Of a DNA stretch of 64,000 nt, positions 1 to 64,000 are shown one piece after another. This DNA is from Escherichia phage EcSzw_1. A program made the translations under genes and the position numbers. Location: sequence record MH791413.1; one strand, given 5' to 3'. How positions within the stretch are numbered: the first letter of the stretch is position 1; the number at the start of each line of letters is the position of its first letter. The notes under the pieces are model-generated. The model made no database searches. It was given only the letters and a program-made list of their open reading frames with translations, and was not told the origin of the DNA.

Positions 1-931
1 TATCTTCATCAGCCATATCTGAACCAAGTAAACCAAATGTTAGAGTTGTGAATGCAAAGTCACCACGGCTGCAAGGTACAGTATTCAGCTTCATCTCCAG
101 TGACTGAAAACCTTGAGTTAGTTCAATCTGTAGCTGTTCCATTACATAATTGTAGTAATGTTCTTTTGGAATCCCATAAGAAGTTGCTTTCTCAGCATGG
201 TAGCGTAAAGACTTCTTAGCATACGGTACGAGAACCTTATCAATCTCTGGGATTGTGAAGCCACCAAATTGCTGTGCAGTTGCTGATAACACAACATCAC
301 CAATAACCTGTAAAGCTGACAGAACAGACTTAGGTTCACAGTATTCAATACCGGACATTTCAAAGCCACCTTTCAGGACTTTACCAATGTCAAATAGGCA
401 ACAGTTAATACCACCAAATACCAAATCTCTCAGGTCGTGAATGTAGATGAAACCTGCTTCAATAGCTTCAAGTTCTTCTGGTGTCAAGTGATACTGCTTA
501 AAGATTTCTTTAGTCAGGTATCCACGAATGATAGAACCTTTTGTAGAGATTAAGCTACTGTCAAAGTTAGCATTCTCACGGTCACCTAAGAAGAGGGTAT
601 CTTTGGTCTTCTGATAGAGTTCATCCCAATTCTGTGCAACCTCTTTACGATAGTTACGATAGGTTGAATAAGATTCATAAATCTCGTGATTAACTTCTGC
701 TAAAGCCCCTTCAACAATGCTGTGAATGTCATCTACAGAAATCAGCAAAGCATTCTGGTTAGAAGCCTTTACAAGAATCCGCATAAAAGCTGACTCAAGA
801 GCATGAACAACTTCTAATGGGAGTTCTTTATAGCCAACTCGGTTAGCTGACTTTGTAACTGCTGCTAGGACTTTCTTAATATCTGGTTCTTCAAGTGAGC
901 CATTCTTTTTAATAATTTGTACTTTGACCAT
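1..931 (-). CDS. nrdD: Anaerobic ribonucleoside-triphosphate reductase NrdD, N-terminal part (continues beyond window start)
   Basis: Not in ORF track (runs off edge). Hand translation from ATG 931..929 with AAGGAG SD gives MVKVQIIKKNGSLEEPDIKK...; motifs GINCCLFDIGKVLKGGF and QFGGFTIPEIDKVLVPYAKK resemble T4 NrdD. Confidence 0.75.
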   Translation of the reverse strand, partial: MVKVQIIKKNGSLEEPDIKKVLAAVTKSANRVGYKELPLEVVHALESAFMRILVKASNQNALLISVDDIHSIVEGALAEVNHEIYESYSTYRNYRKEVAQNWDELYQKTKDTLFLGDRENANFDSSLISTKGSIIRGYLTKEIFKQYHLTPEELEAIEAGFIYIHDLRDLVFGGINCCLFDIGKVLKGGFEMSGIEYCEPKSVLSALQVIGDVVLSATAQQFGGFTIPEIDKVLVPYAKKSLRYHAEKATSYGIPKEHYYNYVMEQLQIELTQGFQSLEMKLNTVPCSRGDFAFTTLTFGLLGSDMADED

Positions 932-950
932 TTGTGCTCCTTTATATACG

Positions 951-971
951 AAAAAGGTCTCCGAAGAGACC
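951..971 (-). terminator. Rho-independent terminator (UUCG tetraloop)
   Basis: Minus strand GGTCTC-TTCG-GAGACC followed by TTTTT. Confidence 0.75.
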
Positions 972-977
972 CTTATA

Positions 978-1184
978 TTAATTCTTTTTGAAAATCTTCT
1001 CAACAAACTTTTTGAGTTTGCTGCTAATGTCAAGATGGATTTCTAGAATCTCAAAGATTACCCATACTAGCATAGCACCAAACAAAGCACCTTGTTTGAT
1101 ATCAATAAACAGGTTCACAAAGAAGAAACCTAAGACAATCATCGGTGCATCAACTGTGAAACCTTCCCACAAACGCTTAAGCAT
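978..1184 (-). CDS. Small hydrophobic protein, hypothetical
   Basis: 68-aa ORF, ATG overlaps upstream stop; hydrophobic core. Confidence 0.4.
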   Translation of the reverse strand: MLKRLWEGFTVDAPMIVLGFFFVNLFIDIKQGALFGAMLVWVIFEILEIHLDISSKLKKFVEKIFKKN

Positions 1185-1419
1185 TGTTCACCTCTGCCAT
1201 AAAGTTTTGTAGTGTTCCAACCGGAGTCAGAACATTGCCATCAGTCTTCATGATGAATGGCATCTGACGAACTGGCATCTGTGCAATATCCATCAGTCCT
1301 GTCAGTTCATAGTCCTGTCCTAACATTCTTACAACGTGGTCAATACCACGAGCCTTTGCAAAGTTCTTTGCAGTTTCACACTGAGGGCAACCAGTTTTGG
1401 AGTAAATTACGTAAGTCAT
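1177..1419 (-). CDS. Glutaredoxin/thioredoxin-like redoxin
   Basis: 80 aa with CPQC active-site motif near N-terminus; sits in nrd cluster. Confidence 0.7.
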   Translation of the reverse strand: MTYVIYSKTGCPQCETAKNFAKARGIDHVVRMLGQDYELTGLMDIAQMPVRQMPFIMKTDGNVLTPVGTLQNFMAEVNNA

Positions 1420-2492
1420 TAAGGAACCTCTAAATATCCTGAGTTTAAATCATCTACAACGGTATTCAACAAGTACGCACCGTTTTGCTGTTCTTGGTTA
1501 GCATTCTGCTCTTTATCAATTTCCATCTTCTTAATCATGTATTTCAAAGGTGGTTCTTTAGGAGCTACGAAGTCTCTTGGAATACCAAACATATCATACA
1601 ATGGTGCAGCGTTATAGTAAACCCACTCATGCAGAAGTTTTGTATTCAAACCAACTACGGCACGACCTTCAGAGAAAATATAATAAGACCATTTCTCTTC
1701 ACTTTCAACCACTTCATCAAGAATTACTTTGATTTCTGGAAGAACCTGACGGAAAGCTTCTTGCCACTCTTCATCTTTCAAAGTTTCTTTCAGTGCTTCA
1801 ATGTCAATCTTCGTGTGAAGGATTTCATCAAGCATAATTTTCTGTACTGCCTGAGCAATACCTTGGAACTTATCTTGTGCATCAAGTGCAAAGGTACATG
1901 CAAAGGATGCCATAAAGGATACGCCTTCCAAGGCTGTTACTGCAAAGAGACCTTTCAAAATCACTTTGTGGAAGTGTAAAGGGTCTTTCTCAAGCAGTGA
2001 ATCACGAACATAGCCTAAGCGATAGTTGATACCTTCGTCAAGTAGTTCTTCCAGTGCTCTGTTCACAGTCTTCAGACGGTCTTGCACAGCAGCATTCTGG
2101 TTAATCTCATCAAGGATTGTTTCAGGATTCTTAATACACTGACGAACAATCTCTGAATAAGTCAAGGCATGAAGGTTCTCAATTTCAGATTGCTTCATAA
2201 TTGCCGTTGCGTAGATATCATCAGAGATGAATGGTGCAAAAGCAAATGCCAAGCTCTTAGCAACCTGTGTATCAGCTTCCCACTGCCACTTAAGAATCTC
2301 AAGCATTACACCAGACATGGATTCTGGAACACTTTCAAAGTCTAATCGTGACTGCTCAAATGGGAACTCATCTTCAGACCAGTCTTGTGCTTTCTGCTGT
2401 TTGTACAGTTCAAAGATTTTTGGATAGTGTTTGTTGAGTGAGTCAAAAGTTTTTCGCTCACCACCTAAAAAGATTGGATGTTGGTTAATCAT
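1419..2492 (-). CDS. nrdB: Ribonucleotide reductase class Ia small subunit
   Basis: 357 aa; ferritin-like ExxH motifs (MLDEILHT), EGVSFMASF segment; adjacent to nrdA. Confidence 0.8.
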   Translation of the reverse strand: MINQHPIFLGGERKTFDSLNKHYPKIFELYKQQKAQDWSEDEFPFEQSRLDFESVPESMSGVMLEILKWQWEADTQVAKSLAFAFAPFISDDIYATAIMKQSEIENLHALTYSEIVRQCIKNPETILDEINQNAAVQDRLKTVNRALEELLDEGINYRLGYVRDSLLEKDPLHFHKVILKGLFAVTALEGVSFMASFACTFALDAQDKFQGIAQAVQKIMLDEILHTKIDIEALKETLKDEEWQEAFRQVLPEIKVILDEVVESEEKWSYYIFSEGRAVVGLNTKLLHEWVYYNAAPLYDMFGIPRDFVAPKEPPLKYMIKKMEIDKEQNANQEQQNGAYLLNTVVDDLNSGYLEVP

Positions 2493-2764
2493 AATGGTAG
2501 GTTTCCTGTTTCATAAAATTCTCTGGCTTCTGATGCTGTTAAAACTTGCCAACGGTCAACTTTAAACATATCAAGAGACCTTGCATAAGTGTTGCTTGGG
2601 TTAAAGCAATCAATGTAACGAAGATGCTCTTTCCAAGAACCATCTGGCATTTTAACTTTCAAGTGATGGTCTGCAATATAATATAAAGACTCTCTTGGTA
2701 TATAATACAGATACAAAGCACAGTTTGGTTCTCTGTTTCTTGCATCTTGAATGAGTTCTAACAT
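2489..2764 (-). CDS. Hypothetical protein
   Basis: 91-aa ORF, ATGA overlap with nrdB. Confidence 0.45.
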   Translation of the reverse strand: MLELIQDARNREPNCALYLYYIPRESLYYIADHHLKVKMPDGSWKEHLRYIDCFNPSNTYARSLDMFKVDRWQVLTASEAREFYETGNLPL

Positions 2765-2772
2765 GGTTTCTC

Positions 2773-2793
2773 CAAAAGGGGCTTTGCAGCCCC
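2773..2793 (-). terminator. Rho-independent terminator after nrdA
   Basis: Minus strand GGGGCT-GCAA-AGCCCC followed by TTTT. Confidence 0.7.
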
Positions 2794-2801
2794 CTGTTTA
2801 G

Positions 2802-5036
2802 TTAAACTCCACAACCTTCACAGTAAGCATCTTGAAGTGCTGACTTACCAACACCAATACGACTGTTAAGGTAGTACATAGTTTTCATACCAACTGAGTT
2901 AGCATAAATCATGTACTTCAAAGCTTGCTCTAATGATACCTTTTTCGATTTTGAATAGTCAACATAGAAATCTGAAGAGATAGCTTGACCAGTGAATTTT
3001 TGAACAATTGCATAGCAATCAATCATGTCAAAGGTGTCAATATCCCAAGCAATTTCATAGACATACTTCAATTCTTCGTAATCTGGAACGATGAACAGGA
3101 CGTTACCAGTAGCTGACTTCTTGGTTAAGATGAAGTCACGAATTGGGTACAATCCGTTTGTCGTATTAGTTGCCAGTGAAGAACTCTCGTTAGGCATGTA
3201 AGCCTCAAGTACAGAGTTTCTAATACCACTGTTTGCTTTAATACGGTCTGCTAAGTCATCCCAATCATAACGAAGTTTTGCATCGTGTTTTGTATCAATC
3301 TTCCTGTTAGCTGTCTTCGGAGGAACCCAACCTTCAGGATACTTGGTGAACTTCATATATTCAGGTACACCACGTTCTTTTGCAAGTCTTAATGAAGCCT
3401 CATGCAGATAGTAAGAGTGCATCTCTGCGAGTTCATGTAGCTTCGTTTTACCTGCTCTTGAAGAGTAGTTCACGTAGTTCTTCGCAAGGTAATGAGCCAC
3501 ATTCGTAAGACCAATCCCAACAGAACGACGTTTCTGAACGTGGTTACGCATTGACGGATACGGATAGTCCATAAGGTCAATAACGGAGTCAACCATTGCA
3601 AGAGCATAATAAGCAACGTCAGCGTATTCATCTTCTGTGATTCTCCCTGCTACCAGACTAGCCAAGAAGCAAAGAGCAACTTCACCATCTTCTTTAGGTG
3701 CTGTGTAACTGTAAAGGTCACGTTCATCTTCGAATCCGTGAACTGGCAATACAATTTCCATACACAAGTTAGACATTTTCAAAGGTTCTTTAAACGGCGT
3801 GTGAGTGTTAGCATTGTTCGTAAAGAACGGGTACACACGGCCTGTAGCATAACGTTGCTGGATGAACAGCTTGGCAACTTCACGAGCCTTAACACGTTTA
3901 TGCTTAACACCTGAATGAACTGCGTGACCAACTGCCATAGCAAACTCATCAGCAGATGCTGTGTAGAACATGTCATAAAGTTTTGGAGCGTCCTTGTAAG
4001 AGAACAGCAACCAATCTGTATCGTACTGCACACACTGCCAGAAATAGTCATTTGCACCAAATGAATAATCCATCTCATTAATACGCTTAGAAGGAACCGT
4101 TGTAGGGTGCTTCAAACGCAGTAAATCTTCAATCTGCGGGTCTATGGCAGTGTAGAAGTTGTTAGCTGAACCACCACGACTCTTCTGCTTATTGGCCTCT
4201 ACAGCAGCACGTACAAGCTTGTAATAAGGTAGTTTACCCATGTGTTCAATGGTGTTTTGACGAATACCATCACCAATTGTACGGGTCTCCATCAGCATAC
4301 CAATGCCAGCTTGCTTCGTGGTCATATCATAAGCTACCTTAGTAGCAATGCCAAGAGACTCAGCAGTATCATTAGCTTTGATTAAGCAGCATGACGCATA
4401 ACCTGACTTAGTAGCACGTAAACCATTCAGATAAGGCGTAGGAGCGTTAATCTTCAGGTCAGACAGGTAAGTGTACAGTTTGATAACATCTTCCAGTCTA
4501 CGGTGCTTAGGTTGTCTCTCAAAGGCTTTCATAGCCATACCCATAAACATAAATTGTGGAGACTCAAACAGACGACCTGACTTGATATCTCGGATACCGT
4601 ATTTGTCACGGAACTGTTTCAGTACTGCATAACCGTAAGAGATATCTTTTGAGTGAACAATGTGACCTTGTAAATAGTCAATCTCTTGTTCAGTGTAATC
4701 CATGTGTTCCCACAAACCCATCTGCTCCATTTTCATAACGAAGTTAAACAGTTGAGGAACTTTTGTGAAACCACCAAAGGCTTCTTTGTAGATGATGCCA
4801 AGAAGTAATCGACCAGCCATATCAGAGTATTCTTGAGTCTGCTTATCAATACAAACGTCAATCATAGCTTGGTGCATCTCTTTGGTAGAGCAACCTTCAT
4901 AGACACGCTTCATAGCTTCCATAGTTACTTCTGACCAAATGATTCCTCGTTTGTCAGCCCATGAAGCCCATTTGTTTAAACGTTCTGGTTCGAATGGTAC
5001 GATTGTACCGTCAGATTTGCGAATGGTCTTAATCAT
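2802..5036 (-). CDS. nrdA: Ribonucleotide reductase class Ia large subunit
   Basis: 744 aa; N-terminal ATP-cone (IRKSDGTIVPFEPERL), size and C-terminal Cys pair typical of NrdA. Confidence 0.85.
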   Translation of the reverse strand: MIKTIRKSDGTIVPFEPERLNKWASWADKRGIIWSEVTMEAMKRVYEGCSTKEMHQAMIDVCIDKQTQEYSDMAGRLLLGIIYKEAFGGFTKVPQLFNFVMKMEQMGLWEHMDYTEQEIDYLQGHIVHSKDISYGYAVLKQFRDKYGIRDIKSGRLFESPQFMFMGMAMKAFERQPKHRRLEDVIKLYTYLSDLKINAPTPYLNGLRATKSGYASCCLIKANDTAESLGIATKVAYDMTTKQAGIGMLMETRTIGDGIRQNTIEHMGKLPYYKLVRAAVEANKQKSRGGSANNFYTAIDPQIEDLLRLKHPTTVPSKRINEMDYSFGANDYFWQCVQYDTDWLLFSYKDAPKLYDMFYTASADEFAMAVGHAVHSGVKHKRVKAREVAKLFIQQRYATGRVYPFFTNNANTHTPFKEPLKMSNLCMEIVLPVHGFEDERDLYSYTAPKEDGEVALCFLASLVAGRITEDEYADVAYYALAMVDSVIDLMDYPYPSMRNHVQKRRSVGIGLTNVAHYLAKNYVNYSSRAGKTKLHELAEMHSYYLHEASLRLAKERGVPEYMKFTKYPEGWVPPKTANRKIDTKHDAKLRYDWDDLADRIKANSGIRNSVLEAYMPNESSSLATNTTNGLYPIRDFILTKKSATGNVLFIVPDYEELKYVYEIAWDIDTFDMIDCYAIVQKFTGQAISSDFYVDYSKSKKVSLEQALKYMIYANSVGMKTMYYLNSRIGVGKSALQDAYCEGCGV

Positions 5037-5057
5037 TATTTTAGAGTCCTACAGGTG

Positions 5058-5080
5058 AAAAAGGGTCTCCGAAGAGACCC
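5058..5080 (-). terminator. Rho-independent terminator (same stem-loop as at 951-971)
   Basis: Minus strand GGGTCTC-TTCG-GAGACCC followed by TTTTT. Confidence 0.75.
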
Positions 5081-5088
5081 CTTAGAGA

Positions 5089-5424
5089 TTAAATGCTAAA
5101 GATTTGTTTATTTTGCCAAAGTTCATAGAACTTGTTAGAAACCTTAGTCAGTGAAGCTTTTGACATTGCGTTGCAGTACCACCAACGTTTAGTTTCATCA
5201 AACAGTTTTTCAAGGTCTTCGTGCAGGTTGTCTTCCATTCGTGAAATAACAAAGTTACCACGCTTCTTACCAGTAACACGACCAAACTTGATATCACTTC
5301 GTCCTTTACAATCTTCTGTGTACATCACTATGTCACCGAACCGTAAAGGTTTGCCAAACTTATCTACTCCAAGTTCAACGCCAGCTTTTACATCTTCAAT
5401 TGTAAGCTTGTTTGCTTTAGACAT
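5089..5424 (-). CDS. Hypothetical protein
   Basis: 111-aa ORF with ATG start. Confidence 0.5.
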   Translation of the reverse strand: MSKANKLTIEDVKAGVELGVDKFGKPLRFGDIVMYTEDCKGRSDIKFGRVTGKKRGNFVISRMEDNLHEDLEKLFDETKRWWYCNAMSKASLTKVSNKFYELWQNKQIFSI

Positions 5425-5740
5425 GATATTTATCCAAGTTTCGTTTCAGGTAAAGCCACCCATCATCAGTGCGTTCAACACCCATGAACAGTGGAGCCGT
5501 TACAACCTTTCCAAACGTATTACGATGCTGACAAATCTCATAAGAATACGTTTTCTCAATGTCCAGGCCATATTTGAAAAGAACTGCTTTCAAGACCTGT
5601 TCATTATCCAGTAAAGTTTCTGGTGTCTCTCCATATTTTGCTAACAGTGAATCACTCATAAACACTGTCATAGAGAGATTATAGTTTGAGAAATGGCTCT
5701 TTGGAGCCACCTCTTCAGTATTAATGTTCTGTGAATCCAT
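5417..5740 (-). CDS. Hypothetical protein
   Basis: ORF-track start at 5749 is TTG; first ATG at 5740. Confidence 0.45.
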   Translation of the reverse strand: MDSQNINTEEVAPKSHFSNYNLSMTVFMSDSLLAKYGETPETLLDNEQVLKAVLFKYGLDIEKTYSYEICQHRNTFGKVVTAPLFMGVERTDDGWLYLKRNLDKYHV

Positions 5741-6476
5741 TATAACCAACCCCTTTTAACCAATTCTTCAGGTTATTTGCATCATAGTTCAGTTTCGGGT
5801 ATGAGGTCACATGGAACTTCTCACCGTCATAGTAAACAATATCTGCAAGCCATAATCCGTTTTCTCGGCAGAAGTCTTTGTCTGCTTTTGAACTGATTGG
5901 TCGAACTTCTGTGAAGTCACTCAATCCAAGGTCTTTCAAACTTCCTACAAGACCTTTACAGATAACGCATGTGTCAGATGTTACCACGAATAATTCTTTG
6001 CTTTCAAGTTCCGCAATGAACTCTGCAAGCTGTACTTTAGGAAGATTAGACTGCTTCATAACCTTCTTATCAGACTCACGGATAATGGCGTACCATTCTT
6101 TTCCATCAATCATTGAGGCACGTACATGACATTCATCACCAGTATACTTCTCGATATCTGCAAGACGCTTCAAAGCTTCTTCGTAGTTATCGGTATACTT
6201 CAGGTTGTTATTCTCACAGACTGCTTTCATAGCTCCGTCATGGTCATGCTGTGAAAGGTAAATCAGTCCATCAAGAACATACTGTAAATCCGCCTGAGCA
6301 TCAAGAGCCTCAATAGGGTCTTTTTCATCAACAGCTTTTAAAAGCTCTTTGGCCTCTTCTAACATACAAAGTGCTTGGCTACGCATTGAAGACCAGTACT
6401 CAGGTGTATAAGGAGTCAACGGGGTTTTACCACAACGCTGATTCCAAGTTAAAACGGATTCTCTGGAATTAAACAT
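5721..6476 (-). CDS. Hypothetical protein, possible MazG-like NTP pyrophosphatase with C-terminal CxxC domain
   Basis: 251 aa; helical acidic N-terminus (EEAKELLKAVDE...), VVTSDTCVICKG motif; assignment tentative. Confidence 0.4.
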   Translation of the reverse strand: MFNSRESVLTWNQRCGKTPLTPYTPEYWSSMRSQALCMLEEAKELLKAVDEKDPIEALDAQADLQYVLDGLIYLSQHDHDGAMKAVCENNNLKYTDNYEEALKRLADIEKYTGDECHVRASMIDGKEWYAIIRESDKKVMKQSNLPKVQLAEFIAELESKELFVVTSDTCVICKGLVGSLKDLGLSDFTEVRPISSKADKDFCRENGLWLADIVYYDGEKFHVTSYPKLNYDANNLKNWLKGVGYNGFTEH

Positions 6477-6703
6477 TAAACCTCCTGAAACAGTTTCTGC
6501 TGAGACTCAATATAATCCAGTCGGCCTTTCAGTTCAACACGTTTGTTAATCAGGTGCTGAATCTGGGACTCAAGAGCCTCCATTTCGGACTCCGTAGCTT
6601 CTTTAGCTTTGACAATTGCATCTTTCAGTGCTGCAATGTGACTGTCAATCTTAGCTACGTGGTCATTATTAATTTTGTTAAATATCATCTTATTCTCTCT
6701 CAT
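6476..6703 (-). CDS. Small coiled-coil protein, hypothetical
   Basis: 75-aa ORF. Confidence 0.4.
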   Translation of the reverse strand: MRENKMIFNKINNDHVAKIDSHIAALKDAIVKAKEATESEMEALESQIQHLINKRVELKGRLDYIESQQKLFQEV

Positions 6704-7190
6704 TAAGTTTCATGATTTTATGGATTCTCTTCTCAGCATCTTCATAAGTCTCTTTAGTCAGAAACTTGATTGCTGCAATGTTTGCATTGTAGAAGAGTCG
6801 AAGCTTGGAGTCAATCCTTTTTGTCATGACGTCAAACTTATGTTGAAGGTTAGCTTCTCCGTAGACCAACCCACCTCGCGTATAATAAGTTTGCACAATA
6901 TAGAAGTCAAACTCTTTTTCACCGAAAGTTTCAATATCTTTCTTAATGTACTCAGAAGAGGTCTGGTAAACCTTCCAGTCACTCTCTTTTGTCACAATCT
7001 TACGTCTGGTCTTTCCAGCTACTTTCTTCTTGGTGACATTGTTAAACTGCTTCTTACCCAAATAGTACTGTCCAGTCTTTTTGCAGTACACTAAGTAGAC
7101 AAACCCAAAGTATTTAGTTGGGTCAATTTCTCCACAAAGTGAAATCCAATGTCCATATTCAGGGCAATTACCAAAACCTTTAATCTTCAT
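6690..7190 (-). CDS. GIY-YIG family endonuclease (homing-endonuclease-like)
   Basis: 166 aa; N-terminal YFGFVYLVY...YYLGKK matches GIY-YIG pattern. Confidence 0.6.
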   Translation of the reverse strand: MKIKGFGNCPEYGHWISLCGEIDPTKYFGFVYLVYCKKTGQYYLGKKQFNNVTKKKVAGKTRRKIVTKESDWKVYQTSSEYIKKDIETFGEKEFDFYIVQTYYTRGGLVYGEANLQHKFDVMTKRIDSKLRLFYNANIAAIKFLTKETYEDAEKRIHKIMKLNERE

Positions 7191-7687
7191 TCATAAGTTT
7201 CTCCATGATTTGTGAACTCTCTATGAAGTTCTTCTCTTTTCTTTCTGACTGCTTCTGCTGCATCAGTAATATTTTCAAAGACCCCTAAATGATAGCACAC
7301 CTTTAGGTGTTTGACTTGAGCAACCCACTTTCCAGTATGCTTGTGGAAATAGACACCCTTAATCCCAGATTTATTATCTTTCCTTTTTGCAGCATTACAA
7401 TTATTTTGTGACCTGCTGCAAGCCCTGAGATTGCCAAACCAGTTTTCATCCCTTACACCATTACGATGGTCAACATATTTAGGGATGTAACCAAGCATAT
7501 ACAAGAAAGCAAGCCTGTGTGCTGCATAACACTTACTAAATAACTTTATGTACACATATCCAGAGTGGTGTTTTACCCCAGCTACAGAGCCAGCCTTTAC
7601 TTTGCTTGACCTATCCACAATCCAAGTAAAGACCCCTGTTTCGGGGTCATAGTTTAGATATTCTTTAAGAGTTTGCTGAGTCAACAT
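7187..7687 (-). CDS. HNH endonuclease with AP2-like DNA-binding domain
   Basis: VDHRNGVRDENWFGNLRACSRSQNNCN HNH core; C-terminal GIKGVYFHKHTGKWVAQV AP2-like; ORF-track start is TTG, ATG at 7687. Confidence 0.65.
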   Translation of the reverse strand: MLTQQTLKEYLNYDPETGVFTWIVDRSSKVKAGSVAGVKHHSGYVYIKLFSKCYAAHRLAFLYMLGYIPKYVDHRNGVRDENWFGNLRACSRSQNNCNAAKRKDNKSGIKGVYFHKHTGKWVAQVKHLKVCYHLGVFENITDAAEAVRKKREELHREFTNHGETYE

Positions 7688-8711
7688 TTGGAGTCCACCC
7701 ATACTTCTCAAACGTAAAGTCGTCTTTCTTATTTCTTTCTTGATAAGCTAAGAAGAAATGCTGCTTCATCAACTCTAAAGGTGTTCTGGTGATTGTTTGA
7801 CCATCCCATGATACATATGTATATGAATCTTTCTTAGCATACAACTCGTATATTGCATCAAGACACTCTTTGTATGTTGTCTTACCCTCTAAGGCTTTCA
7901 TGACAGCAACTTTGCCAACACCCTTTAGTCCAAAGTAGTTGTCTGCTACATCACCTGCTACAGCTTGATAGCAGAGAAATTTAAAACCTACTCCAACAGT
8001 CTTTTTAGCTTTCGGCTTAGACTTGATAGGGCAATCCCAAATATCACCTACGTTACCGTCTGCAATGAAAATCAGAGGGGCTTTCTCGTAAGTCATATCA
8101 ATACAGTAAGTTCCTTCCGCTTGGCGAAGGTCTTTATCAATGCTCATAAGAGCAGCCTTCTTACCCATCTTCTCAGCTTTTGCAATAACGATTGAGTCAG
8201 CTTCAAACCCATTAAGTAAGAGCTTAAACTCAGGTCGTGACAGAAGATACTCACGACAAGCAACTAAATGTGTAGGGGTTACTGATTCTTTACGGTTACC
8301 TTGATACTGGTGTTCAAGACCTTTAATGTCTTTGTGTTTGTGTACACCTTTCTCTGTGAGGTATCCCATCCAAGTTCGTTCTTTACCAACAACCTTCAAC
8401 CATTCCTGAAGAACTTGTTGAGTTGCCATAATAGCTTCTTTTTCACTCTTGGCTTCTTTCCAAGATTGTCTTTCCCATTCATCTTCATCGAATGCAAGGC
8501 CAAGTTCCTCTGTCAGAACTCTCTGGTCAGATAACCATTGATTAGCATCTTTAGCACTCTCAAAAGCATCAGACTCTTCAGCAGTGAGTTTATTCACATA
8601 CTTGTACTTTGCTTTCTCAACGACACAGGCTCCCTTGTAAGCGATACTGTCAGAGTCAATAAAGACATGTGTCACAGTATCTGGGAGTTTTGTTAATGTG
8701 TACTTTTCCAT
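7665..8711 (-). CDS. RNase H / 5'-3' flap exonuclease
   Basis: Acidic PIN-like region (SIDKDL) and H3TH-like GLKGVGKVAVMKAL; ATG at 8711 with GGAG SD (ORF-track TTG at 8723). Confidence 0.7.
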   Translation of the reverse strand: MEKYTLTKLPDTVTHVFIDSDSIAYKGACVVEKAKYKYVNKLTAEESDAFESAKDANQWLSDQRVLTEELGLAFDEDEWERQSWKEAKSEKEAIMATQQVLQEWLKVVGKERTWMGYLTEKGVHKHKDIKGLEHQYQGNRKESVTPTHLVACREYLLSRPEFKLLLNGFEADSIVIAKAEKMGKKAALMSIDKDLRQAEGTYCIDMTYEKAPLIFIADGNVGDIWDCPIKSKPKAKKTVGVGFKFLCYQAVAGDVADNYFGLKGVGKVAVMKALEGKTTYKECLDAIYELYAKKDSYTYVSWDGQTITRTPLELMKQHFFLAYQERNKKDDFTFEKYGWTPNVDSANS

Positions 8712-8725
8712 TTGTATCTCCAATA

Positions 8726-8754
8726 CGAAAAAGCCCCATACTAAGTACAGGGCT
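8726..8754 (-). terminator. Putative terminator after SSB gene
   Basis: AGCCC/GGGCT stem with 13-nt loop, then TTTTTCG. Confidence 0.45.
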
Positions 8755-8773
8755 TTGTAGTAACTACTGAGAA

Positions 8774-9625
8774 TTAATCTTCAGTATCGAAATCTTCTTC
8801 GTCGTCGTCATCTGGGTCTGGCATATCATCGTCGTCATCGTCAGAGTTTGTATCTTCAGAATCCTTCGCATCTTCTTCGGTGATTTCACCGTTATCTTCA
8901 ACGCCATCCAGACCAAGCAGAGCCAGTTCATCTTCATCAAGTTCAGGCTCACCGTTACCACCTGTACCACCAGTGTACGGAACCAGAGTATCAATGATAA
9001 ACTGTTCCTGAATCGGCTTAGTCAGAACGTTGCTTTCAAAAGTGTAGAAGTGAGTTGCAAGAATCACACTACCAAATGAACCGTTACCGACTGCGATATC
9101 TGGGTGAATAACATCATAAGTTTTGTCGTCATCGTGTTTGTCAGAATGTTGAGCCTTGATTTTCTTCATCGGCTGTTTAACTGCAACACGCTTACCGTTA
9201 ACTTCTTCAATCAGCATAACAGGGAATGACTGTTTCGCTGTCCAGACTGCACCATCTTTATAAGCAGCAGCACGACTTACTTTCAGAATGTGATAAGTGT
9301 CTGCTTCGAATGGTGGTTTGCAACCAAACTTCTCTTCGAAGTCATCTGCATCAACTGCTTCAGTTGTAACCTTATCCCAACCGTCAGGATTCTTTTTAGA
9401 CTTGGTGAACTCTTTGAAGAGTTTGTTACCGTCTTTTGCCAGAATCGAAACGCTGTAGTTGCAGTCCTTGCCTGGGAATTTCTTATCAACTGACTTACCT
9501 TTTCCCGGACGTGGGATAGTATTCAGGTAGTAGAACCAAACATCTTTCAGCAAATAACGCAGAGTCTGACGTTCAGTACCGTTGTATTTTTCTACCGGAG
9601 ATTTCATTTTAACAACTTTAGACAT
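8774..9625 (-). CDS. Single-stranded DNA-binding protein (acidic C-terminal tail)
   Basis: C-terminus DDDDDDMPDPDDDDEEDFDTED; start moved to internal ATG 9625 with AAAGAGGA SD. Confidence 0.6.
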   Translation of the reverse strand: MSKVVKMKSPVEKYNGTERQTLRYLLKDVWFYYLNTIPRPGKGKSVDKKFPGKDCNYSVSILAKDGNKLFKEFTKSKKNPDGWDKVTTEAVDADDFEEKFGCKPPFEADTYHILKVSRAAAYKDGAVWTAKQSFPVMLIEEVNGKRVAVKQPMKKIKAQHSDKHDDDKTYDVIHPDIAVGNGSFGSVILATHFYTFESNVLTKPIQEQFIIDTLVPYTGGTGGNGEPELDEDELALLGLDGVEDNGEITEEDAKDSEDTNSDDDDDDMPDPDDDDEEDFDTED

Positions 9626-9710
9626 TCTTAAATCCTCTTTCTCAAAATTATTTCTTTCAAACTTGAAGGAGTACAATCTTACAGACTTCATACTCCCTTG
9701 TCAAACACTT

Positions 9711-9848
9711 TTAAGCAGATTTTTTAGCTGCTTTACGTGCTGTCTTACCAGTGCGAACACGTTTTGCTTCGTAGTGTGCAGCAGATTTACCAGCAGTTGC
9801 TTTCAGTGAATCGCCAAATACTTTTTCAAACGCTTTAGAATGTTTCAT
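9711..9848 (-). CDS. Small basic Lys/Ala-rich protein (45 aa), hypothetical
   Basis: Below ORF-track cutoff; MKHSKAFEKVFGDSLKATAGKSAAHYEAKRVRTGKTARKAAKKSA; ATGA overlap with upstream stop. Confidence 0.4.
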   Translation of the reverse strand: MKHSKAFEKVFGDSLKATAGKSAAHYEAKRVRTGKTARKAAKKSA

Positions 9849-10126
9849 ACAACTCTCCGATAAATTTCGTATTCAAATGTTTTGTCAGTCAACTTAAACA
9901 TATATCCAGTATCATTGTCAACAGAAACTAAGATTCCATCAAGGCCAATCTCAAGCTCTCTGTGCTCTAACTCAACCGTATGCCCTTCGTTGATGAGTAC
10001 TTTACAGAAATCGTCTATACGAGTCAAGCACTCTTTTTTAAATTCTACTGAATTTGTTTCTTCATAGAAGGGCGTAAAGCCCTCCTTAAGATACGCATCA
10101 GTCAGTTTCAAAAGGGCAGTCATCAT
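9845..10126 (-). CDS. Hypothetical protein
   Basis: 93-aa ORF. Confidence 0.45.
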   Translation of the reverse strand: MMTALLKLTDAYLKEGFTPFYEETNSVEFKKECLTRIDDFCKVLINEGHTVELEHRELEIGLDGILVSVDNDTGYMFKLTDKTFEYEIYRRVV

Positions 10127-12089
10127 CTTCTCCGTCTTCGTTTAATACTGGTGGAATAGTAGAACTTTGACGTTGCTCTTGAGTGTAAATCTCTCCAGTA
10201 TCACGGTCAAAGACTTCATCATCATAATGCGGCATAGAGTCATCGTAGTGGTCATCGGCTTCACCAATACCAAACTGCTGACGAATATTCTCTGCTGCAC
10301 CATCAATATCAACACCACTGCCAGCAGCCTTGATAAGACGGCCTGTATCTGGATTATACCAAGTGTGACCAGCAATACCAGTTGACTTACCATGACGACG
10401 ACATTTCGTTAACTTGATTTTGGTCAAGTTTTTCTTAACAGGGTCTGGGTCAACCTTGTTACGCATTAACAGAATGTTGTTCATGGAAATCTGGAAGTAT
10501 GCACCAGAACCCTTGATATCCTCTTCAGAAATATCACCACCTTCAGAGTTAGCTTTCTGACCACCTGCACTCTTACGAACGTGACAGACGTTTACCTGTG
10601 CATATTGGTAACGCTTGCAACGACGCAACAGTTCAGACAATACTTCTTCTTCATCCGTATCAGAACGTGACAGAGCCAGTGTGATAGGGTCAAGAATAAT
10701 AATCTTACAGTCTAAGCTGTTAACCAGATAGTCAACAAACTCTAACAGGTTATCTTGGTCGATTGCCCCTTGGTGGTCAACGATATGAATACGACGACCA
10801 GCAGACAACTCAGCATGTGCAACCTTGATTTCATCCCAATTACGTTCATCGTAAGGAATCTCTGAAATCTGTTTGCTAAGGTGAATTGCACAGAGCATCT
10901 CCATTAACTCTTCATAAGTATCTTCTACAGGAATTACACCGATATTGTAATCAGTTTCCTTCCAAGCAGTATAAATCATTTCACGAGTGTAAGCTGATTT
11001 ACCTACTGAAGATGGTGCTGCCAGAGTTGTAATCTCACCTAAACCATAACCGCCATAAGTTAGTCTATTCAAGTCTCCGAAGGATTCTGGGAATGGAATC
11101 AGTGGAATCTGACCACGATTCTTCATTGCCTCAAAACCATCTGCGAAGTTCTTGATACCAGCAGGGCAGTAACGAGGTGCATTATAGATACGCTGTTTAA
11201 ATCCTTCCAGCACTGTATCTTTCTCTTTATAAAACTTAGTCCACCATTCGTTAAGGTCTTTGACACCTTCTGGATACTGGAATAAGCGAACCTTCTCAAT
11301 CGGAAGGATACCAGCAGCCTCTTTAGTGGCTTTTGCACCTGCTTCATCATTATCAAAGCACAGGTAAATCTCATCAAACGATGTGATGTACTGGTAGTTA
11401 TCCTTGATAGACTTAATGTTTGCACCTGATGGAACAGATACGTGACAGTAATTCTTACGGCGAGACTTGTCTTTAATTGCAAGAGAAGTCATGTAGATTG
11501 CTGTAGCACATTCCATCTCACCTTCCCAGATGAATAGACGGTTACCACCTTCTGGAGCAATCCATGAACCGAACATTGCCAGTTCACCTTTGATATCACC
11601 TACGCCACCAGAGAAGTCTTTCAGCTTGCCACGAAGATGTTCTTTCGGATGGTCTTCTGGGTAACGGTGACGAACACGGTAGCCTACATGCTCAAGCTTT
11701 CCATTTTCATCTTTCTTGTAAGTTGGGTAAAAGTGCGCATCAATCTCACCTTCACCATCTACATCAACCTTAATACCAAGACGGTCAAGCACCTTTGCAG
11801 GAATCTTACGGTCTTTCAAATCCATTGCTTCAAGGTTGTCTTTTACATCGTCTAAATCCATACCACGGAAGGTACGATTTTTGTTGTCTGAACCTGTAGA
11901 ATAAGTACTCACAATTTGCCCTTTATCAAAATCCCACTCTGGAAAACCTTTGTTGCAACTAAAGCAAGTCATCGAATAAGAATCATCGTCATGATGATAG
12001 ATTGAACCAGCATCTGATGAACCACACTTAGGGCAAGCACAATGACCAACAAACTGACCAGCTTCCTTCAATTTACGACCTTTAGACAT
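10098..12089 (-). CDS. DNA primase/helicase (T7 gp4-like)
   Basis: N-terminal Zn ribbon CPKCG...CFSC, TOPRIM-like acidic motifs, Walker A GKSAYT; ATG 12089 with AGAGGTG SD (ORF-track GTG at 12095). Confidence 0.85.
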   Translation of the reverse strand: MSKGRKLKEAGQFVGHCACPKCGSSDAGSIYHHDDDSYSMTCFSCNKGFPEWDFDKGQIVSTYSTGSDNKNRTFRGMDLDDVKDNLEAMDLKDRKIPAKVLDRLGIKVDVDGEGEIDAHFYPTYKKDENGKLEHVGYRVRHRYPEDHPKEHLRGKLKDFSGGVGDIKGELAMFGSWIAPEGGNRLFIWEGEMECATAIYMTSLAIKDKSRRKNYCHVSVPSGANIKSIKDNYQYITSFDEIYLCFDNDEAGAKATKEAAGILPIEKVRLFQYPEGVKDLNEWWTKFYKEKDTVLEGFKQRIYNAPRYCPAGIKNFADGFEAMKNRGQIPLIPFPESFGDLNRLTYGGYGLGEITTLAAPSSVGKSAYTREMIYTAWKETDYNIGVIPVEDTYEELMEMLCAIHLSKQISEIPYDERNWDEIKVAHAELSAGRRIHIVDHQGAIDQDNLLEFVDYLVNSLDCKIIILDPITLALSRSDTDEEEVLSELLRRCKRYQYAQVNVCHVRKSAGGQKANSEGGDISEEDIKGSGAYFQISMNNILLMRNKVDPDPVKKNLTKIKLTKCRRHGKSTGIAGHTWYNPDTGRLIKAAGSGVDIDGAAENIRQQFGIGEADDHYDDSMPHYDDEVFDRDTGEIYTQEQRQSSTIPPVLNEDGEDDDCPFETD

Positions 12090-12279
12090 TAGCACCTCTG
12101 CGTTTTAGTTCTGCTTTCAAGCCATTTTCAATCTTGTCTAGCTCGTGAATCTCTTCTGCAATCTCTTTCCGTCTTGAAGCGACCCTTTCAAGTCGCTCCA
12201 TCATAACTTCTTTGGAAAGAGATGAGAGTTCCACCGAACGATGGTCAACGACTTCTAAATTATTTACTCTCATCTTCAT
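12082..12279 (-). CDS. Hypothetical small protein
   Basis: 65-aa ORF overlapping primase start. Confidence 0.35.
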   Translation of the reverse strand: MKMRVNNLEVVDHRSVELSSLSKEVMMERLERVASRRKEIAEEIHELDKIENGLKAELKRRGANV

Positions 12280-12284
12280 CTCTC

Positions 12285-13028
12285 TTATTTAATGATAATA
12301 GCTTTCAGCTTATTTTCGAGGTCTTCAAGACTACCATTGTTTTGAATAATGTCACGTTCAAATTTGGTAGAAATCCCATTTTCTGATTTATGTGATGAAA
12401 CCTTAACCAGATTGTCTCTTTTTACCTCAATGATTTGGCTGTCAAAAGACTTTAAGAACTCTGCTTCGTGGTCAAATCGCAAGTCACTAATCAGTGCAAT
12501 ACCATACTGGTTAGCTTTTGAGCATGATTCAAAGAACCTTTCCATTCTCTCTGCAAGGTCACGAATCCAGAACTTCTCTCCAAGAACCTTCCTGACAACT
12601 TCAGTTCCCCAGATTTGTTGAATCTGACGTGAAGAGAACTTATAGGTTTTACTAAGCCCCATTCTGGTTAGCAGAGTAGGTTTAGCAACCTTCTTTAGTT
12701 CCATGATTAATCGTCCAGTTAGTTCACCACATAACTTAACGTCAAGGTGTAAGTTTTTGTGTGGGAATACCTGTTCAAGTGACCATTGAACTGCAAAGTA
12801 CAGGTCAGAGAATCTTAAGTTGAACTTTTGAGGTGTCTCTTTAGTTTCACCATACAAATCATTCCAGTCAAGCCCAAAAATGTATGCAGCAGATTCTTTT
12901 AAACTATCTGCAAAAGCAAAGATGTGAACGTTGTAACCTTCCTCTTCTTGAAGGAAGTTCTTTGTCAACATGCAGGAAGTGTCCTTACCAGAACGAGCCT
13001 TTCCAGTAAATGCAATAATACTTTTCAT
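12285..13028 (-). CDS. Deoxynucleoside monophosphate kinase
   Basis: N-terminal P-loop AFTGKARSGKDT typical of phage dNMP kinases. Confidence 0.65.
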   Translation of the reverse strand: MKSIIAFTGKARSGKDTSCMLTKNFLQEEEGYNVHIFAFADSLKESAAYIFGLDWNDLYGETKETPQKFNLRFSDLYFAVQWSLEQVFPHKNLHLDVKLCGELTGRLIMELKKVAKPTLLTRMGLSKTYKFSSRQIQQIWGTEVVRKVLGEKFWIRDLAERMERFFESCSKANQYGIALISDLRFDHEAEFLKSFDSQIIEVKRDNLVKVSSHKSENGISTKFERDIIQNNGSLEDLENKLKAIIIK

Positions 13029-13046
13029 ATAACATTATCTCCATAC

Positions 13047-13070
13047 GAAAAAGCCCCCAATTAAGGAGGC
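13047..13070 (-). terminator. Rho-independent terminator
   Basis: Minus strand GCCTCC-TTAATT-GGGGGC followed by TTTTTCG. Confidence 0.6.
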
Positions 13071-13088
13071 TTTGGGAAAACAATTCTA

Positions 13089-13892
13089 TTAGTGAATCTG
13101 CGTAGAATCAAGCTTTTCTTTATCAGACAGAGCCTGAATAGTTGCTACAAACTCATCACCGAAGTGGATAGCAATCTTATCTTGAAGAACTGCTGCACCA
13201 GTTTGCATAATCACTTCACGAAGTGCTTCACCACTTACGTTACCAGCAATCTGCTCTACAAACTCAATAGGTGCATCAATCAAACCTGCAACTTCAAACA
13301 GAGCGTGAATGCTCATAACAGTGATGATTGAAGGAACCAGAGCAGTCAGTTTGACCTGAATCTCATCAAGGCCACGTTCAGCTTCGTTGTCAACAACCTC
13401 TTGGAGTTGCTCTTTAGTCAGCTTCACCATTTCCTGTGAACGTTCAAAGATATCTGCAAAGCCCCAATCCAGTTTTTCATAACGTGGAAGTTTCTCTTGA
13501 ATACGCTTCTCAAGTACAGCCATCACACTAGCAATGGAGTTGATAATCAGGTTGAACGTATCATCTTCAGTGAAGTCAAGCAGTGATTCTTTCTCTTCTT
13601 CAGAGAGAACCTTGTAGTCACCAGTTTGCATCTTATCAAAGATGTAGCCTGTAAAGGCATCTACACCAACAGCTACTGAAGCCAGAGCCAGTTGACGGTT
13701 ATTCAGAAGCAGTTCAACCTGTGAGCGAAATGCTGTCTCATCAGAGATTTCTGCATTAGCCTGATAGGATTCAGGAGTTGCTTGTGAACTGAAGGTATTA
13801 CTACGCATAACAATAGCAAGGCTTTCAACAGTGTTCAGCATAAAGTTGCTATCAATACCTTTAGCTGCCAGCATTTCATTTACAGTAGTCAT
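13089..13892 (-). CDS. Hypothetical protein
   Basis: 267-aa ORF. Confidence 0.5.
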   Translation of the reverse strand: MTTVNEMLAAKGIDSNFMLNTVESLAIVMRSNTFSSQATPESYQANAEISDETAFRSQVELLLNNRQLALASVAVGVDAFTGYIFDKMQTGDYKVLSEEEKESLLDFTEDDTFNLIINSIASVMAVLEKRIQEKLPRYEKLDWGFADIFERSQEMVKLTKEQLQEVVDNEAERGLDEIQVKLTALVPSIITVMSIHALFEVAGLIDAPIEFVEQIAGNVSGEALREVIMQTGAAVLQDKIAIHFGDEFVATIQALSDKEKLDSTQIH

Positions 13893-13893
13893 A

Positions 13894-14316
13894 TTAATTC
13901 TCTCTCATTTTGTTAAGTGTTTGTCGTGATAACTTTAAGCTTTCTGTAGAGGAAAAGTCAAGAACTTTTTCAGACCTTGGGAAGTAATGTCTATCCCATG
14001 AACTTTCTACATCGCTAATCAGTGTTGCTAGGTTATCTAAGTCTGTTCCGTTTTGCAACTTCTTTTTTAAAGAATCTATCAAGAAGAGTGTATCTTTAGC
14101 TTTACGCCTCTCAGCCGATATCTCCTTCATATGCTCAAAGACTGAACATTTCATTCTTTCGTCGTAACCTTCGGAGAGTTCAATCTCATGTTGAACATCA
14201 ACCATTCGACGATGATGGTAAGCGTATTCTTTTTGAGCAGCAATGTCAAGTTCTTCCAACTTTTTTAAAGCTCTCATGAAGTCAGCTATGTCTGGGTGAA
14301 CAAACATTCTCTGCAT
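13894..14316 (-). CDS. Hypothetical protein
   Basis: 140-aa ORF at start of leftward operon. Confidence 0.5.
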   Translation of the reverse strand: MQRMFVHPDIADFMRALKKLEELDIAAQKEYAYHHRRMVDVQHEIELSEGYDERMKCSVFEHMKEISAERRKAKDTLFLIDSLKKKLQNGTDLDNLATLISDVESSWDRHYFPRSEKVLDFSSTESLKLSRQTLNKMREN

Positions 14317-14492
14317 AATGCCCTCTTTTAAGTACCTATTAAACTTAATCTGTTTTCTTTACGTATTCTATACGTATAACTTTAAAGCTTCTTAAAAGCT
14401 ATTAAAAATCTTTTAAGGGTTTTAAAGAAACTGTATAGTTAATCTGTAAAGGGAGTCTTTTAAGTTAAAACCCACTTCGCAAAGATTAACAC

Positions 14493-14536
14493 CTTGTCAA
14501 GTGAATTGTCAACTTGCTTTTTGAAACTTTTTGCAG
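14493..14536 (+). promoter_or_regulatory. Conserved TTGTCAAGT-N3-TTGTCAAC motif upstream of DNA polymerase gene
   Basis: cTTGTCAAGTgaaTTGTCAACttgctttttg; near-identical copy at 55294-55325. Confidence 0.45.
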
Positions 14537-14573
14537 TAATGTATTGAGTCAATGATTTTGAGAGGGAGTAAAA

Positions 14574-17273
14574 ATGGAAAACGTAGATTTTGAAAACTTG
14601 CACTTGGTAGGTGATACCGAAACTGATGGGTTACTCCTTGAGTTCACAAAAGCACACGTAATGGCATTTGCAGATTACAAAGATGACAGTGACGAACCTG
14701 CTGTGTGGGTCTTCACCGATGAACCTATTCTTGGTCACAAATGCACTAAGTATATTAAAGGTGGTCTTCGTGAAGGTGTAGAGTTTGCTCTTAAGGCAAA
14801 GCGTCTCTGCATTCATAACGGTCTTGGCTATGACTGGTGGGTGTTCAATCACATTGCACCGGACTTATGGAACTTTGACAATCCAAAGTGTAAACCTTGG
14901 GGAGACTTCTTTCAGGATTCTCTTATCCAGTCTCGTGTTCAGTGGATGGATAGACCTACACCGAAAGGTTATAAAGGTGCTCATGGTTTGGCTGCGTGGG
15001 GTGCTCGTGTTGGTGTTCGTAAACCAGAGATTGAAGAATGGGGTGTTTGGAATGCTGATATTCTGAACCGTGTTGTTGAGGATATTCGAATCAACGCCAA
15101 AACTAAACGTGCTCTTGATAACGAATACCTGAAGTTGAAGAAGTGTGGTGTAGATACTTACGAAACCTACATGCGAGCTAAAGAAACATCTTTCTGGATG
15201 AGTCAGCAAGCTATCAACGGTTGGAAAGCTGATATTGAACTTATGCAGTTCCATGTCAAAGAACTTGACAGAATGACTGATGAGTTAGCTGCTGAAGTTG
15301 AGCCTCATCTGCCACCGACTATCAAGACGAAAGGTAAAGTCACTGGTGAAGAGTTTGCAAAAGCTTGGAACGAGTATGTTGAGACATTTGGTAAAGCAGA
15401 TGGTCTGAAGCGCATCACTAAGTATCCAAAAACTAAGTTCCGTCAGCAGGTTCGTAATGGTGAGATGCAGACTTACGCTATCAAACCTTTTGGTAAACCA
15501 ACTACCAAGATTTTCAACATTGAGAAGCGTAACTGCTACACTCCAACTAACACGGTTACTGGAGAAGAGTACAAAGAAGGCTTCGTGGCAATGAAAGATG
15601 CTCGTGCAGTTTGTAACAAGTTGAATGCTGCGATTGATAAGAAGTGCAAAGACTGGAAACCAGTTAAGACCGTGAAGACTGTGAAGTACTACAATAATCA
15701 CGTAGTAAATCACTTTGAACTTGAGTCAAGTCGTTACACAGGTTTGATTGATGCACCTTATACACCAATTGAGTTCGAAGTTTCACGCATGACTCAGGTT
15801 GCGGTTGTGAAGGATTATCTGAAAACTCTTGGCTGGATTCCTGATGACTGGAACTACAAGAAAGATTCTGATGGTCGTCCGGTGAAGGTTTGTCGCTTCA
15901 AAGATAACAAGAAGATGATTCGTAAACATCCGAAATGGCAAGAGATGGTAGACCGTTGCGGATTGAATTACGTTGAGCATGAAGGTGTACAGTACATCGA
16001 ACACAACTGGTCTGTGAAGAAGTACACAGATTTGCTTGAACCTTGCTTGATTCGTACTTCACCGAAACTGACTGAATCTTCTTACGATACGATTGAAGGT
16101 GAACTTGGACAGAAGATTGCGAAGTACTATACTTTGATGCACCGACGCAGAACTATCGAGAACTCAAAGGATGATGAAAAGGGTTGGTTAAACCAGATTC
16201 GTCCAGATGGTCGTTTGAGTGCTGGTGCAATGGTGTTTGGTACTTCAACTGGACGTATGACACAATACGGAATTGTGAACGTACCTTCTGGGGCTGCTGT
16301 TTACGGTGAACCAATGAGGGCAGTCTGGATTTGTGAAGAAGGAGCCAACGTAGTCTCCGTTGATATGAACTCTGCACAGCTTGTTCTACTGTGTAACTTT
16401 ATGGGTGATAAAGAGTTCACAAAAGCGGTAACTCAGGGTAAAGAAGAGATTGAGTTTATCCGTCAGGAAGATGGCAGATACTACTGCAAACACTTTGACG
16501 AATACCTGAATCCAGAAGTTGATAAGTATCTGCGTTATGACTCTGAAAACGACTTGTACGTAGTTTACTCAGGTACTGATGCGCATACACTGAACAGTAT
16601 CTACTTCAGCTTGAACGAAGAACAAGATATCCTGACTTGTCGTATGACTCAGGATGAGAATCTTCTTCACGAAATCAGTAAAGGCCGTAAGAAAGCTAAG
16701 AACGGTATCTATGCGTTACTGTTCGGTGCTGGCGATGAGAAGTTTGCTAAGACGATTAAAGCTGCGACTACTCAGGAAGGTGCATTGACTAAACAGACTT
16801 ACTTTGTTCGCTTGCCGAAGATTAAGAAACTGTTAGATGACTTGGAAGCTGACTTTAAAGCGACTAAGAAAGCACTTGAAGAGGTGTTTGGTAAGACTGC
16901 TGCAATTGCTAAAGGTGGTTTTGTCAAGGTTGCTGGAGCATGGTTGTGGTGTAAGTCTCCACACAAACTGTTGAACTACTTGCTGATGGGTTCAGAAGCA
17001 CAAGTTCAGAATGAAGCAATCAACCTTGCATGTCGTCGTATGATTGATGAAGGTTTGATGAAGTTGAATGGTCGTAAGCCAGCTATCGGTGCTCGTTTAC
17101 TTTGTGCATATCACGATGAAACAAGTTGGGAATGTCCAGAGAGCATGACAGCAGAAGTTAAGGCTGTAACTGACTGGTACTACGGACAAGCTTCTAAGAA
17201 CTTAGGGCTTCGTAAAGAAACTCTGGTAACAGGGACTGGTAAAGTTGGTAAGTCTTGGTTGGAAGTTCACTAA
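14574..17273 (+). CDS. DNA polymerase, family A, with 3'-5' exonuclease domain
   Basis: 899 aa; Exo I motif VGDTETDGL near N-terminus; GAGGGAG SD before ATG. Confidence 0.85.
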   Translation: MENVDFENLHLVGDTETDGLLLEFTKAHVMAFADYKDDSDEPAVWVFTDEPILGHKCTKYIKGGLREGVEFALKAKRLCIHNGLGYDWWVFNHIAPDLWNFDNPKCKPWGDFFQDSLIQSRVQWMDRPTPKGYKGAHGLAAWGARVGVRKPEIEEWGVWNADILNRVVEDIRINAKTKRALDNEYLKLKKCGVDTYETYMRAKETSFWMSQQAINGWKADIELMQFHVKELDRMTDELAAEVEPHLPPTIKTKGKVTGEEFAKAWNEYVETFGKADGLKRITKYPKTKFRQQVRNGEMQTYAIKPFGKPTTKIFNIEKRNCYTPTNTVTGEEYKEGFVAMKDARAVCNKLNAAIDKKCKDWKPVKTVKTVKYYNNHVVNHFELESSRYTGLIDAPYTPIEFEVSRMTQVAVVKDYLKTLGWIPDDWNYKKDSDGRPVKVCRFKDNKKMIRKHPKWQEMVDRCGLNYVEHEGVQYIEHNWSVKKYTDLLEPCLIRTSPKLTESSYDTIEGELGQKIAKYYTLMHRRRTIENSKDDEKGWLNQIRPDGRLSAGAMVFGTSTGRMTQYGIVNVPSGAAVYGEPMRAVWICEEGANVVSVDMNSAQLVLLCNFMGDKEFTKAVTQGKEEIEFIRQEDGRYYCKHFDEYLNPEVDKYLRYDSENDLYVVYSGTDAHTLNSIYFSLNEEQDILTCRMTQDENLLHEISKGRKKAKNGIYALLFGAGDEKFAKTIKAATTQEGALTKQTYFVRLPKIKKLLDDLEADFKATKKALEEVFGKTAAIAKGGFVKVAGAWLWCKSPHKLLNYLLMGSEAQVQNEAINLACRRMIDEGLMKLNGRKPAIGARLLCAYHDETSWECPESMTAEVKAVTDWYYGQASKNLGLRKETLVTGTGKVGKSWLEVH

Positions 17274-17335
17274 TTAATGTTGACAGGGTGCTCATGGAAG
17301 AGTACCTTATGCAACATATCGTATAGGAGAACTCT

Positions 17336-17545
17336 ATGAGCCATCGTGGTCGGACTCACCTTGCAATGATGAAAGGTGCTTCAAAGGAGACTATCAAGAA
17401 CCGTAAGCAGAAGTTGTTTGAGAGAATGAACAGACTCATTGACAACACTTCTCTTTCTGGTAGTGAGAAGGTTTTCTTGAAAGGAAATCTGAAGAGTATT
17501 GCACAGGAACTTATGGATATTGAATTTTGGAGAAACCAAAAATGA
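17336..17545 (+). CDS. Hypothetical protein
   Basis: 69-aa ORF with SD. Confidence 0.45.
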   Translation: MSHRGRTHLAMMKGASKETIKNRKQKLFERMNRLIDNTSLSGSEKVFLKGNLKSIAQELMDIEFWRNQK

Positions 17546-17754
17546 CTTATGAAGAAGCTGTTGAAGCAATGAAGCAAGGTAAGAAAGTTCGTAACGAGAA
17601 CTTCACATCTGATGAGTTCTTTGAAATGAAAGATGGAAAGATTGTCTGTGAAATGGGTTACCCGATGGCTTCATGGTATCGTGGCCTTGATTGGCAGAAA
17701 TCTGGGTGGAGTATTGTGCAAGATTCTCCAAAAGCATCTGACTTATTCTTTTAA
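17542..17754 (+). CDS. Hypothetical small protein
   Basis: ATG 17542 with GGAGA SD; MTYEEAVEAMKQGKKV... Confidence 0.45.
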   Translation: MTYEEAVEAMKQGKKVRNENFTSDEFFEMKDGKIVCEMGYPMASWYRGLDWQKSGWSIVQDSPKASDLFF

Positions 17755-17764
17755 GGAAAACCCT

Positions 17765-17971
17765 ATGCAAGTTTTAGTAAACTATATCTACCGTTATGAT
17801 GTTGTTCACTCCACTACAACGGTAGCTCAACGTAATCCAATTGTGCCACGAGAAGGTGAATGGGTTCGTATTGAAGGTTGGACTTACACTGTAGAGAACA
17901 TCATTCACAAGTTTGATGTTGCTGGTGATGTTCAGGTTATTGATGTAGAAATTGGTGGGAAGAGAAAATGA
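17765..17971 (+). CDS. Hypothetical small protein
   Basis: ATG 17765 after AAGGAAAA SD; longer ORF-track call overlaps previous gene. Confidence 0.4.
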   Translation: MQVLVNYIYRYDVVHSTTTVAQRNPIVPREGEWVRIEGWTYTVENIIHKFDVAGDVQVIDVEIGGKRK

Positions 17972-18159
17972 GTAAAGAAGATAAATTCAAGAATGCTGTA
18001 AGAACTGAAGATGGAAAAGTTGAGTCTTTCACTCTTAAAGTTGGTGGCAAACCATTCCATTGCCGTTGTGGAGCAAACTGTTTCCATAAACCTAACAAAG
18101 ATGATTTAGAACTTTACACATGTAACTCATGTGACACTTGGTATCATTCTGGAGATTGA
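17968..18159 (+). CDS. Small Cys-rich (zinc-ribbon-like) protein
   Basis: 63 aa with CRCG...C...CNSC. Confidence 0.45.
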   Translation: MSKEDKFKNAVRTEDGKVESFTLKVGGKPFHCRCGANCFHKPNKDDLELYTCNSCDTWYHSGD

Positions 18160-18162
18160 GGA

Positions 18163-19262
18163 TGACAATTCTGTACAAACAAAACAAAGATGGCTCTTTT
18201 AACGTCTGGTCATGCGTTGCCGTAGGTGACAAAGTTGTTACCACGTATGGTAAAGAAAATGGCAAGATGATGTTTGAAGAGTACACAGCAGAACCGAAAA
18301 ACATCGGTAAAAAGAATGAGCGTAATGCTGAACAGCAAGCTCTCTTTGAAGTTGCTGCTAAGTATAAGAAGCAGGTTGACCGTAAAGGTTATGCTTACAC
18401 AAAATCTGAAGCAGAGAACACTGAAAAGGTTGGTGTACAACTCGCACAAGATGCTGCAAAGGTAAGTCATGCAAAGTATTTGAAGTTCCCTGCTGATGCT
18501 CAACCTAAGCTTGATGGTGTTCGTTGCCGTATATCAAGAGACACGGACTCAGTGAACTTCACAGCTTATTCCCGTGAAAATACTGTGTACAACGTACCTG
18601 AAGAGTTGATTCCAGACTTGCTGCTGATGATTAAATGCCACCCACAAGTTCAAGATTTTGATGGTGAAATCTATGCTCACGGATGGGATTTAGAAGATAT
18701 TGTATCTATGATTAAGAATGCTGACAATCCAGACCGTCACCTACTTAAATTCTACTGGTATGATATCTGCGACAAAACTAAAACTTGGCCTGAGCGTCGT
18801 GAAATCATTGATAACTCGCCAATTGTTGAACTCGGTGATGCTTGCAGGGTTGTACCTGTTCAAACTATCCGTGTTAACTCTTGGGAAGAGTTTGACAAAG
18901 CCCATGATAATTGGGTTAAGCTGAAGTTTGAAGGGGCAATGTACCGTTCCATCTCAGCAGATTCTTTCTATGAGTGTGGTCACCGTTCATACTTCCTGAT
19001 TAAGCATAAGAAGATGCACACGGAAGAATTTAAAGTAACTGGTGTGAAAACTGATAAGCGTGGTCATGGTAAATTCGTTGTAGAGACACTCCCTAACGTC
19101 TTTGTGGATGTTTCATGGAAAACTACCCATGAGAAGAAACAGTATCTTGCTGAACACCCTGAAGAGTTTATCGGGAAACCTTTGACGGTTCAGTTCCAGA
19201 AGATGACTCGTAAGGGGTCTTTGCAGTTCCCTGTTGGTCTCGTTATACGAGATTATGAATAA
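18163..19262 (+). CDS. ATP-dependent DNA ligase
   Basis: Adenylation motif KLDGVRC; about 366 aa; ATG 18163 with GGAGA SD. Confidence 0.8.
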
Positions 19263-19268
19263 AAGTTG

Positions 19269-19296
19269 TTGACATACACTCTCCGGTAGTTATACT
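19269..19296 (+). promoter_or_regulatory. Sigma70-like promoter bracketed by a 9-bp inverted repeat
   Basis: TTGACA (19269-19274), 16-nt spacer, TATACT (19291-19296); IR CCGGTAGTT (19283-19291) / AACTACCGG (19320-19328). Confidence 0.55.
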
Positions 19297-19346
19297 AGCA
19301 ATATAAAATTTGATATAGGAACTACCGGATGAGTTAGGAGAAGAAA

Positions 19347-19727
19347 ATGAAAAAGGTTATGGTAAGTGTCATTCTGGCAACTCTGAGTTTTGGTGCATCA
19401 GCTATGACGATGCCTGAAGCAGACTTTAGTAAGGTCTCTATAGAGGCTTGTCAGATTGTTCGTAAAGTCGTAACAGATGCTGGAGAGTTGACTAAACCGT
19501 TATCTTCTCCAACCGTCATGGAAATGTCTGACCGTATCACTGACTACAATTATCGTGTGATGGCAGATTACTACGAAGCTGTTTCTGATGCTATGGTCAC
19601 TCAAGACATTGACTTGCTTGATGACAAAGACATTGAGAAGGTTGAAGATACCAAACGTGGAATGATGGATGAAACTTTCAAAGGTGTTCATTATTTTGTT
19701 GAAAAGCGTACTTGTGTAGGTCTATGA
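19347..19727 (+). CDS. Secreted/periplasmic protein (signal peptide), hypothetical
   Basis: N-terminus MKKVMVSVILATLSFGASA; strong promoter-like site upstream. Confidence 0.55.
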   Translation: MKKVMVSVILATLSFGASAMTMPEADFSKVSIEACQIVRKVVTDAGELTKPLSSPTVMEMSDRITDYNYRVMADYYEAVSDAMVTQDIDLLDDKDIEKVEDTKRGMMDETFKGVHYFVEKRTCVGL

Positions 19728-19728
19728 T

Positions 19729-19932
19729 ATGAAGAAGAATCATTGCAAGAAGAACTATGGAGAAGTGCTTGACGACGAAGGTCATGTCATCTTCCGAGTT
19801 TACTGTGCAGATGACTCTGAAGTAGGTAAAGCACTTGATGACTATATCAATGGTACTCGTGAAAACGTCAGAGCAACAAACATAGATTCATTGATTGACA
19901 CTTCCAGAAAACGGAGGAAGAAGGATGAATGA
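19729..19932 (+). CDS. Hypothetical small protein
   Basis: 67-aa ORF. Confidence 0.4.
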   Translation: MKKNHCKKNYGEVLDDEGHVIFRVYCADDSEVGKALDDYINGTRENVRATNIDSLIDTSRKRRKKDE

Positions 19933-20224
19933 AGTCTTTGACCCTTACGCCCCACAAGATAAGTGGGAAGCTGATAGAGAGTATGAGATGGAAAGTTATA
20001 TCTGTCCAATGGATGTAGACGAAATGAGAGAGTTCGTTGCATTCCGTTTTGAAAAAGAAATTGAGAAAAGAAAACTTTCTCAGGCACAAGTTGCAAAAAT
20101 TTGTGATATCTCTCAAAGTCGTGTTTCCAACATTGTCAATGGTACTGGAAAGATTACCCTTGAATACATGTTGAAAGCTTGTGAAAAACTTGGTGTTAAC
20201 TTCAACTTAAGGCTGTCAGATTAA
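19925..20224 (+). CDS. HTH (XRE-like) transcriptional regulator
   Basis: LSQAQVAKICDISQSRVSNIVNG HTH pattern; ATG 19925 with GGAGGAAGAAGG SD. Confidence 0.55.
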   Translation: MNEVFDPYAPQDKWEADREYEMESYICPMDVDEMREFVAFRFEKEIEKRKLSQAQVAKICDISQSRVSNIVNGTGKITLEYMLKACEKLGVNFNLRLSD

Positions 20225-20225
20225 T

Positions 20226-20585
20226 ATGAAACGTGAAAATGCAATCATCAAAGGTAACTTCGCAATTGGCTTCTATGGTAAACCTACTGAAGCTGAAAAG
20301 GTGTGGGGTCATGAGATTCTTGAAGAGATGATTCCAAAACTCCAAAAAGGAGAAATTAAGCATTCTGAAAAGAATCGTGTGAAAGGCTATATGGCAATTG
20401 GTTCAGCTATATCCAACATCAAACTTGAGACGACATGTGCAAAAGATGTTCGTAACTCGTTTATCAAGGAACTCTTCAACAACCTTGATGGTGTAGATGC
20501 TACCGCTATCTGGCTTGATGTTGATGGTGCTAAGTATACAACTTTCGTATTTAAAAATGAGGATATCAAATGTCTCTTCCCGTAA
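20226..20585 (+). CDS. Hypothetical protein
   Basis: 119-aa ORF. Confidence 0.5.
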   Translation: MKRENAIIKGNFAIGFYGKPTEAEKVWGHEILEEMIPKLQKGEIKHSEKNRVKGYMAIGSAISNIKLETTCAKDVRNSFIKELFNNLDGVDATAIWLDVDGAKYTTFVFKNEDIKCLFP

Positions 20586-21070
20586 AAATTGACTTGTTCT
20601 TTGGATACAATCTGATGACAGGGTGTATGCTTAGTCTTCCAAAGTCTCCTTATCGTACTGAGAAGGGTGCTGTGAAACGTGCTGCACACTACAATAATGA
20701 CTTAGGTCGTTTGCAGACGATTTACAAGTGGCTTGAAGAAGATGGTCGAGTAAATGAGTACTTCCATCAGCTTCGTATGGCTAACGAAGAAAATAAGATG
20801 GGCTATGAACTGTTCCCACGTCTTTACAAAGTGACTTCACCAACTTCTCAAACTTGGAATGAGAAATCTATTGAGGGTTACAAAAAGGTCACAATGTCTC
20901 CGTTTAGTAGTGGTGCAGAGTTTGAGAAGCTACGTGAGATAATTTATCAGACTGTTGCAAAGCGTGTTGCAAAGGGTCTTTCTTATAATGAAAAGATTGA
21001 CTGGAACACTCAAAAGGTTATACAATTCTTTGCATACGATAATGACAAACAAACTTTTGTAGAGGTTTAA
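20570..21070 (+). CDS. Hypothetical protein
   Basis: 166-aa ORF. Confidence 0.5.
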   Translation: MSLPVKIDLFFGYNLMTGCMLSLPKSPYRTEKGAVKRAAHYNNDLGRLQTIYKWLEEDGRVNEYFHQLRMANEENKMGYELFPRLYKVTSPTSQTWNEKSIEGYKKVTMSPFSSGAEFEKLREIIYQTVAKRVAKGLSYNEKIDWNTQKVIQFFAYDNDKQTFVEV

Positions 21071-21071
21071 C

Positions 21072-21590
21072 ATGAAGATTGGAAACAGCTTAACAGAGCC
21101 AGAAGCAATTCTGCTTAAGGGTGTTATCAAAGAACATCTTAAAAATCGTAGACTTCAAGAGGGCACAATCCTTATTGAGACAAACTACGAAGCTGGAACG
21201 ATTGAGTTTCTTGACGAAGATACTGGTGATGCACTTTGCCTTTTGCCAACTCACCTCTTCACTACTGAGTTTCGAGATTCTAAATCAATCTCTGTGAAGC
21301 TGGTTCCAAGCATTGAGTTGTATGAAGGTATGCAATACCCACGTAGCTTCAAAGCTTTACTTAACATCTTCATAGATGATATTGTAGATTTAGTAAGGCC
21401 AGAAGCTGGTGAGTATGTAATCACTGCTGAGTGTCAGAATAGCAGCTACATCACTCTTGCTGGCAATCTTTCAACGATGAACTTCTTAGATTTCATTCCG
21501 AAACACTTTGAAGACTTCCTTTCATCGTGTGGTGATGACCTTGATTTCATTGTAAAATTGGAACAAGAATATAAGGTGAATAAGAAATGA
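21072..21590 (+). CDS. Hypothetical protein
   Basis: 172-aa ORF. Confidence 0.5.
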   Translation: MKIGNSLTEPEAILLKGVIKEHLKNRRLQEGTILIETNYEAGTIEFLDEDTGDALCLLPTHLFTTEFRDSKSISVKLVPSIELYEGMQYPRSFKALLNIFIDDIVDLVRPEAGEYVITAECQNSSYITLAGNLSTMNFLDFIPKHFEDFLSSCGDDLDFIVKLEQEYKVNKK

Positions 21591-21856
21591 AAATCTTTAA
21601 AGTTGAACACTGTTACATGCAGAGTGGTGAGCCAATTCGTTGTCCTCATTGTGGTTGTACAGATTTTCAAGGTGAGGTTACAGATATCGTCTCTGGTCAT
21701 GTAGCAGAAGAGTATACTCGTTGCCGTGGATGTATGAAGATTGTTTCATTTTGGGCTTACGGAAGTTATGAGCCACATCCACATGTTATTTATCATCCAG
21801 TAAAAGTTGTTAAGAATATCATCAACTGGCTTATTATTAAAGGGTTTTTCAAATGA
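21587..21856 (+). CDS. Small Cys-rich protein
   Basis: 89 aa with CPHCGC...CRGC. Confidence 0.45.
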   Translation: MKIFKVEHCYMQSGEPIRCPHCGCTDFQGEVTDIVSGHVAEEYTRCRGCMKIVSFWAYGSYEPHPHVIYHPVKVVKNIINWLIIKGFFK

Positions 21857-22398
21857 TTCGTTTAGTGTTTGCAAGTGGTCGTAAAGGTGAGTTTGGCACT
21901 CCTGATGGGATGCCTTGGGAACGTAACCGTGAAGACATGAAAGAGTTTAAAAAGCTGACTCAAAACCAGCTTGTAATCATGGGTAATGAGACTTTCAAGA
22001 CTCTTGGACGTAAACCTTTACCAAATCGTGAGAACATGATTCTGTCAAACAACCTCCCATATTACGGGATAGACTTTGATAATGACGGTTTTGTTATTGC
22101 GAAAGCTGACCCAGATTCTTTCGGTGCATTCTTGAAGAAAATTGACAGCCAGATTGATGAAAATGTCTGTGTGATTGGTGGTGCAAACATCTTAAAAGCA
22201 GCTTTACCATTTGCTGATGAAGTTTACCACACAGTTATCTATGAAATTACTAAAGAGCCAACTGTGTATCTTCCTGAAGAGGGTTTCTTTGAGTATTTAC
22301 ATGAGCCTGAACTCTTTGCTAGAATACAAGCTAAACCTCTGGATGATAAATCTGGAGTGGTAAACTTCTATGTTCCACAAGTAAGAGGACGATTCTGA
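21853..22398 (+). CDS. frd: Dihydrofolate reductase
   Basis: 181 aa; DGMPW and VIGGANILKAALPFADE resemble phage/bacterial DHFR. Confidence 0.75.
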   Translation: MIRLVFASGRKGEFGTPDGMPWERNREDMKEFKKLTQNQLVIMGNETFKTLGRKPLPNRENMILSNNLPYYGIDFDNDGFVIAKADPDSFGAFLKKIDSQIDENVCVIGGANILKAALPFADEVYHTVIYEITKEPTVYLPEEGFFEYLHEPELFARIQAKPLDDKSGVVNFYVPQVRGRF

Positions 22399-22399
22399 T

Positions 22400-23296
22400 A
22401 TGTCACAAGCAGATGTAAGTTATAAAAATATCCTGAACCACGTTTTGACAGTTGGTGAGCAGCGTAAAACCCGAACTGGTTCTGTAATTTCAACGTTCTC
22501 GCCTCCAGAGTTTCGTTTTGATATGCGTACTGGTTTCCCTTTACTGACGTCTAAACAGGTTCTGACCAGACAAGTTATAGGGGAAGCTTTATGGTTCTTG
22601 AATGGTGAGAATAAACTTGGTCATCTTCGCTATCGTACTTGGGGAGAAAACGATGGGGAGCGTTGGACAATCTGGACAAATGATTTTGAACGTTGGCTTA
22701 AAACAACATATGCAAGCGAGCAAGATTGGCTAGATGATGCAGGTGGACGTATCTACGGTGTACAGTGGAGAGCCTCAGAAGGTCATGGTGGCGTTACAGT
22801 TGACCAGCTAGACAATCTGATTACCAAGATGAAAAAGTCTCCTACAGACCGTTACATGCTGGTTAATGCTTGGAATGCTGCTGATATCTCAGCTAATGCA
22901 ATGGCTTTACCACCTTGTCATGTGCTTTTCCAGATTTACATCTCAAATACTGGTGAAGTTGATTTAAAATGGTATCAACGTTCTGTAGACAGCTTCTTAG
23001 GTTTACCGTTTAACATTGCGTCTTATGGTTTTATCTTGGAAGTGCTTTGTAAGATGACTGGATACACGCCTCGTTATCTGATTGGTACTTTGGGTGATAC
23101 TCAGATTTATCAGAACCATATGAATCAGGTATTCCAGCTTTTAGGTAATGAAGAGTTTCCTGCACCAAAGTTTGAGATTGTTCAAGATTTGAAATGTCTG
23201 GATGACCTCAAACATATGACTGCAAGTGACTTTATCGGCGGTTTCAAAGACTATCGACATGCAGGGAAGATTGAAGCTCCCTTGTCAGTAGGTTGA
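22400..23296 (+). CDS. thyA: Thymidylate synthase
   Basis: 298 aa; catalytic ALPPCHVLFQIY motif. Confidence 0.85.
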   Translation: MSQADVSYKNILNHVLTVGEQRKTRTGSVISTFSPPEFRFDMRTGFPLLTSKQVLTRQVIGEALWFLNGENKLGHLRYRTWGENDGERWTIWTNDFERWLKTTYASEQDWLDDAGGRIYGVQWRASEGHGGVTVDQLDNLITKMKKSPTDRYMLVNAWNAADISANAMALPPCHVLFQIYISNTGEVDLKWYQRSVDSFLGLPFNIASYGFILEVLCKMTGYTPRYLIGTLGDTQIYQNHMNQVFQLLGNEEFPAPKFEIVQDLKCLDDLKHMTASDFIGGFKDYRHAGKIEAPLSVG

Positions 23297-23304
23297 TAGA
23301 TACA

Positions 23305-23330
23305 AAAAAGGCTCCTTTTTACGGGAGCCT
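23305..23330. terminator. Bidirectional terminator between convergent thyA and 23336..23710
   Basis: GGCTCC/GGAGCC stem; T-tract on minus side, weaker T-rich run on plus side. Confidence 0.65.
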
Positions 23331-23335
23331 TAAAC

Positions 23336-23710
23336 TTATTTCTTCTTAGCATTTTGAGTGTTCTGTTCAGTGATTGCTTGCAAAGCCGATACAGACTGTG
23401 CTAGGTTATTAACACTGTCAGAGAATTTATCAAGGGTCTTGGTCAACTTGGCGTTTTCACCCTTTACGTTCTCTAGCTGAACCTTCTGGTTCTCCATGCC
23501 TAATTGCAGGAGTTTCATGTCAGACTGTAAGTCACGAATAGCTGAGTAGTTGCTTTTGTTGTAACTATCAAGCTGTTGTAACTTTGTCGAAACGGAAACT
23601 TCCTGCTTCCCATCAGACACCTGCATTGTAGTGTACATACCAATTACACTGAAGATACCCACAACAATTGCACCAATGTTATTTTTGAAAGCATCCTCTA
23701 ACCACTTCAT
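23336..23710 (-). CDS. Membrane-anchored coiled-coil protein, hypothetical
   Basis: N-terminal TM helix then coiled coil; downstream of tail fiber gene. Confidence 0.45.
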   Translation of the reverse strand: MKWLEDAFKNNIGAIVVGIFSVIGMYTTMQVSDGKQEVSVSTKLQQLDSYNKSNYSAIRDLQSDMKLLQLGMENQKVQLENVKGENAKLTKTLDKFSDSVNNLAQSVSALQAITEQNTQNAKKK

Positions 23711-23904
23711 TCTTTCTCCCCTTTAAAGGCTTTTTCCAAGTTATTAACAAATTCATCATCAATAGGCGTATCTGTCTTGCTCGCAAGGTATCTTGCAAGT
23801 CTGAAGAAGGCTTTCTCAATCATGTATTCACTCAGAAGGGAAAGTAAGAGTTTCCAGAGGAAGCTACCCAAGTTTTTTAAGAGGATTGCTAGGATAGTCG
23901 GCAT
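23707..23904 (-). CDS. Small membrane protein, hypothetical
   Basis: 65 aa, hydrophobic N-terminus, GAGGTGA SD, ATGA overlap with next gene. Confidence 0.45.
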   Translation of the reverse strand: MPTILAILLKNLGSFLWKLLLSLLSEYMIEKAFFRLARYLASKTDTPIDDEFVNNLEKAFKGEKE

Positions 23905-23983
23905 TATATCACCTCATCAGCCAAGATGGTGAGAATACCTATGAAAATATTAACACCATCTTAACAATTAGTCAACAAATTGA

Positions 23984-26368
23984 TTACGCCGTTCTAACCC
24001 ATGCCATCAATCTAATAAACAGGTTTACAACACTGAATGCTGAACCAGAACCTGTACCACCAGTGTTACCACTAACTGTGTGGGTGTGAGCACCGATACC
24101 TACTGTGTGGGCATGGTTACCAGCAGAGGCAGCAGTACCAGAGATTGTGTGGGTGTGAGCACCACCTGCATCAGTATAACCTGGCCCTGTACCAATCTTA
24201 CCACCACCACCACCAGAATAGTGTGTAGAGTTCTGACCAATCCACGAGATTGCATGGTTATGGCTACCAGCAGATGCAGCAGAACCACTCACAGAGTGAG
24301 TATGAGCACCCGTTGTGTTAGATGTTTTAGTACCGTAGTCAAAGCTTGATGTTGTAGCTGAGAAGCTGTGAGTGTGTGAAGGGATATGCCCTACAGATAA
24401 CGTCACAGTATCCGCACCACCAACTGATTTAACATCTGAACCGTTTGCTGCACCAATCCTAACTGTTCTTCCAACACCCTCATTCAGATACGTCCAAGTC
24501 ATACCTGCAAGAGTCGTGTTAGGGTTCTGGTTAGTTGCAAACCATGTTACAATCCCCACTGGATAGACTTTCTTAAGGTCTGTTGAGTCAGTTACAGCAG
24601 ATGCAATTTTCTGGTCAACTTCAGCTTTAGTGTACGCACCAAGTTCTGAAGGGGTTGGCTTAGTACCGTCTGTGTAAATCTTCTCAAAAGTTACTGTGTC
24701 AGTTTCTGTCAAGTTTCTTGCAAGCCAGATACCTTTTGCTGAGTAGTTAGCTAAGAAAGCCAACTGACCAACACCTGTATCTCTCTTCGCAAAAACATGA
24801 AGATATGCTGCTGAATCTGCTGGATAGCTTGGGATAACACTTGCAGCAGGTGTCTGTAGCATTGCTGAGTAGCCTTGAGGCTTGTTCCAGTCTGCTCTTG
24901 TAGCAATAGAGATAATTCTACCAACTGTTGCACCATGACCTGTAGAACTAATCACCAAGTCTGTCGCTGTGCTTCCACTCACTTTCAAGAATCTTGCATC
25001 TAAGTTGCCCCAATCAGAAGGTTTTACCTGTCCAGTAATCTGTAGAGATTTAGACAAAAGGACTTCATCAGACAAATCAATTCTTGCACCAGTCAAGTAG
25101 TTGTGGAAAGATGCAACACCAGAACCATTTGTACCACAACCAATATACCACTTGTTAGAGTTATCAGTATTCTTCCCAACGATGTAAGAAGCATTATTCT
25201 GAACTTTGCTGTAGATTCTTAGTGCTTCGCCATCTGATTGAATGTTTTGTTGAAGAGTGAACGTGTTAGCTTCATTCTTCTTAGCAAGATTAGCATATGT
25301 ACCAATCAAAACATAGCGAGAGTCAATATTAGTCCAATCGGTAGGCTGAACCTGTCCAGTGATTGCAAGACTCTTGTTCACCCTAACCATGTTGTCAAGC
25401 AACACATAGGTATCATTTGAGATGTTTGTCAAGACAACTGAGCTACTACCATCTGCATAGTTACCTACAGCCCACTTCATAGAAGCATCTGTGTTCTGAC
25501 CTTCGATGTAAAGTGCCTTACCACTTGTCAAGTTCTTCAGAGTTAATCTTGCACCATCACCAAGTAACGTTGTAGTACCTCTGAAGGTGTTGTTTCCAGT
25601 AATCGTGTTAGCCGCTGCCAACTGAACAAATCTTTGGTCTGCTGCATCACGAGTGTAGAATCTTGCATCAAAGTTACCAAAATCTGAAGGAACAACCTGT
25701 CCAGTTACCTGAAGAGACTTGTTAATACCTACAGCACCAGCACCAAGAACGATATTAGTGTTCTGCCTTGTATTAGCCAAAGTCACATCTGTTCCAGCAC
25801 CAAGGTTACCAAGGGTGAATCTGACGTTATTTGCTACATCTCTTCCCTCATAATACAACGCAGACTCTGTAGTGTTTTTTAAAGTTAAACCTGCGTTATT
25901 GGTCTGGAAAATTTGACTTGCCGTGAAGGTGTTTTGAGTACCTTTGATAGCAAATCTTGCATCATTCTCATCATTAGTTCTCATCCCAAGTTCGTTAGGA
26001 GATGGCTTATTCAGAGTGTGATAAACTGTTGCACTTCTCGAAGCATCTGCAATAGTTAGTTTAAGACCATTTGCATTAAGTTTGAAAGTTTTTGCAGTGT
26101 CGCCAAAGACAATTTCAGAATTACCTGTTGGGTCAAGTAAGTCTTTTCCTCCATAGGTAAGTTTAACAATTCCTAAATTACCTGTCATGGTTCCACCAAC
26201 TAATTGCAGAAATCTTTCCAATCTAAATGATGCAAGGAAATCTGCATAAGTCATTCTACGGTCTTCATCACCTAGCATCTCAGTTCTTTTCTTTACTCTG
26301 ACATGCAATAGGTCATCAGAACGAATCTCACTAATCGAGTTTAATTCACTCAATTTAAATTCTGCCAT
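23984..26368 (-). CDS. Tail fiber protein with C-terminal HxH repeats
   Basis: 794 aa; repeated HTHS/HNHA/HAHT motifs; C-terminus shared with 26411..27559. Confidence 0.7.
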   Translation of the reverse strand: MAEFKLSELNSISEIRSDDLLHVRVKKRTEMLGDEDRRMTYADFLASFRLERFLQLVGGTMTGNLGIVKLTYGGKDLLDPTGNSEIVFGDTAKTFKLNANGLKLTIADASRSATVYHTLNKPSPNELGMRTNDENDARFAIKGTQNTFTASQIFQTNNAGLTLKNTTESALYYEGRDVANNVRFTLGNLGAGTDVTLANTRQNTNIVLGAGAVGINKSLQVTGQVVPSDFGNFDARFYTRDAADQRFVQLAAANTITGNNTFRGTTTLLGDGARLTLKNLTSGKALYIEGQNTDASMKWAVGNYADGSSSVVLTNISNDTYVLLDNMVRVNKSLAITGQVQPTDWTNIDSRYVLIGTYANLAKKNEANTFTLQQNIQSDGEALRIYSKVQNNASYIVGKNTDNSNKWYIGCGTNGSGVASFHNYLTGARIDLSDEVLLSKSLQITGQVKPSDWGNLDARFLKVSGSTATDLVISSTGHGATVGRIISIATRADWNKPQGYSAMLQTPAASVIPSYPADSAAYLHVFAKRDTGVGQLAFLANYSAKGIWLARNLTETDTVTFEKIYTDGTKPTPSELGAYTKAEVDQKIASAVTDSTDLKKVYPVGIVTWFATNQNPNTTLAGMTWTYLNEGVGRTVRIGAANGSDVKSVGGADTVTLSVGHIPSHTHSFSATTSSFDYGTKTSNTTGAHTHSVSGSAASAGSHNHAISWIGQNSTHYSGGGGGKIGTGPGYTDAGGAHTHTISGTAASAGNHAHTVGIGAHTHTVSGNTGGTGSGSAFSVVNLFIRLMAWVRTA

Positions 26369-26382
26369 TATACAATCCTCTT

Positions 26383-26402
26383 AAAAGGGGCTACAAAGCC
26401 CC
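26383..26402 (-). terminator. Rho-independent terminator after tail fiber gene 26411..27559
   Basis: Minus strand GGGGCT-TTGT-AGCCCC followed by TTTT. Confidence 0.65.
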
Positions 26403-26410
26403 TATTATAA

Positions 26411-27559
26411 TTAAGCAGTTCTCTGCCATACATATAGAACAAATGATGGCTGTTCAATGTTAAATGCCTGACCAGAACCAGTTGAGCCAGTTGTACCAGA
26501 GTGGGAATGCTCACCTGCACCAGTAACCGTCACCGTAGCCGTATGTGAGTGACTACCAATAGCAACGGAGTGGCTGTGAGCACCAATACCAACTGTGTGG
26601 CTGTGAGCACCAATTGCTACAGTGTGAGTATGGTTGTTAGCAGTTGTCAGAGTGGCTCTTGGGTCATAGTCTGCACCAACTACTGAAAGTCCCGGCAAAC
26701 TACCGTTATCATAACCACGGTTAATCCACGTTGTCTGGGTGAATCCAGCAGAACTCGTAGTTTTATTACCATAATTGAATGATGATGTTGTCTTAGTACC
26801 ATAATCAAATGTGGTAGTTCCTTTAGTACCATAATCAAATGAACTAACTGAAGCAGTTGCACCGTGTGAGTGACCGCCACCAGTTACATACACTGAGTGG
26901 GTGTGTGCAGGAATATTATTAGCAGATAGTGAAGCAGTTTGAGAACCAAACGTTGAACCCGCTGGTCTGGATGTGCTATCAAAACCTACTAAAGCTCTAC
27001 CTCTGGATACTAACACCCAAGTACCACCACAAATTAGATATGTAGATGGGTTAGCAGCATTCATAGACAGATGGATAGTACCTACTGGATAAGAAGCCTG
27101 TACAGCCCTATACAAGCTGTTTACTGCCCTTGCTGTAGCATACTTATCAGCGTCTTCATTATATGCGTTGGAAGCTAACCAGTTCTGAACATTCCCCAAA
27201 CCAACTTGTGATTTAGTTGTATTGTGAGGGTTATTCTTGTCATTAATGTGGTTCTGGATAAGTTGATTAACTTCATCAGAAGACATAATCTGTAAGTTTG
27301 CTCTTGCTTCAGCTACGTCAACGATATCTGATAAGTTGTTTGCAGCGACAAGCTGTAAAGCATTTAACACGTTGCCTAGCTCAACCTGAACTTTTGTAAC
27401 ACCGTGAGGGTTATTCCTCAAGGATGCGTGAGGGTCAAGTAATTGTTCAAGTGTACATCTCTTATCCTCAATACCTTGTTTAAGGTGGAAGATATCACTT
27501 AACTCAATTGGTAACGACGCTTGAGGCAAGGCACTAATTTGAATTTCACCTACTGCCAT
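26411..27559 (-). CDS. Tail fiber protein 2 (paralogous tip, HxH repeats)
   Basis: 382 aa; FDYGTK tandem repeats and HTHT/HSHT motifs. Confidence 0.65.
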   Translation of the reverse strand: MAVGEIQISALPQASLPIELSDIFHLKQGIEDKRCTLEQLLDPHASLRNNPHGVTKVQVELGNVLNALQLVAANNLSDIVDVAEARANLQIMSSDEVNQLIQNHINDKNNPHNTTKSQVGLGNVQNWLASNAYNEDADKYATARAVNSLYRAVQASYPVGTIHLSMNAANPSTYLICGGTWVLVSRGRALVGFDSTSRPAGSTFGSQTASLSANNIPAHTHSVYVTGGGHSHGATASVSSFDYGTKGTTTFDYGTKTTSSFNYGNKTTSSAGFTQTTWINRGYDNGSLPGLSVVGADYDPRATLTTANNHTHTVAIGAHSHTVGIGAHSHSVAIGSHSHTATVTVTGAGEHSHSGTTGSTGSGQAFNIEQPSFVLYVWQRTA

Positions 27560-27561
27560 TA

Positions 27562-27876
27562 TTAGCCTCCGATAAATTCATAAGTGTACTGATTAGTTGT
27601 GCTTGTTGGAGCAGTACCTGTCACGGTATTAATAAGGTTCCATCCAGCCGATACTAAATCAGGTTGCTCGGTAGCAAAGCTTCTGACTTCACCAACAATA
27701 GCTGTTGTCCCATTTGCTCTTTCCAGCAAATAGTTTAAAATATAGTTATACCACTGACGACCCATTGGTTCGCCACGAAGTAACCCTGTTGCCTGAATCT
27801 CAGGAGGTGGTAACACTTTTAACTGGTTACCATCAGCGTCTACATCATCTGTAGCCCATCTTACTGCATCTGCCAT
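27562..27876 (-). CDS. Hypothetical tail/fiber-associated protein
   Basis: 104-aa ORF between fiber and baseplate genes. Confidence 0.45.
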
Positions 27877-28733
27877 TATGAACTTCCTTCCTGTTGAGAT
27901 TTATCTTTTCTGCCTTTGATGATTTGTGCAACTTCAGCCATTACACCATATTCACCACCTGCAACCGTTTCTTTACCGACAATAAAGTTGTCGTTACTGT
28001 TATTCGTTCTGCTCACATTCATATAATCTTTTGAAGTGCTTCCAGCAGTTCTATCAATTCTGAAATATCCGTCTCTTACACCTGCATCTGCTAAACTACC
28101 CAACAAGTTAGCCTCAAGAGAACCACCTGTGTTATTCGTTACAAGACCTCTGTTATTATCTGTTACAAACCAGTTGTCTTTGTCGTCAACGATGGCTAAG
28201 GCTGAGTCAGCAACCTCTACAGGTGTCCAAGCAGTACCATTCAAAGTCACATCCCTTAAGATGACTGCTGAACCAATTGTTGTTGCAGCAATCTTTGAAA
28301 GTGTGTATGCTGTATCTAGAACGTTATTTCTCGTATTAACACGAATAACAATACCACCAGTCATCGGTGTAATATGCTCAAACACCTGTGAAAATGTAGC
28401 ATTGTAAAGTGTCATTACAGCATTTTGAAGAAACGCTGGAGTTGTGTCAGAACGTCTTAGGAAAATTTGGATATACAGCATTGCACGATATGAATCGTCA
28501 TCAGCACCAAGAGGTCTAGGGACTTTAATCAAAGCCCCGATATTATCTAGTTGCTGACCAATAGCTGTACGGATATTACGTTCTGTGTGCATCTGCCAAG
28601 TAATATCCTCTAACAATTGTAACTCATCTGTAATAGATTTCAATAGACTAGTGTAAATAAACTTTTCTTTGAATTGAGTTACAGTTCTTTCATCCAATGT
28701 TTTGTAATAGACGTCTTCAATCTTTTCAAACAT
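27876..28733 (-). CDS. Baseplate/tail protein, hypothetical
   Basis: 285 aa in baseplate block. Confidence 0.45.
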
Positions 28734-28735
28734 TG

Positions 28736-30204
28736 TTACTCCTTAGTGATAGTGTACTGGCTGCTTTCCCATACCGTATACTGGTCACCATCAACTGTGA
28801 TTCTTGAAGTAGTGTACTGGTCATCCGAAGGTGGAACTGCTTGGTTATTTGAAAGAGCAACTTTAATTTCGTTGATTTCAATACCCTGAATAACGTCATA
28901 GATGTATCCATAGATTCTGTTAGGAATCACGTCATTACCAACTTTCAGAGTTCTACCATAATCGTTAATACCCTGTACAATACTGTCATGGATATCTTCT
29001 TCAGGAATTGTCAAGCTTTCTTCATCATACAACTCGTAAGTTACCTTAACAAAGACATACTTAGGTGTTGGTCTGCTGAAGTAAACGTTATGAGCCAAAC
29101 CTCCAAGGTCGTATGCAGTACCAAAGATGGAACCATAAGCCCTGATACCAGCAGGTTTAGTATCCCAAATAGCTTGAGCAACGTTATCGTTCTGACCACC
29201 TACAACGACAATCTTGAAAGATTTCGGAGGAATACCGTCAGGGGTTGTTGTCTCAGTATCATTCTCCACACCTGAAGCATCTGACACACCCTGAACCCTC
29301 TTGACAGCAGCAACGATAGCATCTAAAGTACCTACACCGGTAACGGTTAAAGACTCTAGGTAACGCTGGCGAAGTTCTGTATCAGTTTCTTCATCACGTC
29401 CTGTTGTCAGGTCGTATCTGTTGAATACACTATCAAGGCCGTCTACAGTTGTTTCAATTTCAATCAGTGTTCCTGCCAAAGCTGGAATAGCACCAACCTG
29501 TTCAGCAACCACATCGTGAATTGTAGTAATCTTCGTAAAGCTTAAGAAGGTCGTTGCAGTAACAACCATAGGGTTTGTTCTGGCAATGATATCTCCTTCA
29601 TCTTTGTAGATTCTTAGAGATGAGCCATCGTTAATAACTTCAGCTTTAGCAACAATACCACCATTGATAGCATCTGCAAGTTCGTTTAGCAGAGTTGTGA
29701 TAGTGTCTGAAGAAGTTGGCTGATAAGAGAAAACAACGTTATCAATAATGATAACATAGTTTGCATCAGTACGTAAAGAGTTAACTTCTAAAACTGCTTC
29801 AACACAATAAGATGGTGTCAATGTGAATGTAGAAACTGGATAGAAAATATTACCAGCAGTACTTCTCAGTCTTGTTGTTGCAGGAATTGAAGCACCAGTT
29901 GTACCAGTAAATTCAGCCTGTCCTCTTGTAGCCTGAGCAACATATCTGTAGATTGCGTTTAAGGCTGTGATATCATCTAGGTTGAATCCTTCAGCTTTAT
30001 CAATGGTGTTGCCATCATAAATCTCAGACAGAACTTCATGGGTATCTGCCAAGGCTCTTGCTACTGATGCTAAGAACAGACCTAACTGGCTGTCTTCAGA
30101 TACGTCAAGGTTTGGGGAGATATCTCTTAAAAGTCTTGCTTTGATATTATCAAAGATTTCTTGATATCTCAGTGTTTGTAATCCTGTTGCGGTTAATCCA
30201 GCCA

Positions 30205-30205
<1 letters not shown>
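28736..30205 (-). CDS. Baseplate protein (J-like wedge), putative
   Basis: 489 aa; position and size in contractile-tail baseplate module. Confidence 0.5.
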
Positions 30206-33361
<3,156 letters not shown>

Positions 33362-33362
<1 letters not shown>

Positions 33363-35602
33363 TATTCTTCCTCTGGGTAACTTGAGTTAAGAAGGATATC
33401 TTCTTGGTTCTTGTCCATGATATCAACCGTCTTATTAGCAATCTGCTTACCATCCAGATTGAATGAAACATTCAGGGTCTGTCTAGTCTGCATAGGGAAA
33501 CCAGAAGGTGTCATCATCATTGGGGTTTGGTTGAACTTAGTTGCAAAGTTATTTAAAGACTCTGACAAGTTGTTCATGATAATATCCCAATTGGACATTC
33601 CATTATCAACAAAGCTACGATTACCTTGAGCATCTACAGAATATTGTGCAAACTGTAGCTGTCCATTCTGGTCAAAGAACATTGGACGTTTTGGGTTGGT
33701 AATGCTTGATACGGCATCTTCGAAAGGTTTTGGAAGATTTACTTCACTATATCTTCCGTTATTCTTTCTGTCTGTAGAACCGGATAACATCAATGATGAA
33801 CCAACTGTACCAAGAGCCATTCTTGTTGCTGTGACTCCTGCAACACCTGCTGCTTCAGATGCGGCTGCTGCACCACCTAAACCAAATCTCTGCATGATTT
33901 TTGCAAAGATACCTTCTTCAAAGATACTCTTAACGAATGCTACAGTCCCACCAAAGATTTTTGCAACCTTCGTGATAGCGGCAATTGCAACACCAATCAT
34001 AGCAAAGGTTGAGACCAGTTCAGCAGAATCCTTGATAAGTTTCTGTTGACTTGCATCCAAATCCTTGTACCATGCCATTGCAGAGTAGTACAGTGAAGAT
34101 GTTCTATACATGATATCTGTTACGAAGTCAAGTAAGTTACCAGCACCTTTTAACAGGTAACCAATCACTGTACCGAGTGCTTCAGCAGTACCCATAGAAC
34201 CTTGTAAGAACATTGCAATGGATTGTGAAAGCTGTGAAATACCGTCGCTAGAGTTGTTAAACAATGCAACTAACATGTTATCCCACATAGACTTTGCTTG
34301 ACCCATTGAGGTAGCTGTCTGCTTAGATACGGCATTCATACCACCTGCTGCCTGTACCAACTCAGCCATCTTTTCAGATACCTTTGGAAGTACATCTTCA
34401 GCAAGGAGTTTACCGTCCTTCATCATCTTATCAAGTTCTTGTGGTGTCTTACCGATAGCGTCAGCAAACAGCTGTACAGCACCTGCCAAACGGTCACCTA
34501 ACTGACCACGGAGTTCTTCAGCCTGAATCTTACCCTTAGAAGCCATCTGCTGGAAAGCAACCATGATACCTTTCAGGTCTTCGTCTGTTGCACCCCTGAT
34601 ACGGGAGAACATCGCAGCGTTCTTATAGAACTCCTGAGTTCCTTGGAATCCAAGAGCAGGTTGAGCACCAGCAGCAAAGTTTGCGTATTGCTTCATGGTC
34701 GCTGTGTAGTTCTGTCCAATCTGATGAGCGAACGATGCAGCGAACATTCTGGCTTGCTGTGTATCTGCTCCGAAGATAGCTGTTGAGGCTAACTGTGCAG
34801 ATTGTCTTTTAACACCTGCATCAATTGTTTTCTGAGCCAATTCTAAGGCTGCATAAGCTGAAACAAAACCACCAATCATCTGACGTAGAGATGAGTTAGC
34901 TCTTTCCTGAAGCCAAGCTGATTCTCTGACTGACTTGAGTCTAGCATTTTCTGCAATAACCCAACGCTTGGTAACGTCAATGAGCTTTTTGACTTCCATC
35001 TCATATTCACCGACTTTACCAGTTCCCTTATATTTGTTATAAAGACTTTGCAAGTTCCCTCTGAAGGAAGCTGCCATTTGATTACCTTGTCCACCAATAG
35101 TTTCAAGGCGACGTGTCAGACCAGAATAGAAGTTGTTGTTAAACATTCTTTCCATCTGTCTCTGAGCAATATCGGGTCTTGGAGGTCTTGGGTTGCCACT
35201 TCCACCAGTAGGAGGGAAGCCAGTACCACCTTTTCTACCACCACGAACAGTGACTTTTCCATCAACTTTCATAGCGTCTCTTAAAGCCTTGTTAATTTCC
35301 TTGGCAGTTTTTCTACCTTGCGTCTCCAGTCTTTTAAGAGATTTAACACCTTGTGAATCAAGGTTAAGGGAGTTGTTGAGTGCTTTATTGATTCTGCCCG
35401 AAGCAGTCTGAGCGTTTTTTACAATTCTGTTTAATGCTTCCTGTGAAGACTTATTAGGTTTCACGTCAAAGGCTTTGTTAATATTACGTTCAATTCGTTG
35501 AGCAGACTGCATAGCCATCTTTTCAACTCTCTGCAAACCTTTAACAACCTTTTCACTGAAACCCAACTCCACAATAAAGCTATCAACTGTATATTGTGCC
35601 AT
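33362..35602 (-). CDS. Tail tape measure protein
   Basis: 746 aa, Ala/Gly/Gln-rich, follows chaperone pair. Confidence 0.7.
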
Positions 35603-35841
35603 TAAATTTTACCTGCCCTTCTAAGTTCGTTATAAGCAATTTCTTCTTTGTATGACCTCTGGATTTCTAAATACTGTCGCAGAGATAATAAATCAGAGAA
35701 AGTCATTGAGAAGAGTTGGTCGAGTGTTTCTTTACACCCTTCCATACCGTAAATAGCAAGCACAAATTTCATCTCATCTGCTTCTTCATAAGTTGCTGCT
35801 ACAGCCCCATCAGTCAATGGGGTCTGCATAGCACTACTCAT
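35602..35841 (-). CDS. Tail assembly chaperone, -1 frame extension
   Basis: -1 frame stays open from slippery T_TTT_TTC (35880-35886) through this ORF. Confidence 0.6.
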   Translation of the reverse strand: MSSAMQTPLTDGAVAATYEEADEMKFVLAIYGMEGCKETLDQLFSMTFSDLLSLRQYLEIQRSYKEEIAYNELRRAGKI

Positions 35842-35843
35842 GC

Positions 35844-36254
35844 TTACTGAGAAGTTAGGCTTTTGAAAATGCTTGCTTCGAAAAAACTTCCGAAATTAGC
35901 CTCCAGAGCAAATGCCAAGAAGTCAATAAATTCACCGTAGTTTGCTTGGAAGTATTTATCTACGTTTAGAGGGAAGTCATCTACAGTTGCACCTTGGAAT
36001 AACAGAGCAGCCATTGAGTCAATATCGAGTTCATCAATACGGTCAAAGCAAGCTTCAACTAATTCTTTGAAAGGTACTGCTGTTACACTTTCTTCACCTT
36101 CTTTCTGCTCTTTCCCAGATAAACTTGAAAACATCTGAGCAATTGTCGGTACAACAACTTTACCAAGTTTCATCGACATTTTAATACCATCTCTTGCACC
36201 TAGCAGGACAATATTCACTTTCTTACCATTAATAATTTTAGATTCTGTCTTCAT
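35844..36254 (-). CDS. Tail assembly chaperone
   Basis: 136 aa between tube and tape measure; slippery heptamer near 3' end. Confidence 0.65.
   Translation of the reverse strand: MKTESKIINGKKVNIVLLGARDGIKMSMKLGKVVVPTIAQMFSSLSGKEQKEGEESVTAVPFKELVEACFDRIDELDIDSMAALLFQGATVDDFPLNVDKYFQANYGEFIDFLAFALEANFGSFFEASIFKSLTSQ
35880..35886 (-). other. Programmed -1 ribosomal frameshift site (slippery heptamer)
   Basis: T_TTT_TTC read in chaperone frame; -1 frame stays open into 35602..35841. Confidence 0.6.
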
Positions 36255-36333
36255 TGTGATTCCTTAAATTTCTTAGGTTCTATAAACGAAAAAAGGGAAG
36301 ACCTTTTACAGTCTCCCCCTTATTAGGATGTTC

Positions 36334-36780
36334 TTAAACACTTGACGCAGGAATCGTAGAAGTGTAGTCTAGCTTCTCACAACCAAAAATCCAAGTTTTA
36401 GAGTTCTGGTCACGACCAAGTTCAATCTGTGGCAGTTCCTGCAACCATGCGTTAATACCAGTTGCCAGAACAGAACCAGATGGGTCGTAGATTACGAAGT
36501 TAGAAGAGATATCTACTTCAAGTTCCATGTCATCTTGTTTAGCTTGAATCGCAGAAAGCATCTGATTAGAGAGTGAAGTCTGCATTAACTCAATCTCAAT
36601 AGTACCTGTCTTATCTGCGTTTCTTGTCAGAGCTACCTGACCACCTGCACCAACAACTGGTGTAACAAGTGGAGAAGTTCTCTGTAGACGTAAGAATGAA
36701 TCTGGAGCAAAGCCTTCAATGGCAATACCATTCCAGCTACATACAACGTCTTTAGGGGAATATTGCTGATACATAGCCAT
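36334..36780 (-). CDS. Tail tube protein
   Basis: 148 aa immediately after sheath gene. Confidence 0.6.
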   Translation of the reverse strand: MAMYQQYSPKDVVCSWNGIAIEGFAPDSFLRLQRTSPLVTPVVGAGGQVALTRNADKTGTIEIELMQTSLSNQMLSAIQAKQDDMELEVDISSNFVIYDPSGSVLATGINAWLQELPQIELGRDQNSKTWIFGCEKLDYTSTIPASSV

Positions 36781-36795
36781 TCCAATTTACCTCTA

Positions 36796-38148
36796 TTATT
36801 CGTAAGCCACTGTACCTTTCAAGTCAACATCCAAGATAGCACCTGCTAAGATACCTGCGAAGGTAACATCTTTCAGGATACGAGCTTTCTTGTCTGCTAA
36901 AGCAACTTGAGAGGCTTTAGGAACATTAACTGTGTAAGATGACAGGAAGTTTCTGTTAACTGCTCTTTGCAGAGAGGTTTCAATGACCTGACGAATACGG
37001 GTAATACCAGTATCATCATAAGTAATCTTACCACCCTTCTGATTAATTAGCAAGTCTCTAAGAGAAGTTTTCAAGTCAGATTCTAACCAGTCAACACCAC
37101 GGATGATATCAATCCATTCACCACCAGAAGTGATACCTCTACGTACAACTGGAACACCGCCATCAAGGTCGATGAAGTTGCAGTGACGTACATCCAAAGC
37201 GGATTTCTGAATGCTTGTCAGAGGTCTCTGGTTAGCTGGCTGAAGAGATGCTTCAACACCAGTCAACTGAGCGTTACCCCAAGCAATGGAACCTGCGTCA
37301 TATGGAGCACCATAAGCGATGTAAGCCATTTCTGGGTAGTCATAACTTGCAGTGTGATGCCATAGGCAAACAGTACGTGTGTACATGCTCTTAGCAAGTT
37401 GTGCAGGAACATCAGAAGCTGATGCCAATTCAGTACCTTGCAGGGCAGCTACATCAGAGTTAGCTGTGAAGAAAATCTTCTTACGAGCCTGAATCTCAGA
37501 AGCCATTGCCAAGACGAACTGTGTAGTTCTGTCTTCAGCAGAAATGAAGTACCAGTCAGTTGAGTACGTTTCAATTGCAGCCAGAGCACTTGCAGCAGTA
37601 TCAGCAGTTGTACCAGCGATTGACACAGAACTTGTTGTTGATGTAACTTTTACGAAGTCATTGTCACCAGCTTTTGTAACAATCATGGTTGCAGAGCTAC
37701 CAGTACCTGTTACGTTGATAGTAACATCATCTTTGATTGTTGGGTCAGCTTCAATCTGCTCTTTAAACTGCGTCAGTACAATCAGAGCGGTGTCATCAGC
37801 TTGAGCAGTGTATTGGTATGGCTGAGAAACCCCACCACCTACAGCAACCGTCAGAGAGTAATCTGTGCTTTCAGTTACTTCATCGGGGATTGAAACTGTA
37901 TACTGCATAGCACGTCTACCAATATATAGCTGAGTTACTTTTGGAGTCTGACTCCATAGTTGTTTTGCAGCTTTATAAGCAGCAGTACTTTCACCGAAAT
38001 CTTCAGCAACTTCAGTCAGAGAAGTATAGCCACGAACCCTTTCTTCAAAGTTGTCTGTTGACGCTAAGAATAATGGTAGACCAAAACCTTCTCTCGTAGT
38101 TCCTGCGGTGTTCAATGTAATATCTACATTAACAATTGGATTCCACAT
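36796..38148 (-). CDS. Tail sheath protein
   Basis: 450 aa, upstream of tube gene; contractile-tail order. Confidence 0.6.
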   Translation of the reverse strand: MWNPIVNVDITLNTAGTTREGFGLPLFLASTDNFEERVRGYTSLTEVAEDFGESTAAYKAAKQLWSQTPKVTQLYIGRRAMQYTVSIPDEVTESTDYSLTVAVGGGVSQPYQYTAQADDTALIVLTQFKEQIEADPTIKDDVTINVTGTGSSATMIVTKAGDNDFVKVTSTTSSVSIAGTTADTAASALAAIETYSTDWYFISAEDRTTQFVLAMASEIQARKKIFFTANSDVAALQGTELASASDVPAQLAKSMYTRTVCLWHHTASYDYPEMAYIAYGAPYDAGSIAWGNAQLTGVEASLQPANQRPLTSIQKSALDVRHCNFIDLDGGVPVVRRGITSGGEWIDIIRGVDWLESDLKTSLRDLLINQKGGKITYDDTGITRIRQVIETSLQRAVNRNFLSSYTVNVPKASQVALADKKARILKDVTFAGILAGAILDVDLKGTVAYE

Positions 38149-38748
38149 TTATTTTACCCCTTTGGAGTCTACATCTAGATGGATAGTATATTCTGGTGGC
38201 TCCTGTCCTTCCTCATAAACCAACTCACCATCAACGATAACGCACTCAATAATACCGCCACGTTCATCTTTCAAGACTGAGTTCATTACAAGGGTTACAA
38301 CAAGAGGTGCAGAATTTTCGAAATCTGTATTAAGATAAGTGTAATCATTCGGGATAGCTCCAGTATCAAGTACCGTAGCACCTGTCTGTTCAAGCAAGAA
38401 ATCCCTTGTGGAACTCATCTCTAACCTTTGTTTTAGCTCCAGCATAATACTGTGAGCACCTTTACCATTTACAGTAATTAGTACGGGAATCTGAAAAGCA
38501 ATTCGATAACAAACTACATCATCTTCCACGAATTTATCAAGTAGCCAACCATAAGGTGTTGTAGCATCTTGGCAGTATACTGTAATGAATGGCTGGTCAG
38601 GTTTTAAACCTTTATCGTTAGAGTTGTCAGAGGGGTAAGCCCTAATAACGTTTGGTCTGTTATTCTTATCACGCGCTAATCGGTGACCAATAACATCTAC
38701 CAAAGTTCTGACAATCCCTTTCTCAAGTTCTGCTGTTTCTAACTGCAT
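38149..38748 (-). CDS. Head-tail joining / tail completion protein, hypothetical
   Basis: 199 aa, position. Confidence 0.4.
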   Translation of the reverse strand: MQLETAELEKGIVRTLVDVIGHRLARDKNNRPNVIRAYPSDNSNDKGLKPDQPFITVYCQDATTPYGWLLDKFVEDDVVCYRIAFQIPVLITVNGKGAHSIMLELKQRLEMSSTRDFLLEQTGATVLDTGAIPNDYTYLNTDFENSAPLVVTLVMNSVLKDERGGIIECVIVDGELVYEEGQEPPEYTIHLDVDSKGVK

Positions 38749-39124
38749 TCATTTTATCCCTTCTAATAATGATATATTCATAATGGGATGTGTAAGCTAA
38801 TTGATTTGACCAGTCCATTGTCATAAATACTTCGTACTCGTGACCATCAATCATCACAATATCAGATTCAGTCCAATCAACATCATCAGATGTTCTCAAC
38901 TTAGCTACAGTATAAAGGATTCTGGTATCAGTCAGTCGAATACCTTCAGGTAAAACAATCTGTGTACCATTCTTCACAGAACCCTTAATATATGGCTGGA
39001 TATTACCTTTGCAGTTAATCTCTACAATATCTTCTGAAGCTACCCAATCACCATCGTTATTGTAATAACCATCTTCAGATACTTTGCGCTTAACTACAAA
39101 GCGGTGTCTGTTTAAGAGTCTCAT
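38723..39124 (-). CDS. Head-tail joining protein, hypothetical
   Basis: 133 aa, position. Confidence 0.4.
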   Translation of the reverse strand: MRLLNRHRFVVKRKVSEDGYYNNDGDWVASEDIVEINCKGNIQPYIKGSVKNGTQIVLPEGIRLTDTRILYTVAKLRTSDDVDWTESDIVMIDGHEYEVFMTMDWSNQLAYTSHYEYIIIRRDKMNAVRNSRT

Positions 39125-39603
39125 TTCTTAATACCTTTTTTAGTAGAAATTTTATAAGCAAGCTTGTCTCTCAAATCACCTGTCTCTACAAGAGGTGCGT
39201 TAAAACCTTTTTTCTTGACTGTGGAAGGTGCGTTAGGAGGAAGGATAGCAGTATTACCGAAGCCTCTTTTAATTGACTTTTGAGCACTCTTTGCAAATGC
39301 TTCCAAAGTGTTTGTAGGGTCTACGTTAAGACTGTTAAGTTGCTTATAGAGATTCTTCTTAGTCTGCTCTAACAAGGTCTGTCTGTTTAGCATCATAGTG
39401 ATTTCAAACAACCTACGATATACTTTACCAGAAGCTGAGGGAACCCCAATAACTTCGTGTAAATACATTAAAGCAGGATAAGAAAAACCAGAGCTATGTT
39501 GACCTTGTTCTTGAAAATACCCAACTTGAGCATTAGCCGTATGCAAGTTCTTCATAGCCCCGACTAATTTAGCTCTCGCGGGGTGAATAACCCTTTTAAC
39601 CAT
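39121..39603 (-). CDS. Head-tail joining protein, hypothetical
   Basis: 160 aa, position. Confidence 0.4.
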   Translation of the reverse strand: MVKRVIHPARAKLVGAMKNLHTANAQVGYFQEQGQHSSGFSYPALMYLHEVIGVPSASGKVYRRLFEITMMLNRQTLLEQTKKNLYKQLNSLNVDPTNTLEAFAKSAQKSIKRGFGNTAILPPNAPSTVKKKGFNAPLVETGDLRDKLAYKISTKKGIKK

Positions 39604-40055
39604 TATTCATCTCGCTCGATAATAAATACGCCATTGACATTAGGGCAGAAGTCTCTACCATGATATCTAGCAGCATCGCCATATTCAGTATATTTCTTGA
39701 CAGAGCAAGGATTCTGTTGACGCCTGATATCAATATCACACTGACTAATCCCACCCGCATAAGGTAGACCAGACACTGAACTTTTAATCAGGTCGTCGTA
39801 GACAGCTTTTAGAGACTTGAATCTGGAAGAGTTACGTAAGTAAACACCACCAACTTTCTCATCTCCCATCTTGGCTACTTGAAAGAGTAAATATTTAAGA
39901 GCTTTGATGGCTGCTTTCTTTTCGTCTTTACCAGATTCCACATAGAACCACTCTAGCACCGACTGCTCAATAAGAATTTCATCATTATTAGTGTCGGTGC
40001 AGAGGATTCTAACTCTATCAAGAGGGTTATTGGCTGGGTCGCCTGTATAACACAT
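39603..40055 (-). CDS. Head completion/connector protein, hypothetical
   Basis: 150 aa, position. Confidence 0.4.
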   Translation of the reverse strand: MCYTGDPANNPLDRVRILCTDTNNDEILIEQSVLEWFYVESGKDEKKAAIKALKYLLFQVAKMGDEKVGGVYLRNSSRFKSLKAVYDDLIKSSVSGLPYAGGISQCDIDIRRQQNPCSVKKYTEYGDAARYHGRDFCPNVNGVFIIERDE

Positions 40056-40076
40056 TTATAACCCTCCTTTCAAGTA

Positions 40077-41189
40077 TTAGCCTTGTGGTGCAGCGTCAGA
40101 ACGTACATCTACCAGCAACTGAGGACGTGTGCAGTATGGCAGCATGTAAGAGTGAGCTTCGAAGTCAATACCTTCGTCACGGTCTTTTTCGTATTCGAAT
40201 ACGTACAGTTCCTGACCAAGAGTATTCGCGTAACCCATCTTAGGACATGGGCCATATGCAACTTCGAAGATGTTGTTAGCTTCACCTAACATAGCGACGT
40301 TAGGGAACGCATGACCAACACCTACAGTGTTTGCTACGCCGTCGATGCTTACCAGAACGTGAGTCTTACCACGCTTATCTTGGAACTTACCATTGTACTG
40401 AACAAACTTCACACCACCGTAGTAGAATGTGTTCATGTGAGCCTGAACTCCATCAGTACCACCAGTTCTCAGAGAGCCAGTAATCTGCTGCCAAGCCAGC
40501 GGAGTCTGCTGTGCAAGGTATGCGTCACGAATCTTCGGATGCTTGATAAGCTTGCTGAAGAACAGACGGTCAACAACAATGTGAATTTCTTCACCGTTGA
40601 TTACAGTACCAACTTTAGCTTCATCTTCCATGTGCATACGAAGTTCTTCGATAGCAGCGTCGATATCAGCGTTTGGATTGTCAAGGTCGAAGTAAACAGT
40701 CTTCTTCTCAACGTCGAACTGCTTGAACAGGTCAGCGTACAGAACACCGTTAGCGTCGATTACTTTACCCTTCAGAGCTTGCATGAACAAGAACTCACGA
40801 GTAATATCGAACTTGGTACGAATCTTCATCAGCTTACGAGCACGAACGATAGCTTCAGTAGTCAGTTCGTTTGCAGTGCCTGGCTGACGTACACCCTGAA
40901 TCTCATCAGGAGTAATGCTTTCCACTTCCTTGAAGTACATCATTGGGAAGCTAATCTGCTTAACTCTTTCTGGAGCACTCGTCTCAGCTTTACGGCTGGT
41001 ACGGTCTACTGCATCCAGTAAGCTAATGTCAGACTCAGTTAAATCCATCAGAAAAGTAGTCTGAGTAATTGGGGCAGAACGGAAAAGACCCAAACCGGAA
41101 ATATAACCGTAAGTATTTGGGATAGACTGGACTTCACCAGTCAGGTCAGCAAGGAAAAATCTGCTTTTTTCAGAATTAGTTAATGCCAT
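40077..41189 (-). CDS. Major capsid protein
   Basis: 370 aa; follows protease/scaffold and small head protein. Confidence 0.65.
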   Translation of the reverse strand: MALTNSEKSRFFLADLTGEVQSIPNTYGYISGLGLFRSAPITQTTFLMDLTESDISLLDAVDRTSRKAETSAPERVKQISFPMMYFKEVESITPDEIQGVRQPGTANELTTEAIVRARKLMKIRTKFDITREFLFMQALKGKVIDANGVLYADLFKQFDVEKKTVYFDLDNPNADIDAAIEELRMHMEDEAKVGTVINGEEIHIVVDRLFFSKLIKHPKIRDAYLAQQTPLAWQQITGSLRTGGTDGVQAHMNTFYYGGVKFVQYNGKFQDKRGKTHVLVSIDGVANTVGVGHAFPNVAMLGEANNIFEVAYGPCPKMGYANTLGQELYVFEYEKDRDEGIDFEAHSYMLPYCTRPQLLVDVRSDAAPQG

Positions 41190-41219
41190 TATAAAATTCT
41201 CCAGAATGTCTTATTGTTA

Positions 41220-41597
41220 TTACAGGCCAGTTGGTACGAAATCAATGCCTTTTGCTTTCAGAGCCGCCTTAACTGCGTCGGCATCAACATCTTCAGCCAG
41301 AGTTAAGAGGTCTTTCAGTTCAGCATCACGGTAGATACCAACAACTTTCAACTGACCGTGGTAAGACAGTTGCAGGTCTGCGTAGAAGTTAACGATGCAA
41401 ACAGAATCAGCCTGAGCTTCTTCACCAGTTGCAACTTTGGTTCCATCGGCTTTCAGAACTTCACCTACACGGTATTCTGTAGCAGCGACTGGAGCGTACT
41501 CTTTACGAGAGTGACCTGTTGGTGTAATCTGTTCCCAAAGAATGATATCATTCAGTGGTTCTCTGTTACCTAAGTGAGTAAAACCTTCATATGCCAT
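41220..41597 (-). CDS. Head decoration protein, putative
   Basis: 125 aa between protease and capsid genes. Confidence 0.4.
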   Translation of the reverse strand: MAYEGFTHLGNREPLNDIILWEQITPTGHSRKEYAPVAATEYRVGEVLKADGTKVATGEEAQADSVCIVNFYADLQLSYHGQLKVVGIYRDAELKDLLTLAEDVDADAVKAALKAKGIDFVPTGL

Positions 41598-41609
41598 TAT
41601 TTGTGTTCC

Positions 41610-42953
41610 TTATTTGATAAGAGATTTCAAAGCATTCTGGAGAGCCAGTTTGCGTTGTTCTGCGGTGTCATCAGATGCGTTTTCAGAAGGTTTTTCTTCG
41701 TCAACCAGTTCTGCTTCACCGTCATTACCCATTTCTTCCATTGCGTTAGAGTGTTCCAGAACAGCACCAGCAGTTTCTTTAAGCTTAGTGATTTCGGAAT
41801 CTTTCTCTGACAGTGCAGAAGCATGAGCCGCGATAGTTTCATTTAGTTTCTGGTTAGCACCTTCCATAGCATTCATAAAGAGAACACTCAGAGGGTTGTC
41901 AAGACCAGCGCCTAAGATAGCCTGAGCAGCTTCTGTTGCGTCAAACCCGAAAGCTTCAGCAGAAGCAGAAATCTTACCAGTCAGTTCAGACATAGTTTTT
42001 TCCTGTTCTTTTGCTTTCATCTGAGCAACCTGAGCGCGTAGAGCCTCTAGTTCTTGCTTTTCTTGTTCAGTCATTTCTTCACCTGAATTGTTAACGTTTA
42101 AACTTACAGGAGCTTCATCAGAACCTTGTAAGTAATTTAAGAAATCATCTTGAGACATGATTGAATTAATTAAACCAAGTTCAAGAGCTTCCTGAGCAGA
42201 ATAAACATTCGCCTCAGTATTCTTTACAGCTTCTTCAGAGATATTACGTGCATCAGCTACAAAACCTGTGAAGGTGTTATAGGTGTCATTAATTCTCTGT
42301 TGAAGTCTTGTTTTGCTTTCTTCTGAGAGTGCTTGGAATGGAGAACCTAAACCTTTAAATTCACCAGCTTTAATAACGTTAATTGTAACGCCATTCTTTT
42401 CAAATGCTTTAGTTAACTCTTGGTGAACCATAATTACACCGATTGAACCAACATCTGCATCTGGTGATGCAATTACTTCATCAGCAGAACATGCAAGTGC
42501 ATACGCAGCGGAACATGCGAACTCATCAACATATGCTACAATTTTCTTTTTGCCTCTGGAGGCTACGATGTGACGTGCTAATTCAAAACAACCTGAAGCT
42601 TCACCACCACCAGAATCAACGTGCAGTACAATTGTCTTAATAGATTCATCTGCTAAAGCTTCGTCGAAGCCTCTGCGCAAACCTTCATAAGAACTTAGAC
42701 CACCAGTACACATTGCATCCATAAAGGTCATACGATGTGTTAGGCCACCCATAATAGGGATAATAGCAATGTCGTCTTTAACTTTTAAAAGACTTCTTGC
42801 CTCACCTTTAGGTTTGTCGAAATTGACTGCTGCTTGAACTTCACCTAACAAGCGGTTATTTACATAAGTCGCTGCTGAGTGAGCTAGAGATTCAGTGGCT
42901 AGTAAAGGTTGGTTGAATAATCTATCAGCAAGTCTGAAGATATTTGAACTCAT
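41610..42953 (-). CDS. Prohead protease (S49/ClpP-like) with C-terminal scaffold-like region
   Basis: IVLHVDSGGGEASG motif; coiled-coil acidic C-terminus; ATG 42953 (ORF-track GTG 42962). Confidence 0.6.
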   Translation of the reverse strand: MSSNIFRLADRLFNQPLLATESLAHSAATYVNNRLLGEVQAAVNFDKPKGEARSLLKVKDDIAIIPIMGGLTHRMTFMDAMCTGGLSSYEGLRRGFDEALADESIKTIVLHVDSGGGEASGCFELARHIVASRGKKKIVAYVDEFACSAAYALACSADEVIASPDADVGSIGVIMVHQELTKAFEKNGVTINVIKAGEFKGLGSPFQALSEESKTRLQQRINDTYNTFTGFVADARNISEEAVKNTEANVYSAQEALELGLINSIMSQDDFLNYLQGSDEAPVSLNVNNSGEEMTEQEKQELEALRAQVAQMKAKEQEKTMSELTGKISASAEAFGFDATEAAQAILGAGLDNPLSVLFMNAMEGANQKLNETIAAHASALSEKDSEITKLKETAGAVLEHSNAMEEMGNDGEAELVDEEKPSENASDDTAEQRKLALQNALKSLIK

Positions 42954-42963
42954 TTTACTCACC

Positions 42964-43296
42964 CTATTTGTTTAAATCCACCGATACTGAAGCGATAACA
43001 TAGATACCTTCTTCAGCAAAGAATTGAGGGCTGCTAAGAGCACCTGTTGCCACGCATTTATCGTTGGCATCCCATAGGCTATAGTGTGAGACCGTTGCAG
43101 AAGCTGGTACAGTAATATTGACTGTATCTTCTGAGGCAATTAAGCCGTTGTTCGGTTCAGAGAAATAAATAGCCACTGGCTGAGTAACCTTATTTGCTGT
43201 AGGGTCTGCCGTTGGGTCTACATTGTGTAAAACAATAGTCGTTGGGGTTAGCGTGGCGAGGATTTTATTCTTACCATCAATAGTTAATGTTCCCAT
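42964..43296 (-). CDS. Hypothetical protein
   Basis: 110-aa ORF. Confidence 0.45.
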   Translation of the reverse strand: MGTLTIDGKNKILATLTPTTIVLHNVDPTADPTANKVTQPVAIYFSEPNNGLIASEDTVNITVPASATVSHYSLWDANDKCVATGALSSPQFFAEEGIYVIASVSVDLNK

Positions 43297-43796
43297 TAAT
43301 TGAACCTTACTTTCTGTTTAAGGACTGTTGAATGGTTACCAGATTCATCCACCACATTTACAATCATATCATATACTTTACCTTTGACAAGTACTTTGTA
43401 ATCATTTTGTGAAAAAATGTACTCAAGTCTGTTAGACTCTTTGTTTACTGTCATTGGAGATTGAAATGCTGTGTCAATGGTAATGAACGCAGCTTCAACG
43501 CTATTAACGTTTATACGTTTATTCTCACAGTTATATAACTTTACACCCAAAAGGCATGAACTGTCAAATGGAATTTTAACAATTTCGCTACAATTGTTTG
43601 AAATAAACGAATTTCCATTCATTGGAGCATCAAGTAACCTGCAAATAGTGAAAACGTTAGAGGTTCCACCATCACTTACATAACCTGAAAGGCTGACCCT
43701 TGAGCCAGCCTCTACAGATAACGTATCAGTAATAAACAGAACACCTCTATACGAATGCACTCGTGTAGCATTTGAAATAGAGATAACTTCAGCCAT
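43296..43796 (-). CDS. Hypothetical protein
   Basis: 166-aa ORF. Confidence 0.45.
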   Translation of the reverse strand: MAEVISISNATRVHSYRGVLFITDTLSVEAGSRVSLSGYVSDGGTSNVFTICRLLDAPMNGNSFISNNCSEIVKIPFDSSCLLGVKLYNCENKRINVNSVEAAFITIDTAFQSPMTVNKESNRLEYIFSQNDYKVLVKGKVYDMIVNVVDESGNHSTVLKQKVRFN

Positions 43797-45262
43797 TATT
43801 TATTTGCCTTATTCGCTGTACTTGGGTCTTTTGCTGAAGGGGTCTTCGCAGTTCCCTCTCCGGCAGTCTTATAACCATCACCTGAACGACTTTGAGTGTT
43901 AGGAGATAGTTCTTCAGACACAGGTTGAGACTCATCAGCAGGTGGTAAGCCAATGTGTTCTCTAAGCTTGTTAGACAGTTCCTTATCAACTTCCATAGCA
44001 CCAACTGCGACGGTCTTCTGAATATAAGCACCGATAGCTTCAAGGTCTGGTGTTTCAATGTCGTCATAAACGATTTGAACGTGTTCTTCATCATCCCACA
44101 TATTCAGAGCGTAAGTCTGTGCTACTAGGTCACGGTTAATTACGTTCTTAATTTGTTTCAGAAGAATATCTACAGACATTGCAAGTAAACTTGTCTTAGA
44201 ATCTGCTAAAGAGAATGAACCATATTTTGACTGACCCATTGCAAGAACATCCGACATAAACGCCATCATAATCTGCTTAGAATAACGGTCAATGATAGCT
44301 CCGGTGTCATAAGCCTTTGCACCCTGTCTAGATACTAATGAGAACTCAAAGATATCCTCTTTAGTTTCTGGGTCGATGAATCTAGGCCAGATTAAACCTG
44401 CTCGGTCATTTGCAATCATATCATTAACTACAGATTTGCAGTATTCTACGAAAGCTTTCTTTTCAGGTTCAGCATTCTCATCCAGATAATCAGGTGGTAA
44501 ACCAATCTTTGGCATACCTACTAAGTCTCTGGAAACACCAACTGCTTCGTACTCTTCAATTTGTACTTTATATTTCCAAGGCACATAAGCATTAAGTAAT
44601 GGTGAACGACCTTCTGGGTTACCGTACTCATCATCATATTTGAACAGCAAGAATTTACTTCTTGGAAGTTTTCTTGTTAGTGGCTGTTCAGCCAGATTAA
44701 TAGCTCCAGCAATGTGTGAAACGTTTCTCAGATTCTGTCTAACACCTGTTACTTTTCGATAGTCTGAATCAAAATACCATTTATCAAGAGTTGACTGGTT
44801 TCTGATAGGGAGTTTAGCCCAACCAATTAAACCGTCATTATATCTTGAAGGGTATTTCCCTTTATTACCCTGACGCTTCTTGTAAACTTTCTCATTCACG
44901 CAGAATCCGTAAGTACAGAATGACATTACAGAGTTAATAAAGTCAGCCCAATCATGCTCCATGTCATCCATCAGAGAGTTAAAGAAGTCTGCTCGTTCAA
45001 TCATCTTAGGGTCTTGTTCTTTCCCCTTCGGAGGAACAAATCTCCAATTGACTTTTCTAACAAACATCTTAATAATGTTTACAGATGCCGCTACAGCAGG
45101 GTCACGCATCATCAGTTGGAAAGTCTTAATACTTTCTGGGAATCTTAAAGCTTGTCTAGGTTCTTCGTGGATTCTTCCATTACGAACCTTTAAACCAAGG
45201 CTCCCAACCTCACCCATTCTGAATGGAGGTAGGCTTTCTTGTGTTTCTGTAATTTCTGCCAT
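43796..45262 (-). CDS. Portal protein
   Basis: About 488 aa, directly downstream of terminase; ATG 45262 with AGGTGAGAAGA SD. Confidence 0.6.
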   Translation of the reverse strand: MAEITETQESLPPFRMGEVGSLGLKVRNGRIHEEPRQALRFPESIKTFQLMMRDPAVAASVNIIKMFVRKVNWRFVPPKGKEQDPKMIERADFFNSLMDDMEHDWADFINSVMSFCTYGFCVNEKVYKKRQGNKGKYPSRYNDGLIGWAKLPIRNQSTLDKWYFDSDYRKVTGVRQNLRNVSHIAGAINLAEQPLTRKLPRSKFLLFKYDDEYGNPEGRSPLLNAYVPWKYKVQIEEYEAVGVSRDLVGMPKIGLPPDYLDENAEPEKKAFVEYCKSVVNDMIANDRAGLIWPRFIDPETKEDIFEFSLVSRQGAKAYDTGAIIDRYSKQIMMAFMSDVLAMGQSKYGSFSLADSKTSLLAMSVDILLKQIKNVINRDLVAQTYALNMWDDEEHVQIVYDDIETPDLEAIGAYIQKTVAVGAMEVDKELSNKLREHIGLPPADESQPVSEELSPNTQSRSGDGYKTAGEGTAKTPSAKDPSTANKANK

Positions 45263-45279
45263 TCTTCTCACCTGAATTG

Positions 45280-46881
45280 TTAACGTCTAAGCCCCTCATA
45301 AGGATTGCTTCTCACTAAATCAGTGTGAGTACCCATAGAAGGTGGCTTGAATAGTTTTACTTCGTTGAGACTGTTGAAAGCATCGCTTGTGGCATCCACT
45401 TGGTCATCCTTGGTTTTCCCATCTCCACAAAAACCTTCCAGTTCTTGGAAATAGGCTTCGTTCCAGCTACCTCTAACGATTTTTACCAATCCTGCTTCTG
45501 AAGCAGCAGAGAAACCCGCAAAACGGGTAACTTTATCTTTATTGGTTGGTTTGGCTCTTGCACGATAACCTTTCTCGGCAAGTTTTCTGATAAGAGATGT
45601 TGCGTAGGATTTACCAGCAGCGCCTGGGTCTTGAGGAATAAAGATACCAGTACGTTTGCCGTCGCTTTCAGCAGTCAAGTTAATTTGTGTCTCGACTCCA
45701 GAAGGTCTATCTCTAAATCTTACTACGTTCATGACATAATAGCAACCATCTTTTTTAGATTTAGCCATTCTAACACCCGCTGTCCAGTCAGGGTTAGGGT
45801 TAACTTCAGAAGGTAAAGTAGCTGCTAAGTCCCATGCTCTAACGTCAAATACGTCAGGTGGAACTGAGTCAACAATCTCACACCATTGCCTTTGCCAATA
45901 GTTAGAACCTTCTGCACGAGCTTTCCAGTTACCAAATCTCAAACGTGCAACGTTTACTGGAGTGTTGTTTTCCAGCTTACCACGATACTTCGGTTCCAAG
46001 AAGTCAAGAATTGGGTTATCATCAATCGTACCAGAGATAAAGGTATACGTCTGAGGAATCTCCAGAGGGAACATTTCAAGAATCTTATCTCTATCCCAAT
46101 CAGATACCATCACACCATCATTCATCACATACCAACGAATACGACCACATTTCTCAGGGTCTGGGTAACCCTCTTCGTCTAAGAACGGTTCTACCCAATC
46201 ATAAATGAAGTGGTCTCTGTCTGGGTTCATGGAAATCTTCATGTAAGAGTCACCTTCAGCACCAGAACGTAAACGAGTTTGCAGGTATGAAATCTGTGAC
46301 GCAGAGAAGTGTGTACCTTCGTCAAAGTAAATTGCTGAGTATTCAATACCCTGATGACCTTCAGCGTGTTTTTCAAGTTCTAAGTAGGTAAACTTGATAG
46401 TAGCCCCAGAAGGGAATACAATAGTCATCTTTTGTTCATGTGGAACACCACCGAACTTACCAAAAAGCTTCTTCGCAGCAGGCCATAAACCACCTTGTAA
46501 CTGTGTCGTGTTTCGACGGAAGTATACAGCGTTGTAGTTAGGGTCTTCGATAAATCTGAGTGAATCCATCAGCAAAGCAGCAGTCTTACCAGCACCAGCC
46601 GCACCACCATATAGAACTAAGTCAGCATTTGTGTTAAGAAATACTTCCTGAGAGCCGGGTTGTGGAGCTACATAGTTCTTATCAGTCATAAGTTTGAAGA
46701 TAAGTCTTACTTGGTCTGGAGTGTATCTTAATAAAGTCAGAATCTGAGTAGGAAGGAATTTAGAGGGGTCTTTACCAAATGATTTGATAATATCTTTAAC
46801 TTCATCAGAAAGCCCCAACTCTCCAGCTAGGACTTTCCTTACATCTTCCACTCGCTTCTGCTTAACAGCATTCAAATCCAT
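45280..46881 (-). CDS. Terminase large subunit
   Basis: Walker A LYGGAAGAGKTAAL; about 533 aa; ATG 46881 with GGAGG SD (ORF-track TTG 46896). Confidence 0.8.
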   Translation of the reverse strand: MDLNAVKQKRVEDVRKVLAGELGLSDEVKDIIKSFGKDPSKFLPTQILTLLRYTPDQVRLIFKLMTDKNYVAPQPGSQEVFLNTNADLVLYGGAAGAGKTAALLMDSLRFIEDPNYNAVYFRRNTTQLQGGLWPAAKKLFGKFGGVPHEQKMTIVFPSGATIKFTYLELEKHAEGHQGIEYSAIYFDEGTHFSASQISYLQTRLRSGAEGDSYMKISMNPDRDHFIYDWVEPFLDEEGYPDPEKCGRIRWYVMNDGVMVSDWDRDKILEMFPLEIPQTYTFISGTIDDNPILDFLEPKYRGKLENNTPVNVARLRFGNWKARAEGSNYWQRQWCEIVDSVPPDVFDVRAWDLAATLPSEVNPNPDWTAGVRMAKSKKDGCYYVMNVVRFRDRPSGVETQINLTAESDGKRTGIFIPQDPGAAGKSYATSLIRKLAEKGYRARAKPTNKDKVTRFAGFSAASEAGLVKIVRGSWNEAYFQELEGFCGDGKTKDDQVDATSDAFNSLNEVKLFKPPSMGTHTDLVRSNPYEGLRR

Positions 46882-46902
46882 TAAGCGCCTCCGCAAATAG
46901 AA

Positions 46903-47100
46903 TTATTCAGCAGCAACTTCTGGAGACTCAACACCAAACTTCTCATCAACTGCGTTTAACAGTTCGTCCATGTTGGTTTCTTTAATGTCTTTACCAGTTG
47001 CATTAGCTAGACGGTGAGCAACACTGATAATAGTGTTCTGCAACAGTTCGGCTCTTTTGTTTGCTTCATAAAGTTCTTTATAAACATTAGTCTCGTTCAT
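46903..47100 (-). CDS. Hypothetical small protein
   Basis: 65 aa; too small for a typical small terminase. Confidence 0.4.
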   Translation of the reverse strand: MNETNVYKELYEANKRAELLQNTIISVAHRLANATGKDIKETNMDELLNAVDEKFGVESPEVAAE

Positions 47101-47138
47101 TGTATTTCTCCAAAAATAATAAGTGAATGGTTCCCCTG

Positions 47139-47162
47139 AAAAAAGACGGCGCAGAGACCGTC
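47139..47162 (-). terminator. Rho-independent terminator at 3' end of tRNA array
   Basis: Minus strand stem GACGG/CCGTC followed by TTTTTT. Confidence 0.55.
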
Positions 47163-47322
47163 AAGGAGAAACCACAATGTATGCCAGAGACATACTGTAT
47201 AAGCCTTCTTATAAAGTATACATCTGTAAAAAAGCCCTGTCTAAAAATACTCTTCGGTAGCGAAAGGAAGAATACTCGTAGCAGGGCGTTATTATTTTAT
47301 TTTGAGAGAGAGTAAAATAATT

Positions 47323-47398
47323 TGGAGCGTCGAAAGGGAGTCGAACCCTCATAATCCTGTTTTGCAGACAGGTACATAGCCATTTCTGTCATCGACGC
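47323..47398 (-). tRNA. tRNA-Cys (GCA)
   Basis: Hand-folded cloverleaf: acceptor GCGTCGA/TCGACGC, anticodon loop CTGCAAA, T-loop TTCGACT, CCA encoded. Confidence 0.75.
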
Positions 47399-47405
47399 AT
47401 TAAAT

Positions 47406-47498
47406 TGGAGGAAGATACCAGACTTGAACTGGTACGCCGATTTCTCGGTTACTGACAGTTTAGCAAACTGTTCCCTTACCTTTTAGGGTTAATCTTCC
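47406..47498 (-). tRNA. tRNA-Ser (GCT), class II
   Basis: 93 nt; acceptor GGAAGAT/ATCTTCC; anticodon loop TTGCTAA; long variable arm. Confidence 0.75.
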
Positions 47499-47500
47499 AA

Positions 47501-48235
47501 TTATTTGTTCAAGGCATCCTTCATTTCTGGAGTTGCAATTGAATCAATCACGCCAGTTTTACAAGCATCATCAAACCAGTCTGGTAAGACACCTGCAAGG
47601 AAACCATTAATATTCGTTTTCAAGTAATCAGCAATTAACGCTGCTTCATCTGCAATCATCTGAGTGACCTCATTAGTGTATGCAGTAATCTTAGCAATGC
47701 CCTGATTAATCGCTGTAACGGCTTGTGAGGCTAAGGAAGAGATAGTGTCTAGTCCTTTGTCGATTGCGTCTTTTAAGTCGCTTAGAATGCCATTCACAGT
47801 GTCTATGGAGGTGTTAATCAAATCCATAGCTTGTTGACCGTACTCTGTAGCTACTCCCATGATTCCACTAAACGGTGTACAACCAACTTGTTCTCCTGCT
47901 GCACCCATAACGTTAGAGTAACCTTTAGCTACCTGCATACGTGATGAGAACTCATCTACAGAAGTCTGACCGTATTGAGTCAGTGTGTTAGTTGTCGTTG
48001 TAGTGCTTCCAAGGCTCGTTGAGAAGCTACTTAACAAGGCTGTAGTCAAACCAGCAGCAATAAGTTTATCTTTTACTGTAGGGTCTGATACCGAGCTAAT
48101 AGAGCTTACTAATGAAGTAGAAGCGGCAATTGTGCCACCAAGGATTGCTGCACCAGTAATAAGGGGGTTGGAAAACCCGTTACCGGATTTCAGGAGATTA
48201 AAAATCTCTTTACCTTGTTCTGTCATCTCTTTCAT
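47501..48235 (-). CDS. Hypothetical Ser/Thr/Ala-rich protein inside tRNA array
   Basis: 244-aa ORF. Confidence 0.5.
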   Translation of the reverse strand: MKEMTEQGKEIFNLLKSGNGFSNPLITGAAILGGTIAASTSLVSSISSVSDPTVKDKLIAAGLTTALLSSFSTSLGSTTTTTNTLTQYGQTSVDEFSSRMQVAKGYSNVMGAAGEQVGCTPFSGIMGVATEYGQQAMDLINTSIDTVNGILSDLKDAIDKGLDTISSLASQAVTAINQGIAKITAYTNEVTQMIADEAALIADYLKTNINGFLAGVLPDWFDDACKTGVIDSIATPEMKDALNK

Positions 48236-48252
48236 TAAGCACCTTTTGAAAT

Positions 48253-48329
48253 TGGCGGGTTAGTGGGATTTGAACCCTCTTCTCATGTTTTTCAGACACG
48301 CGCTTTAACCATATAAGCTACTTAACCCA
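48253..48329 (-). tRNA. tRNA-Phe (GAA)
   Basis: Anticodon loop CTGAAAA; T-loop TTCAAAT; 3' register uncertain by 1 nt. Confidence 0.65.
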
Positions 48330-48336
48330 TTAAATT

Positions 48337-48413
48337 TGGGGTGACCTACGGGAATCGAACCCGTATAGACCATGTTCACAGCATGGGTCATTATCCATTT
48401 ATGATAAGGCCAC
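48337..48413 (-). tRNA. tRNA-His (GTG)
   Basis: Anticodon stem-loop CCATG-CTGTGAA-CATGG; T-loop TTCGATT. Confidence 0.7.
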
Positions 48414-48444
48414 ATGTAAGGACTCTCGTAAGAACCCTTAGAAG

Positions 48445-48520
48445 TGGCAGCAGCGTAAGGATTTGAACCTTAATCTTTCAGCTTCAGAGGCTGGAGCATT
48501 GCCAGTTATGCTACACTGCT
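48445..48520 (-). tRNA. tRNA-Gln (CTG)
   Basis: D stem GCAT/ATGC; anticodon loop CTCTGAA; T arm TAAGG-TTCAAAT-CCTTA. Confidence 0.65.
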
Positions 48521-48527
48521 ATTAATT

Positions 48528-48606
48528 TGGTACTCCATATCGGATTCGAACCGATACATAACACAGATTTTAAGTCTGGCCTCTCTGCCAATTGGAGTAA
48601 TGGAGC
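48528..48606 (-). tRNA. tRNA with Leu anticodon TAA but short (7-nt) variable region
   Basis: 79 nt; anticodon CAGA-CTTAAAA-TCTG; D loop AATTGGCAGAG; A73; no long variable arm. Confidence 0.55.
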
Positions 48607-48608
48607 AT

Positions 48609-48685
48609 TGGCGGGGGATGTTGGAATTGAACCAACTTCTTCGATTTCAAAGACCGAGGTTTTAACCTTGTAAACTAATCCCCTT
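48609..48685 (-). tRNA. tRNA-Gln (TTG)
   Basis: Anticodon stem-loop TCGGT-CTTTGAA-ATCGA; T arm GTTGG-TTCAATT-CCAAC. Confidence 0.65.
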
Positions 48686-48692
48686 TAAATCT

Positions 48693-49250
48693 TTACTTTC
48701 TTAGTGGATGAATAAAGAATGCCAACATAATTCTTTCCCTTGAGAATGCTCTTTCTTCTGGGACAACACTTTTAAGTTTCCATCCAACATAAATTCTCCA
48801 GTAAAACTGTTTACCAAAGACTTTAATTGATGGGATAAAAGCGAATAATCCCCAAGCATTACTATTCCACATTAGGAGATAACCTGTCTGATTATCTTCA
48901 GGGTTAGAACTTACGTTGATATTACCTTTCCACTTAGTAACATCTTTTACATCTCTTCCCAATACATGGTAAGAGAAGTTATAAGCTTTGTTTCTCCAGA
49001 GCCATCCAACTCTCTGCATATAAACACCGAGCTTGCCAATCTTTCGAATCTTAGCCCACCGTTCAACGTGACCTTTGTCACCGTCAATCGGGTTGTCATA
49101 AGTCTCCATCCATCTGAATCCAAAAGGCAAGTGACCTTTCTTCTCACTGTAGAATGGAACTACAAAGGGTGCTAAGATTACTGCTAAGATTGCTGCAAAT
49201 GGCTCTAGCAAAGCTAGGAAAATCCATGAAGCATACTTCAAATATCTCAT
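48693..49250 (-). CDS. Membrane protein, hypothetical, inside tRNA array
   Basis: 185 aa with N-terminal hydrophobic helices. Confidence 0.5.
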   Translation of the reverse strand: MRYLKYASWIFLALLEPFAAILAVILAPFVVPFYSEKKGHLPFGFRWMETYDNPIDGDKGHVERWAKIRKIGKLGVYMQRVGWLWRNKAYNFSYHVLGRDVKDVTKWKGNINVSSNPEDNQTGYLLMWNSNAWGLFAFIPSIKVFGKQFYWRIYVGWKLKSVVPEERAFSRERIMLAFFIHPLRK

Positions 49251-49269
49251 TTAAATAGCCTCTTTAAAT

Positions 49270-49346
49270 TGGTGCAGAATAAGGGATTCGAACCCCTAAC
49301 AAACAACTTCGTAGGTTGCTGCTCTATCCATTTGAACTAATTCTGC
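49270..49346 (-). tRNA. tRNA-Arg (ACG)
   Basis: Acceptor GCAGAAT/ATTCTGC; anticodon loop CTACGAA; T-loop TTCGAAT. Confidence 0.7.
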
Positions 49347-49508
49347 AATGTTCTTTTGAGATTCCTGTCTAGCTCTCTTCTTATCTCTTCTGAGAAAGCG
49401 TCTACGATGGTCTGTACGCCACTTGTAGTAATCTTCTTCACCATCGTGAGAAGCACAGCAACCACAACTTGCAATTTCAACTTTACCGTGTCTACCATAA
49501 GGCTTCAT
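49296..49508 (-). CDS. Small Cys-rich basic protein, questionable (3' end overlaps tRNA-Arg)
   Basis: 70 aa with AGGAGA SD before ATG 49508, but last 50 nt overlap tRNA 49270..49346. Confidence 0.3.
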   Translation of the reverse strand: MKPYGRHGKVEIASCGCCASHDGEEDYYKWRTDHRRRFLRRDKKRARQESQKNIAELVQMDRAATYEVVC

Positions 49509-49524
49509 AGGAATCTCCTAAAAT

Positions 49525-49602
49525 TGGTGTTCCAAGACGGATTCGAACCGTCACTAATACAAGGTTTGAGCTTGCATCCTCTGCCAATTGGGATACTGGA
49601 AC
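49525..49602 (-). tRNA. tRNA with Leu anticodon CAA but short variable region
   Basis: 78 nt; anticodon GCAAG-CTCAAAC-CTTGT; D loop AATTGGCAGAGG; A73. Confidence 0.55.
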
Positions 49603-49604
49603 AT

Positions 49605-49679
49605 TGGTACTCGCTGAAGGACTTGAACCTTCTTCACCAACTTGTAAGGATGGGGCTTTACCGTATAAACTAAGCGAGT
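49605..49679 (-). tRNA. tRNA-Val (TAC)
   Basis: Acceptor ACTCGCT/AGCGAGT; anticodon loop CTTACAA; T arm GAAGG-TTCAAGT-CCTTC. Confidence 0.65.
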
Positions 49680-49775
49680 ATGAAAAGAGGTCTGAAGTTG
49701 TGCCGCTAACTCAACTCCGTGGAATTTGTTACGGTCTTCAGTTGACTCAAGCGGTCTTTCACTCGACCTCTGAAT
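49680..49775 (-). ncRNA. Structured non-tRNA spacer element (candidate small stable RNA)
   Basis: 96-nt gap between two tRNAs; nested inverted repeats GAGGTC/GACCTC, TGAAG/CTTCA, CCGT/ACGG; no T-loop. Confidence 0.3.
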
Positions 49776-49852
49776 TGGTGCTGCTCACAGGAGTTGAACC
49801 TGCATCTCCATCCTTACAAGGGATGTGTAATAGCCAATTATACGAAAGCAGC
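49776..49852 (-). tRNA. tRNA-Thr (TGT)
   Basis: Anticodon stem-loop CATCC-CTTGTAA-GGATG; T-loop TTCAACT. Confidence 0.7.
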
Positions 49853-49858
49853 ATTATT

Positions 49859-49933
49859 TGGAGCATCCAGAGGGAATCGAACCCTCAACCTCAGTTTGGA
49901 AGACTGTAATTTTCCCGTTTAAACTATGGATGC
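49859..49933 (-). tRNA. tRNA-Gly (TCC)
   Basis: Acceptor GCATCCA/TGGATGC; anticodon loop CTTCCAA; T arm GAGGG-TTCGATT-CCCTC. Confidence 0.7.
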
Positions 49934-49939
49934 ACTAAT

Positions 49940-50015
49940 TGGTGGAGAAGCAGGGAATTGAACCCTGTACTTAAGTTTGCAAAACTTATGTTTTAACCAT
50001 GTAAACTACATCCCC
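49940..50015 (-). tRNA. tRNA-Ala (TGC)
   Basis: Anticodon stem-loop TAAGT-TTTGCAA-ACTTA; T arm CAGGG-TTCAATT-CCCTG. Confidence 0.7.
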
Positions 50016-50021
50016 GATATT

Positions 50022-50097
50022 TGGTACAGGTGGAGGGAATTGAACCCATCGTCTTACTGATTAAGAGTCAGCCGCATAACCATTTTGCTACACCTGC
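50022..50097 (-). tRNA. tRNA-Lys (CTT)
   Basis: Anticodon GCTGA-CTCTTAA-TCAGT; T stem weak (GGG/CCC plus two mismatches). Confidence 0.55.
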
Positions 50098-50104
50098 ATT
50101 AATT

Positions 50105-50181
50105 TGGTACACCTAGAGAGAGTCGAACTCACACTGAACAGATTCTAAGTCTGCTGCCTCTTCCAATTGGGCTATAGGTGC
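50105..50181 (-). tRNA. tRNA with Leu anticodon TAG but short variable region
   Basis: 77 nt; anticodon GCAGA-CTTAGAA-TCTGT; D loop AATTGGAAGAGG; A73. Confidence 0.55.
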
Positions 50182-50182
50182 A

Positions 50183-50635
50183 TTAAATCAAATGTCTTGA
50201 GAATTGACTATGACAATTTGGACACAAGAATCTTAAGTTTTCTTTTCTATCGTCTAACCAGTTTTCGTTGATATGGTCAACATCAAGTGTTAGTGGTTTA
50301 CCTAACCATTCTGGTTGCTGTCCACACTTAGAGCATTTGTATTCAACACCAGAAGCTATTAAAGCCCTTCTAAGTTGTGTTGACCTTGCTCTTTCACCTG
50401 ATTCACGAAGAATCAAGATTTCTTCAGGCTTTCTTTTTGGTAAAGTTTTAACCTTACCTGCCTTTTGTCCAAGGAAATGAGAAGTATCTAACTCAAACTT
50501 CTCTATAACACGTTTCAAGTGTGACTGAGAACCACCTGCTGGTTTTCTTCCAAGCTTGATAAGTACTTCTCTAAATGATACTGATTCTTTCACTAAAGGT
50601 TCAAGAACCTCTTTAGTCAAACTTCTACGTGTCAT
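50183..50635 (-). CDS. HNH homing-type endonuclease
   Basis: C-terminal LDVDHINENWLDDRKENLRFLCPNCH; inside tRNA array. Confidence 0.7.
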   Translation of the reverse strand: MTRRSLTKEVLEPLVKESVSFREVLIKLGRKPAGGSQSHLKRVIEKFELDTSHFLGQKAGKVKTLPKRKPEEILILRESGERARSTQLRRALIASGVEYKCSKCGQQPEWLGKPLTLDVDHINENWLDDRKENLRFLCPNCHSQFSRHLI

Positions 50636-50893
50636 GTGTCAATCTCCCATTAAATCTTTGTAGAGAACTGCTAAGACGCCAAAGCAACAATGGTATCAAA
50701 TGCCTTAACAATTCTCTAAAAAGACCTAACTGGTCTTTGCATAGTCTTGTTTAATCCGGTGACTAGAACCTTTGGAGAGCTTGATATTATCTCTTCTCCG
50801 TGACACCTACTAGGTGCTTTACTGTGCGTGTACGACAATACACGAGGGAAACCGAACGCAACGACGAAGTAGCGCAGGTCTTAAATCTCATTA

Positions 50894-50983
50894 GGCGGTA
50901 GATAAAGGAGTCGAACCCTCACCGTATCACTACAATGGCAACAGTTTTCAAGACTGTTTGGCTTCCATTAGCCGCTATCTACC
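50894..50983 (-). tRNA. tRNA-Ser (TGA), class II
   Basis: Acceptor GGTAGAT/ATCTACC; anticodon ACAGT-CTTGAAA-ACTGT; long variable arm; 3' CCA not encoded. Confidence 0.65.
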
Positions 50984-50996
50984 CCTAATAAGACTT

Positions 50997-51079
50997 TGGC
51001 ATGGGACGGAGGATTCGAACCCCTTTGAGTAAGTTTTGGAGGCTTACGCTCATGCCTTAGAGTCTTAACATCGTCCCAT
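50997..51079 (-). tRNA. tRNA-Trp (CCA), atypical extended D region
   Basis: Acceptor ATGGGAC/GTCCCAT; anticodon loop CTCCAAA as in E. coli tRNA-Trp; T-loop TTCGAAT; D region about 7 nt longer than canonical. Confidence 0.5.
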
Positions 51080-51221
51080 ACTACAATTCGAAGCTTACCG
51101 TATTATCACAACACTGTAAAGCCCCTTCTCAGATTTTTTACATGTTCTGGAAAACATGAGATACAGACCACCTCCATACAGGAAGACCCGCTAAGGTCGT
51201 CTAAGTAATCTGCTAACTATT

Positions 51222-51289
51222 TGGCAGTCAAGGTAGGAGTCGAACCTACTTACTATCGAAGGTAGCTAACCTTCAGTAACTTTCCGACT
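51222..51289 (-). ncRNA. Degenerate tRNA-like element lacking a D arm
   Basis: 68 nt; canonical T arm GTAGG-TTCGACT-CCTAC and CCA; hairpin GAAGG-TTAGCTA-CCTTC; no D arm. Confidence 0.35.
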
Positions 51290-51348
51290 TTCGTACACCT
51301 GCTAACATGTATTCAGATGGCTTACTAGTGTTGTCTTGACCATTAAAC

Positions 51349-51425
51349 TGGCACACCCTACAGGACTCGAACCTGTAACTCAGTGCTTAGAAGGCACTTG
51401 CTCTATCCAATTGAACTAAGGGTGC
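51349..51425 (-). tRNA. tRNA-Arg (TCT)
   Basis: D arm GTTC-AATTGGATA-GAGC; anticodon AGTGC-CTTCTAA-GCACT; T arm ACAGG-TTCGAGT-CCTGT. Confidence 0.75.
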
Positions 51426-51675
51426 ATTCTTATCTTTAAAGGCTCTCTTAGAAAACCCTTAAAGATGCCCACATTATTAATCATACCGTGGGCGAGTACG
51501 CCAAATTCTTTGATGAGGGGTTGGAAGACCTCACTGGTGTTTAGCCTATTAAGCTACTGCCAGAAAAACATTATCGTTTGCATTTATTTTAGTTTGCAAA
51601 AATAGACGCTACGCTAACGAAAACTAAGGTTACTATAAAGTGGTCACATCTGAATGTCAACAACTTTATCAAATT

Positions 51676-51750
51676 TGGTAGTGGTAGCAGGAATCGAACC
51701 TGCGATGTTCGGTTATCAGCCGAGTGTTATGACCGTCTTAACTATACCAC
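51676..51750 (-). tRNA. tRNA-Ile (GAT)
   Basis: Anticodon loop CTGATAA; T arm GCAGG-TTCGATT-CCTGC. Confidence 0.7.
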
Positions 51751-51753
51751 CAT

Positions 51754-51830
51754 TGGAGGTTCAGATGGGATTCGAACCCACATTCATAGGGCTTATGAAA
51801 CCCTTGCATTACCTTATCTGCGACTGAACC
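51754..51830 (-). tRNA. tRNA-Met (CAT); could be initiator, elongator or Ile2
   Basis: Acceptor GGTTCAG/CTGAACC; anticodon AGGGT-TTCATAA-GCCCT with three G:C pairs; T-loop TTCGAAT. Confidence 0.65.
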
Positions 51831-51909
51831 ATAATAAGTTGCCCTTTGGAGAAGAGCTATTGAGTGGGTGTTTCCAGCCGCGCAGGTGTTCTTCAGTTAA
51901 GGGCGAATT

Positions 51910-59935: not shown

Positions 59936-59967
59936 GCTTGACAGCAGTATACATGTTTTTATATGAT

Positions 59968-59995
59968 GGGGCTACTTAATGGTAGTCCCTTTTTC
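59968..59995 (+). terminator. Hairpin plus T-tract between genes, with promoter-like hexamers upstream
   Basis: GGGGCTAC-ttaatg-GTAGTCCC then TTTTT; preceded by TTGACA (59938) N18 TATGAT (59962). Confidence 0.45.
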
Positions 59996-60013
59996 ATATG
60001 CGAGGAAAGTAAA

Positions 60014-60706
60014 ATGAAAGTACAAAAAGGTGATGTAATAGCTATTCGCGTCCTTCATGGTCTAGCAACAAAACATGACACAGTTTATGCTGACGTAACA
60101 TTTGTATCAGGTAATGGAAGAGTATACTTCAAACCAAGAGCTAATATGCGTTTTCTTGTTGACCGTCGCGGAAAGGTTGAGAATGGAATCTACGCTGGTC
60201 AAGTGTACTCAACCGATGAGTTTGGCAAAGGCATATTCACAGGTGCTTGGCGAGGTATTTTAACACTTGGGCTATGTACAAGTATGAAATCTGAAGAAGC
60301 TGAAGAAGTATGTGAAGAAACCTTTGAAGCACCTGTCATTAATGCTGAAGACCTCCCTAAACATGACTATGGTGCAGCACGTTTCACAACTAAGGCAGAT
60401 GCTAATGGGGCAGCTTCAGTAGTTGTCGACAAAGCCCAAGACTTCTTCAAAGCTTTCTCTTCAAGTAACCAACATCATCACCACTTCAATCCTCAAACAA
60501 AACTTGATTCAGTGTTGACTAGTAAATGTGAAGATGCTAAGAAGTTGGCTAAAGAGGTTTATGAAGCTTCTTTTACAGCAAGTGAAGTGATTGAAGAGAA
60601 TCAGTTTGAAAAGGTCATTCGTACAATGATGAAAGCTGGTTTAACACCTCATCAGATTGCTGAAGAGATTCAACGTCAGTTCTACAACGCTATGGTGAAC
60701 GAATGA
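60014..60706 (+). CDS. Hypothetical protein
   Basis: ATG 60014 with GAGGAAAG SD (MKVQKGD...). Confidence 0.5.
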   Translation: MKVQKGDVIAIRVLHGLATKHDTVYADVTFVSGNGRVYFKPRANMRFLVDRRGKVENGIYAGQVYSTDEFGKGIFTGAWRGILTLGLCTSMKSEEAEEVCEETFEAPVINAEDLPKHDYGAARFTTKADANGAASVVVDKAQDFFKAFSSSNQHHHHFNPQTKLDSVLTSKCEDAKKLAKEVYEASFTASEVIEENQFEKVIRTMMKAGLTPHQIAEEIQRQFYNAMVNE

Positions 60707-60924
60707 AAAAATTTACAACACTTGGTGAGTACTGGATGCTTGCTGCTACAGAATCATACAGGAAAGCCAAAAAGACTAAACAGTGCTATGGTAAGAAAGC
60801 TGAAGGTGACATTCTGTACTGCACAGTGTATGATGGAATGCCTCATGTTACACCAAGAGGTAAAGCTTTCAAACGTCTGATGGATATTGAGTGGAATGCT
60901 CGTTTAGAGAGGGTAGCAAAATGA
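60703..60924 (+). CDS. Hypothetical small protein
   Basis: 73-aa ORF. Confidence 0.45.
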   Translation: MKKFTTLGEYWMLAATESYRKAKKTKQCYGKKAEGDILYCTVYDGMPHVTPRGKAFKRLMDIEWNARLERVAK

Positions 60925-61427
60925 TTTATGAAGATAGCCGTGATGTAATTTCTTATCAGAAATCTCAACACCATGTCTCTATCAAGATTGTCAAACCTGA
61001 TGGTGAAGAAGGTGTTATCTCTCACTTTGGAGGAGACAATTGGTTTGGCACAGGGTGCTTTGAAGGTTACAGTAAAGAATATCTGAAAGCATTCTACCGA
61101 GACTTTAGCAGTGACTACAATGAACTGATTGAAGTGAAGAATAAGTGTACAGCCAGTGAGTACAAAGTCAGGGGTTGGGCTGGAATGATTCTGATGCTTG
61201 GCATTTTCCTTCTGATGATTTGTGCAATCTCCTTCATGGGCTTCTACACCCAAGATTTAACACTGAATCAGACCGAAAAGAAAATAGGTGAAATTTGGTT
61301 CTTGTATGTCCTTCCAATTGCTGGTATGATTGCTGCCTATTGGAGAATGAAGGTTCATAAGAAACGACTTGTGGATGCTGAGAATAAATTTGAAGAGGTA
61401 AGTAAAGAATGCAACCTAAGATTTTAG
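60921..61427 (+). CDS. Membrane protein, hypothetical
   Basis: ATG 60921 with SD; hydrophobic helices (GMILMLGIFLLMICAISFMGF). Confidence 0.5.
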   Translation: MIYEDSRDVISYQKSQHHVSIKIVKPDGEEGVISHFGGDNWFGTGCFEGYSKEYLKAFYRDFSSDYNELIEVKNKCTASEYKVRGWAGMILMLGIFLLMICAISFMGFYTQDLTLNQTEKKIGEIWFLYVLPIAGMIAAYWRMKVHKKRLVDAENKFEEVSKECNLRF

Positions 61428-61501
61428 CTGTATGTATCCGCTATGCAATTGCTGATATGATTAATCAAGCAATCCTGAAAGATGCTTATAAGGAGTGATA
61501 A

Positions 61502-61729
61502 ATGATTAAGACACCTATCCAGCCATTCGGCTTTAGCTCTCTTAACGAACTGAAAGAGCACCTTGATAAGAACTACTACAACGAACAACCTGTAACGGTT
61601 CTTAAAGCTGACCTTTCAAAACTTCTGGACATGGCTATTGAAGCTACTGTAGAATCAAAACCAGAAGTTGAGAAGAAAGCTGAAAAGAAAACGAAGAAGA
61701 CTGAGAAGAAATCTGAGGATTCTGAGTAA
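61502..61729 (+). CDS. Hypothetical small protein
   Basis: 75 aa, Lys/Glu-rich C-terminus. Confidence 0.45.
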   Translation: MIKTPIQPFGFSSLNELKEHLDKNYYNEQPVTVLKADLSKLLDMAIEATVESKPEVEKKAEKKTKKTEKKSEDSE

Positions 61730-61782
61730 AATCTTGAAGGGGTTACTTGATAGCCCCTCTTAACCAAACAAGGTAGCGAAAA

Positions 61783-62196
61783 ATGAAACACATAGTTGGT
61801 AAAGTTCTGAATGTCAAACATATATTGACTGGTGAGCATATAACTTCTGTCAAAGTTCAGAAAGTAAATGATGATGCTAACTACCCAATCTACTGTACTG
61901 TCATTGAAGATTTCATGGCTGCTGGTTTCCATCATGCAGAAGGTGAGTACTTAACGTTTGATAAAGAAGGTAAGTGGCGTGGCAAAAATCATTCAGATGC
62001 AAGTGATTTTGATATGATTCTGGATATTCCGTCAGGTGATTCTAAAACTGTTGAAATCTTGATGAGTGACTATGAAGAACAAGTTATGAAGGTTGCTGTA
62101 GACGTTGATATGGCTGTTGAACTGCTTTTACCACATCTGAAATCTGGTAAACTCTCTTTAGAAACTTTTGAGAAGATTGTTAAGGGTAAACTATGA
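61783..62196 (+). CDS. Hypothetical protein
   Basis: 137-aa ORF. Confidence 0.5.
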   Translation: MKHIVGKVLNVKHILTGEHITSVKVQKVNDDANYPIYCTVIEDFMAAGFHHAEGEYLTFDKEGKWRGKNHSDASDFDMILDIPSGDSKTVEILMSDYEEQVMKVAVDVDMAVELLLPHLKSGKLSLETFEKIVKGKL

Positions 62197-62660
62197 AACT
62201 TAAAGAAATCGTTCGCAAAGCAATGCTGGACAACTCCACTAAAGATGAGATGTACAAAGAAATCTGTGATAAGTTGAACTGTTCAAGACATGCTGCCAAG
62301 GTTCTTGTCGCAAGTTTTATCTGGGAGTGTTCAGAGGCTTATATGAACTATACAGCTTTTGAGAGTTCTCACTTGATAGGCGACATAAAGGTTGGTACAG
62401 AGTTCAAAGAGCCTGAAATGAAACCTTCAGTGAAAGTAGGTAACCTTTATCAGATTAAAGATTTCCAGACTGCACAGATTGTTGCAAAAGGTGAAGTAGA
62501 AGCTGTGTACAATGATGGTACATACCTCATTAAAATCTTTGAGTATGCTAAGTCATATGCTCACCTTTGTGGAATAAGATTTCTTGTGACGAAAGAAGAT
62601 TTAGTTATGTCATCTGGTGATAAAGCTTATGCTGTACCACATTATGAAATTGTACGATGA
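62193..62660 (+). CDS. Hypothetical protein
   Basis: 155-aa ORF. Confidence 0.5.
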   Translation: MKLKEIVRKAMLDNSTKDEMYKEICDKLNCSRHAAKVLVASFIWECSEAYMNYTAFESSHLIGDIKVGTEFKEPEMKPSVKVGNLYQIKDFQTAQIVAKGEVEAVYNDGTYLIKIFEYAKSYAHLCGIRFLVTKEDLVMSSGDKAYAVPHYEIVR

Positions 62661-63340
62661 AGAGTCTTATGGGACACCTTCGCAGGATGAATTGGACGAA
62701 CTTGAAAGATACGGTTCTCCTTCGGAAGAAGAAAAAGATTCAATCTGATGAATGGTCAAAACTTACTAAGAAGTGTTTTCAGGATTTGATAGATATGGAA
62801 AAACAATTTGAGTTAGAGAGAAAGTACTTGGTACTGAGTTTGGAAGATATTGATAACTATCTTTCACCAGAATGCAGAGACCAGCTTCAACAAATTGTAA
62901 TGTCACTGAGGCATTCAAGAGAACTTGTAGATGGTAAAGAGCCACTTGAAGGTATCTTTGTTAAGAACTCTTATCCGTTCTATAAAGATACTTTGCAGAA
63001 ACTTGAAATGTACGTTAAACAGCAGAATCGTAAAGAGTTCACTATGGTTTCTCTTGGTGGACAACAAATGCTTGTTATGGAGGATATCAATCCTAAACGA
63101 GTTAACAGAGGTGTTTGTATCAAGGTCACAGGTAAAGAAGAATTTGTTGATTATGACATACTCAGACATATTATAGATGGTTTGGGTGCTGTACTGAACA
63201 TGAATGAATACCATATTAGTTCACACCCAATTAAGGGTGACCAGATAATGATTCAGGTAAGAGAACGTCATAATGGGTTCACACACTTCTTCCAGACTTC
63301 TAAAACTTCATTGCAAGCTATGCTTAGTGAAGTGATGTAA
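62657..63340 (+). CDS. Hypothetical protein
   Basis: 227-aa ORF, last gene of rightward block. Confidence 0.5.
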   Translation: MKSLMGHLRRMNWTNLKDTVLLRKKKKIQSDEWSKLTKKCFQDLIDMEKQFELERKYLVLSLEDIDNYLSPECRDQLQQIVMSLRHSRELVDGKEPLEGIFVKNSYPFYKDTLQKLEMYVKQQNRKEFTMVSLGGQQMLVMEDINPKRVNRGVCIKVTGKEEFVDYDILRHIIDGLGAVLNMNEYHISSHPIKGDQIMIQVRERHNGFTHFFQTSKTSLQAMLSEVM

Positions 63341-63349
63341 AACTCTACA

Positions 63350-63396
63350 GCCCCTTAAAATGGATTCGATAGAATCTATCTCATAGGGGCTTTTTA
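63350..63396 (+). terminator. Rho-independent terminator with nested hairpin
   Basis: GCCCCT...AGGGGC stem enclosing GATTC/GAATC hairpin, then TTTTT. Confidence 0.6.
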
Positions 63397-63420
63397 TTGA
63401 GTAAAATAATTTTTATAAAA

Positions 63421-64000
63421 TTTGGATTCACTCCGTTCATCTTGGGTCACCATATCATGTGATAAAATATCTACCCTTCTTAACAGCCTACTTAATCTTA
63501 CTCTCTATATATATATAGTTATATAGTACTATATAGTATCTTAGTCCCTTAACAGTGAGTCTCTATAGCCCTCTGTATAACCCTTCTATAAAGCCCTATA
63601 AGCATCCCTCTTCCAAACCTATACAATCACCTTAACCATCTCTTCATAGCCCCTTAGAAGCCCCTATACCCATCTTAATCTCTATGTCAGAGATAGTACC
63701 CTCTATAGGGTGTTCACTAGGTTCTACTAATCCTCTATATAGACTGTTTTAGATAACTAAACAGGTATCACCTTCTAGTTGATTCGGTTGTTCTTAAGAA
63801 TCAACCTCTTAGGCTTATCCTACAAGGTCTAACACGTTATTAACAAGGTATCTTATAAGCCTGTATTTACCTGTTTTATACAGAATACTATATAGATATT
63901 TATGCAATTCTTAAAATTTTTATAAAATAGAACTGTCAAGTCATTTTTTAGGGTCTTGAGAGCAACTCAAAAATATCTGTTTAGGATGTATATCTGCTTG
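63421..64000. repeat. Non-coding region rich in short CTATA/TATAG-containing repeats and inverted repeats
   Basis: No ORF; about 10 degenerate (A)GCCC(C)TATA-like units at 63500-63740; IRs TTGATTC/GAATCAA, GGCTTAT/ATAAGCC; flanking AATTTTTATAAAAT direct repeat. Confidence 0.5.

Follow-up and report, generated by a model that had tools for sequence, protein, structure and literature searches.

A doubled –35-type hexamer at the two strand-switch regions of a Felix O1-type phage genome points to probable paralogous leftward promoters

A tandem pair of TTGTCAA half-sites recurs, nearly unchanged, ahead of two rightward transcription units of an Escherichia phage, which raises the question of what these sites do and which genes they serve. 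A first-pass annotation of the window (the whole 64,000-nt stretch of DNA analysed here) had proposed a promoter or operator shared by the two rightward units, one of them headed by the DNA polymerase gene. The genome is that of Escherichia phage EcSzw-2 (MH791400.1; 86.7 kb; Ounavirinae, genus Suspvirus), whose positions 23381–86752 are 100% identical to window positions 1–63372. Most of the last 628 bases of the window (63373–64000) continue elsewhere in that record, 63414–64000 matching positions 2770–3307 with a small gap rather than the record's position 1. Because of this continuation, the first 2.7 kb of MH791400.1, which is flagged UNVERIFIED and contains N's, seem to be placed differently from the window and from phages SUSP1, Sf18 and Silverhawkium, all three of which share the window's arrangement across the junction.

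The window comprises four transcription blocks: a leftward one (minus strand) extending to 14316 and devoted to replication and nucleotide metabolism; a rightward one (plus strand, 14574–23296) with DNA polymerase, ligase and thymidylate synthase; a second leftward one (minus strand, 23336–55164) with lysis, tail, head and terminase genes as well as 24 tRNA genes, the latter being the sole RNA family members returned by an Rfam search; and a second rightward one (plus strand) from 55412. This layout therefore leaves exactly two divergent intergenic regions, 14317–14573 (site 1) and 55165–55411 (site 2). The rightward block after site 2, previously taken to begin at 55555, in fact opens at 55412 with an ORF for a conserved protein of 53 aa (PHROG 8138).

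Each of the two divergent regions holds one copy of the tandem. The pattern TTGTCAAGTNNNTTGTCAAC occurs exactly twice in the whole 86.7-kb genome, at 14494–14513 and 55295–55314, where the 20-mers read TTGTCAAGTGAATTGTCAAC and TTGTCAAGTCATTTGTCAAC, respectively; no more tandem copies were found in the other 23 kb outside the window. One hundred dinucleotide-preserving shuffles yielded zero exact matches to the 20-mer, and TTGACA-N6-TTGACA on the minus strand had 2 matches vs. 0.02 expected. As the single units are unenriched (27 vs. 21.8 for the heptamer TTGTCAA and 68 vs. 70 for the hexamer TTGACA), it is the tandem arrangement alone that is non-random, and the shuffles together with the conservation described below rule out a chance origin. 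The sites are alike outside the 20-mer too, sharing a flanking A/T-run and a box, GAGTCTTTTAAGT, at 14453–14465 and 55252–55264. The first-pass annotation was thus right about two near-identical, and as it turns out conserved, tandem sites. Its half-site distance of about 13 bp needs correcting to a start-to-start period of 12 bp at both sites, with 10 bp in one metagenomic relative, and it was on the 13 bp that the argument from roughly one helical turn had been built.

On which strand should the motif be read? The TTGNCAA unit is palindromic except at its centre and therefore presents TTGTCA on the plus strand and TTGACA on the minus strand, matching the –35 consensus at 5/6 and 6/6 positions, respectively. 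This centre base, which tells the readings apart, does not vary among the copies or the relatives. Taken from the minus strand, the motif is GTTGACAAnnnACTTGACAAG and contains two perfect sigma-70 –35 hexamers spaced 12 bp. At site 1, in the gap between the leftward gene (14316) and the DNA polymerase gene (14574), the minus strand of 14494–14513 reads GTTGACAATTCACTTGACAA. Its distal TTGACA (14507–14512, 6/6 consensus), the proposed leftward –35, stands 18 bp from a candidate –10, TAATCT (14483–14488), which is preceded by TGt as in an extended –10; the second TTGACA (14495–14500) falls within the spacer, about 6 bp upstream of that –10. A UP-element-like A-tract on the same strand (CTGCAAAAAGTTTCAAAAAGCAAG, 14513–14536) corresponds to what had been described earlier as a 'ttgcttttt' tail. 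At site 2, between the leftward gene (55164) and the rightward ORF (55412), the minus strand of 55295–55314 reads GTTGACAAATGACTTGACAA and repeats the layout: distal TTGACA as the proposed –35 (55308–55313), second TTGACA within the spacer (55296–55301), candidate –10 TAGCCT (55285–55290) at 17 bp from the –35 and about 5 bp downstream of the second hexamer, and an A-tract (CAACTGAAAAAGTTG, 55314–55328; formerly the 'aacttttt' tail). The A/T-rich stretches CAAAAAGCAAG and GAAAAAGTTG, a putative UP element, stand just upstream of the distal hexamers.

At 17 ± 1 bp from the distal hexamer, both sites thus carry a hexamer with T1, A2 and T6 of the –10 consensus (18 bp at site 1, 17 bp at site 2). 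Overall, these leftward –10 hexamers agree with TATAAT at just 3/6 positions, and a simple promoter scanner called neither leftward promoter, the –10 matches lying below its threshold. Given this architecture, we consider it fairly likely that the tandem motif forms the central part of two leftward-firing promoters, paralogous to each other and dependent on the host sigma-70. On the minus strand, the order would be A-tract, –35 TTGACA and, after 17–18 bp, a weak TAnnnT –10, with the A-tract offering a UP-like contact to the alpha subunits of RNA polymerase. Transcription would start near 14476 and 55278, implying leaders of about 160 and 114 nt for the leftward genes that begin at 14316 and 55164. 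The site 1 promoter would head the replication and nucleotide-metabolism operon starting at 14316, and that of site 2 the operon starting at 55164 and covering the 24 tRNA genes as well as the structural genes. Sequence, statistics, conservation, family resemblance and orientation of the tandem sites have been demonstrated here; that transcription runs leftward, that sigma-70 uses the hexamers, where the starts lie and any role of the second hexamer are inferred.

The original proposal, by which the TTGTCAA units serve the rightward units either as –35-like hexamers (5/6) or as an upstream activator site, e.g. of the Pho-box type for a response regulator, has points in its favor. At site 2, TTGTCA (55307) lies 17 bp from TGcAATAGT, an extended –10, with 9/12 matches; at site 1, the motif abuts the conserved TTGCTT-N17-TAATGT; and the direct repeats loosely recall the PhoB box. 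However, the distance from the motif to the nearest rightward –10 is 23 bp at one site and 17 bp at the other, and relative to the best-conserved rightward candidates the motif shifts by about 22 bp (site 1, about –56 to –37; site 2, about –78 to –59), whereas its geometry relative to the leftward –10s is constant (17–18 bp). The T-run that sets the spacing at site 2 varies among relatives (17–19 bp), and for a Pho box the period is wrong (12 instead of 11 bp), the half-sites agree at 5/7 positions and a fitting TATAAT exists in Felixounavirus only. With the perfect consensus and the A-tract on the opposite strand, a rightward function of the tandem is improbable. What stands of the earlier interpretation is that conserved regulatory DNA marks both strand-switch regions; its tie to the rightward units is unsupported.

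Nevertheless, both divergent regions probably fire rightward as well, as far as candidate promoter sequences can tell. For the DNA polymerase gene, the candidate at site 1 (plus strand, 14514–14542) combines TTGCTT (14514–14519) and, after 17 bp, TAATGT (14537–14542), so that the polymerase start codon would follow after a leader of about 24 nt; in relatives, TTGCTT and TA(A/G)(T/G)GT are retained. Its –35 (from 14514) is 1 bp from the leftward –35 (up to 14512), the two being arranged back to back as in Pectobacterium phage Arno18, and because of this proximity leftward and rightward occupancy of site 1 should be mutually exclusive. At site 2 (plus strand, 55307–55366), the candidates are the above TTGTCA-N17-TGcAATAGT (55307–55335) and TTGACT-N17-TACCAT (55338–55366). 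With 9/12 matches each, they score no better than shuffles; the latter is invariant in all relatives.

Conservation was assessed in alignments of 30 IMG/VR contigs per site, which reduced to 22 distinct sequences for site 1 and 19 for site 2 and covered Felixounavirus, Suspvirus and Mooglevirus. All 24 of the 24 hexamer columns were invariant in these sequences, i.e. distal and second TTGACA at both sites, while between the hexamers 10 of 12 columns varied (4/6 at site 1 and 6/6 at site 2), against a background column invariance of 65% (site 1) and 81% (site 2). The –10 elements change within their expected bounds: relatives carry TAATCT or TAGTCT at site 1, keeping T1, A2 and T6, and TAGCCT, TAGGCT, TAAGTT or TAGTGT at site 2, where T1, A2 and T6 are invariant and positions 3–5 free.

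More distant Ounavirinae have a single hexamer, with its geometry, location and strand unchanged. Upstream of the homologue of the site 2 gene, Erwinia phage M7 possesses one TTGACA-N16-TAAAAT on the same strand, and its site 1 equivalent is TTGACA-N17-TACATT, with Harbringer being identical; in Arno18, TTGACA-N17-TAGGCT and a rightward TTGACC-N17-CATACT stand back to back. In the uncultivated 84.7-kb contig IMGVR_UViG_3300045988_028620, the hexamers are just 10 bp apart (TTGACAGAACTTGACAAG), but a TAATGT again lies 17 bp from the distal one. As the single-hexamer relatives and this contig retain the –10 geometry of the distal hexamer, comparison of the sequences identifies it as the ancestral –35 and the proximal hexamer as an addition within the spacer. 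An alignment-based search of IMG/VR for further distant relatives returned the same contigs and no others. As a separate observation, the site 2 region (55165–55560) shows 90–95% identity across genera in 222 of 252 records, compared with about 85% for flanking and polymerase coding DNA, and 55336–55400 is almost invariant. Since conservation of this intergenic region exceeds that of the coding DNA, it would imply dense function beyond one promoter.

The leftward reading gains further from a genome-wide family of similar sites. The pattern AAAA[AG]-N2-5-TTGACN occurs at 22 sites in the genome vs. 2.4 ± 1.5 in local shuffles, and the distal hexamers of sites 1 and 2 are both members. Leaving these two aside, 19 of the remaining 20 sites are co-oriented with the local genes, and 17 of all 22 have a TAnnnT at 16–18 bp; other promoter-like sites with the A-tract context include actgaaaaatattttaaaaaagttc-TTGACA and ctggtaaaaagttttaaaaagggta-TTGACA. 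Taken literally, the refuting outcome named in the first-pass annotation, a lack of more copies at operon starts, holds for the tandem form, of which there are only two; the single-hexamer form of this promoter family is found about 20 more times, co-oriented with genes. The partial copy reported earlier at 63933–63949 does exist and is one of the 22 family sites (MH791400.1 position 3246): its minus strand reads CTAAAAAATGAC-TTGACA, an A-tract with one hexamer (63934–63939). However, a TAnnnT sought at 16–18 bp from this hexamer was absent, and the hexamer is not conserved, being replaced in Shigella phage Sf18 with the flanks kept. The site faces the 3′ end of the rightward block and is probably not a third copy, but lies outside the tandem device. 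Beyond the window, at MH791400.1 position 1422 (minus strand), we noticed a third candidate promoter with a hexamer in its spacer, TTGACG-ATACCCC-TTGACA-ATAG-TACATT, which has a 13-bp period and an A-tract upstream. Inspection of the gaps of the structural module for late promoters revealed no recurring motif.

Promoters at these positions have been predicted in relatives. In Felix O1, promoter P41, TTGACA(N15)TATAGG (21515–21541), was predicted by Whichard et al. (2010; PMC3185647); it begins at the distal hexamer of the site 2 homologue and points toward gene 41, which is leftward in the window. The same authors reported no other such sequence in the 40–41 or 96–97 regions (PMC3185647); yet the Felix O1 96–97 region, the homologue of site 1, has the same tandem motif despite this published negative. 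The record of phage AYO145A (KR014248.1), whose announcement lists 16 promoters recognized by the host polymerase, carries host-type promoter annotations at both sites, on what is the minus strand in the window: TTGACA-N18-TAATCT (65801–65830) at site 1, starting at the distal hexamer, and a promoter laid over the tandem at site 2. On account of the P41 and AYO145A annotations, the promoter identity is already on record and it is the doubled hexamer that is new; these annotations are consensus-match predictions, and neither mentions the second hexamer, its conservation or the paralogy of the two sites.

Felix O1 also offers a glimpse of timing. Neither a phage RNA polymerase nor a phage sigma factor was found in its genome (PMC3185647). 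By RT-PCR, the flanking genes 41, 42, 96 and 97 were maximal at 25 min, not at 5 min, with ORF 96 already detected at 5 min (PMC3185647); these data are coarse, as head genes are listed at 5 min in that very table. A maximum at 25 min is unlike what a strong constitutive host promoter predicts, and in this counts against the leftward-promoter reading; it is compatible with some delay or modulation. Literature searches turned up neither mapped transcription starts nor RNA-seq results for the Ounavirinae.

What, then, might the second hexamer be for? It is as invariant as the distal one, is missing from the single-hexamer relatives and plays no part in the standard sigma-70 promoter architecture. 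It does not form a second conventional promoter because no usable –10 follows: 16–18 bp downstream we found AAGTGG, ACACTT, TACTTA and ACATGG, none of them –10-like and none conserved. Nor are TTGA-like hexamers in spacers a general habit of these genomes, since TTGACA-N6-TTGATA at 53272, which looks similar, belongs to a hairpin and has TTAATA in Felix O1. Strong promoters of the TTGACA-N17/18-TAnnnT form are predicted at this position and at about 53180, between the 24-tRNA cluster (minus strand, 47326–53128) and the gene directly upstream of it, which encodes a 423-aa protein (minus strand, 53299–54567; DUF2828 and DUF7788; PHROG 'RNA-binding protein'); one of the two promoters is embedded in a hairpin annotated as a terminator in Felix O1.

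We tentatively suggest that the second TTGACA is an additional docking site, occupied either by region 4 of sigma-70 in a non-productive, competing register or by a clade-specific phage protein. Its occupancy could tune or time both promoters and their overlap with the divergent rightward ones, so that the two sites might form a 'double –35' class that times both leftward operons and arbitrates between divergent promoters.

A related possibility, compatible with the promoter reading and able to account for the second hexamer, is that the motif is an operator at which a dimeric protein represses or switches the overlapping divergent promoters at both sites. Two invariant half-sites around a freely varying 5–6 bp core, the restriction of the tandem form to the two strand-switch regions, the nearly palindromic nature of each TTGNCAA (as might suit a symmetric DNA-binding dimer) and the middle-time peak of the flanking genes in Felix O1 would all agree with this. 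A candidate protein is encoded in the DNA polymerase operon (plus strand, 19925–20224): a 99-aa Xre-type helix-turn-helix (HTH) protein with an HTH_3 domain (6.5e-12) and a putative recognition helix conserved across genera. Of the phage records, 258 have it and likewise 258 have the site 1 region, and the two sets break down identically by organism. Its distribution among phage records is confined to the clade of Felixounavirus, Suspvirus and Mooglevirus, and no Erwinia or Pectobacterium phage, i.e. the single-hexamer group, gave a match at E ≤ 1e-5. Because protein and tandem co-occur within one clade, however, this counts as a single evolutionary event and is a lead, not evidence. An HTH-gene search in IMG/VR, by a method that needs exact peptide words, did not return the contig with 10-bp spacing. 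Independently of the operator question, the 99-aa protein has a weak, sub-threshold match to sigma-70 region 4.

Several properties of the sites argue against such an operator. A symmetric dimer would call for T/A at the two centres or leave them free, whereas the units are direct repeats and both have T there on the plus strand; what is conserved coincides exactly with the sigma-70 hexamer; a rigid dimer could hardly accommodate the 10-bp spacing of the metagenomic contig; and the leaders hold better Xre palindromes, e.g. CTTAAAAGgCTTTTAAG. On balance, we regard an Xre-type operator as rather unlikely.

The leaders downstream of the proposed leftward promoters have features of their own. CTTWWAAG-type 8-mers (CTTTTAAG, CTTAAAAG, CTTTAAAG and CTTATAAG; also CTGTATAG and CTGTAAAG) number 44 in the genome, where 11.6 are expected, and cluster at 11–13 bp spacing in both leftward leaders (14325–14465 and 55185–55265) as well as at the left end of MH791400.1 (1–405). 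They are conserved across genera, similar words exist in Erwinia and Pectobacterium relatives, and they look like phased protein-binding sites. The site 2 leader further contains an inverted repeat at 55212–55232 (AGATATC-cagaaa-GATATCT) and, at about 55186–55202, the 17-bp palindrome mentioned above, both invariant in 19/19 distinct relatives and resembling operators or leader RNA hairpins. In the site 1 leader, a direct and palindromic repeat, TACGTATtcTATACGTAT (14361–14380), is kept in most relatives. Folding of the leaders was unconvincing, with z-scores of –0.8 (site 1) and –2.1 (site 2).

With repeats of this kind in phased, AT-rich clusters next to both tandems at strand-switch points, one might also think of a transcription-activated replication origin of which the motif is a part, the more so as the GC skew switches sign at both sites. 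Yet the skew tracks gene orientation throughout the window, even at 23 kb, where there is no motif, and being confounded in this way is uninformative on origins. The repeats recur, moreover, in early intergenic regions as well as at the genome terminus, and initiator binding is unsupported, all of which makes an origin very unlikely indeed.

Felix O1-type phages are widely used in Salmonella and E. coli typing, biocontrol and therapy, and the 2010 Felix O1 genome paper states that the ordering of gene expression is unknown (PMC3185647). The present analysis indicates that their strand-switch regions carry paralogous leftward host-type promoters (predicted), set within a genome-wide family of about 20 A-tract and TTGACA sites, with a conserved extra –35 box at the two strand-switch promoters only. 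If the proposal of a 'double –35' class were true, it would provide a first handle on temporal control in Felix O1-type phages. The promoter itself is ordinary and has already been annotated by consensus in relatives.

How do the tandem sites compare with known regulatory systems? The Pho box bound by PhoB, CTGTCAT-N4-CTGTCAT, has an 11-bp period and replaces the –35. The tandem is like it in repeating, in direct orientation and at roughly a helical turn, a heptamer that contains TGTCA. This is a resemblance only: the repeats recur every 12 bp (every 10 bp in one relative), the half-sites match at 5/7 positions and that strand has no consistent –10 at the distance needed. We therefore rejected a Pho box or other OmpR/PhoB-type site, which requires 11 bp (10–11 bp in the family) where both sites have 12 bp, and likewise a Pho-type replacement of the –35, which should stand about 10 bp upstream of a same-strand –10 and for which a TATAAT fits only at site 1 of Felixounavirus, the window having TGAAAC and Mooglevirus lacking it. 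Readings as IHF, Fis or MotA-box sites were discarded by eye for misfits of spacing or consensus. Middle promoters of phage T4, with a MotA box and AsiA-remodelled sigma-70, are similar in placing a phage-specific box upstream of a TAnnnT –10 and in forming a temporal class, but differ in that the box here is the host –35 consensus and sits at about –24 to –18, not at –30.

Parallels also exist among promoters with overlapping elements. Like gal P1/P2 and lac P1/P2, the tandem would offer two polymerase-docking registers inside one footprint, and like lambda PR/PRM, the divergent promoters of site 1 stand back to back, with their –35s 1 bp apart; in gal, lac and lambda, however, each register has its own –10 and a regulator (CRP, cI/Cro), whereas the second register here comes without a –10. 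With E. coli sigma-70 promoters that have UP elements, such as rrnB P1 and the early promoters of T5 and T7, the sites would share a consensus –35, a 17–18 bp spacer, a TAnnnT –10, an A/T tract just upstream of the –35 and use by a lytic phage that lacks its own RNA polymerase. Compared with a standard sigma-70 promoter, the two sites stand out by a weak –10 (3/6) and a second consensus –35 within the spacer; apart from this conserved second –35 box, they belong to an ordinary, already annotated promoter class.

Follow-up and report, generated by a model that had tools for sequence, protein, structure and literature searches.

Compact cassettes in which a promoter and a stem-loop overlap have been described in the T4-like phages RB49/phi1, PST and nt-1 as promoter-early stem-loops (PeSLs; PMC2839356, PMC4122927), and the stem-loop of one of them cut the expression of a read-through reporter about as much as the rrnB T1 terminator (PMC2839356). 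A promoter placed inside an inhibitory RNA structure is likewise known from the leaders of T4 gene e (lysozyme) and I-TevI (reviewed in PMC3014915), where it lies in the DNA encoding the 5' strand of the hairpin and only long read-through RNAs fold. For Felix O1, the passage of transcription past its many terminators and its temporal regulation are stated to be not known (PMC3185647), and our literature search found no transcriptome of a Felix O1-like phage. The 64,000-nucleotide stretch of Escherichia phage EcSzw_1 analyzed here (MH791413.1; hereafter the window) holds, between its DNA ligase gene and an open reading frame of 126 amino acids, a gap of 84 bp that by analogy appears to share the PeSL layout and the logic of T4 gene e and I-TevI; no new class of mechanism is involved.

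This gap, the site of a promoter and an inverted repeat, is the largest without annotated gene in the plus-strand cluster that has the DNA polymerase gene (14574) at one end and thymidylate synthase (23296) at the other. Positions 18100-20300 of the window are 100% identical to 41480-43680 of Escherichia phage EcSzw-2 (MH791400.1; Ounavirinae, Suspvirus). Direct reading and scans gave the order TAA-AAGTTG-TTGACA-N16-TATACT, with hexamers at 19269-74 and 19291-96 that match the consensus at 11 of 12 positions; the initial annotation had ranked this promoter among the best of the window, and it does share the top rank with the matches at 59938 (+) and 51660 (-). The inverted repeat said to enclose the -10 element and start region is also present and perfect, but it counts 10 bp per arm and not the 9 bp described, with 28 nt separating the arms. 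As read from the sequence, the gap is a composite promoter/stem-loop cassette of 84 bp, composed of a stop codon, an A-rich block, a near-consensus predicted sigma70 promoter, an overlapping stem-loop, a Shine-Dalgarno (SD) sequence and an ATG. Its parts and the adjoining genes are as follows.

18162..19262, plus strand: DNA ligase gene, ATP-dependent (putative DNA ligase in MH791400.1; homologue matches PF01068)
19260-19262, plus strand: ligase stop codon TAA, 6 nt 5' of the -35 hexamer
19262..19268, plus strand: A-rich block AAAAGTTG upstream of the -35, largely conserved; block plus -35 read AAAGTTGTTGACAT
19269..19274, plus strand: -35 hexamer TTGACA, invariant in 15/15 distinct relatives aligned
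19282..19291, plus strand: left arm TCCGGTAGTT, covering spacer and first T of the -10 (-21 to -12 from the predicted start); extends to 19278 in the RNA fold
19291..19296, plus strand: -10 hexamer TATACT at the 5' end of the loop, invariant except for TATGCT in one metagenomic contig (L139)
19292..19319, plus strand: A/U-rich loop of 28 nt with the -10, the predicted start and the first 17 nt of the leader
19303, plus strand: predicted transcription start, an A, 7 nt past the -10 and inside the loop, placed from sigma70 geometry
19320..19329, plus strand: right arm AACTACCGGA, +18 to +27 of the leader; optional extension GAGT at 19331-19334
19336..19349, plus strand: SD AGGAG (19336-40) and ATG (19347) of the 126-aa gene, by direct reading; the hairpin base ends 2 nt earlier
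19347..19727, plus strand: gene of the 126-aa protein, with signal-peptide-like N-terminus (MKKVMVSVILATLSFGASA followed by M) and two invariant cysteines
19729..20224, plus strand: next two genes, for a 67-aa protein (PHROG 4473) and a 99-aa Cro/C1-type HTH protein (19925-20224)

Neither the promoter match nor the inverted repeat, taken alone, exceeds chance within the window: three matches of 11/12 were observed against 2.1 expected from first-order Markov simulations, and perfect inverted repeats (10 bp or longer, loop not above 40 nt) numbered two against about 3 expected. The proposed search for other copies of the repeat returned none elsewhere in the window, where the 9-mer of the arm is unique. 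The evidence that the feature is real is comparative, and lies in the conserved hexamers and the covariation of the stem in relatives.

Homologous sites were gathered from GenBank phages, IMG/VR contigs and metagenome assemblies; a search with a single protein led to 2 loci and an alignment-based search to 25, while scanning IMG/VR with the 14-mer AAAGTTGTTGACAT returned 120 unrelated contigs, the pattern being too unspecific. The 15 distinct sequences compared, drawn from Suspvirus, Mooglevirus and Felixounavirus, were essentially invariant in AAA-TTGTTGACA and TATACT, with variable spacer and leader, and positions A3-A5 and T7-T8-G9 of the A-rich block and -35 were invariant columns in two alignments of relatives. 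The layout with a stop codon in an A/T-rich stretch before the -35 recurred in the Mooglevirus and Felixounavirus copies, and the 3' part of the loop of the window, ATATAGGAAC, was common to the Mooglevirus versions. The stem, in contrast, occurred as five unrelated sequences in one register, in which the last base of the left arm is always the initial T of TATACT:

Suspvirus: TCCGGTAGTT/AACTACCGGA
Mordin-type Mooglevirus: CCTGACGGGT/ACCCGTCAGG
ESh21: TAGTGGGT/ACCCACTA
Sf13, 12 bp: AACATAGCAAGT/ACTTGCTATGTT
Felixounavirus: TTGGTGAGTA/TACTCACCAR

In a loop-free alignment anchored by hand on the right arm, which biases the paired percentage, 94.7% of the stem cells were paired as compared to at most 43% when the partner was slid; such anchoring, yet, cannot create five different complementary arm pairs. 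In the same alignment nine of the ten stem pairs had changed on both sides, and none of 500 shuffles reached the covariation score of the stem. An unanchored MAFFT alignment recovered the same stem register, but with the Suspvirus rows one column off. Intermediate states could also be followed: the outer pair of Mooglevirus passes stepwise from C:G (Mordin) through C.A (KMM4) to T:A (HP1), three consecutive compensated pairs distinguish ESh21 from Mordin, and one Felixounavirus pair is U-A in humlepung, U.G in most genomes and C-G in LNA1, a wobble path that fits a sense-strand RNA. The distance between the arms ranged from 24 to 31 nt across lineages. The expectation that the repeat is conserved was hence borne out for the pairing and not for the sequence, and the inverted repeat is, on this comparative evidence, under selection in just that manner. 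Mosaic joints were found at or near the cassette, with a Susp-like protein joined to a Moogle-type stem (L162/L163) and with a Felix-type upstream region (SUSP1/2).

The region between ligase gene and promoter differs in some of these relatives. The promoter of the window directly adjoins the ligase stop codon; Mooglevirus and many Felixounavirus genomes have, between the two, a small and very hydrophobic ORF of about 30-50 aa that is absent in the window (L007/L008/L159, ~1310-1460; L157, 721-813; L002, 2666-2812), and L162/L163 carry a different insert at this place.

In RNA, the stem of the window was predicted to reach 14 bp with one bulge, 19278-81 pairing with 19331-34, and it was part of the minimum-energy fold in all four stem types folded, with energies of -21.9 kcal/mol for the window (z = -4.6), -27.4 for Mordin, -16.6 for ESh21 and -15.8 for Meda. 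No Rfam match was found within 19000-19600 at E-values up to 1. Since the left arm lies upstream of the start predicted at ~19303, the promoter's own RNA would lack it, and its leader was predicted to be unstructured (z = +1.5); the repeat was proposed as a 5'-UTR hairpin, a role at odds with a left arm upstream of any usable start. The hairpin could fold only in RNA reading through from the ligase gene, because only such RNA holds both arms. The terminator scan reported no terminator-like site between ligase gene and promoter, and read-through is assumed for this reason; the distance from the ligase stop codon to the start of the hairpin would be 16-20 nt in the window and 18-21 nt in the other lineages. 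The same scan did not report the hairpin itself, which is followed by the tail TGAGTTAGG and by no conserved U-tract; the lack of a U-tract and the very large loop make classical intrinsic termination unlikely.

Toward the downstream gene, the base of the hairpin lies 2 nt from the SD in the window and Sf13, and 6-7 nt in Mordin and ESh21. The region from -25 to -14 relative to the AUG was predicted to be 9-33% unpaired in read-through RNA vs. 40-58% in promoter-started RNA. The unpaired probability of the SD in the window was 0.70 in read-through and 0.22 in promoter-started RNA, and predicted folding gave no consistent difference in SD or AUG accessibility between the two RNAs. In Felixounavirus the same promoter and hairpin are separated from the gene by several hundred nt and lack an SD in their vicinity, yet the stem is still kept.

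A boundary element acting on read-through RNA, through attenuation, processing or 3'-end protection, is the function that we tentatively assign to the hairpin, at a little less than an even chance. RNA started at the promoter of the cassette would begin within the loop, devoid of the left arm and with an open A/U-rich leader; RNA arriving from the DNA polymerase and ligase genes would carry both arms and fold a hairpin of 10-14 bp, which might attenuate transcription, serve as a processing site or leave the ligase message with an exonuclease-resistant 3' end. The downstream unit, comprising the secreted protein, the 67-aa protein and the HTH regulator, would then depend for its expression chiefly on its own promoter. 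The PeSLs offer a precedent with the same layout, in which a stem-loop cut read-through reporter expression (PMC2839356), and other promoter/stem-loop composites occur in the same genome; nevertheless, with a loop of 24-31 nt and no conserved U-tract the hairpin makes a poor intrinsic terminator, an element dedicated purely to the 3' end has no need to straddle a start site, and the stem type is single-copy in the genome, unlike the PeSLs. A more specialized function, quite unlikely in our estimate, is that of a dedicated discriminator of transcript origin, with the promoter start purposely set within a long-range stem, by which the fate of an RNA would depend on whether it started here or upstream, via stability or processing and not via SD sequestration. 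If true, such a discriminator would be a general design principle of gene timing in the Ounavirinae, and in Felixounavirus it would act on a non-coding RNA with arrays of ~11 NNGGU pentamers. We know of no phage sigma factor or RNA polymerase modifier in the Ounavirinae, nor, to our knowledge, has their temporal control been explained.

Transcript origin could instead gate translation, in the manner of T4 gene e and I-TevI, if the hairpin of read-through RNA closed the region beside the SD and only RNA from the proper promoter were well translated. The start inside the structure, as in those T4 leaders (PMC3014915), and a hairpin base 2-7 nt from the SD in four lineages, closing the region -25 to -14, are in line with this mechanism, which we nonetheless regard as rather unlikely: SD and AUG remain outside the stem, their predicted accessibility shows no consistent change, and Felixounavirus keeps promoter and hairpin without a nearby SD. 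Sequestration of the SD was rejected as a shared mechanism, given that the SD (from 19336) starts beyond the end of the stem (19334) and accessibility is not consistently lower in read-through RNA. Two further candidates were discarded: an RNase III site, as the second coaxial stem of 8 bp exists only in the Mordin type and the others total 8-14 bp, and a replication-origin unwinding element, as the A/T-rich loop is not conserved in Felixounavirus.

Readings in which the repeat works as DNA have to face the same comparative data. An operator, as initially suggested, would have a dimeric regulator, e.g., the HTH protein encoded two genes downstream, bind both arms and repress the promoter; the overlap of the repeat with the core promoter speaks for this, the unit itself encodes an HTH_3 protein as its only DNA-binding protein, and palindromes that co-evolve with their protein can mimic covariation. 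Yet the arms are perfect complements of 10-12 bp instead of degenerate half-sites, the phasing of half-sites is not kept because their spacing varies between 24 and 31 nt among lineages, a U.G wobble is accepted in the stem, and the HTH protein retains ISQ[S/A]RVSNI, its recognition helix being identical, in four of the five stem types (Sf13 not compared), which share no arm sequence. An operator is therefore highly improbable, and the variable spacing, the U.G pairs and the unchanged recognition helix favor a hairpin in sense-strand RNA over a protein-binding palindrome, as far as sequence comparison can tell. A cruciform that on extrusion would remove or lay bare the -10, or a conserved linker at which modules are recombined and shuffled, would likewise place the function in the DNA; a repeat enclosing the -10 and the predicted start, the mosaic joints at the cassette and the proposal of PeSLs as recombination linkers (PMC2839356, PMC4122927) speak for it. 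Extrusion around an unpaired center of 24-31 nt would be very costly, T.G mismatches are tolerated on one strand, and a linker requires sequence identity, yet no part of the cassette is less conserved than the stem, all of which leaves a DNA-level element very unlikely. As for a functionless coincidence of a promoter-like match with an inverted repeat, each feature alone is as frequent in the window as expected; still, the hexamers are essentially invariant, nine pairs covary over five stem types and the element occupies the intergenic gap directly 5' of an SD and ATG, so that the probability of this reading is negligible.

Compared with the PeSLs, the cassette shows the same order of parts in less than 100 bp (stop codon in an A/T-rich stretch, sigma70-consensus promoter, overlapping stem-loop, SD, ATG), G-T pairs are tolerated in the stems of both, PeSLs lie at the joints of swapped gene modules and the cassette at or near the mosaic breakpoints seen in L162/L163 and SUSP1/2, and in both the stem-loop can act only on RNA arriving from upstream. 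PeSL stems, on the other hand, are compact, often polyG/polyC, and sit between -35 and -10, over one of the two boxes or just before the start, whereas the loop of the cassette measures 24-31 nt and includes the -10 and the start, a position unlike the five published subclasses. PeSLs are moreover dispersed repeats with ~100 bp of conservation, in contrast to a stem type present once in its genome, and the present phage belongs to the Ounavirinae and not to the T4-like phages; attenuator activity is here a proposal only. The T4 gene e and I-TevI leaders share with the cassette a promoter located in the DNA encoding the 5' strand of the hairpin, and folding restricted to long read-through RNAs, but their stem includes SD and AUG and their internal promoter is late, while here the promoter is of sigma70 type and SD and AUG stay outside the stem with no consistent predicted change at the SD.

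The EcSzw phages offer further composites of this kind. A stem of at least 8 bp straddles the start at 5 of 56 promoter matches of at least 10/12, against 1.45 in shuffles; besides the cassette, such stems occur at 59938 and 54781 (-) of the window and at 16329 (-) and 15763 (-, the rIIA promoter) of MH791400.1. The first of them forms a second composite cassette.

59933-60017, plus strand: TAA (59933-35), TTGACA (59938-43), N18, TATGAT (59962-67), hairpin, TTTTT, SD, ATG (60015)

Its terminator hairpin (59968-89), GGGGCTAC/GTAGTCCC followed by TTTTT, stands directly 3' of TATGAT, and since the predicted start (~59974) falls inside the left arm, only RNA from upstream would be terminated. This overlapping terminator/promoter pair (59938-59994) resembles the ligase-proximal cassette in that a hairpin straddles the start of a restart promoter directly after a stop codon; the latter differs in lacking a U-tract and in its very large loop.

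At ~54700-54786 (-) of the window, TTGACA-N18-TAAAGT is accompanied by a stem of 9 bp, TGACAGGCT/AGTCTGTCA, which overlaps the -35 and follows the -10. Outside the window, MH791400.1 15700-15770 (-) holds the rIIA promoter-like TTGACA-N17-TAAAGT with its -10 in the 11-nt loop of GGTGCAGAG/CTCTGCATC, and MH791400.1 16260-16335 (-) holds TTGACA-N16-TATTAT before the next gene, directly followed by the terminator AAGAGGCTCC-TACG-GGAGCCTTTT. The 14-mer AAAGTTGTTGACAT occurs twice in the window, and its second copy (51625-51665, minus strand) precedes the promoter match at 51660 (-), with -10 TATAGT and 11/12 matches, directly after tRNA-Ile and without a comparable stem; 24 tRNA genes are clustered at 47323-53128 on the same strand.

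The early region (MH791400.1 720-7353, minus strand), also outside the window, carries an intergenic cassette, TTTACA-GGGGTTTATA...TATAAGCCCC-AGATAAAGAG...CCTAAACTGGAGATTCAAAATG, that is repeated at least five times, together with shortened copies. In these a hairpin of 10 bp, GGGGTTTATA..TATAAGCCCC, with one G.T pair fills the spacer and the -10, and CCTAAACTGGAGATTCAAAATG is a conserved SD block; by analogy the cassettes are PeSL-like. For Felix O1, the genome paper records their equivalent as direct repeats of 57 bp and nothing more (PMC3185647).

Promoters of Felix O1-like phages are recurrently fused to predicted covarying hairpins that can fold only in read-through RNA, which extends the PeSL idea beyond the T4-like phages. 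Mutation of the left arm and compensation in the right arm provide concrete targets for the study of transcription-unit insulation, and the practical value may lie in a better annotation of promoters and terminators and in a safer engineering of phages that are in wide therapeutic and diagnostic use.

The gene that follows the cassette was annotated as encoding a secreted protein, in agreement with the signal-peptide-like N-terminus of the 126-aa product. Its further designation as a candidate superinfection-exclusion or host-modulation factor found no support: the protein belongs to PHROG 4332, a family of unknown function, matched no Pfam family and gave a poor three-helix model in structure prediction (pLDDT 55). 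Homologue searches with it retrieved close relatives only, and it is confined to the Ounavirinae (258 phage records). Nor does its placing amid early genes agree with Felix O1, in which most genes of the 96-80 unit, the ligase gene (88) included, are maximal at 25 min by RT-PCR (PMC3185647, Table 3).

In Felixounavirus and some Susp/Moogle-like genomes, one to three modules absent from the window are inserted between the promoter (or terminator) and the gene of the 126-aa homologue (L134, 860-1075; L133, 700-1080; L010, 1150-1380; L002, 2880-3100; L166, 255-330). In each, NNGGT pentamers form an array between two hairpins, a short one (CCTTTTTAAAAGG or CATCACTTAAG..CTTAAGTGATG) before it and another (GGGTAGTTA..GCTAC) after it. 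The array keeps a strict period of 5 nt and a modal length of 11 units, with G at position 4 conserved at 98% and NN free; no ORF and no Rfam match was found in this region of the relatives, and the sole label on part of it, in one GenBank record, is 'repeat_region'. In its geometry the array is reminiscent of RNA sites wound around ring-shaped proteins (e.g., TRAP) or of successive two-tier G-quadruplexes. Upstream of the DNA polymerase gene, the divergent gap (14317-14573 of the window) shows no good sigma70 match and contains repeats like TCTTTTAAG / GGGTTTTAAAG (14409, 14456), which resemble the GGGTCTTTTAA preceding each pentamer array and may represent a phage-specific promoter or binding motif.

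Some other traits of the window were recorded. Its first position corresponds to 23381 of MH791400.1 and its tail (63500-64000) matches ~2856-3250, so that it is not collinear with the linear record near the terminus, for which a terminal repeat or a permuted assembly might be the reason. Between the convergent thymidylate synthase and holin genes (23308-23331) stands a bidirectional, terminator-like hairpin, AAGGCTCC..GGAGCCTT, flanked by T-runs on either side. Positions 26555-26842 hold two tandem repeats, with units of 27 and 30 nt present in 2.6-2.7 copies each, in a large minus-strand ORF that adjoins the tail-fibre gene (26411-27559).

Follow-up and report, generated by a model that had tools for sequence, protein, structure and literature searches.

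Escherichia phage EcSzw_1, a Felix O1-like member of the Ounavirinae, carries three real tRNA-Leu genes that lack the long extra arm. These genes, with the anticodons UAA, CAA, and UAG, belong to class I tRNA-Leu, a widespread and little-discussed family of phages and some bacteria. To our knowledge, textbooks and reviews present bacterial tRNA-Leu as always being class II. [quoted passage not shown]

The three genes and their array

The genes lie on the minus strand of the 64,000-nucleotide stretch analysed here (the window). A sequence-only reading of this DNA had left the strand unstated, and the ARAGORN calls are identical to the coordinates and anticodons (TAA, CAA, and TAG) it had given. 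tRNA-Leu(UAA) occupies positions 48528-48606 (79 nt, Rfam 47.5 bits), with its anticodon at 48570-48572 and the 7-nt variable loop GUUAUGU at 48556-48562. tRNA-Leu(CAA) occupies 49525-49602 (78 nt, 44.0 bits), with its anticodon at 49566-49568 and the 6-nt variable loop AUUAGU at 49553-49558. tRNA-Leu(UAG) occupies 50105-50181 (77 nt, 54.1 bits), with its anticodon at 50145-50147 and the 5-nt variable loop UCAGU at 50133-50137. The loops were delimited by a stem-anchored parse, which bears out the earlier description of 77-79 nt cloverleafs with variable regions of 5-7 nt; the long arm of class II is a stem-loop of at least 10 nt, and the variable region of class I measures 4-7 nt and is unable to form a helix. 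All three genes encode the CCA end and have U as the last variable base (U48), and the discriminator A73 that had been noted is present in each. The gathering score of the Rfam model (RF00005) is 29, and E-values in the ARAGORN and Rfam calls range from 1e-6 to 1e-9. When the covariance-model folds were checked for different anticodons, the Rfam alignments gave the same leucine anticodons as ARAGORN in all three cases. These alignments and the parse describe canonical cloverleafs with a 7-bp acceptor stem, 5-bp anticodon and T stems, a 7-nt anticodon loop with U33 (CUUAAAA in the UAA gene, with the A36-A37-A38 motif), and a T loop of the UUCRANY type (UUCGAAU or UUCGACU).

It is extremely improbable that the genes are prediction artefacts or pseudogenes. 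Such a reading could appeal to the GenBank record of the phage, which is flagged UNVERIFIED and has zero tRNAs annotated, and to single-sequence energy folding (MFE), which is unimpressive (z = -1.6, -1.8, and +0.1, not significant) and recovers the cloverleaf for two of the three genes. MFE folding is uninformative for AT-rich unmodified tRNAs, and reliance was therefore placed on covariance models and family covariation instead. Against this reading, ARAGORN and Rfam are two independent finders that agree, orthologues are annotated in many curated records, and covariation across the family is strong. Only two single mismatches interrupt the stems, C27·U43 in the anticodon stem of the UAA gene and U50·U64 in the T stem of the UAG gene. 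The invariant bases are present and the UAG gene is conserved, none of which is the mark of a pseudogene.

The array that houses the genes (47323-53128, minus strand) contains 26 callable tRNA genes, all on the same strand, as judged by ARAGORN, Rfam, and the annotation of the 95% identical phage mistaenkt, which supplied the context. Interspersed among the tRNAs are small ORFs and a gene for an HNH endonuclease (about 50190-50640), and sigma-70-like promoters are found near or in the array at 53185-53156 and 51660-51632. Clearly degenerate tRNA-like pieces are present in the array as well, and a tmRNA-like small RNA at ~51455-51625, near the tRNA-Leu genes, is possibly stranger than they are. 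With introns allowed, ARAGORN proposed a tRNA-Leu(tag) of 146 nt with a 68-nt intron at 51222-51367; because of its overlap with tRNA-Arg(UCU) and the lack of an Rfam hit, this candidate was rejected as an overlooked conventional tRNA-Leu. By eye, 51222-51341 is a tRNA-like piece, consisting of acceptor and T arm, with a large insertion.

Long variable arms do occur in the array, as had been reported. Two class II serine tRNAs are called on the minus strand by both ARAGORN and Rfam, tRNA-Ser(GCU) at 47406-47498 (93 nt) and tRNA-Ser(UGA) at 50894-50983 (90 nt). The class II tRNA-Tyr(GUA) at 52495-52582 (minus strand, 88 nt) is weak, being called by ARAGORN only at the relaxed threshold -ps90 and scoring 22.8 bits with Rfam. 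No further tRNA-Leu was called in the window or in the remaining 24 kb of the GenBank record, which extends the earlier statement that the array lacks a canonical class II tRNA-Leu. The short-armed trio thus constitutes the only tRNA-Leu genes of the phage, without a class II copy.

Membership of a class I tRNA-Leu family

The same trio of anticodons is found in E. coli leuZ (UAA), leuX (CAA), and leuW (UAG), and the phage genes align in register with these host genes. In the alignment, U8, A14, A15, G18, G19, A21, G22, A23, A73, and CCA do not vary, and a single large gap, of 8-10 nt, falls exactly at the variable arm. The D arm of the phage genes (consensus NNNC-AAUUGG(C/A)AG-ANNN) has a 3-bp stem with a 13·22 mismatch, A14, A15, G18G19 in register, and A20a, within an 18-nt D region. 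The three host genes have a D loop of equal length and near-identical sequence, and they share the 3-bp D stem with its 13·22 mismatch, A15/U48, G18G19, A73, and CCA. The Leu-like D loop that had been described is therefore present in all three phage genes, but the exact letters are not, as the UAG gene reads AAUUGGAAG and not ...GGCAG. The host genes differ in their length of 85-87 nt, their stem-loop variable arm of 13-15 nt, and their G9/G12/G13 or A13, as opposed to the 5-7 nt variable loops and A9/C12/C13 of the phage genes. G9 and G12 are found in 37 of 39 class II tRNA-Leu sampled, whereas the phage genes have A9 and C12 and represent the major A9/C12/C13·A22 subtype of class I tRNA-Leu. 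A short variable loop is also typical of animal mitochondrial type I tRNA-Leu(UUR), whose identity is set by A73 and A14. This tRNA has degenerate D and T loops without the G18G19-Ψ55C56 elbow and a dedicated mitochondrial LeuRS; the canonical G18G19 and UUCGAAU/UUCGACU T loops of the phage genes set them apart from it.

Covariation further supports the family. Across 72 diverse viral class I tRNA-Leu, pairing holds in 98.6% of stem cells and all 20 pairs have changes on both sides; the covariation score is 1.08, compared to 0.24 when shuffled and at most 0.19 with the partners slid. A class I Leu covariance model (R1), built from viral members that share less than 85% identity with the window, gives 80.6 bits for the UAG gene, the best of the whole search, 74.2 bits for the UAA gene, and 72.6 bits for the CAA gene. 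The best other tRNA in the window reaches 56.8 bits and the E. coli class II tRNA-Leu 56.6-61.6 bits, and the gap between the trio and all 23 other tRNAs of the array is about 16 bits.

As LeuRS ignores the anticodon, the anticodon alone is no proof of leucine identity, and the genes could be class I tRNAs of another amino acid that carry leucine anticodons and place a different residue at leucine codons. The isotype scores published for phage Sf14 lend this idea something, as the runners-up for the UAG orthologue are close (Ile2 65.7 and Lys 63.4, against Leu 67.4; PMC12482277). Nevertheless, such an identity switch is very improbable. In the same tRNAscan-SE comparison, Leu is the top isotype for the orthologues of all three genes (67.4, 49.1, and 60.2; PMC12482277). 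The Leu-specific D arm (3-bp stem, 13·22 mismatch, AAUUGGNAG), A73, and U48 match E. coli tRNA-Leu position by position, the nearest tRNAs in the window to each gene are the other Leu genes, and R1 separates the trio from every other tRNA of the array. Moreover, about 8% of all codons would be recoded, which would be lethal.

Class I tRNA-Leu genes are common among viruses, making up 14 of the 48 tRNA-Leu genes (about 29%) in a Leu-neutral sample of viral contigs. Cultured phages that carry them infect Proteobacteria, Firmicutes, Actinobacteria, and cyanobacteria. Bacterial tRNA arrays hold them too, with two to five in each of the arrays of 19-34 tRNAs, and actinobacterial chromosomes have a class I tRNA-Leu(UAA). 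The variable loop measures 5 nt in 122, 6 nt in 23, and 7 nt in 5 of 150 class I sequences. A73 is present in 94% and U48 in 93% of sequences, and the 13·22 mismatch is retained in 98% of 128. Enterococcus phage EFDG1 has one class I and one class II tRNA-Leu. The notion that coliphage tRNA-Leu are all short was discarded, as the tRNA-Leu(UAG) of T5, whose record reports an anticodon-replacement test, is an 85-nt class II tRNA. The occurrence of class I tRNA-Leu in bacterial tRNA arrays and on actinobacterial chromosomes indicates that a long arm does not define bacterial tRNA-Leu as strictly as the sequence-only reading had taken it to do, and a type I tRNA-Leu was characterised in 2019 in Streptomyces coelicolor (PMC6614811).

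Within the Ounavirinae, phages Sf14, mistaenkt, Moogle, Michonne, and phiEa104 carry the same genes in the same array order, at 82-100% identity. Their orthologues, with no difference in substance, are annotated as tRNA-Leu of 76-78 nt (at 50-51 bits in phiEa104) in records that are silent on the missing arm. For the UAG gene, 321 phage records give a match, which spans 80% or more of the gene in 244 cases, and the gene is conserved in hundreds of Ounavirinae genomes from phages of Escherichia, Salmonella, Shigella, Citrobacter, and Erwinia. A blastn search of 5,426 complete E. coli genomes returned no match to the UAG gene at E <= 0.01, which is weak evidence because a 77-nt query in 28 Gb reaches significance only if nearly identical.

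The description of the trio as paralogous holds at the level of the family only. The mutual identity of the three genes (66-73%) is no closer than that to class I tRNA-Leu from unrelated phages and bacteria (up to 81%), and a recent duplication within the phage was rejected on these grounds. Similarly, the proposal of a compacted phage tRNA-Leu family is supported by every in-silico test as regards the family, which is, however, neither specific to phages nor compacted inside this phage. The phage instead appears to have inherited the short form from an ancient class I lineage that moves horizontally, has a remodelled core (A9, C12, C13·A22), and is represented in many phages, bacterial tRNA arrays, and Actinobacteria. 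The existence of A9/C12 and G9/G12 subtypes suggests that class I tRNA-Leu arose at least twice.

The family has received little comment. The paper on the tRNAs of Sf14 makes no remark on the missing arm, and the word "variable" is absent from it (PMC12482277). The short variable loop of a tRNA-Leu(TAG) in Mycobacterium mucogenicum/phocaicum is mentioned in one sentence (PMC6582537). This gene lies in a dense, probably mobile multi-tRNA cluster beside a normal long-arm chromosomal tRNA-Leu (PMC6582537). In cyanobacteria and Acidobacteria, long tRNA arrays likewise have short-loop tRNA-Leu in dense clusters. These arrays belong to bacterial chromosomes, whereas the present one belongs to a virulent myovirus. 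In a search of full-text phage-tRNA papers, a scope that leaves out most subscription journals, no statement was found that phage tRNA-Leu lack the arm.

Probable charging by leucyl-tRNA synthetase

A route by which these genes would yield leucyl-tRNA can be proposed. The array would be transcribed from the minus strand and its tRNAs excised by host tRNA-processing enzymes. Host LeuRS would then charge the phage tRNA-Leu by reading A73 and the corner formed by the D and T loops (U8-A14, A15-U48, G18G19, and A20a), all of which are present in the genes, and would read neither the anticodon nor the extra arm. The identity elements for E. coli LeuRS are A73, A15-U48, G18G19, and A20a, with the sequence and fold of the arm being irrelevant (PMC9976931). 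Since LeuRS works without the arm, its loss is tolerated in leucine tRNAs but not in serine tRNAs or, in bacteria, tyrosine tRNAs, which would account for Leu being the only short family in this array. Engineered E. coli tRNA-Leu constructs without the arm (Asahara 1993, 1998; Tocchini-Valentini 2000; Larkin 2002) are still charged and need A73 and the D/T corner but not the arm (summarised in PMC9976931). The phage genes resemble natural versions of these constructs, which were derived from class II sequences; the phage genes constitute a natural lineage with a co-adapted core.

Phage-encoded charging was considered and set aside after a scan of the five longest of the ten window ORFs of at least 450 aa, which encode a DNA polymerase, tail fibre, tape measure, ribonucleotide reductase, and primase-helicase. 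As no LeuRS domain was found in these five, charging most likely relies on the host enzyme.

Among the closest known tRNAs is the type I tRNA-Leu(CAA) of S. coelicolor (PMC6614811), which has the class I shape of the phage genes. E. coli LeuRS, described as charging type II tRNA-Leu only, did not leucylate an in-vitro transcript of this tRNA (PMC6614811). Related class I tRNA-Leu(CAA) genes from other actinobacterial genera have a GCCC-AAUUGGCAG-AGGC D arm, A9, and A73, in common with the phage genes. If the S. coelicolor tRNA resembles these, the D arm and A73 alone may not suffice for charging. The two systems differ in that the S. coelicolor tRNA comes from the chromosome of a high-GC actinomycete with an adapted leucine-specific domain in its LeuRS, while the phage genes are carried by an E. 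coli-infecting phage as three isoacceptors with no class II copy.

The Streptomyces result (PMC6614811) is an argument for the view that enterobacterial LeuRS charges the transcribed tRNAs poorly or not at all, the tRNAs being passengers of a mobile cassette or non-decoding RNAs that serve as processing punctuation or decoys. The HNH homing endonuclease genes inside the array are consistent with the mobility of such a cassette, and the degenerate tRNA-like pieces elsewhere in the array fit this view as well. It is nonetheless quite unlikely. Stems, anticodon loop, T loop, A73, and CCA are intact in all three genes, the UAG gene is conserved across hundreds of Ounavirinae genomes, and the anticodons are complementary and not redundant copies. 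The charging of arm-less E. coli tRNA-Leu constructs (PMC9976931) also argues against it.

A different explanation is that absence of the arm was itself selected, so that the tRNAs act as back-ups which go unrecognised by host effectors that use the arm to single out class II tRNAs, allowing leucine decoding to survive an attack on, or the degradation of, host tRNA-Leu during infection. A preference for class II tRNAs is known among anti-phage and toxin nucleotidyltransferases. Type II tRNAs are also cut by human SLFN11, and Schlafen nucleases of bacteria take part in phage defence (PMC13056530). Phage tRNAs are known to escape anticodon nucleases by sequence changes (PMC10264068). Class I tRNA-Leu also appear to be enriched in mobile contexts, judging by their share of viral tRNA-Leu in the neutral sample and their presence in bacterial tRNA arrays. 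We consider this explanation unlikely, albeit the least so of the alternatives. We know of no effector that attacks E. coli tRNA-Leu by way of the arm, and none was found. The tRNA-Ser and tRNA-Tyr of the phage keep their arms, and just one of three class II families would thus be protected. In Actinobacteria, the same class I shape belongs to an ordinary chromosomal gene, for which defence escape is no obvious driver, and both T4 and T5 manage with class II tRNA-Leu. A broader form of the idea, slightly less likely again, makes arm loss an adaptive escape in shape: class I would be the tRNA-Leu of mobile elements, chargeable by ordinary LeuRS, including that of E. coli, and invisible to arm-reading effectors. 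Such effectors would include nucleotidyltransferases of the MenT or AbiEii type and nucleases of the Schlafen type. Chargeability by E. coli LeuRS runs contrary to the published type II-only view, and this path would be open to leucine alone among the class II families, as the arm is required by SerRS and by the TyrRS of bacteria.

Predicted leucine decoding and significance

Working class I tRNAs charged by host LeuRS, the preferred reading, would be suited to the codon usage of the phage. Leucine codons in the window are UUA (21%), UUG (17.5%), CUU (29%), CUC (5%), CUA (7.5%), and CUG (20%), so that codons other than CUG make up about 80%. E. coli prefers CUG, and the other leucine codons are served there by minor tRNAs. 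The UAA tRNA is predicted to decode UUA and UUG, the CAA tRNA UUG, and the UAG tRNA CUA, CUG, and CUU. Coverage of all six leucine codons, as had been claimed, depends on what is inferred for U34 wobble and is doubtful for CUC. The phage tRNAs may thereby serve the non-CUG codons that minor E. coli tRNAs read, and the evidence for such a codon-compensation benefit is a correlation only. In Sf14, codon compensation fits only some of the tRNAs (PMC12482277).

The only bacterial class I tRNA-Leu to have been studied biochemically is presented as a Streptomyces rarity that E. coli LeuRS is unable to charge (PMC6614811). In the present case, a class I trio supplies all tRNA-Leu genes of a group of phages with E. 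coli, Salmonella, Shigella, Citrobacter, and Erwinia as hosts, and about three in ten sampled viral tRNA-Leu genes share the short-armed shape. If these tRNAs are charged, as their conservation suggests, the substrate limits of enterobacterial LeuRS would need revision, the genes would provide natural compact tRNA-Leu scaffolds of interest for genetic-code engineering, and the short arm would be a simple marker for the phage origin of bacterial tRNA arrays. Should charging fail, three elaborate RNAs that resemble tRNAs but do not decode would be conserved in hundreds of phages, an even stranger outcome.

Three tRNA-Leu genes with short variable loops

The window carries three minus-strand tRNA-Leu genes of class I form, that is, with a short variable loop instead of the long variable arm of class II tRNAs. 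ARAGORN calls tRNA-Leu(UAA) at 48528-48606 (79 nt), tRNA-Leu(CAA) at 49525-49602 (78 nt) and tRNA-Leu(UAG) at 50105-50181 (77 nt), each with an encoded CCA. The general Rfam tRNA model (gathering score 29 bits) scores them at 47.5, 44.0 and 54.1 bits, respectively, and puts the same anticodons in the loop. A stem-anchored parse yields the variable regions GUUAUGU (7 nt), AUUAGU (6 nt) and UCAGU (5 nt), with U at the last variable position and A73 in all three. Long arms are retained in both tRNA-Ser genes (93 and 90 nt) and the tRNA-Tyr gene (88 nt) of the array. An earlier sequence-only reading had described these short variable regions and A73, as well as the long-armed Ser and Tyr tRNAs; its coordinates are matched exactly by ARAGORN and its anticodons recur in both placements. 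It was correct in all checkable detail, its only slips being the strand, which it left unstated, and the D loop that it gave for all three genes, as the UAG gene has AAUUGGAAG instead of AAUUGGCAG.

The tRNA region (47300-53200, 5.9 kb) is 100% identical to Escherichia phage EcSzw-2 (MH791400.1), the GenBank record of which is flagged UNVERIFIED and has none of its tRNAs annotated, and 95-97% identical to phages mistaenkt, SUSP1/SUSP2 and CHB7; a total of 358 phage records match it. These named phages belong to genus Suspvirus (Felix O1-like myoviruses, subfamily Ounavirinae), and relatives carry the annotation "tRNA-Leu (x3)". The array itself (47323-53128) lies entirely on the minus strand and comprises 24 tRNA genes at the ARAGORN default, or 26 when the threshold is relaxed. 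Sigma-70-like promoters on the same strand lie at 53185-53156 and 51660-51632, their count being not above that in shuffled sequence. No further tRNA-Leu was called in the window (ARAGORN, default and relaxed), and no tRNA of any kind in the 24 kb of the EcSzw-2 record that lie outside it, which upholds the earlier statement that the array holds no class II tRNA-Leu. Other anticodons and a hidden long-arm tRNA-Leu, both named by that reading as grounds against it, were looked for and neither was found.

Several other features of the array were observed. An HNH homing-endonuclease gene (~50190-50640, minus) lies within it, directly upstream of tRNA-Leu(UAG), and in mistaenkt a second one takes the place of the tRNA-Tyr region (HNH coordinates there 3184-3636 and 5440-5868). 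Array content varies among near-identical phages, which is consistent with endonuclease-driven cassette exchange. The tRNA-Glu(UUC) gene at 52970-53044 (minus; Rfam 53.7 bits, called by ARAGORN at the relaxed threshold only) has the anticodon loop C-C-U-U-C-A-A, with C33 replacing the near-universal U33, and its orthologue in phage Sf14 has an ordinary CUUUCAA loop; C33 could reflect a genuine variant, a decaying gene or an error of the UNVERIFIED record. Three tRNA-like pieces, none of them a normal tRNA, are also present on the minus strand: 120 nt at 51222-51341, which has CCA, a good T arm and the acceptor stem GGUCAAG/CUUGACU, is interrupted internally by a large insertion and is miscalled as an intron-containing Leu(tag) by ARAGORN with introns allowed; ~83 nt at ~50997-51079, with CCA, a T stem of 4 bp and what looks like an 8-bp acceptor stem (AUGGGACG/CGUCCCAU); and a 64-nt Rfam tRNA match at 52182-52245 (30.6 bits). 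Pieces of this type are labelled tRNA-OTHER or Pseudo in relatives, and are comparable to the "tRNA-like stable RNAs" of T5.

Leucine identity and family membership

Aligned to host and phage tRNA-Leu, as the sequence-only reading had proposed, the three genes are in register with E. coli K-12 leuZ, leuX and leuW and a T5 tRNA-Leu, and the sole large gap (8-10 nt) falls exactly at the variable arm. U8, A14, A15, G18, G19, the D-loop-closing AGA, A73 and CCA are invariant in all seven sequences, and the D arm has tRNA-Leu architecture (3-bp stem, unpaired 13·22, 9-nt loop AAUUGGNAG). A 2023 review of tRNA identity names A73, the A15-U48 pair, G18G19 and A20a as the elements on which E. coli LeuRS depends; neither anticodon nor variable arm is used, and armless constructs are still charged (PMC9976931). 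All of these elements are found in the three window genes. The proposed comparison of isotype scores points the same way, as the isotype-specific tRNAscan-SE scores published in 2025 for the orthologues of the related phage Sf14 put Leu at the top for Leu_TAG (67.4), Leu_CAA (49.1) and Leu_TAA (60.2) (PMC12482277); the Sf14 tRNA-Leu(UAG) is 96% identical to the window gene.

The idea of a phage tRNA-Leu family is borne out, and selection on that family indicated, by 72 non-redundant viral class I tRNA-Leu, each less than 85% identical to the window genes. Standard pairs fill 98.6% of their stem cells (57% in shuffles), both-side changes occur in 20 of 20 pairs, and the covariation score is 1.08, compared with 0.24 in shuffles and at most 0.19 for slid partners. 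Position 13·22 is unpaired in 98% of 128 class I sequences (C·A 79%, G·A 13%). A covariance model built from the 72-sequence alignment identifies the three window genes as clear members, because their scores of 80.6 (UAG), 74.2 (UAA) and 72.6 bits (CAA) exceed those of the next window tRNA (56.8, an Arg) and of class II tRNA-Leu from E. coli (56.6-61.6). Identity among the three is 66-73% and reaches 81% to unrelated class I tRNA-Leu, ruling out recent duplication; they are old family members. Class I tRNA-Leu splits into a major flavour (A9/C12/C13·A22), comprising the window genes, actinobacterial genes and most array genes, and a minor flavour that retains class II-like G9/G12. This split suggests multiple losses of the arm and, in the major lineage, co-adaptation of the core.

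The record of Erwinia phage phiEa104, an Ounavirinae relative, labels two orthologues tRNA-Leu (50.3 and 51.5 bits). A gene annotated "tRNA-Undet" there scores 75.6 bits with the class I model, and an adjoining "tRNA-Pseudo" 52.5 bits (genes at 6779-6852 and 6617-6693); the former is probably a further gene of class I tRNA-Leu type with an anticodon not assignable by tRNAscan-SE.

A tmRNA-like small RNA

Between tRNA-Ile(GAU) and tRNA-Arg(UCU), directly downstream of the promoter-like site at 51660-51632 (TTGACA-17-TATAGT), lies a small RNA of ~165-190 nt (~51455-51625, minus). It contains a tmRNA-like tag frame, GCA AAC GAU AAU GUU UUU CUG GCA GUA GCU UAA (ANDNVFLAVA*, compared with ANDENYALAA in E. 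coli tmRNA), whose stop codon sits in a hairpin loop. Over its first ~45 nt the small RNA is antisense to E. coli ssrA ~nt 56-111 (PK1 end, resume codon and first tag codons), with a duplex energy of -27 kcal/mol, and -35 to -41 kcal/mol for homologues; 0-12 of 200 shuffles are as good. Matches occur in 622 phage records and 135 of 5,426 E. coli genomes, homologues being found in lambdoid HK633 (between PR' and the holin gene), Klebsiella siphophages, Agtrevirus and Schitoviridae, with tags such as ANEEMYLAVA, ANDNAYLAVA and ANDDVVLMAA; none is annotated in the records inspected (five phage, 12 E. coli). Covariation among five sequences is seen at nine of 32 consensus pairs. ARAGORN detects no tRNA-like domain, and Rfam tmRNA_permuted reaches only 24-35 bits, below its gathering score of 47. 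The phage tmRNAs listed in a 2014 census are confined to mycobacteriophages and Bacillus phage G. The small RNA may be an anti-tmRNA or tmRNA-mimic RNA.

Distribution and probable charging of the short form

A pattern that combines the D loop of tRNA-Leu with a Leu-type anticodon and the class I distance to the T loop matches at least 120 loci in IMG/VR viral contigs, in which ARAGORN calls at least 150 distinct class I tRNA-Leu that differ widely in GC content. In a sample drawn with a generic tRNA D-arm pattern, without selection on Leu, 14 tRNA-Leu were class I and 34 class II (~29% class I). Among cultured phages, the UAG gene aligns by blastn, over its full length and without gaps, with relatives that bear a tRNA-Leu annotation in phages of Mycobacterium, Streptomyces, Cronobacter, Enterobacter, Pseudomonas, Bacillus, Enterococcus, Lactobacillus, Acinetobacter and cyanobacteria. 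In Cronobacter phage CR9 a 75-nt tRNA-Leu adjoins long-arm Ser and Tyr, and Enterococcus phage EFDG1 has two tRNA-Leu (84 and 74 nt); T5 tRNA-Leu, unlike the window genes, is class II. The same pattern was applied to bacteria, one genome per species, and two groups appear among the matches listed: tRNA-Leu genes that stand alone in the chromosomes of Actinobacteria (Nocardia, Mycobacterium, Gordonia, Rhodococcus, Arthrobacter), most of them UAA, and arrays of 10-34 tRNAs with 2-5 class I tRNA-Leu each (cyanobacteria, Acidobacteria, Myxococcota). The RefSeq record of Salmonella phage FSL SP-058 annotates a tRNA-Arg and an 86-nt tRNA-Leu at 259-425, where the sequence is not tRNA-looking and ARAGORN calls no tRNA even at relaxed thresholds; this entry is probably a coordinate or annotation error.

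The three tRNAs would be transcribed together with the array, processed, charged by host LeuRS and used to decode leucine codons of the phage. Charging by the host enzyme is most likely, because no LeuRS is found among the largest ORFs of the window. In E. coli the main leucine codon is CUG. In 58 long ORFs of the window, leucine is encoded by UUA (21%), UUG (17.5%), CUU (29%), CUC (5%), CUA (7.5%) and CUG (20%), and the phage anticodons are those of the minor host isoacceptors leuZ, leuX and leuW, not of the abundant CAG species. The main obstacle to host charging is one report in which E. coli LeuRS failed on the S. coelicolor type I tRNA-Leu(CAA), assayed as a transcript, and is said to be an enzyme that "only charges type II" (PMC6614811). 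Against this, armless E. coli constructs are charged (PMC9976931), and the tRNA-Leu(UAG) gene is conserved across hundreds of enterobacterial phages. We consider it likely that the three genes are functional, host-charged tRNA-Leu.

Among the class II families, only Leu can shed the arm without losing its identity, which fits the pattern in the window array and in CR9. The short form could conceivably also have an advantage of its own, a "shape escape" from effectors that recognise class II tRNAs by the arm, since some toxin/abortive-infection nucleotidyltransferases are known to prefer class II tRNAs and phage defence also employs tRNA nucleases of the Schlafen type.

Many relatives already carry these genes annotated as tRNA-Leu. 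Short-loop bacterial tRNA-Leu is known from S. coelicolor (PMC6614811) and is mentioned in one sentence for a Mycobacterium tRNA cluster (PMC6582537). The literature searched, of incomplete coverage, yielded no mention of the missing arm in phage tRNA-Leu, including in the Sf14 study (PMC12482277), the eLife phage-tRNA paper and the viral-tRNA survey. The additions made here are that phages commonly show the trait, and that phages of a host whose LeuRS reportedly refuses such tRNAs are among them.

What the first reader, a model, noticed from the sequence alone, without database searches (positions are those of the whole stretch)
49680..49775. 96-nt highly structured spacer between tRNA-Val and tRNA-Thr
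Adjacent tRNAs elsewhere are separated by 2-10 nt, but here a 96-nt segment forms nested inverted repeats (GAGGTC/GACCTC outer, TGAAG/CTTCA, CCGT/ACGG inner) with no T-loop. It is a candidate co-transcribed small stable RNA, by analogy with the stable RNA species encoded in the T4 tRNA region.
Basis: seen in the sequence. Interest (0 to 1): 0.45.

Follow-up and report, generated by a model that had tools for sequence, protein, structure and literature searches.

The report
Conserved structured RNA between phage tRNAs
The 96-base gap between two tRNA genes of this Felix O1-like phage is a strongly conserved, rod-shaped small non-coding RNA gene belonging to no described family; its function is unknown, and it is not the partner RNA of the phage's Ro60-like protein, a role that fits four other RNAs found nearby.

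Summary
Window 49680-49775 (minus strand, like all 25 tRNAs) lies between tRNA-Thr and tRNA-Val. It folds into a rod (-31.4 kcal/mol, z -3.8) and has no tRNA features and no Rfam match. The phage is a Felix O1-like myovirus (Ounavirinae). The element occurs in about 260 phage records. It is as conserved as the neighbouring tRNAs (0.95-0.96 pairwise identity; tRNA-Thr 0.86, tRNA-Val 0.93). Two helices show compensatory changes, and every one-sided change keeps a G.U pair on the tRNA strand only. A copy moved horizontally into Avunavirus phages (Vequintavirinae). There its apical 52 nt stay 92% identical, while silent sites of the co-transferred gene fall to 46%. It is therefore a functional RNA, most likely a stable small RNA cut out of the tRNA precursor and recognised through invariant loops. 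I tested whether it is the Y RNA of the phage's Ro60-fold protein, encoded upstream. It is not. Four other spacers form a strongly covarying family, one with a YrlA-like tRNA-mimic domain, and that family tracks the Ro-like gene. The 96-nt element does not track it. It is not homologous to T4 species 1/2 RNAs. Its function remains unknown.

The parts
49685..49772 (-). Core of the element: an 88-nt rod-like RNA with four conserved helices (H1, H3, H5, H6), two internal loops, one 5-nt bulge and a 10-nt apical loop.
   Evidence: Covariance model R1 scores 115.9 bits, E 3.5e-30. The RNAalifold consensus on 51 homologues gives the same helices. The single-sequence fold has z -3.78.
49765..49771 (-). 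H1 5' strand, AGAGGUC (closing stem).
   Evidence: It pairs with 49686-49692. The third pair G-C becomes U-A in the Avunavirus copies (compensatory) and G-U in L047.
49686..49692 (-). H1 3' strand, GACCUCU, followed by a short variable U-rich tail up to tRNA-Val.
49751..49754 (-). H3 5' strand, CCGC.
   Evidence: It pairs with GCGG at 49703-49706. G-C becomes A-U in L043/L044, with a G-U intermediate in L063.
49703..49706 (-). H3 3' strand, GCGG.
49740..49745 (-). H5 5' strand, UCAACU.
   Evidence: It pairs with AGUUGA at 49711-49716. U-A becomes U-G in five homologues.
49711..49716 (-). H5 3' strand, AGUUGA.
49735..49739 (-). Invariant 5-nt purine bulge GAAGA. It is part of the string CUGAAGACCGU, which is shared with the neighbouring CAGCAA-stem RNAs.
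   Evidence: It is invariant in all 51 homologues.
49717..49734 (-). Apical hairpin H6 (CCGU/ACGG) with the invariant 10-nt loop AACAAAUUCC.
   Evidence: The loop is invariant in 51 homologues, including Avunavirus. The stem G-C becomes G-U in Avunavirus.
49776..49852 (-). tRNA-Thr(UGU) with encoded CCA. Its 3' processing would define the 5' end of the element (inferred).
49605..49679 (-). tRNA-Val(UAC). RNase P cleavage at its 5' end would define the 3' end of the element (inferred).

Best explanation
The spacer is a stand-alone gene for a small non-coding RNA of about 88-92 nt. It is transcribed as part of the phage's polycistronic tRNA precursor. Normal host tRNA processing would release it: an endonucleolytic cut just 3' of the CCA of tRNA-Thr, then RNase P cleavage at the 5' end of tRNA-Val. 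The covarying 7-bp closing stem H1 then clamps both ends, and the RNA persists as a rod. Its working part is the apical 52 nt: helices H3, H5 and H6 presenting the invariant GAAGA bulge and AACAAAUUCC loop. A trans factor reads these single-stranded nucleotides. Because the element stays under selection in phages with and without the Ro60-like gene, that factor is most likely a protein or RNA of the enterobacterial host, so the element would act as a decoy or scaffold. Shown here: conserved structure, strand specificity, tRNA-level purifying selection, horizontal transfer as an intact module, and independence from the Ro-like gene and from DUF7338. Inferred: the processing route, stability as a discrete RNA, action in trans, and the kind of partner.
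For: Fold z -3.78 on the tRNA strand.

Among 51 homologues (20 distinct rows), 95.6% of cells pair. There are two compensatory pairs, in H1 and H3. No shuffle of 500 reaches the covariation score, and slid controls pair at only 26-43%.

All seven pairs that show a one-sided change keep a G.U pair on the minus strand; on the plus strand these would be A.C mismatches.

Mean pairwise identity among 39 distinct Ounavirinae haplotypes is 0.95-0.96. The neighbours score 0.86 (tRNA-Thr), 0.93 (tRNA-Val) and 0.98 (tRNA-Leu).

Between the window and Av-05, the apical 52 nt are 0.92 identical, the basal arms 0.67 and tRNA-Gly 0.89. Third codon positions of the co-transferred DUF7338 gene are 0.46.

Indels fall only in internal loops and shift the frame of the only plausible micro-ORF.

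The element is single-copy, with no paralogue in the cluster.

A promoter-like site at 51660 and a terminator-like site at 47162 bracket it on the same strand, and no consensus terminator is predicted at the element itself.

Av-05 carries the element but has no Ro-like homologue in its whole genome. DUF7338 is absent from Mooglevirus-type loci and from L046, which have the element.
Against: There are no expression or end-mapping data for any Felix O1-like phage, so a discrete stable RNA is unproven.

Sequence variation is small: only two fully compensatory pairs. RNAalifold's covariation term is near zero (-0.09).

No partner is identified. The invariant loop has no enriched complementary target in the window, and E. 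coli genomes hold no homologue.

Related phages do without the element: the Kolesnikvirus loci L035 and L036, and loci L040-L042. It is therefore accessory.

Conservation within Ounavirinae partly reflects recent common ancestry.
Confidence: 0.5

Rival explanations
1. It is a Y RNA, the non-coding partner of the phage's Ro60-like protein (window 53296-54567, minus strand). The closing stem and its 5' strand, GGUCGAG, would bind the Ro ring, as GGUCCGA does in animal Y RNAs. The apical part would tether another factor such as PNPase.
For: The upstream ORF (Pfam DUF2828 + DUF7788) has a Ro60 fold. The model has pLDDT 88, and the 12 best PDB matches are all Ro60, with TM 0.52-0.66. A preprint on Bas63, another Felixounavirus, proposes that some RNAs of the tRNA stretch are Y RNAs for this protein (PMC11482910). 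The size and rod shape fit, with a terminal stem and internal loops. GGUC(G/A)AG lies near the 5' end, where Y RNAs carry GGUCCGA or GNCGAAN0-1G (PMC4201824). The string CUGAAGACCGU is shared with the neighbouring Ro-associated RNA family.
Against: Rfam Y_RNA and YrlA give no match on the element at E<=10. The motif GNCGAAN0-1G is absent from it. Phyletic patterns disagree. Av-05 keeps the element under strong selection with no Ro-like gene. The Ro-like-positive loci L040, L041, L042 and L066 lack it. A different RNA family, with four copies in the window and one with a YrlA-like tRNA-mimic domain, does co-occur with the Ro-like gene in every locus tested. Its model does not match the element.
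Confidence: 0.12
2. It acts only in cis. It would be a structured spacer that guides or insulates processing of the tRNA precursor, for example as an RNase III or RNase E entry site or a barrier to exonucleases. Alternatively it would be a pause or weak terminator that sets the ratio of upstream to downstream tRNAs. It would have no function once excised.
For: It always sits directly 3' of a tRNA CCA end: Thr in Ounavirinae, Gly in Avunavirus. The closing stem is followed by a short U-rich tail. Other spacers of the same cluster are also hairpins.
Against: Most tRNA junctions in the same operon need only 2-9 nt. The 10-nt apical loop and the 5-nt bulge are invariant while the basal arms drift to 67% identity. 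That pattern is the opposite of what a mere duplex signal would show. The U tail is short and variable, and the terminator scan does not call the element. In Av-05 the element is followed by a protein gene, not a tRNA, yet stays conserved. In Kolesnikvirus and L041, tRNA-Thr and tRNA-Val are only 4-35 nt apart, with no such element between them.
Confidence: 0.2
3. It is a non-functional leftover, for example a decayed tRNA or the scar of a mobile insertion. On this view it looks conserved only because the phages are closely related.
For: It is missing from related phages. The tRNA cluster is a hot spot for insertions: an HNH ORF at 50183-50635, and an endonuclease VII-like gene inserted between tRNA-Gly and tRNA-Thr in SFPB and FO1a.
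Against: It shows compensatory and G.U-only changes. It is more conserved than two flanking tRNAs. The apical 52 nt are 92% identical across a divergence at which silent sites are 46% identical. It has no tRNA-like arm.
Confidence: 0.05
4. It works at the DNA level, as a promoter, a protein-binding site or a cruciform, rather than as RNA.
For: An inverted repeat can also form in DNA. The plus strand folds almost as well (-31.3 kcal/mol, z -3.1).
Against: All one-sided changes are G.U-compatible on the minus strand only. No promoter-like site is called in the element. The only weak -35-like hexamer, TTGAGT, is destroyed in the commonest variant, TGGTGT.
Confidence: 0.03

Closest known systems
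Phage T4 small stable RNAs, species 1 (rnaC, 139 nt) and species 2 (rnaD, 119 nt)
   Same: These are non-tRNA RNAs encoded inside a phage tRNA cluster on the tRNA strand. They lie 1-6 nt from the neighbouring tRNA or RNA, so the tRNA-processing enzymes would release them. Their function is unknown (my knowledge).
   Different: No homology: model R1 gives no match on rnaC or rnaD. T4 rnaC ends in a tRNA-like T-arm, CCGGGUUCGAAUCCCGG, whereas this element has no tRNA-like arm. The sizes differ, and so does the shape; this one is a single rod.
Y RNAs: animal Y RNAs (Rfam RF00019) and bacterial or phage YrlA (RF02553), the partners of Ro60/Rsr
   Same: It is about 90-100 nt, with its 5' and 3' ends paired in a stem and with internal loops. 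It is encoded a few kilobases from a Ro60-fold protein gene. Its 5' strand, GGUC(G/A)AG, loosely resembles GGUCCGA.
   Different: No covariance-model match. The GNCGAAN0-1G motif is absent, and so is a tRNA-like domain. Its distribution is uncoupled from the Ro-like gene.
The CAGCAA-stem RNA family found here in the same tRNA cluster (window 52894-52966, 52738-52808, 52271-52353 and 52130-52266, minus strand). I found no description of it.
   Same: Same operon and strand, and in two of the copies the same position directly after a tRNA CCA end. The layout is similar: helix, purine-rich 5' bulge, helix. The string (C)WGAAGACCGU is shared.
   Different: The family's invariant features are absent from the element. 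These are the AG...CU pairs, the bulged G on the 3' strand and the UWWCAGCAA motif. Model R2 does not match the element at E<=10. The family co-occurs with the Ro-like gene, and the element does not.

Membership tests
tRNA or tRNA-like pseudogene | Cloverleaf with a T-arm (GTTCRANNC loop), a D-arm and a 7-bp acceptor stem adjacent to the T-arm. | tested here: not met
   ARAGORN makes no call. Rfam tRNA and the tRNA clan give no match on 49680-49775 even at E<=10. There is no hairpin next to the 3' strand of the closing stem.
Y RNA / YrlA | Match to the Rfam covariance models RF00019 or RF02553. | tested here: not met
   No match on the element at E<=10 or E<=5. The only YrlA line is a 19.9-bit chance match spanning tRNA-Phe and tRNA-His.
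Y RNA / YrlA | Ro-binding motif near the 5' end: GNCGAAN0-1G in bacteria, GGUCCGA in animals (PMC4201824). | tested here: not met
   The regular expression is absent from the spacer. The nearest strings are GUCGAGUG in the window, GUCAAGUG in most relatives and GUCAAUG in Av-05.
Y RNA / YrlA | Co-occurrence with a Ro60/Rsr gene. | tested here: not met
   The Ro60-fold gene is present in the window. But the element is present without it in the complete Av-05 genome. The element is absent from the Ro-like-positive loci L040-L042 and L066.
Y RNA / YrlA | Physical binding to Ro60. | not testable with these tools
   This needs RNA immunoprecipitation or a gel-shift assay.
CAGCAA-stem RNAs of Ro-like-encoding phages (family defined here) | Stem a, then a 3-nt A-rich 5' bulge, then helix b that starts AG and ends CU, then a bulged G, with UWWCAGCAA after the 5' strand of helix b. 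| tested here: not met
   Model R2 finds all four window copies and the copies in L040, L041, L042, L046 and L066. It does not find 49680-49775 at E<=10. The element has no CAGCAA and no CUG 3' motif.
T4 species 1 / species 2 RNAs | Sequence and structure homology to rnaC or rnaD. | tested here: not met
   R1 with filters off on the T4 tRNA region gives no match on the minus strand at 1909-2172 of L065.
T4 species 1 / species 2 RNAs | Discrete stable RNA produced from the tRNA precursor. | not testable with these tools
   No transcript data were found for Felix O1-like phages.
Intrinsic terminator | G+C-rich hairpin with a loop of 3-8 nt, followed directly by a run of at least 5 T in 8. | tested here: not met
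   The scan of 47000-53500 calls nothing at the element. The tail is UUUUCAU, UUUCAU or UUCAAAG and varies.
Self-cleaving ribozymes found next to phage tRNAs (HDV-like/theta, hammerhead, twister, pistol, hatchet) | Match to the family model, or a conserved P1 that starts at the cleavage site. | tested here: not met
   No Rfam ribozyme family matches at E<=10. The 4-7 nt between CCA and H1, which would have to form P1, are not conserved (AUUC, AUUUU, AUUU, UCUAA). An HDV-like nested double pseudoknot could not be threaded by hand; that step is inference.
Small protein gene | A reading frame kept among relatives. | tested here: not met
   The only ORF with a Shine-Dalgarno sequence is an 18-codon one starting at GUG. 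A 1-nt insertion (CCGCUUUGAG variants) and 1-2-nt deletions in Av-05 shift its frame.

The most novel reading that the evidence does not exclude
The element is a horizontally mobile, host-directed small RNA. It would travel between unrelated enterobacterial phage families together with tRNA cargo. It would work as a decoy or sponge for a host RNA-binding factor, such as a ribonuclease, an RNA chaperone or a sensor or effector of an anti-phage system, through its invariant GAAGA bulge and AACAAAUUCC loop. That would make it a new class of phage-encoded RNA counter-measure hidden in tRNA arrays.
Probability: 0.2. Interest if true: 0.7.

Novelty: new member of a known kind. Interest (0 to 1): 0.45.

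Why it matters
Felix O1-like phages are classic Salmonella typing phages and are widely used as biocontrol and therapy candidates. Yet about 260 deposited genomes leave this stretch unannotated or call a spurious protein on it. A gene kept as tightly as a tRNA, and kept after transfer into another phage subfamily, is likely to matter for infection. Phage tRNA arrays are now understood partly as counter-measures to host tRNA-targeting defences, so non-tRNA RNAs embedded in them are natural candidates for further RNA-based host manipulation. The follow-up also separates this element from the probable Y-like RNAs of the phage's Ro60-like protein. That gives direct, testable candidates for a question left open in the Bas63 work: which RNAs does gp130 bind?

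Tried and rejected
1. Known RNA family. Rfam 15, at gathering thresholds and at E<=10, finds nothing on the element.

2. Degenerate tRNA. Rejected: no arms.

3. Micro-ORF (GUG plus 18 codons behind GAGG). Rejected because indels shift its frame.

4. Site of the endonuclease insertion seen in SFPB and FO1a. Rejected: that insertion lies between tRNA-Gly and tRNA-Thr.

5. Y RNA of the Ro60-like protein. This was pursued in depth: Pfam, an AlphaFold model and Foldseek for the protein, then motif, covariance-model and phyletic tests for the RNA. It is judged unlikely for this element, but the work led to the CAGCAA-stem family.

6. Functional coupling to the DUF7338 membrane protein. That gene is 79% identical in Av-05 and lies just downstream of the element. 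Rejected as a strict link: Mooglevirus-type loci and L046 have the element without DUF7338, and T4-like phages have DUF7338 without the element.

7. Promoter or terminator. Not called.

8. Base-pairing target of the apical loop in the window. No enrichment: 12 matches against 11.5 expected.

9. Host homologue or mimicry of a host RNA. None in 5,426 E. coli genomes.

10. Homology to T4 rnaC or rnaD. None.

11. Paralogues in the cluster. None.

12. More distant homologues. Pattern scans of IMG/VR and of metagenome contigs returned, apart from a few chance matches, only Ounavirinae-like and Avunavirus-like copies. The genome-contig scan was not used.

13. HDV-like or theta ribozyme threading by hand. 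It failed: no conserved P1.

14. Sequence-profile search of the Ro-like alignment against PDB sequences. It found nothing; only the fold comparison showed Ro60.

Full report
**What the window is.** A 401-nt stretch around the finding is 100% identical to Escherichia phage EcSzw-2. It is 84-98% identical to about 250 Felixounavirus, Mooglevirus and Suspvirus genomes (Ounavirinae, the Felix O1-like myoviruses). ARAGORN finds 24 tRNA genes and Rfam adds one more at 52973-53044. All lie on the minus strand between 47323 and 53128.

**The observation.** The spacer 49680-49775 lies between tRNA-Thr(UGU) at 49776-49852 and tRNA-Val(UAC) at 49605-49679. In the direction of transcription it reads CCA-AUUC-[element]-UUUCAU-tRNA-Val.
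- The minus-strand RNA folds into one rod at -31.4 kcal/mol. Shuffles average -19.7 +/- 3.1 (z -3.78, 0 of 200 as good).
- Nothing in Rfam 15 matches it, even at E<=10.
- It has no tRNA arm.
- The cluster also contains other long ORF-free spacers of 31, 79, 81, 85 and 164 nt. The 96-nt gap is therefore not the only exception to tight tRNA spacing.

**Conservation and structure.**
- BLAST finds the element in 263 phage records. Of these, 251 are at least 95% identical.
- Pattern scans of IMG/VR and of metagenome contigs, followed by a covariance model (R1), gave 51 copies and 20 distinct sequences.
- RNAalifold predicts four helices: H1 (6-7 bp), H3 (4 bp), H5 (6 bp) and H6 (4 bp). They are separated by a 10x10 internal loop, a smaller internal loop and a 5-nt bulge (GAAGA), and are capped by a 10-nt loop (AACAAAUUCC).
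- 95.6% of cells pair, against 26-43% when the partners are slid by 1-3 columns.
- Two pairs change on both sides. In H1, G-C becomes U-A in the Avunavirus copies. In H3, G-C becomes A-U in L043/L044, with a G-U intermediate in L063.
- All seven pairs with a one-sided change stay as G.U on the minus strand. On the plus strand or in DNA these would be A.C mismatches. The selected molecule is therefore RNA of the tRNA strand.
- Indels occur only in internal loops. They shift the frame of the only ORF-like reading, a GUG followed by 18 codons.
- A helix H2 (GAGU/ACUU), present in the single-sequence fold, is not kept in Av-05 and is not part of the consensus.

**Strength of selection.**
- Among 39 distinct Ounavirinae haplotypes, mean pairwise identity is 0.95 for the full spacer and 0.96 for the core. 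The neighbours score 0.86 (tRNA-Thr), 0.93 (tRNA-Val) and 0.98 (tRNA-Leu).
- The element also occurs in Avunavirus-like phages of a different subfamily, Vequintavirinae: Av-05, TH18, 24-2-1 and two metagenome contigs. There it directly follows tRNA-Gly(UCC) and precedes a protein gene.
- Within the 64-kb window, the only protein that Av-05 shares at high identity is the 185-aa DUF7338 membrane protein just downstream (79% identity). All other matches are 22-36% identical.
- So a block of tRNA-Gly, the element and DUF7338 moved horizontally.
- Across that divergence, third codon positions of DUF7338 are 46% identical and tRNA-Gly is 89% identical. The apical 52 nt of the element are 92% identical and its basal arms 67%.
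- A clamp that keeps its pairing but not its sequence, below an apical domain with invariant unpaired nucleotides, is what a trans-recognised RNA would show. A mere processing duplex would not.

**Is it the Y RNA of the phage's Ro-like protein?** This was the most attractive lead.
- The ORF at 53296-54567 lies just upstream of the cluster and matches Pfam DUF2828 + DUF7788.
- A model built from a 32-sequence alignment (pLDDT 88) has only Ro60 structures as its 12 best PDB matches. These are from Xenopus, human, Deinococcus and Thermus phage phiLo, with TM 0.52-0.66.
- A sequence profile alone does not see this relationship.
- A preprint on the Felixounavirus Bas63 noted the same fold for gp130. 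It guessed that some 'tRNA genes' are Y RNAs (PMC11482910).
- Similar guesses exist for a Listeria P100-like phage (PMC12282133). Y-like RNAs have been shown to bind the phage phiLo Ro60 (PMC12135203).
- The 96-nt element fails the tests. It has no Rfam Y_RNA or YrlA match and no GNCGAAN0-1G motif. Its distribution is also wrong.
- The complete Av-05 genome has the element but no Ro-like homologue. This holds by tblastn, by Pfam on the two Av-05 ORFs of Ro60-like length (451 and 478 aa), and by profile comparison.
- Three more distant Ounavirinae-like contigs (L040-L042) and Klebsiella phage FBKp34 (L066) have the Ro-like gene and a tRNA cluster but no element.

**What tracks the Ro-like gene instead.**
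- The heptamer GAAGACC is over-represented in the window: 27 copies against 6.4 expected. Following it up showed four other spacers of the cluster that share one module.
- The module is: a 4-5-bp stem a, a 3-nt A-rich 5' bulge, a 7-bp helix b that always starts AG and ends CU, a bulged G, and the motif UWWCAGCAA after the 5' strand of helix b.
- The four copies lie at 52894-52966, 52738-52808, 52271-52353 and 52130-52266.
- The fourth encloses a T-arm (GAAGGUUCGAUUCCUUC), a covarying hairpin and a D-arm-like hairpin (GUGUAAUGGGAGCAC). I read this as the permuted tRNA-mimic layout described for YrlA (PMC4201824). It also explains the weak Rfam tRNA match at 52182-52245.
- In a 15-sequence alignment, 9 of 11 pairs show compensatory changes and 96% of cells pair. 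Shuffles give 70% and slid controls 28-46%.
- The model R2 finds three to four copies in every Ro-like-positive locus searched: the window, L040, L041, L042 and L046. It finds three more in tandem in the 480-nt gap between the Ro-like gene and the first tRNA of FBKp34, a third subfamily.
- R2 finds none in the Ro-like-negative Kolesnikvirus tRNA regions (L035, L036) or in Av-05.
- R2 does not match the 96-nt element.
- These RNAs, not the finding, are the likely Ro partners. The element shares with them only the string CUGAAGACCGU and a helix-bulge-helix layout. That may reflect common descent or a shared minor contact, but it is not membership.

**Other ideas tested.**
- Promoter or terminator: no consensus site in the element. 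A promoter-like site at 51660 and a terminator-like site at 47162 bracket it on the minus strand, which fits co-transcription with the tRNAs.
- Coupling to DUF7338: not strict.
- Target of the apical loop in the window: none above chance.
- Homologue in E. coli genomes: none.
- Paralogue in the cluster: none.
- T4: rnaD and rnaC sit in the same kind of place, directly after tRNA-Arg, but they are not homologous. rnaC has a T-arm.
- Kolesnikvirus phages have tRNA-Thr and tRNA-Val 4-6 nt apart, and L041 has them 35 nt apart with an unrelated small hairpin. The element is therefore an accessory insertion, not a decayed tRNA in place.

**Conclusion.** The finding is real. It is a previously unannotated, single-copy gene for a structured RNA of about 88-92 nt inside the tRNA operon, under tRNA-like purifying selection, and able to move between phage families.
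- Most likely (about 0.5): it is released by the tRNA-processing enzymes as a stable small RNA and read in trans through its invariant bulge and loop. The partner would be a factor that is not the phage Ro-like protein, and probably a host factor.
- Rivals: a purely cis role in precursor processing (about 0.2) and a Ro/Y-RNA role (about 0.12).
- Its expression, its ends and its partner are all untested.
- In kind it resembles the T4 stable RNAs: non-tRNA RNAs of unknown function in phage tRNA clusters. It is a new family rather than a new principle.

Noticed in passing
window 52894-52966, 52738-52808, 52271-52353, 52130-52266 (minus strand); also L040 9218-9750, L041 12381-13589, L042 11661-13361, L046 2284-2912, L066 11385-11672: A family of structured RNAs lies in the tRNA cluster. 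Each has stem a, an A-rich 5' bulge, a helix that starts AG and ends CU with a bulged G, and the motif UWWCAGCAA. Nine of 11 pairs covary. The fourth window copy encloses a permuted tRNA-like domain (T-arm, hairpin, D-arm), as described for YrlA. Model R2 finds the family in every locus that encodes the DUF2828 Ro60-like protein, across three phage subfamilies, and in none of the loci without it. These are the likely Y RNAs of this phage Ro protein. I found no description of them.
   Followed up: partly
window 53296-54567 (minus strand), extending to about 54711: This ORF matches Pfam DUF2828 + DUF7788 and is annotated 'hypothetical' or 'RNA-binding'. It has a Ro60 (TROVE + vWA) fold: the 12 best PDB matches are all Ro60. 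In this genome a +1 frameshift after about codon 37 cuts off the first ~48 residues that 471-aa relatives have. This may be a sequencing error or a real disruption.
   Followed up: yes
window 48693-49250 (minus strand); L004 1847-2389: A 185-aa DUF7338 membrane protein lies inside the tRNA cluster. It is 79% identical to Av-05 gp008, while all other shared proteins are 22-36% identical. A block of tRNA-Gly(UCC), the 96-nt element and DUF7338 was therefore exchanged between Ounavirinae and Avunavirus. The protein is widespread in T4-like phages and is sometimes annotated as a holin.
   Followed up: partly
window 52973-53044 (minus strand): Rfam finds a tRNA here (53.7 bits) that ARAGORN missed. 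It is probably the tRNA-Glu annotated at this position in related records.
   Followed up: no
window 52500-52580 (minus strand): Weak tRNA-like match (22.8 bits, below the gathering score) in the 164-nt spacer after tRNA-Asp. It possibly corresponds to the 'pseudo-tRNA (Tyr)' reported for Felix O1.
   Followed up: no
window 51831-51909 and 48414-48444 (minus strand): Two further ORF-free spacers fold into hairpins. The 79-nt one between tRNA-Lys and tRNA-Met contains AACUGAAGA, a 9-mer shared with the 96-nt element. The 31-nt one between tRNA-His and tRNA-Gln is a 10-bp hairpin. Neither matches model R1 or R2.
   Followed up: partly
window 50183-50635 (minus strand); L001 953-1297; L003 948-1361: An HNH endonuclease ORF lies inside the tRNA cluster. 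In SFPB and FO1a a ~420-bp insertion encoding an 'endonuclease VII'-like protein lies between tRNA-Gly and tRNA-Thr and is absent from the window. The cluster is a hot spot for mobile endonuclease genes.
   Followed up: partly
L004 1271-1419 (Av-05, between tRNA-Tyr and tRNA-Gly): This 150-nt unannotated stretch holds a long hairpin (CUGUACUGGC...GCCAGUACAG), then a tRNA-like sequence ending CCACCA that ARAGORN does not call.
   Followed up: no
window 51632-51660 (minus strand): A near-consensus sigma-70-type promoter (TTGACA, 17 nt, TATAGT; 11 of 12 matches) lies inside the tRNA cluster. This suggests the cluster is more than one transcription unit.
   Followed up: no
L066 9854-11773 (Klebsiella phage vB_KpM_FBKp34): The order Ro-like gene, then non-coding RNAs, then tRNA cluster is kept in a Stephanstirmvirinae phage. 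Genes for NAD salvage (NadV, PRPP synthetase) lie just upstream, as in Felix O1-like phages.
   Followed up: partly

Follow-up and report, generated by a model that had tools for sequence, protein, structure and literature searches.

A conserved 120-nt element in a phage tRNA cluster is a candidate gene for a tRNA-shaped, non-decoding RNA

We analysed a 64,000-nt stretch of Escherichia phage EcSzw_1 (MH791413.1), hereafter the window, and found that the 68 nt at 51222-51289 (minus strand, AGUCGGAAAGUUACUGAAGGUUAGCUACCUUCGAUAGUAAGUAGGUUCGACUCCUACCUUGACUGCCA) probably form the 3' portion of an RNA gene of ~120 nt, conserved but unannotated, whose product would be tRNA-shaped but non-decoding, a reading to which we give a probability of roughly 0.6. 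An initial annotation had delimited these 68 nt as a complete tRNA-like element lacking a D arm. However, a paired 5' strand lies 52 nt further upstream, at 51335-51341, and the true extent of the element is about 51222-51341 (~120 nt) rather than 51222-51289. We refer to these 120 nt as the unit and list its parts and its upstream neighbours in Table 1.

Genomic context

The window comes from an Ounavirinae (FelixO1-like) phage. Over the 901 nt compared, its sequence is 100% identical to that of Escherichia phage EcSzw-2, and it matches 278 Ounavirinae records at 80-95%. Its tRNA cluster occupies 47.3-53.1 kb on the minus strand, encloses the unit, and comprises about 27 tRNA genes by ARAGORN and Rfam together, with ARAGORN counting 24 tRNAs and Rfam adding a Glu tRNA, a 64-nt tRNA-like element, a weak Tyr-like tRNA and a Trp-like tRNA. 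The Trp-like, Tyr-like and Glu tRNAs, all non-canonical, were missed by ARAGORN, and the cluster also carries homing endonuclease genes and another orphan tRNA-like fragment.

A genuine tRNA-Arg(TCT) stands directly upstream of the unit, and the spacer that separates the two has a length typical of the inter-tRNA spacing in the cluster, as judged against the neighbouring genes called by ARAGORN. The sigma-70-type promoter upstream of this tRNA, whose hexamers are also present in VpaE1 and Silverhawkium, probably drives a transcript that contains the unit, and no terminator-like site was found on the minus strand between promoter and unit.

Table 1. Coordinates of the unit, its predicted parts and its upstream neighbours in the window.
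Feature	Position	Strand	Remarks
Sigma-70-type promoter, TTGACA-17-TATAGT	51632..51660	minus	11/12 matches; upstream of tRNA-Arg(TCT)
tRNA-Arg(TCT)	51349..51425	minus	ARAGORN; Rfam tRNA 61.8 bits; genuine tRNA, ends ...GUGCCA
Spacer, GUUUAAU	51342..51348	minus	7 nt, from tRNA-Arg CCA to first base of the unit
Whole unit	51341..51222	minus	120 nt; predicted closing helix, hairpin S, hairpin V, T arm
5' strand of closing helix, GGUCAAG	51335..51341	minus	7/7 pairs with CUUGACU; 0/7 columns variable
Linker 1, ACAACACUAGUAAG	51321..51334	minus	14 nt; drawn single-stranded; 1/14 columns variable
Hairpin S	51295..51320	minus	D-arm position; stem CAUCUG/CAGGUG in the window
Linker 2, ACGAAAGUCGGAAAG	51280..51294	minus	15 nt; 1/15 columns variable
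Hairpin V, UUACU-GAAGGU-uagcu-ACCUUC-gau-AGUAA	51250..51279	minus	anticodon/variable position; abuts T arm
T arm, GUAGG-UUCGACU-CCUAC	51233..51249	minus	1/17 columns variable
3' strand of closing helix, CUUGACU (51226-51232), and G-CCA	51222..51232	minus

Predicted secondary structure

Both the canonical T arm and the encoded CCA of the initial annotation hold. The T arm carries every canonical residue (G53, U54, U55, C56, R57, A58 and C61 in general tRNA numbering) and lies flush against the 7-nt strand CUUGACU, which is followed by the discriminator base (G, or A in CHB7) and CCA. We scanned the window for a composite motif in which a T arm with a TTCRANY loop precedes 7 nt, a single base and CCA, and in which those 7 nt pair fully with a 5' strand no more than 150 nt upstream. 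We found it 17 times, always on the minus strand within the tRNA cluster (16 tRNAs and the unit), against a chance expectation of 0.005 per window in first-order Markov sequences. The T arm, CUUGACU, the G-CCA end and the long hairpin are real features, far beyond chance.

The only fully paired (7/7) partner found for CUUGACU is the GGUCAAG strand at the far end of the unit. This closing helix was chosen by RNAalifold on 12 sequence variants, is also present in the minimum-energy and centroid folds of the single sequence, and has an ensemble probability of 0.92-0.98. Together with the 5-bp T arm on which it stacks, it would make up a tRNA-like acceptor/T-arm module of 12 bp, with G-CCA next. 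The predicted interior is filled by hairpin S, with a loop of 12-13 nt that carries a 6-nt palindrome and a stem that reads UUAUCUU/AGAGAUAA in the Moogle group, and by hairpin V, with 11 bp, a 3-nt bulge and a 5-nt loop that likewise holds a palindrome. When this four-arm model is placed on the alignment, 98% of cells fall in standard pairs, compared to 34-52% with partners slid by 1-3 columns. The 120-nt fold is only modestly more stable than its shuffles (z = -1.58).

The 68 nt had instead been read as a self-contained, D-armless tRNA mimic, with AGUCGGA and CUUGACU as its acceptor helix and an extended anticodon-like hairpin. This reading invokes a T arm, a CCA and a hairpin that are real, and AGUCGGA is invariant and can pair with CUUGACU at 6 of 7 positions (four Watson-Crick pairs, two G-U pairs and one A.C mismatch). 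However, in every one of the 12 variants that helix is less stable than the GGUCAAG helix by about 6 kcal/mol, its ensemble probability is 0.00, and the 52 nt upstream, with their invariant 5' strand, conserved linker and covarying hairpin, would be left as an unexplained leader. The 68-mer by itself is no more stable than its shuffles (z = -0.72), and its minimum-energy fold differs from the one proposed. The hairpin UUACU-GAAGG...CCUUC-GAU-AGUAA is present as described but does not serve as an anticodon arm, in that the first and last bases of its supposed loop UUAGCUA covary from U-A to G-C and leave a loop of 5 nt, not 7. We consider a self-contained 68-nt mimic very improbable.

The claim that the D arm is replaced by 8 nt likewise finds no support in the four-arm fold, where hairpin S occupies the D-arm position. 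A D arm closed by G10-C25 with a GG loop can be drawn inside the 68-mer; that fold would have no anticodon arm and is incompatible with the covarying hairpin V, and it was rejected. A cloverleaf in a different register, which the initial annotation had raised, was found in part: the 5' strand 52 nt upstream yields a four-arm, cloverleaf-like fold, but this is not the standard cloverleaf of a tRNA.

Linker 2 includes AGUCGGA (51283-51289) and an invariant GG, and all 7 nt of AGUCGGA can pair with UUCGACU of the T loop. In Suspvirus variants, nearest-neighbour energies favour AGUCGGA:UUCGACU by about 2 kcal/mol over the T stem, which has a probability of 0.14-0.25; in Mooglevirus variants they do not, and the T stem reaches 0.70-0.99. 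The same calculation gives only 0.01-0.34 for three genuine tRNAs of the cluster and therefore cannot exclude the T arm of the unit. We favour the T arm over the alternative pairing because its canonical signature is complete and because it stacks flush on a 7-bp helix that leads into N-CCA. The only variation at the pairing site is a T-loop change from G57 to A57 in Moogle and Mijalis, which keeps the purine at position 57 and breaks the AGUCGGA:UUCGACU helix. A switch between the two pairings is possible, as is an elbow-type contact involving the invariant GG, which could dock on the T loop in the fashion of a D loop.

Sequence conservation and covariation

The alignment comprises 17 isolates, which carry 12 distinct, closely related variants of the block with a mean column identity of 93%; a metagenomic contig adds one identical copy. 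We found that the closing strands, linkers and T arm vary in only 5 of 64 columns (2 of 11 in the 3' strand with GCCA), compared to 151 of 440 intergenic columns (~34%, Fisher p = 4.4e-6), and that the canonical T-arm residues and CCA are intact in 18 of 18 copies. The hairpins vary at the intergenic rate (p = 0.56) and nonetheless keep their pairing. In hairpin S (12 of 28 columns variable, 91.7% of cells paired), a compensatory change from C-G to U-A splits the variants 6/6. In hairpin V (10 of 29 columns variable, inner stem 100% paired after structure-aware alignment), five variants show a double change from U-A to G-C, and KPS64 lacks one A on the 5' strand and one U on the 3' strand, equivalent to the deletion of one whole base pair. 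The remaining stem changes yield G-U pairs, with the single exception of a U to C change in KPS64 that breaks a junction pair, and in three phages (two distinct variants) CUUGACU has G for A opposite U3, which leaves a U.G pair in place. In total, the compensatory events that are independent of one another number only about three, and the 12 variants are closely related; the closing helix and T arm are near-invariant, so covariation neither supports nor refutes either of them. G-U pairs make up 28 of 335 paired cells and would be A.C mismatches on the opposite strand, indicating that the structure belongs to the strand of the tRNAs.

This combination of purifying and compensatory evolution fits a constrained, structured RNA and not a decaying pseudogene, and of the two options that the initial annotation had left standing, a decaying pseudogene or a functional tRNA mimic, it is the mimic that agrees with the conservation pattern. 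A decaying tRNA pseudogene or recombination scar would be a functionless relic in which the 3' half of a former tRNA has been joined to unrelated sequence. Consistent with such an origin, no tRNA finder calls the unit, it is absent from most relatives and precisely excised in Silverhawkium, and the region is often rearranged, as suggested by its homing endonuclease genes and second orphan tRNA-like fragment. However, the non-hairpin segments are fourfold less variable than the surrounding intergenic DNA (p = 4e-6), the hairpins stay paired through double substitutions and a paired one-base-pair deletion, and neither the T-arm residues nor CCA has decayed in any copy, making a functionless remnant quite unlikely.

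A more specific origin, as a remnant of tRNA-Arg, was also rejected. The BLAST match of the 3' half to tRNA-Arg of Felixounavirus reflects a shared downstream flank and a generic T arm, and alignment at the locus shows a clean indel of 127/128 nt after CCA with no duplication of tRNA-Arg. The 'tRNA-Arg' annotation over the match in Mijalis is merely a 2-nt overlap with the neighbouring, real tRNA-Arg. Comparison with the other tRNAs of the cluster was uninformative as to a specific parent, with Met1 the best at 28 of 42 positions compared to 17-26 for the others.

Distinction from decoding tRNAs and other RNA classes

Judged by its predicted structure, the unit is tRNA-derived but is not a decoding tRNA. 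The acceptor and T-arm elements of a tRNA are present (GGUCAAG/CUUGACU, GUAGG-UUCGACU-CCUAC and G-CCA), whereas a tRNA-type D arm is absent and no 7-nt loop with U33 and R37 was found, the loops of hairpins V and S measuring 5 nt and 12-13 nt. Nothing is called at 51222-51289 by ARAGORN, or by Rfam even when a 501-nt segment is searched at E<=10, and the earlier statement that the element is not a standard cloverleaf is borne out: ARAGORN is silent, and the Rfam models for tRNA, tRNA-Sec, tmRNA and Y-RNA-type RNAs give no match at that threshold. A genuine decoding tRNA of exotic structure, such as a class II tRNA with a giant variable arm, would share the acceptor/T-arm module and CCA, and it would have company in the non-canonical Trp-like, Tyr-like and Glu tRNAs that ARAGORN overlooks in the same cluster. 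Yet neither hairpin offers the loop length, U33 or R37 of an anticodon arm, the tRNA and tRNA-Sec models fail to match, and all 20 amino acids (20/20) are already covered by other genes of the cluster; a decoding role is scarcely conceivable.

Assignment to tmRNA or a Y-RNA-type RNA was rejected as well, with no tmRNA called by ARAGORN, no Rfam match at E<=10 and no tag-peptide ORF. A protein-coding role was discarded, given that the ORFs overlapping the unit are all of 27 aa or less, and the 123-nt CDS annotated on the opposite strand at this locus in pEC-M719 is a gene-caller artefact.

Distribution and dispensability

A search with the element and short flanks found the unit in only 24 records, belonging to Suspvirus, Mooglevirus and one phage without an assigned genus. 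The Suspvirus carriers are EcSzw-2, SUSP1, SUSP2, mistaenkt and CHB7, and those in Mooglevirus include Moogle, Mijalis, Michonne, Mordin, Sf17, Sf19, KPS64, HP1 and KMM2. None of the 17 carrier records examined annotates it as an RNA, and a tRNA call at the locus is absent from GenBank records annotated with tRNAscan-SE or ARAGORN. In the window, a 127-nt block (51222-51348) that ends in TGCCA lies between the CCA of tRNA-Arg and AATAGTTAGCAGATTAC, while in VpaE1 (Felixounavirus) and Silverhawkium (Mooglevirus) AATAGTTAGCAGATTAC directly follows the CCA of tRNA-Arg(TCT). In Silverhawkium the flanks are of KMM2 type on either side, and what is missing is exactly the 128 nt that separate two TGCCAA repeats, indicating that the block was gained or lost precisely between the repeats that the two CCA ends form. 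The unit is accessory and dispensable, being present in Suspvirus and most Mooglevirus and absent from Felixounavirus and Silverhawkium.

With a covariance model of the unit, true copies score 137-154 bits and all other sequences, including the whole VpaE1 cluster, 23 bits or less; with filters off, the model found no moved or diverged copy in the VpaE1 cluster. Scans of IMG/VR for homologues returned only copies of four known carrier genomes and chance matches, and a metagenome scan returned one Mooglevirus-like contig with an HP1-type copy. There was no match in GTDB species genomes or in 5,426 E. coli genomes, suggesting that the unit is not host-derived. Literature searches for a described class of phage tRNA-like decoys, or for this locus, gave nothing relevant.

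The distribution also bears on the possibility of a cis-acting or DNA-level element, either a 3' trailer that aids processing or stability of the precursor or a site for protein binding or recombination. The palindromes ACTAGT, ACATGT/ACGCGT and AGCT are candidate sites for such an element; the palindrome in the loop of hairpin S survives a double change, the linkers are conserved though drawn unpaired, and co-transcription with tRNA-Arg is predicted. However, the same tRNA-Arg and downstream genes function without the unit in Felixounavirus and Silverhawkium, the strand-specific G-U pairs point to RNA, and an N-CCA encoded behind a 12-bp acceptor/T module is what marks a tRNA-like end that is released. 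We regard a cis-acting or DNA-level role as unlikely.

Proposed mechanism and significance

For an independent, non-decoding RNA, established tRNA biology suggests a route of production, since the acceptor/T-arm module is recognised by RNase P and trimming stops at the CCA in tRNAs that encode one. On these grounds we infer that the unit is transcribed within a polycistronic tRNA precursor from the promoter upstream of tRNA-Arg(TCT), that RNase P would cut its 5' end before G51341, 7 nt after the CCA of tRNA-Arg, by way of the acceptor/T-arm module, and that the 3' end would be trimmed to the encoded CCA, leaving a product that would accumulate as a stable small RNA. More speculatively, this RNA may mimic a tRNA for some tRNA-recognising factor of host or phage, without decoding.

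The prevailing view of phage tRNA clusters is that they serve codon usage or anti-defence, and to our knowledge annotation pipelines report only the calls of tRNA finders. The present locus holds a conserved, structured, tRNA-derived predicted RNA gene that no carrier record examined annotates. What is new is a narrowly distributed unit, and it appears to belong to a kind already known, though poorly understood, that of tRNA-like RNAs that do not decode and are encoded in phage tRNA clusters. The unit is small, accessory and naturally present or absent in otherwise near-identical phages, which would make it a tractable system for the role of a tRNA mimic. Were it merely a by-product of processing, it would still call for an annotation correction, as do the neighbouring Trp, Tyr and Glu tRNAs.

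Comparison with known tRNA-like RNAs

The unit resembles a canonical tRNA (RF00005) in its predicted 7-bp acceptor-like helix and 5-bp T arm, its discriminator and CCA, and its tRNA-like spacing in the operon; in contrast to canonical tRNAs and to D-arm-lacking tRNAs of mitochondrial type, it is 120 nt long and has no 7-nt anticodon loop. The tRNA-like domain of tmRNA and YrlA keep the acceptor/T-arm module and a GG-containing analogue of the D loop and have the anticodon arm replaced. The unit appears to follow the same plan, with the module and a GG retained and other structure in place of the anticodon arm. However, tmRNA has a far larger body, which is located between its D analogue and its T arm, and the unit lacks the Ro-binding stem of YrlA.

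What the species 1 RNA of phage T4 does has been an open question for some 50 years, since the 1970s. T4 rnaC (species 1 RNA, 139 nt) and rnaD (species 2 RNA, 119 nt) give stable RNAs of the tRNA region with unknown roles (PMC3014915, PMC9697503, PMC12685909), and accumulation of RNA C has been confirmed by Northern blot (PMC9697503). In T4, rnaD begins 1 nt after tRNA-Arg and is followed by rnaC. We found rnaC in 740 T4-like records from GenBank matches, from which the set was built, while a scan of IMG/VR for rnaC gave only 5 loci. In divergent relatives rnaC lies between tRNA genes with tRNA-like spacing, and four divergent sequences give a four-arm cloverleaf consensus with 16 covarying pairs, in which a 7-bp closing helix is flush with a covarying canonical T arm and the second of two long hairpins abuts that T arm. 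Homology of the unit to rnaC or rnaD was ruled out as detectable by reciprocal covariance-model searches: the T4 rnaC/rnaD region yields no match to the unit model at E<=10, and the rnaC model scores the unit at 16.6 bits, within the range of ordinary tRNAs (15-18 bits). There is no Rfam family for the unit or for rnaC.

It is possible, though we advance the idea only tentatively, that the unit and T4 RNA C are independent cases of an unrecognised class of tRNA mimics, four-arm, tRNA-shaped, non-decoding, placed by virulent phages directly after tRNA-Arg(UCU) within tRNA operons and matured by RNase P. If such a class exists, its members could be decoys or inhibitors of a host defence nuclease that targets tRNAs or of a tRNA-binding enzyme, or could act as switches through the alternative AGUCGGA:T-loop pairing, and the natural contrast between phages that carry the unit (KMM2-type) and those that lack it (Silverhawkium) would provide a direct genetic handle on the T4 species 1 and 2 RNAs.

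Several differences separate the two RNAs. Annotated rnaC ends in ...CGUUUCGUA, without CCA, its closing helix contains internal U.U mismatches, its arms are longer and it lacks long conserved single-stranded linkers; moreover, accumulation has been shown for rnaC (PMC9697503), whereas for the unit it is a prediction. The likenesses are the four-arm topology shared with rnaC, a size of 120 nt compared to 139 and 119 nt in T4, and the setting of non-decoding small RNA genes in a phage tRNA cluster downstream of tRNA-Arg(UCU). By analogy, the unit would work like the T4 species 1 RNA without being a member of its family.

Signs of recombination within the tRNA cluster

We found two quite different alleles of tRNA-Arg(TCT), beginning GCACCCU... 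and GCUCCGU..., when the gene in the window was compared with loci L012 and L004. These alleles are shuffled against the haplotypes of the adjoining 120-nt unit, a putative gene for a tRNA-shaped, non-decoding RNA, and its flanks, and this shuffling indicates mosaic recombination inside the tRNA cluster. In several relatives, homing endonuclease genes (HNH, PD-(D/E)XK) sit between the tRNA genes as insertions.

The loops of both hairpins of the 120-nt unit, S and V, contain palindromes. The S-loop ACAUGU is replaced by ACGCGU in the Moogle-group variants of the unit, a double change that retains the palindrome, and the V loop has AGCU inside. The palindromes could reflect kissing-loop dimerisation, a protein site at the DNA level or a single dinucleotide event. 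Downstream (3') of the unit, a conserved intergenic stretch includes the hairpin CAUGUU-uuccag-AACAUG and a GGAGG that precedes small ORFs (20 and 23 aa).

Features of the tRNA cluster and the T4 comparison locus
Feature	Position	Strand	Remarks
tRNA-Trp(CCA)-like gene	51000-51082	-	Unannotated, non-canonical; Rfam tRNA-Sec 26 bits only
Conserved intergenic stretch	51095-51177	-	GGAGG, small ORFs, hairpin
Hairpin V of 120-nt unit	51250-51279	-	Loop palindrome
Hairpin S of 120-nt unit	51295-51320	-	Loop palindrome
tRNA-Arg(TCT)	51349-51425	-	Two alleles
Second orphan tRNA-like element	52182-52245 (region 52150-52300)	-	Rfam tRNA 30.6 bits
Copies of AGAAGACC-N5-CAGCAA	52243-52261, 52330-52348, 52785-52803, 52943-52961	all -	Between tRNA genes
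tRNA-Tyr(GTA)-like gene	52500-52580	-	Long variable arm; score only 22.8 bits
tRNA-Glu(TTC)	52973-53044	-	Rfam only
T4 rnaC, rnaD	L032 4909-5172		No Rfam family for either

Repeated motif, orphan tRNA-like element and T4 rnaC

The motif AGAAGACC-N5-CAGCAA occurs four times, against 0.04 copies expected, with GGTCT(G) located 40-70 nt downstream at the two copies read. The copies may be promoters specific to the phage or processing signals, or they may form long stem-loops. Rfam matches to 'Dicty_Class_I_RNA' on two of the four copies are weak and spurious.

A second orphan tRNA-like element combines a T arm (GAAGG-UUCGAUU-CCUUC) with an anticodon-like hairpin, but its D region is truncated and its acceptor is poor. 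Its conservation is approximately 91% across 238 Ounavirinae records, and an RNA annotation is present in none of the eight records listed. The consensus fold of the T4 rnaC (species 1 RNA) family, which is present in 740 records, is well supported: it is tRNA-like with four arms and shows 16 covarying pairs in an alignment of only four divergent sequences.

Non-canonical tRNA genes

The Tyr-like, Glu and Trp-like genes complete the set of the cluster, so that all 20 amino acids are covered. Neither the Tyr-like nor the Trp-like gene was called by ARAGORN. The latter is also kept in VpaE1 (Felixounavirus) and Silverhawkium (Mooglevirus), relatives without the 120-nt unit, and comparison of the three sequences revealed compensatory changes in its anticodon stem (GUAAG/CUUAC, AACGG/CCGUU, GACGG/CCGUU). 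Its acceptor/T geometry appears to be 8/4 or 9/4, resembling that of unusual tRNAs reported in PMC5389517.
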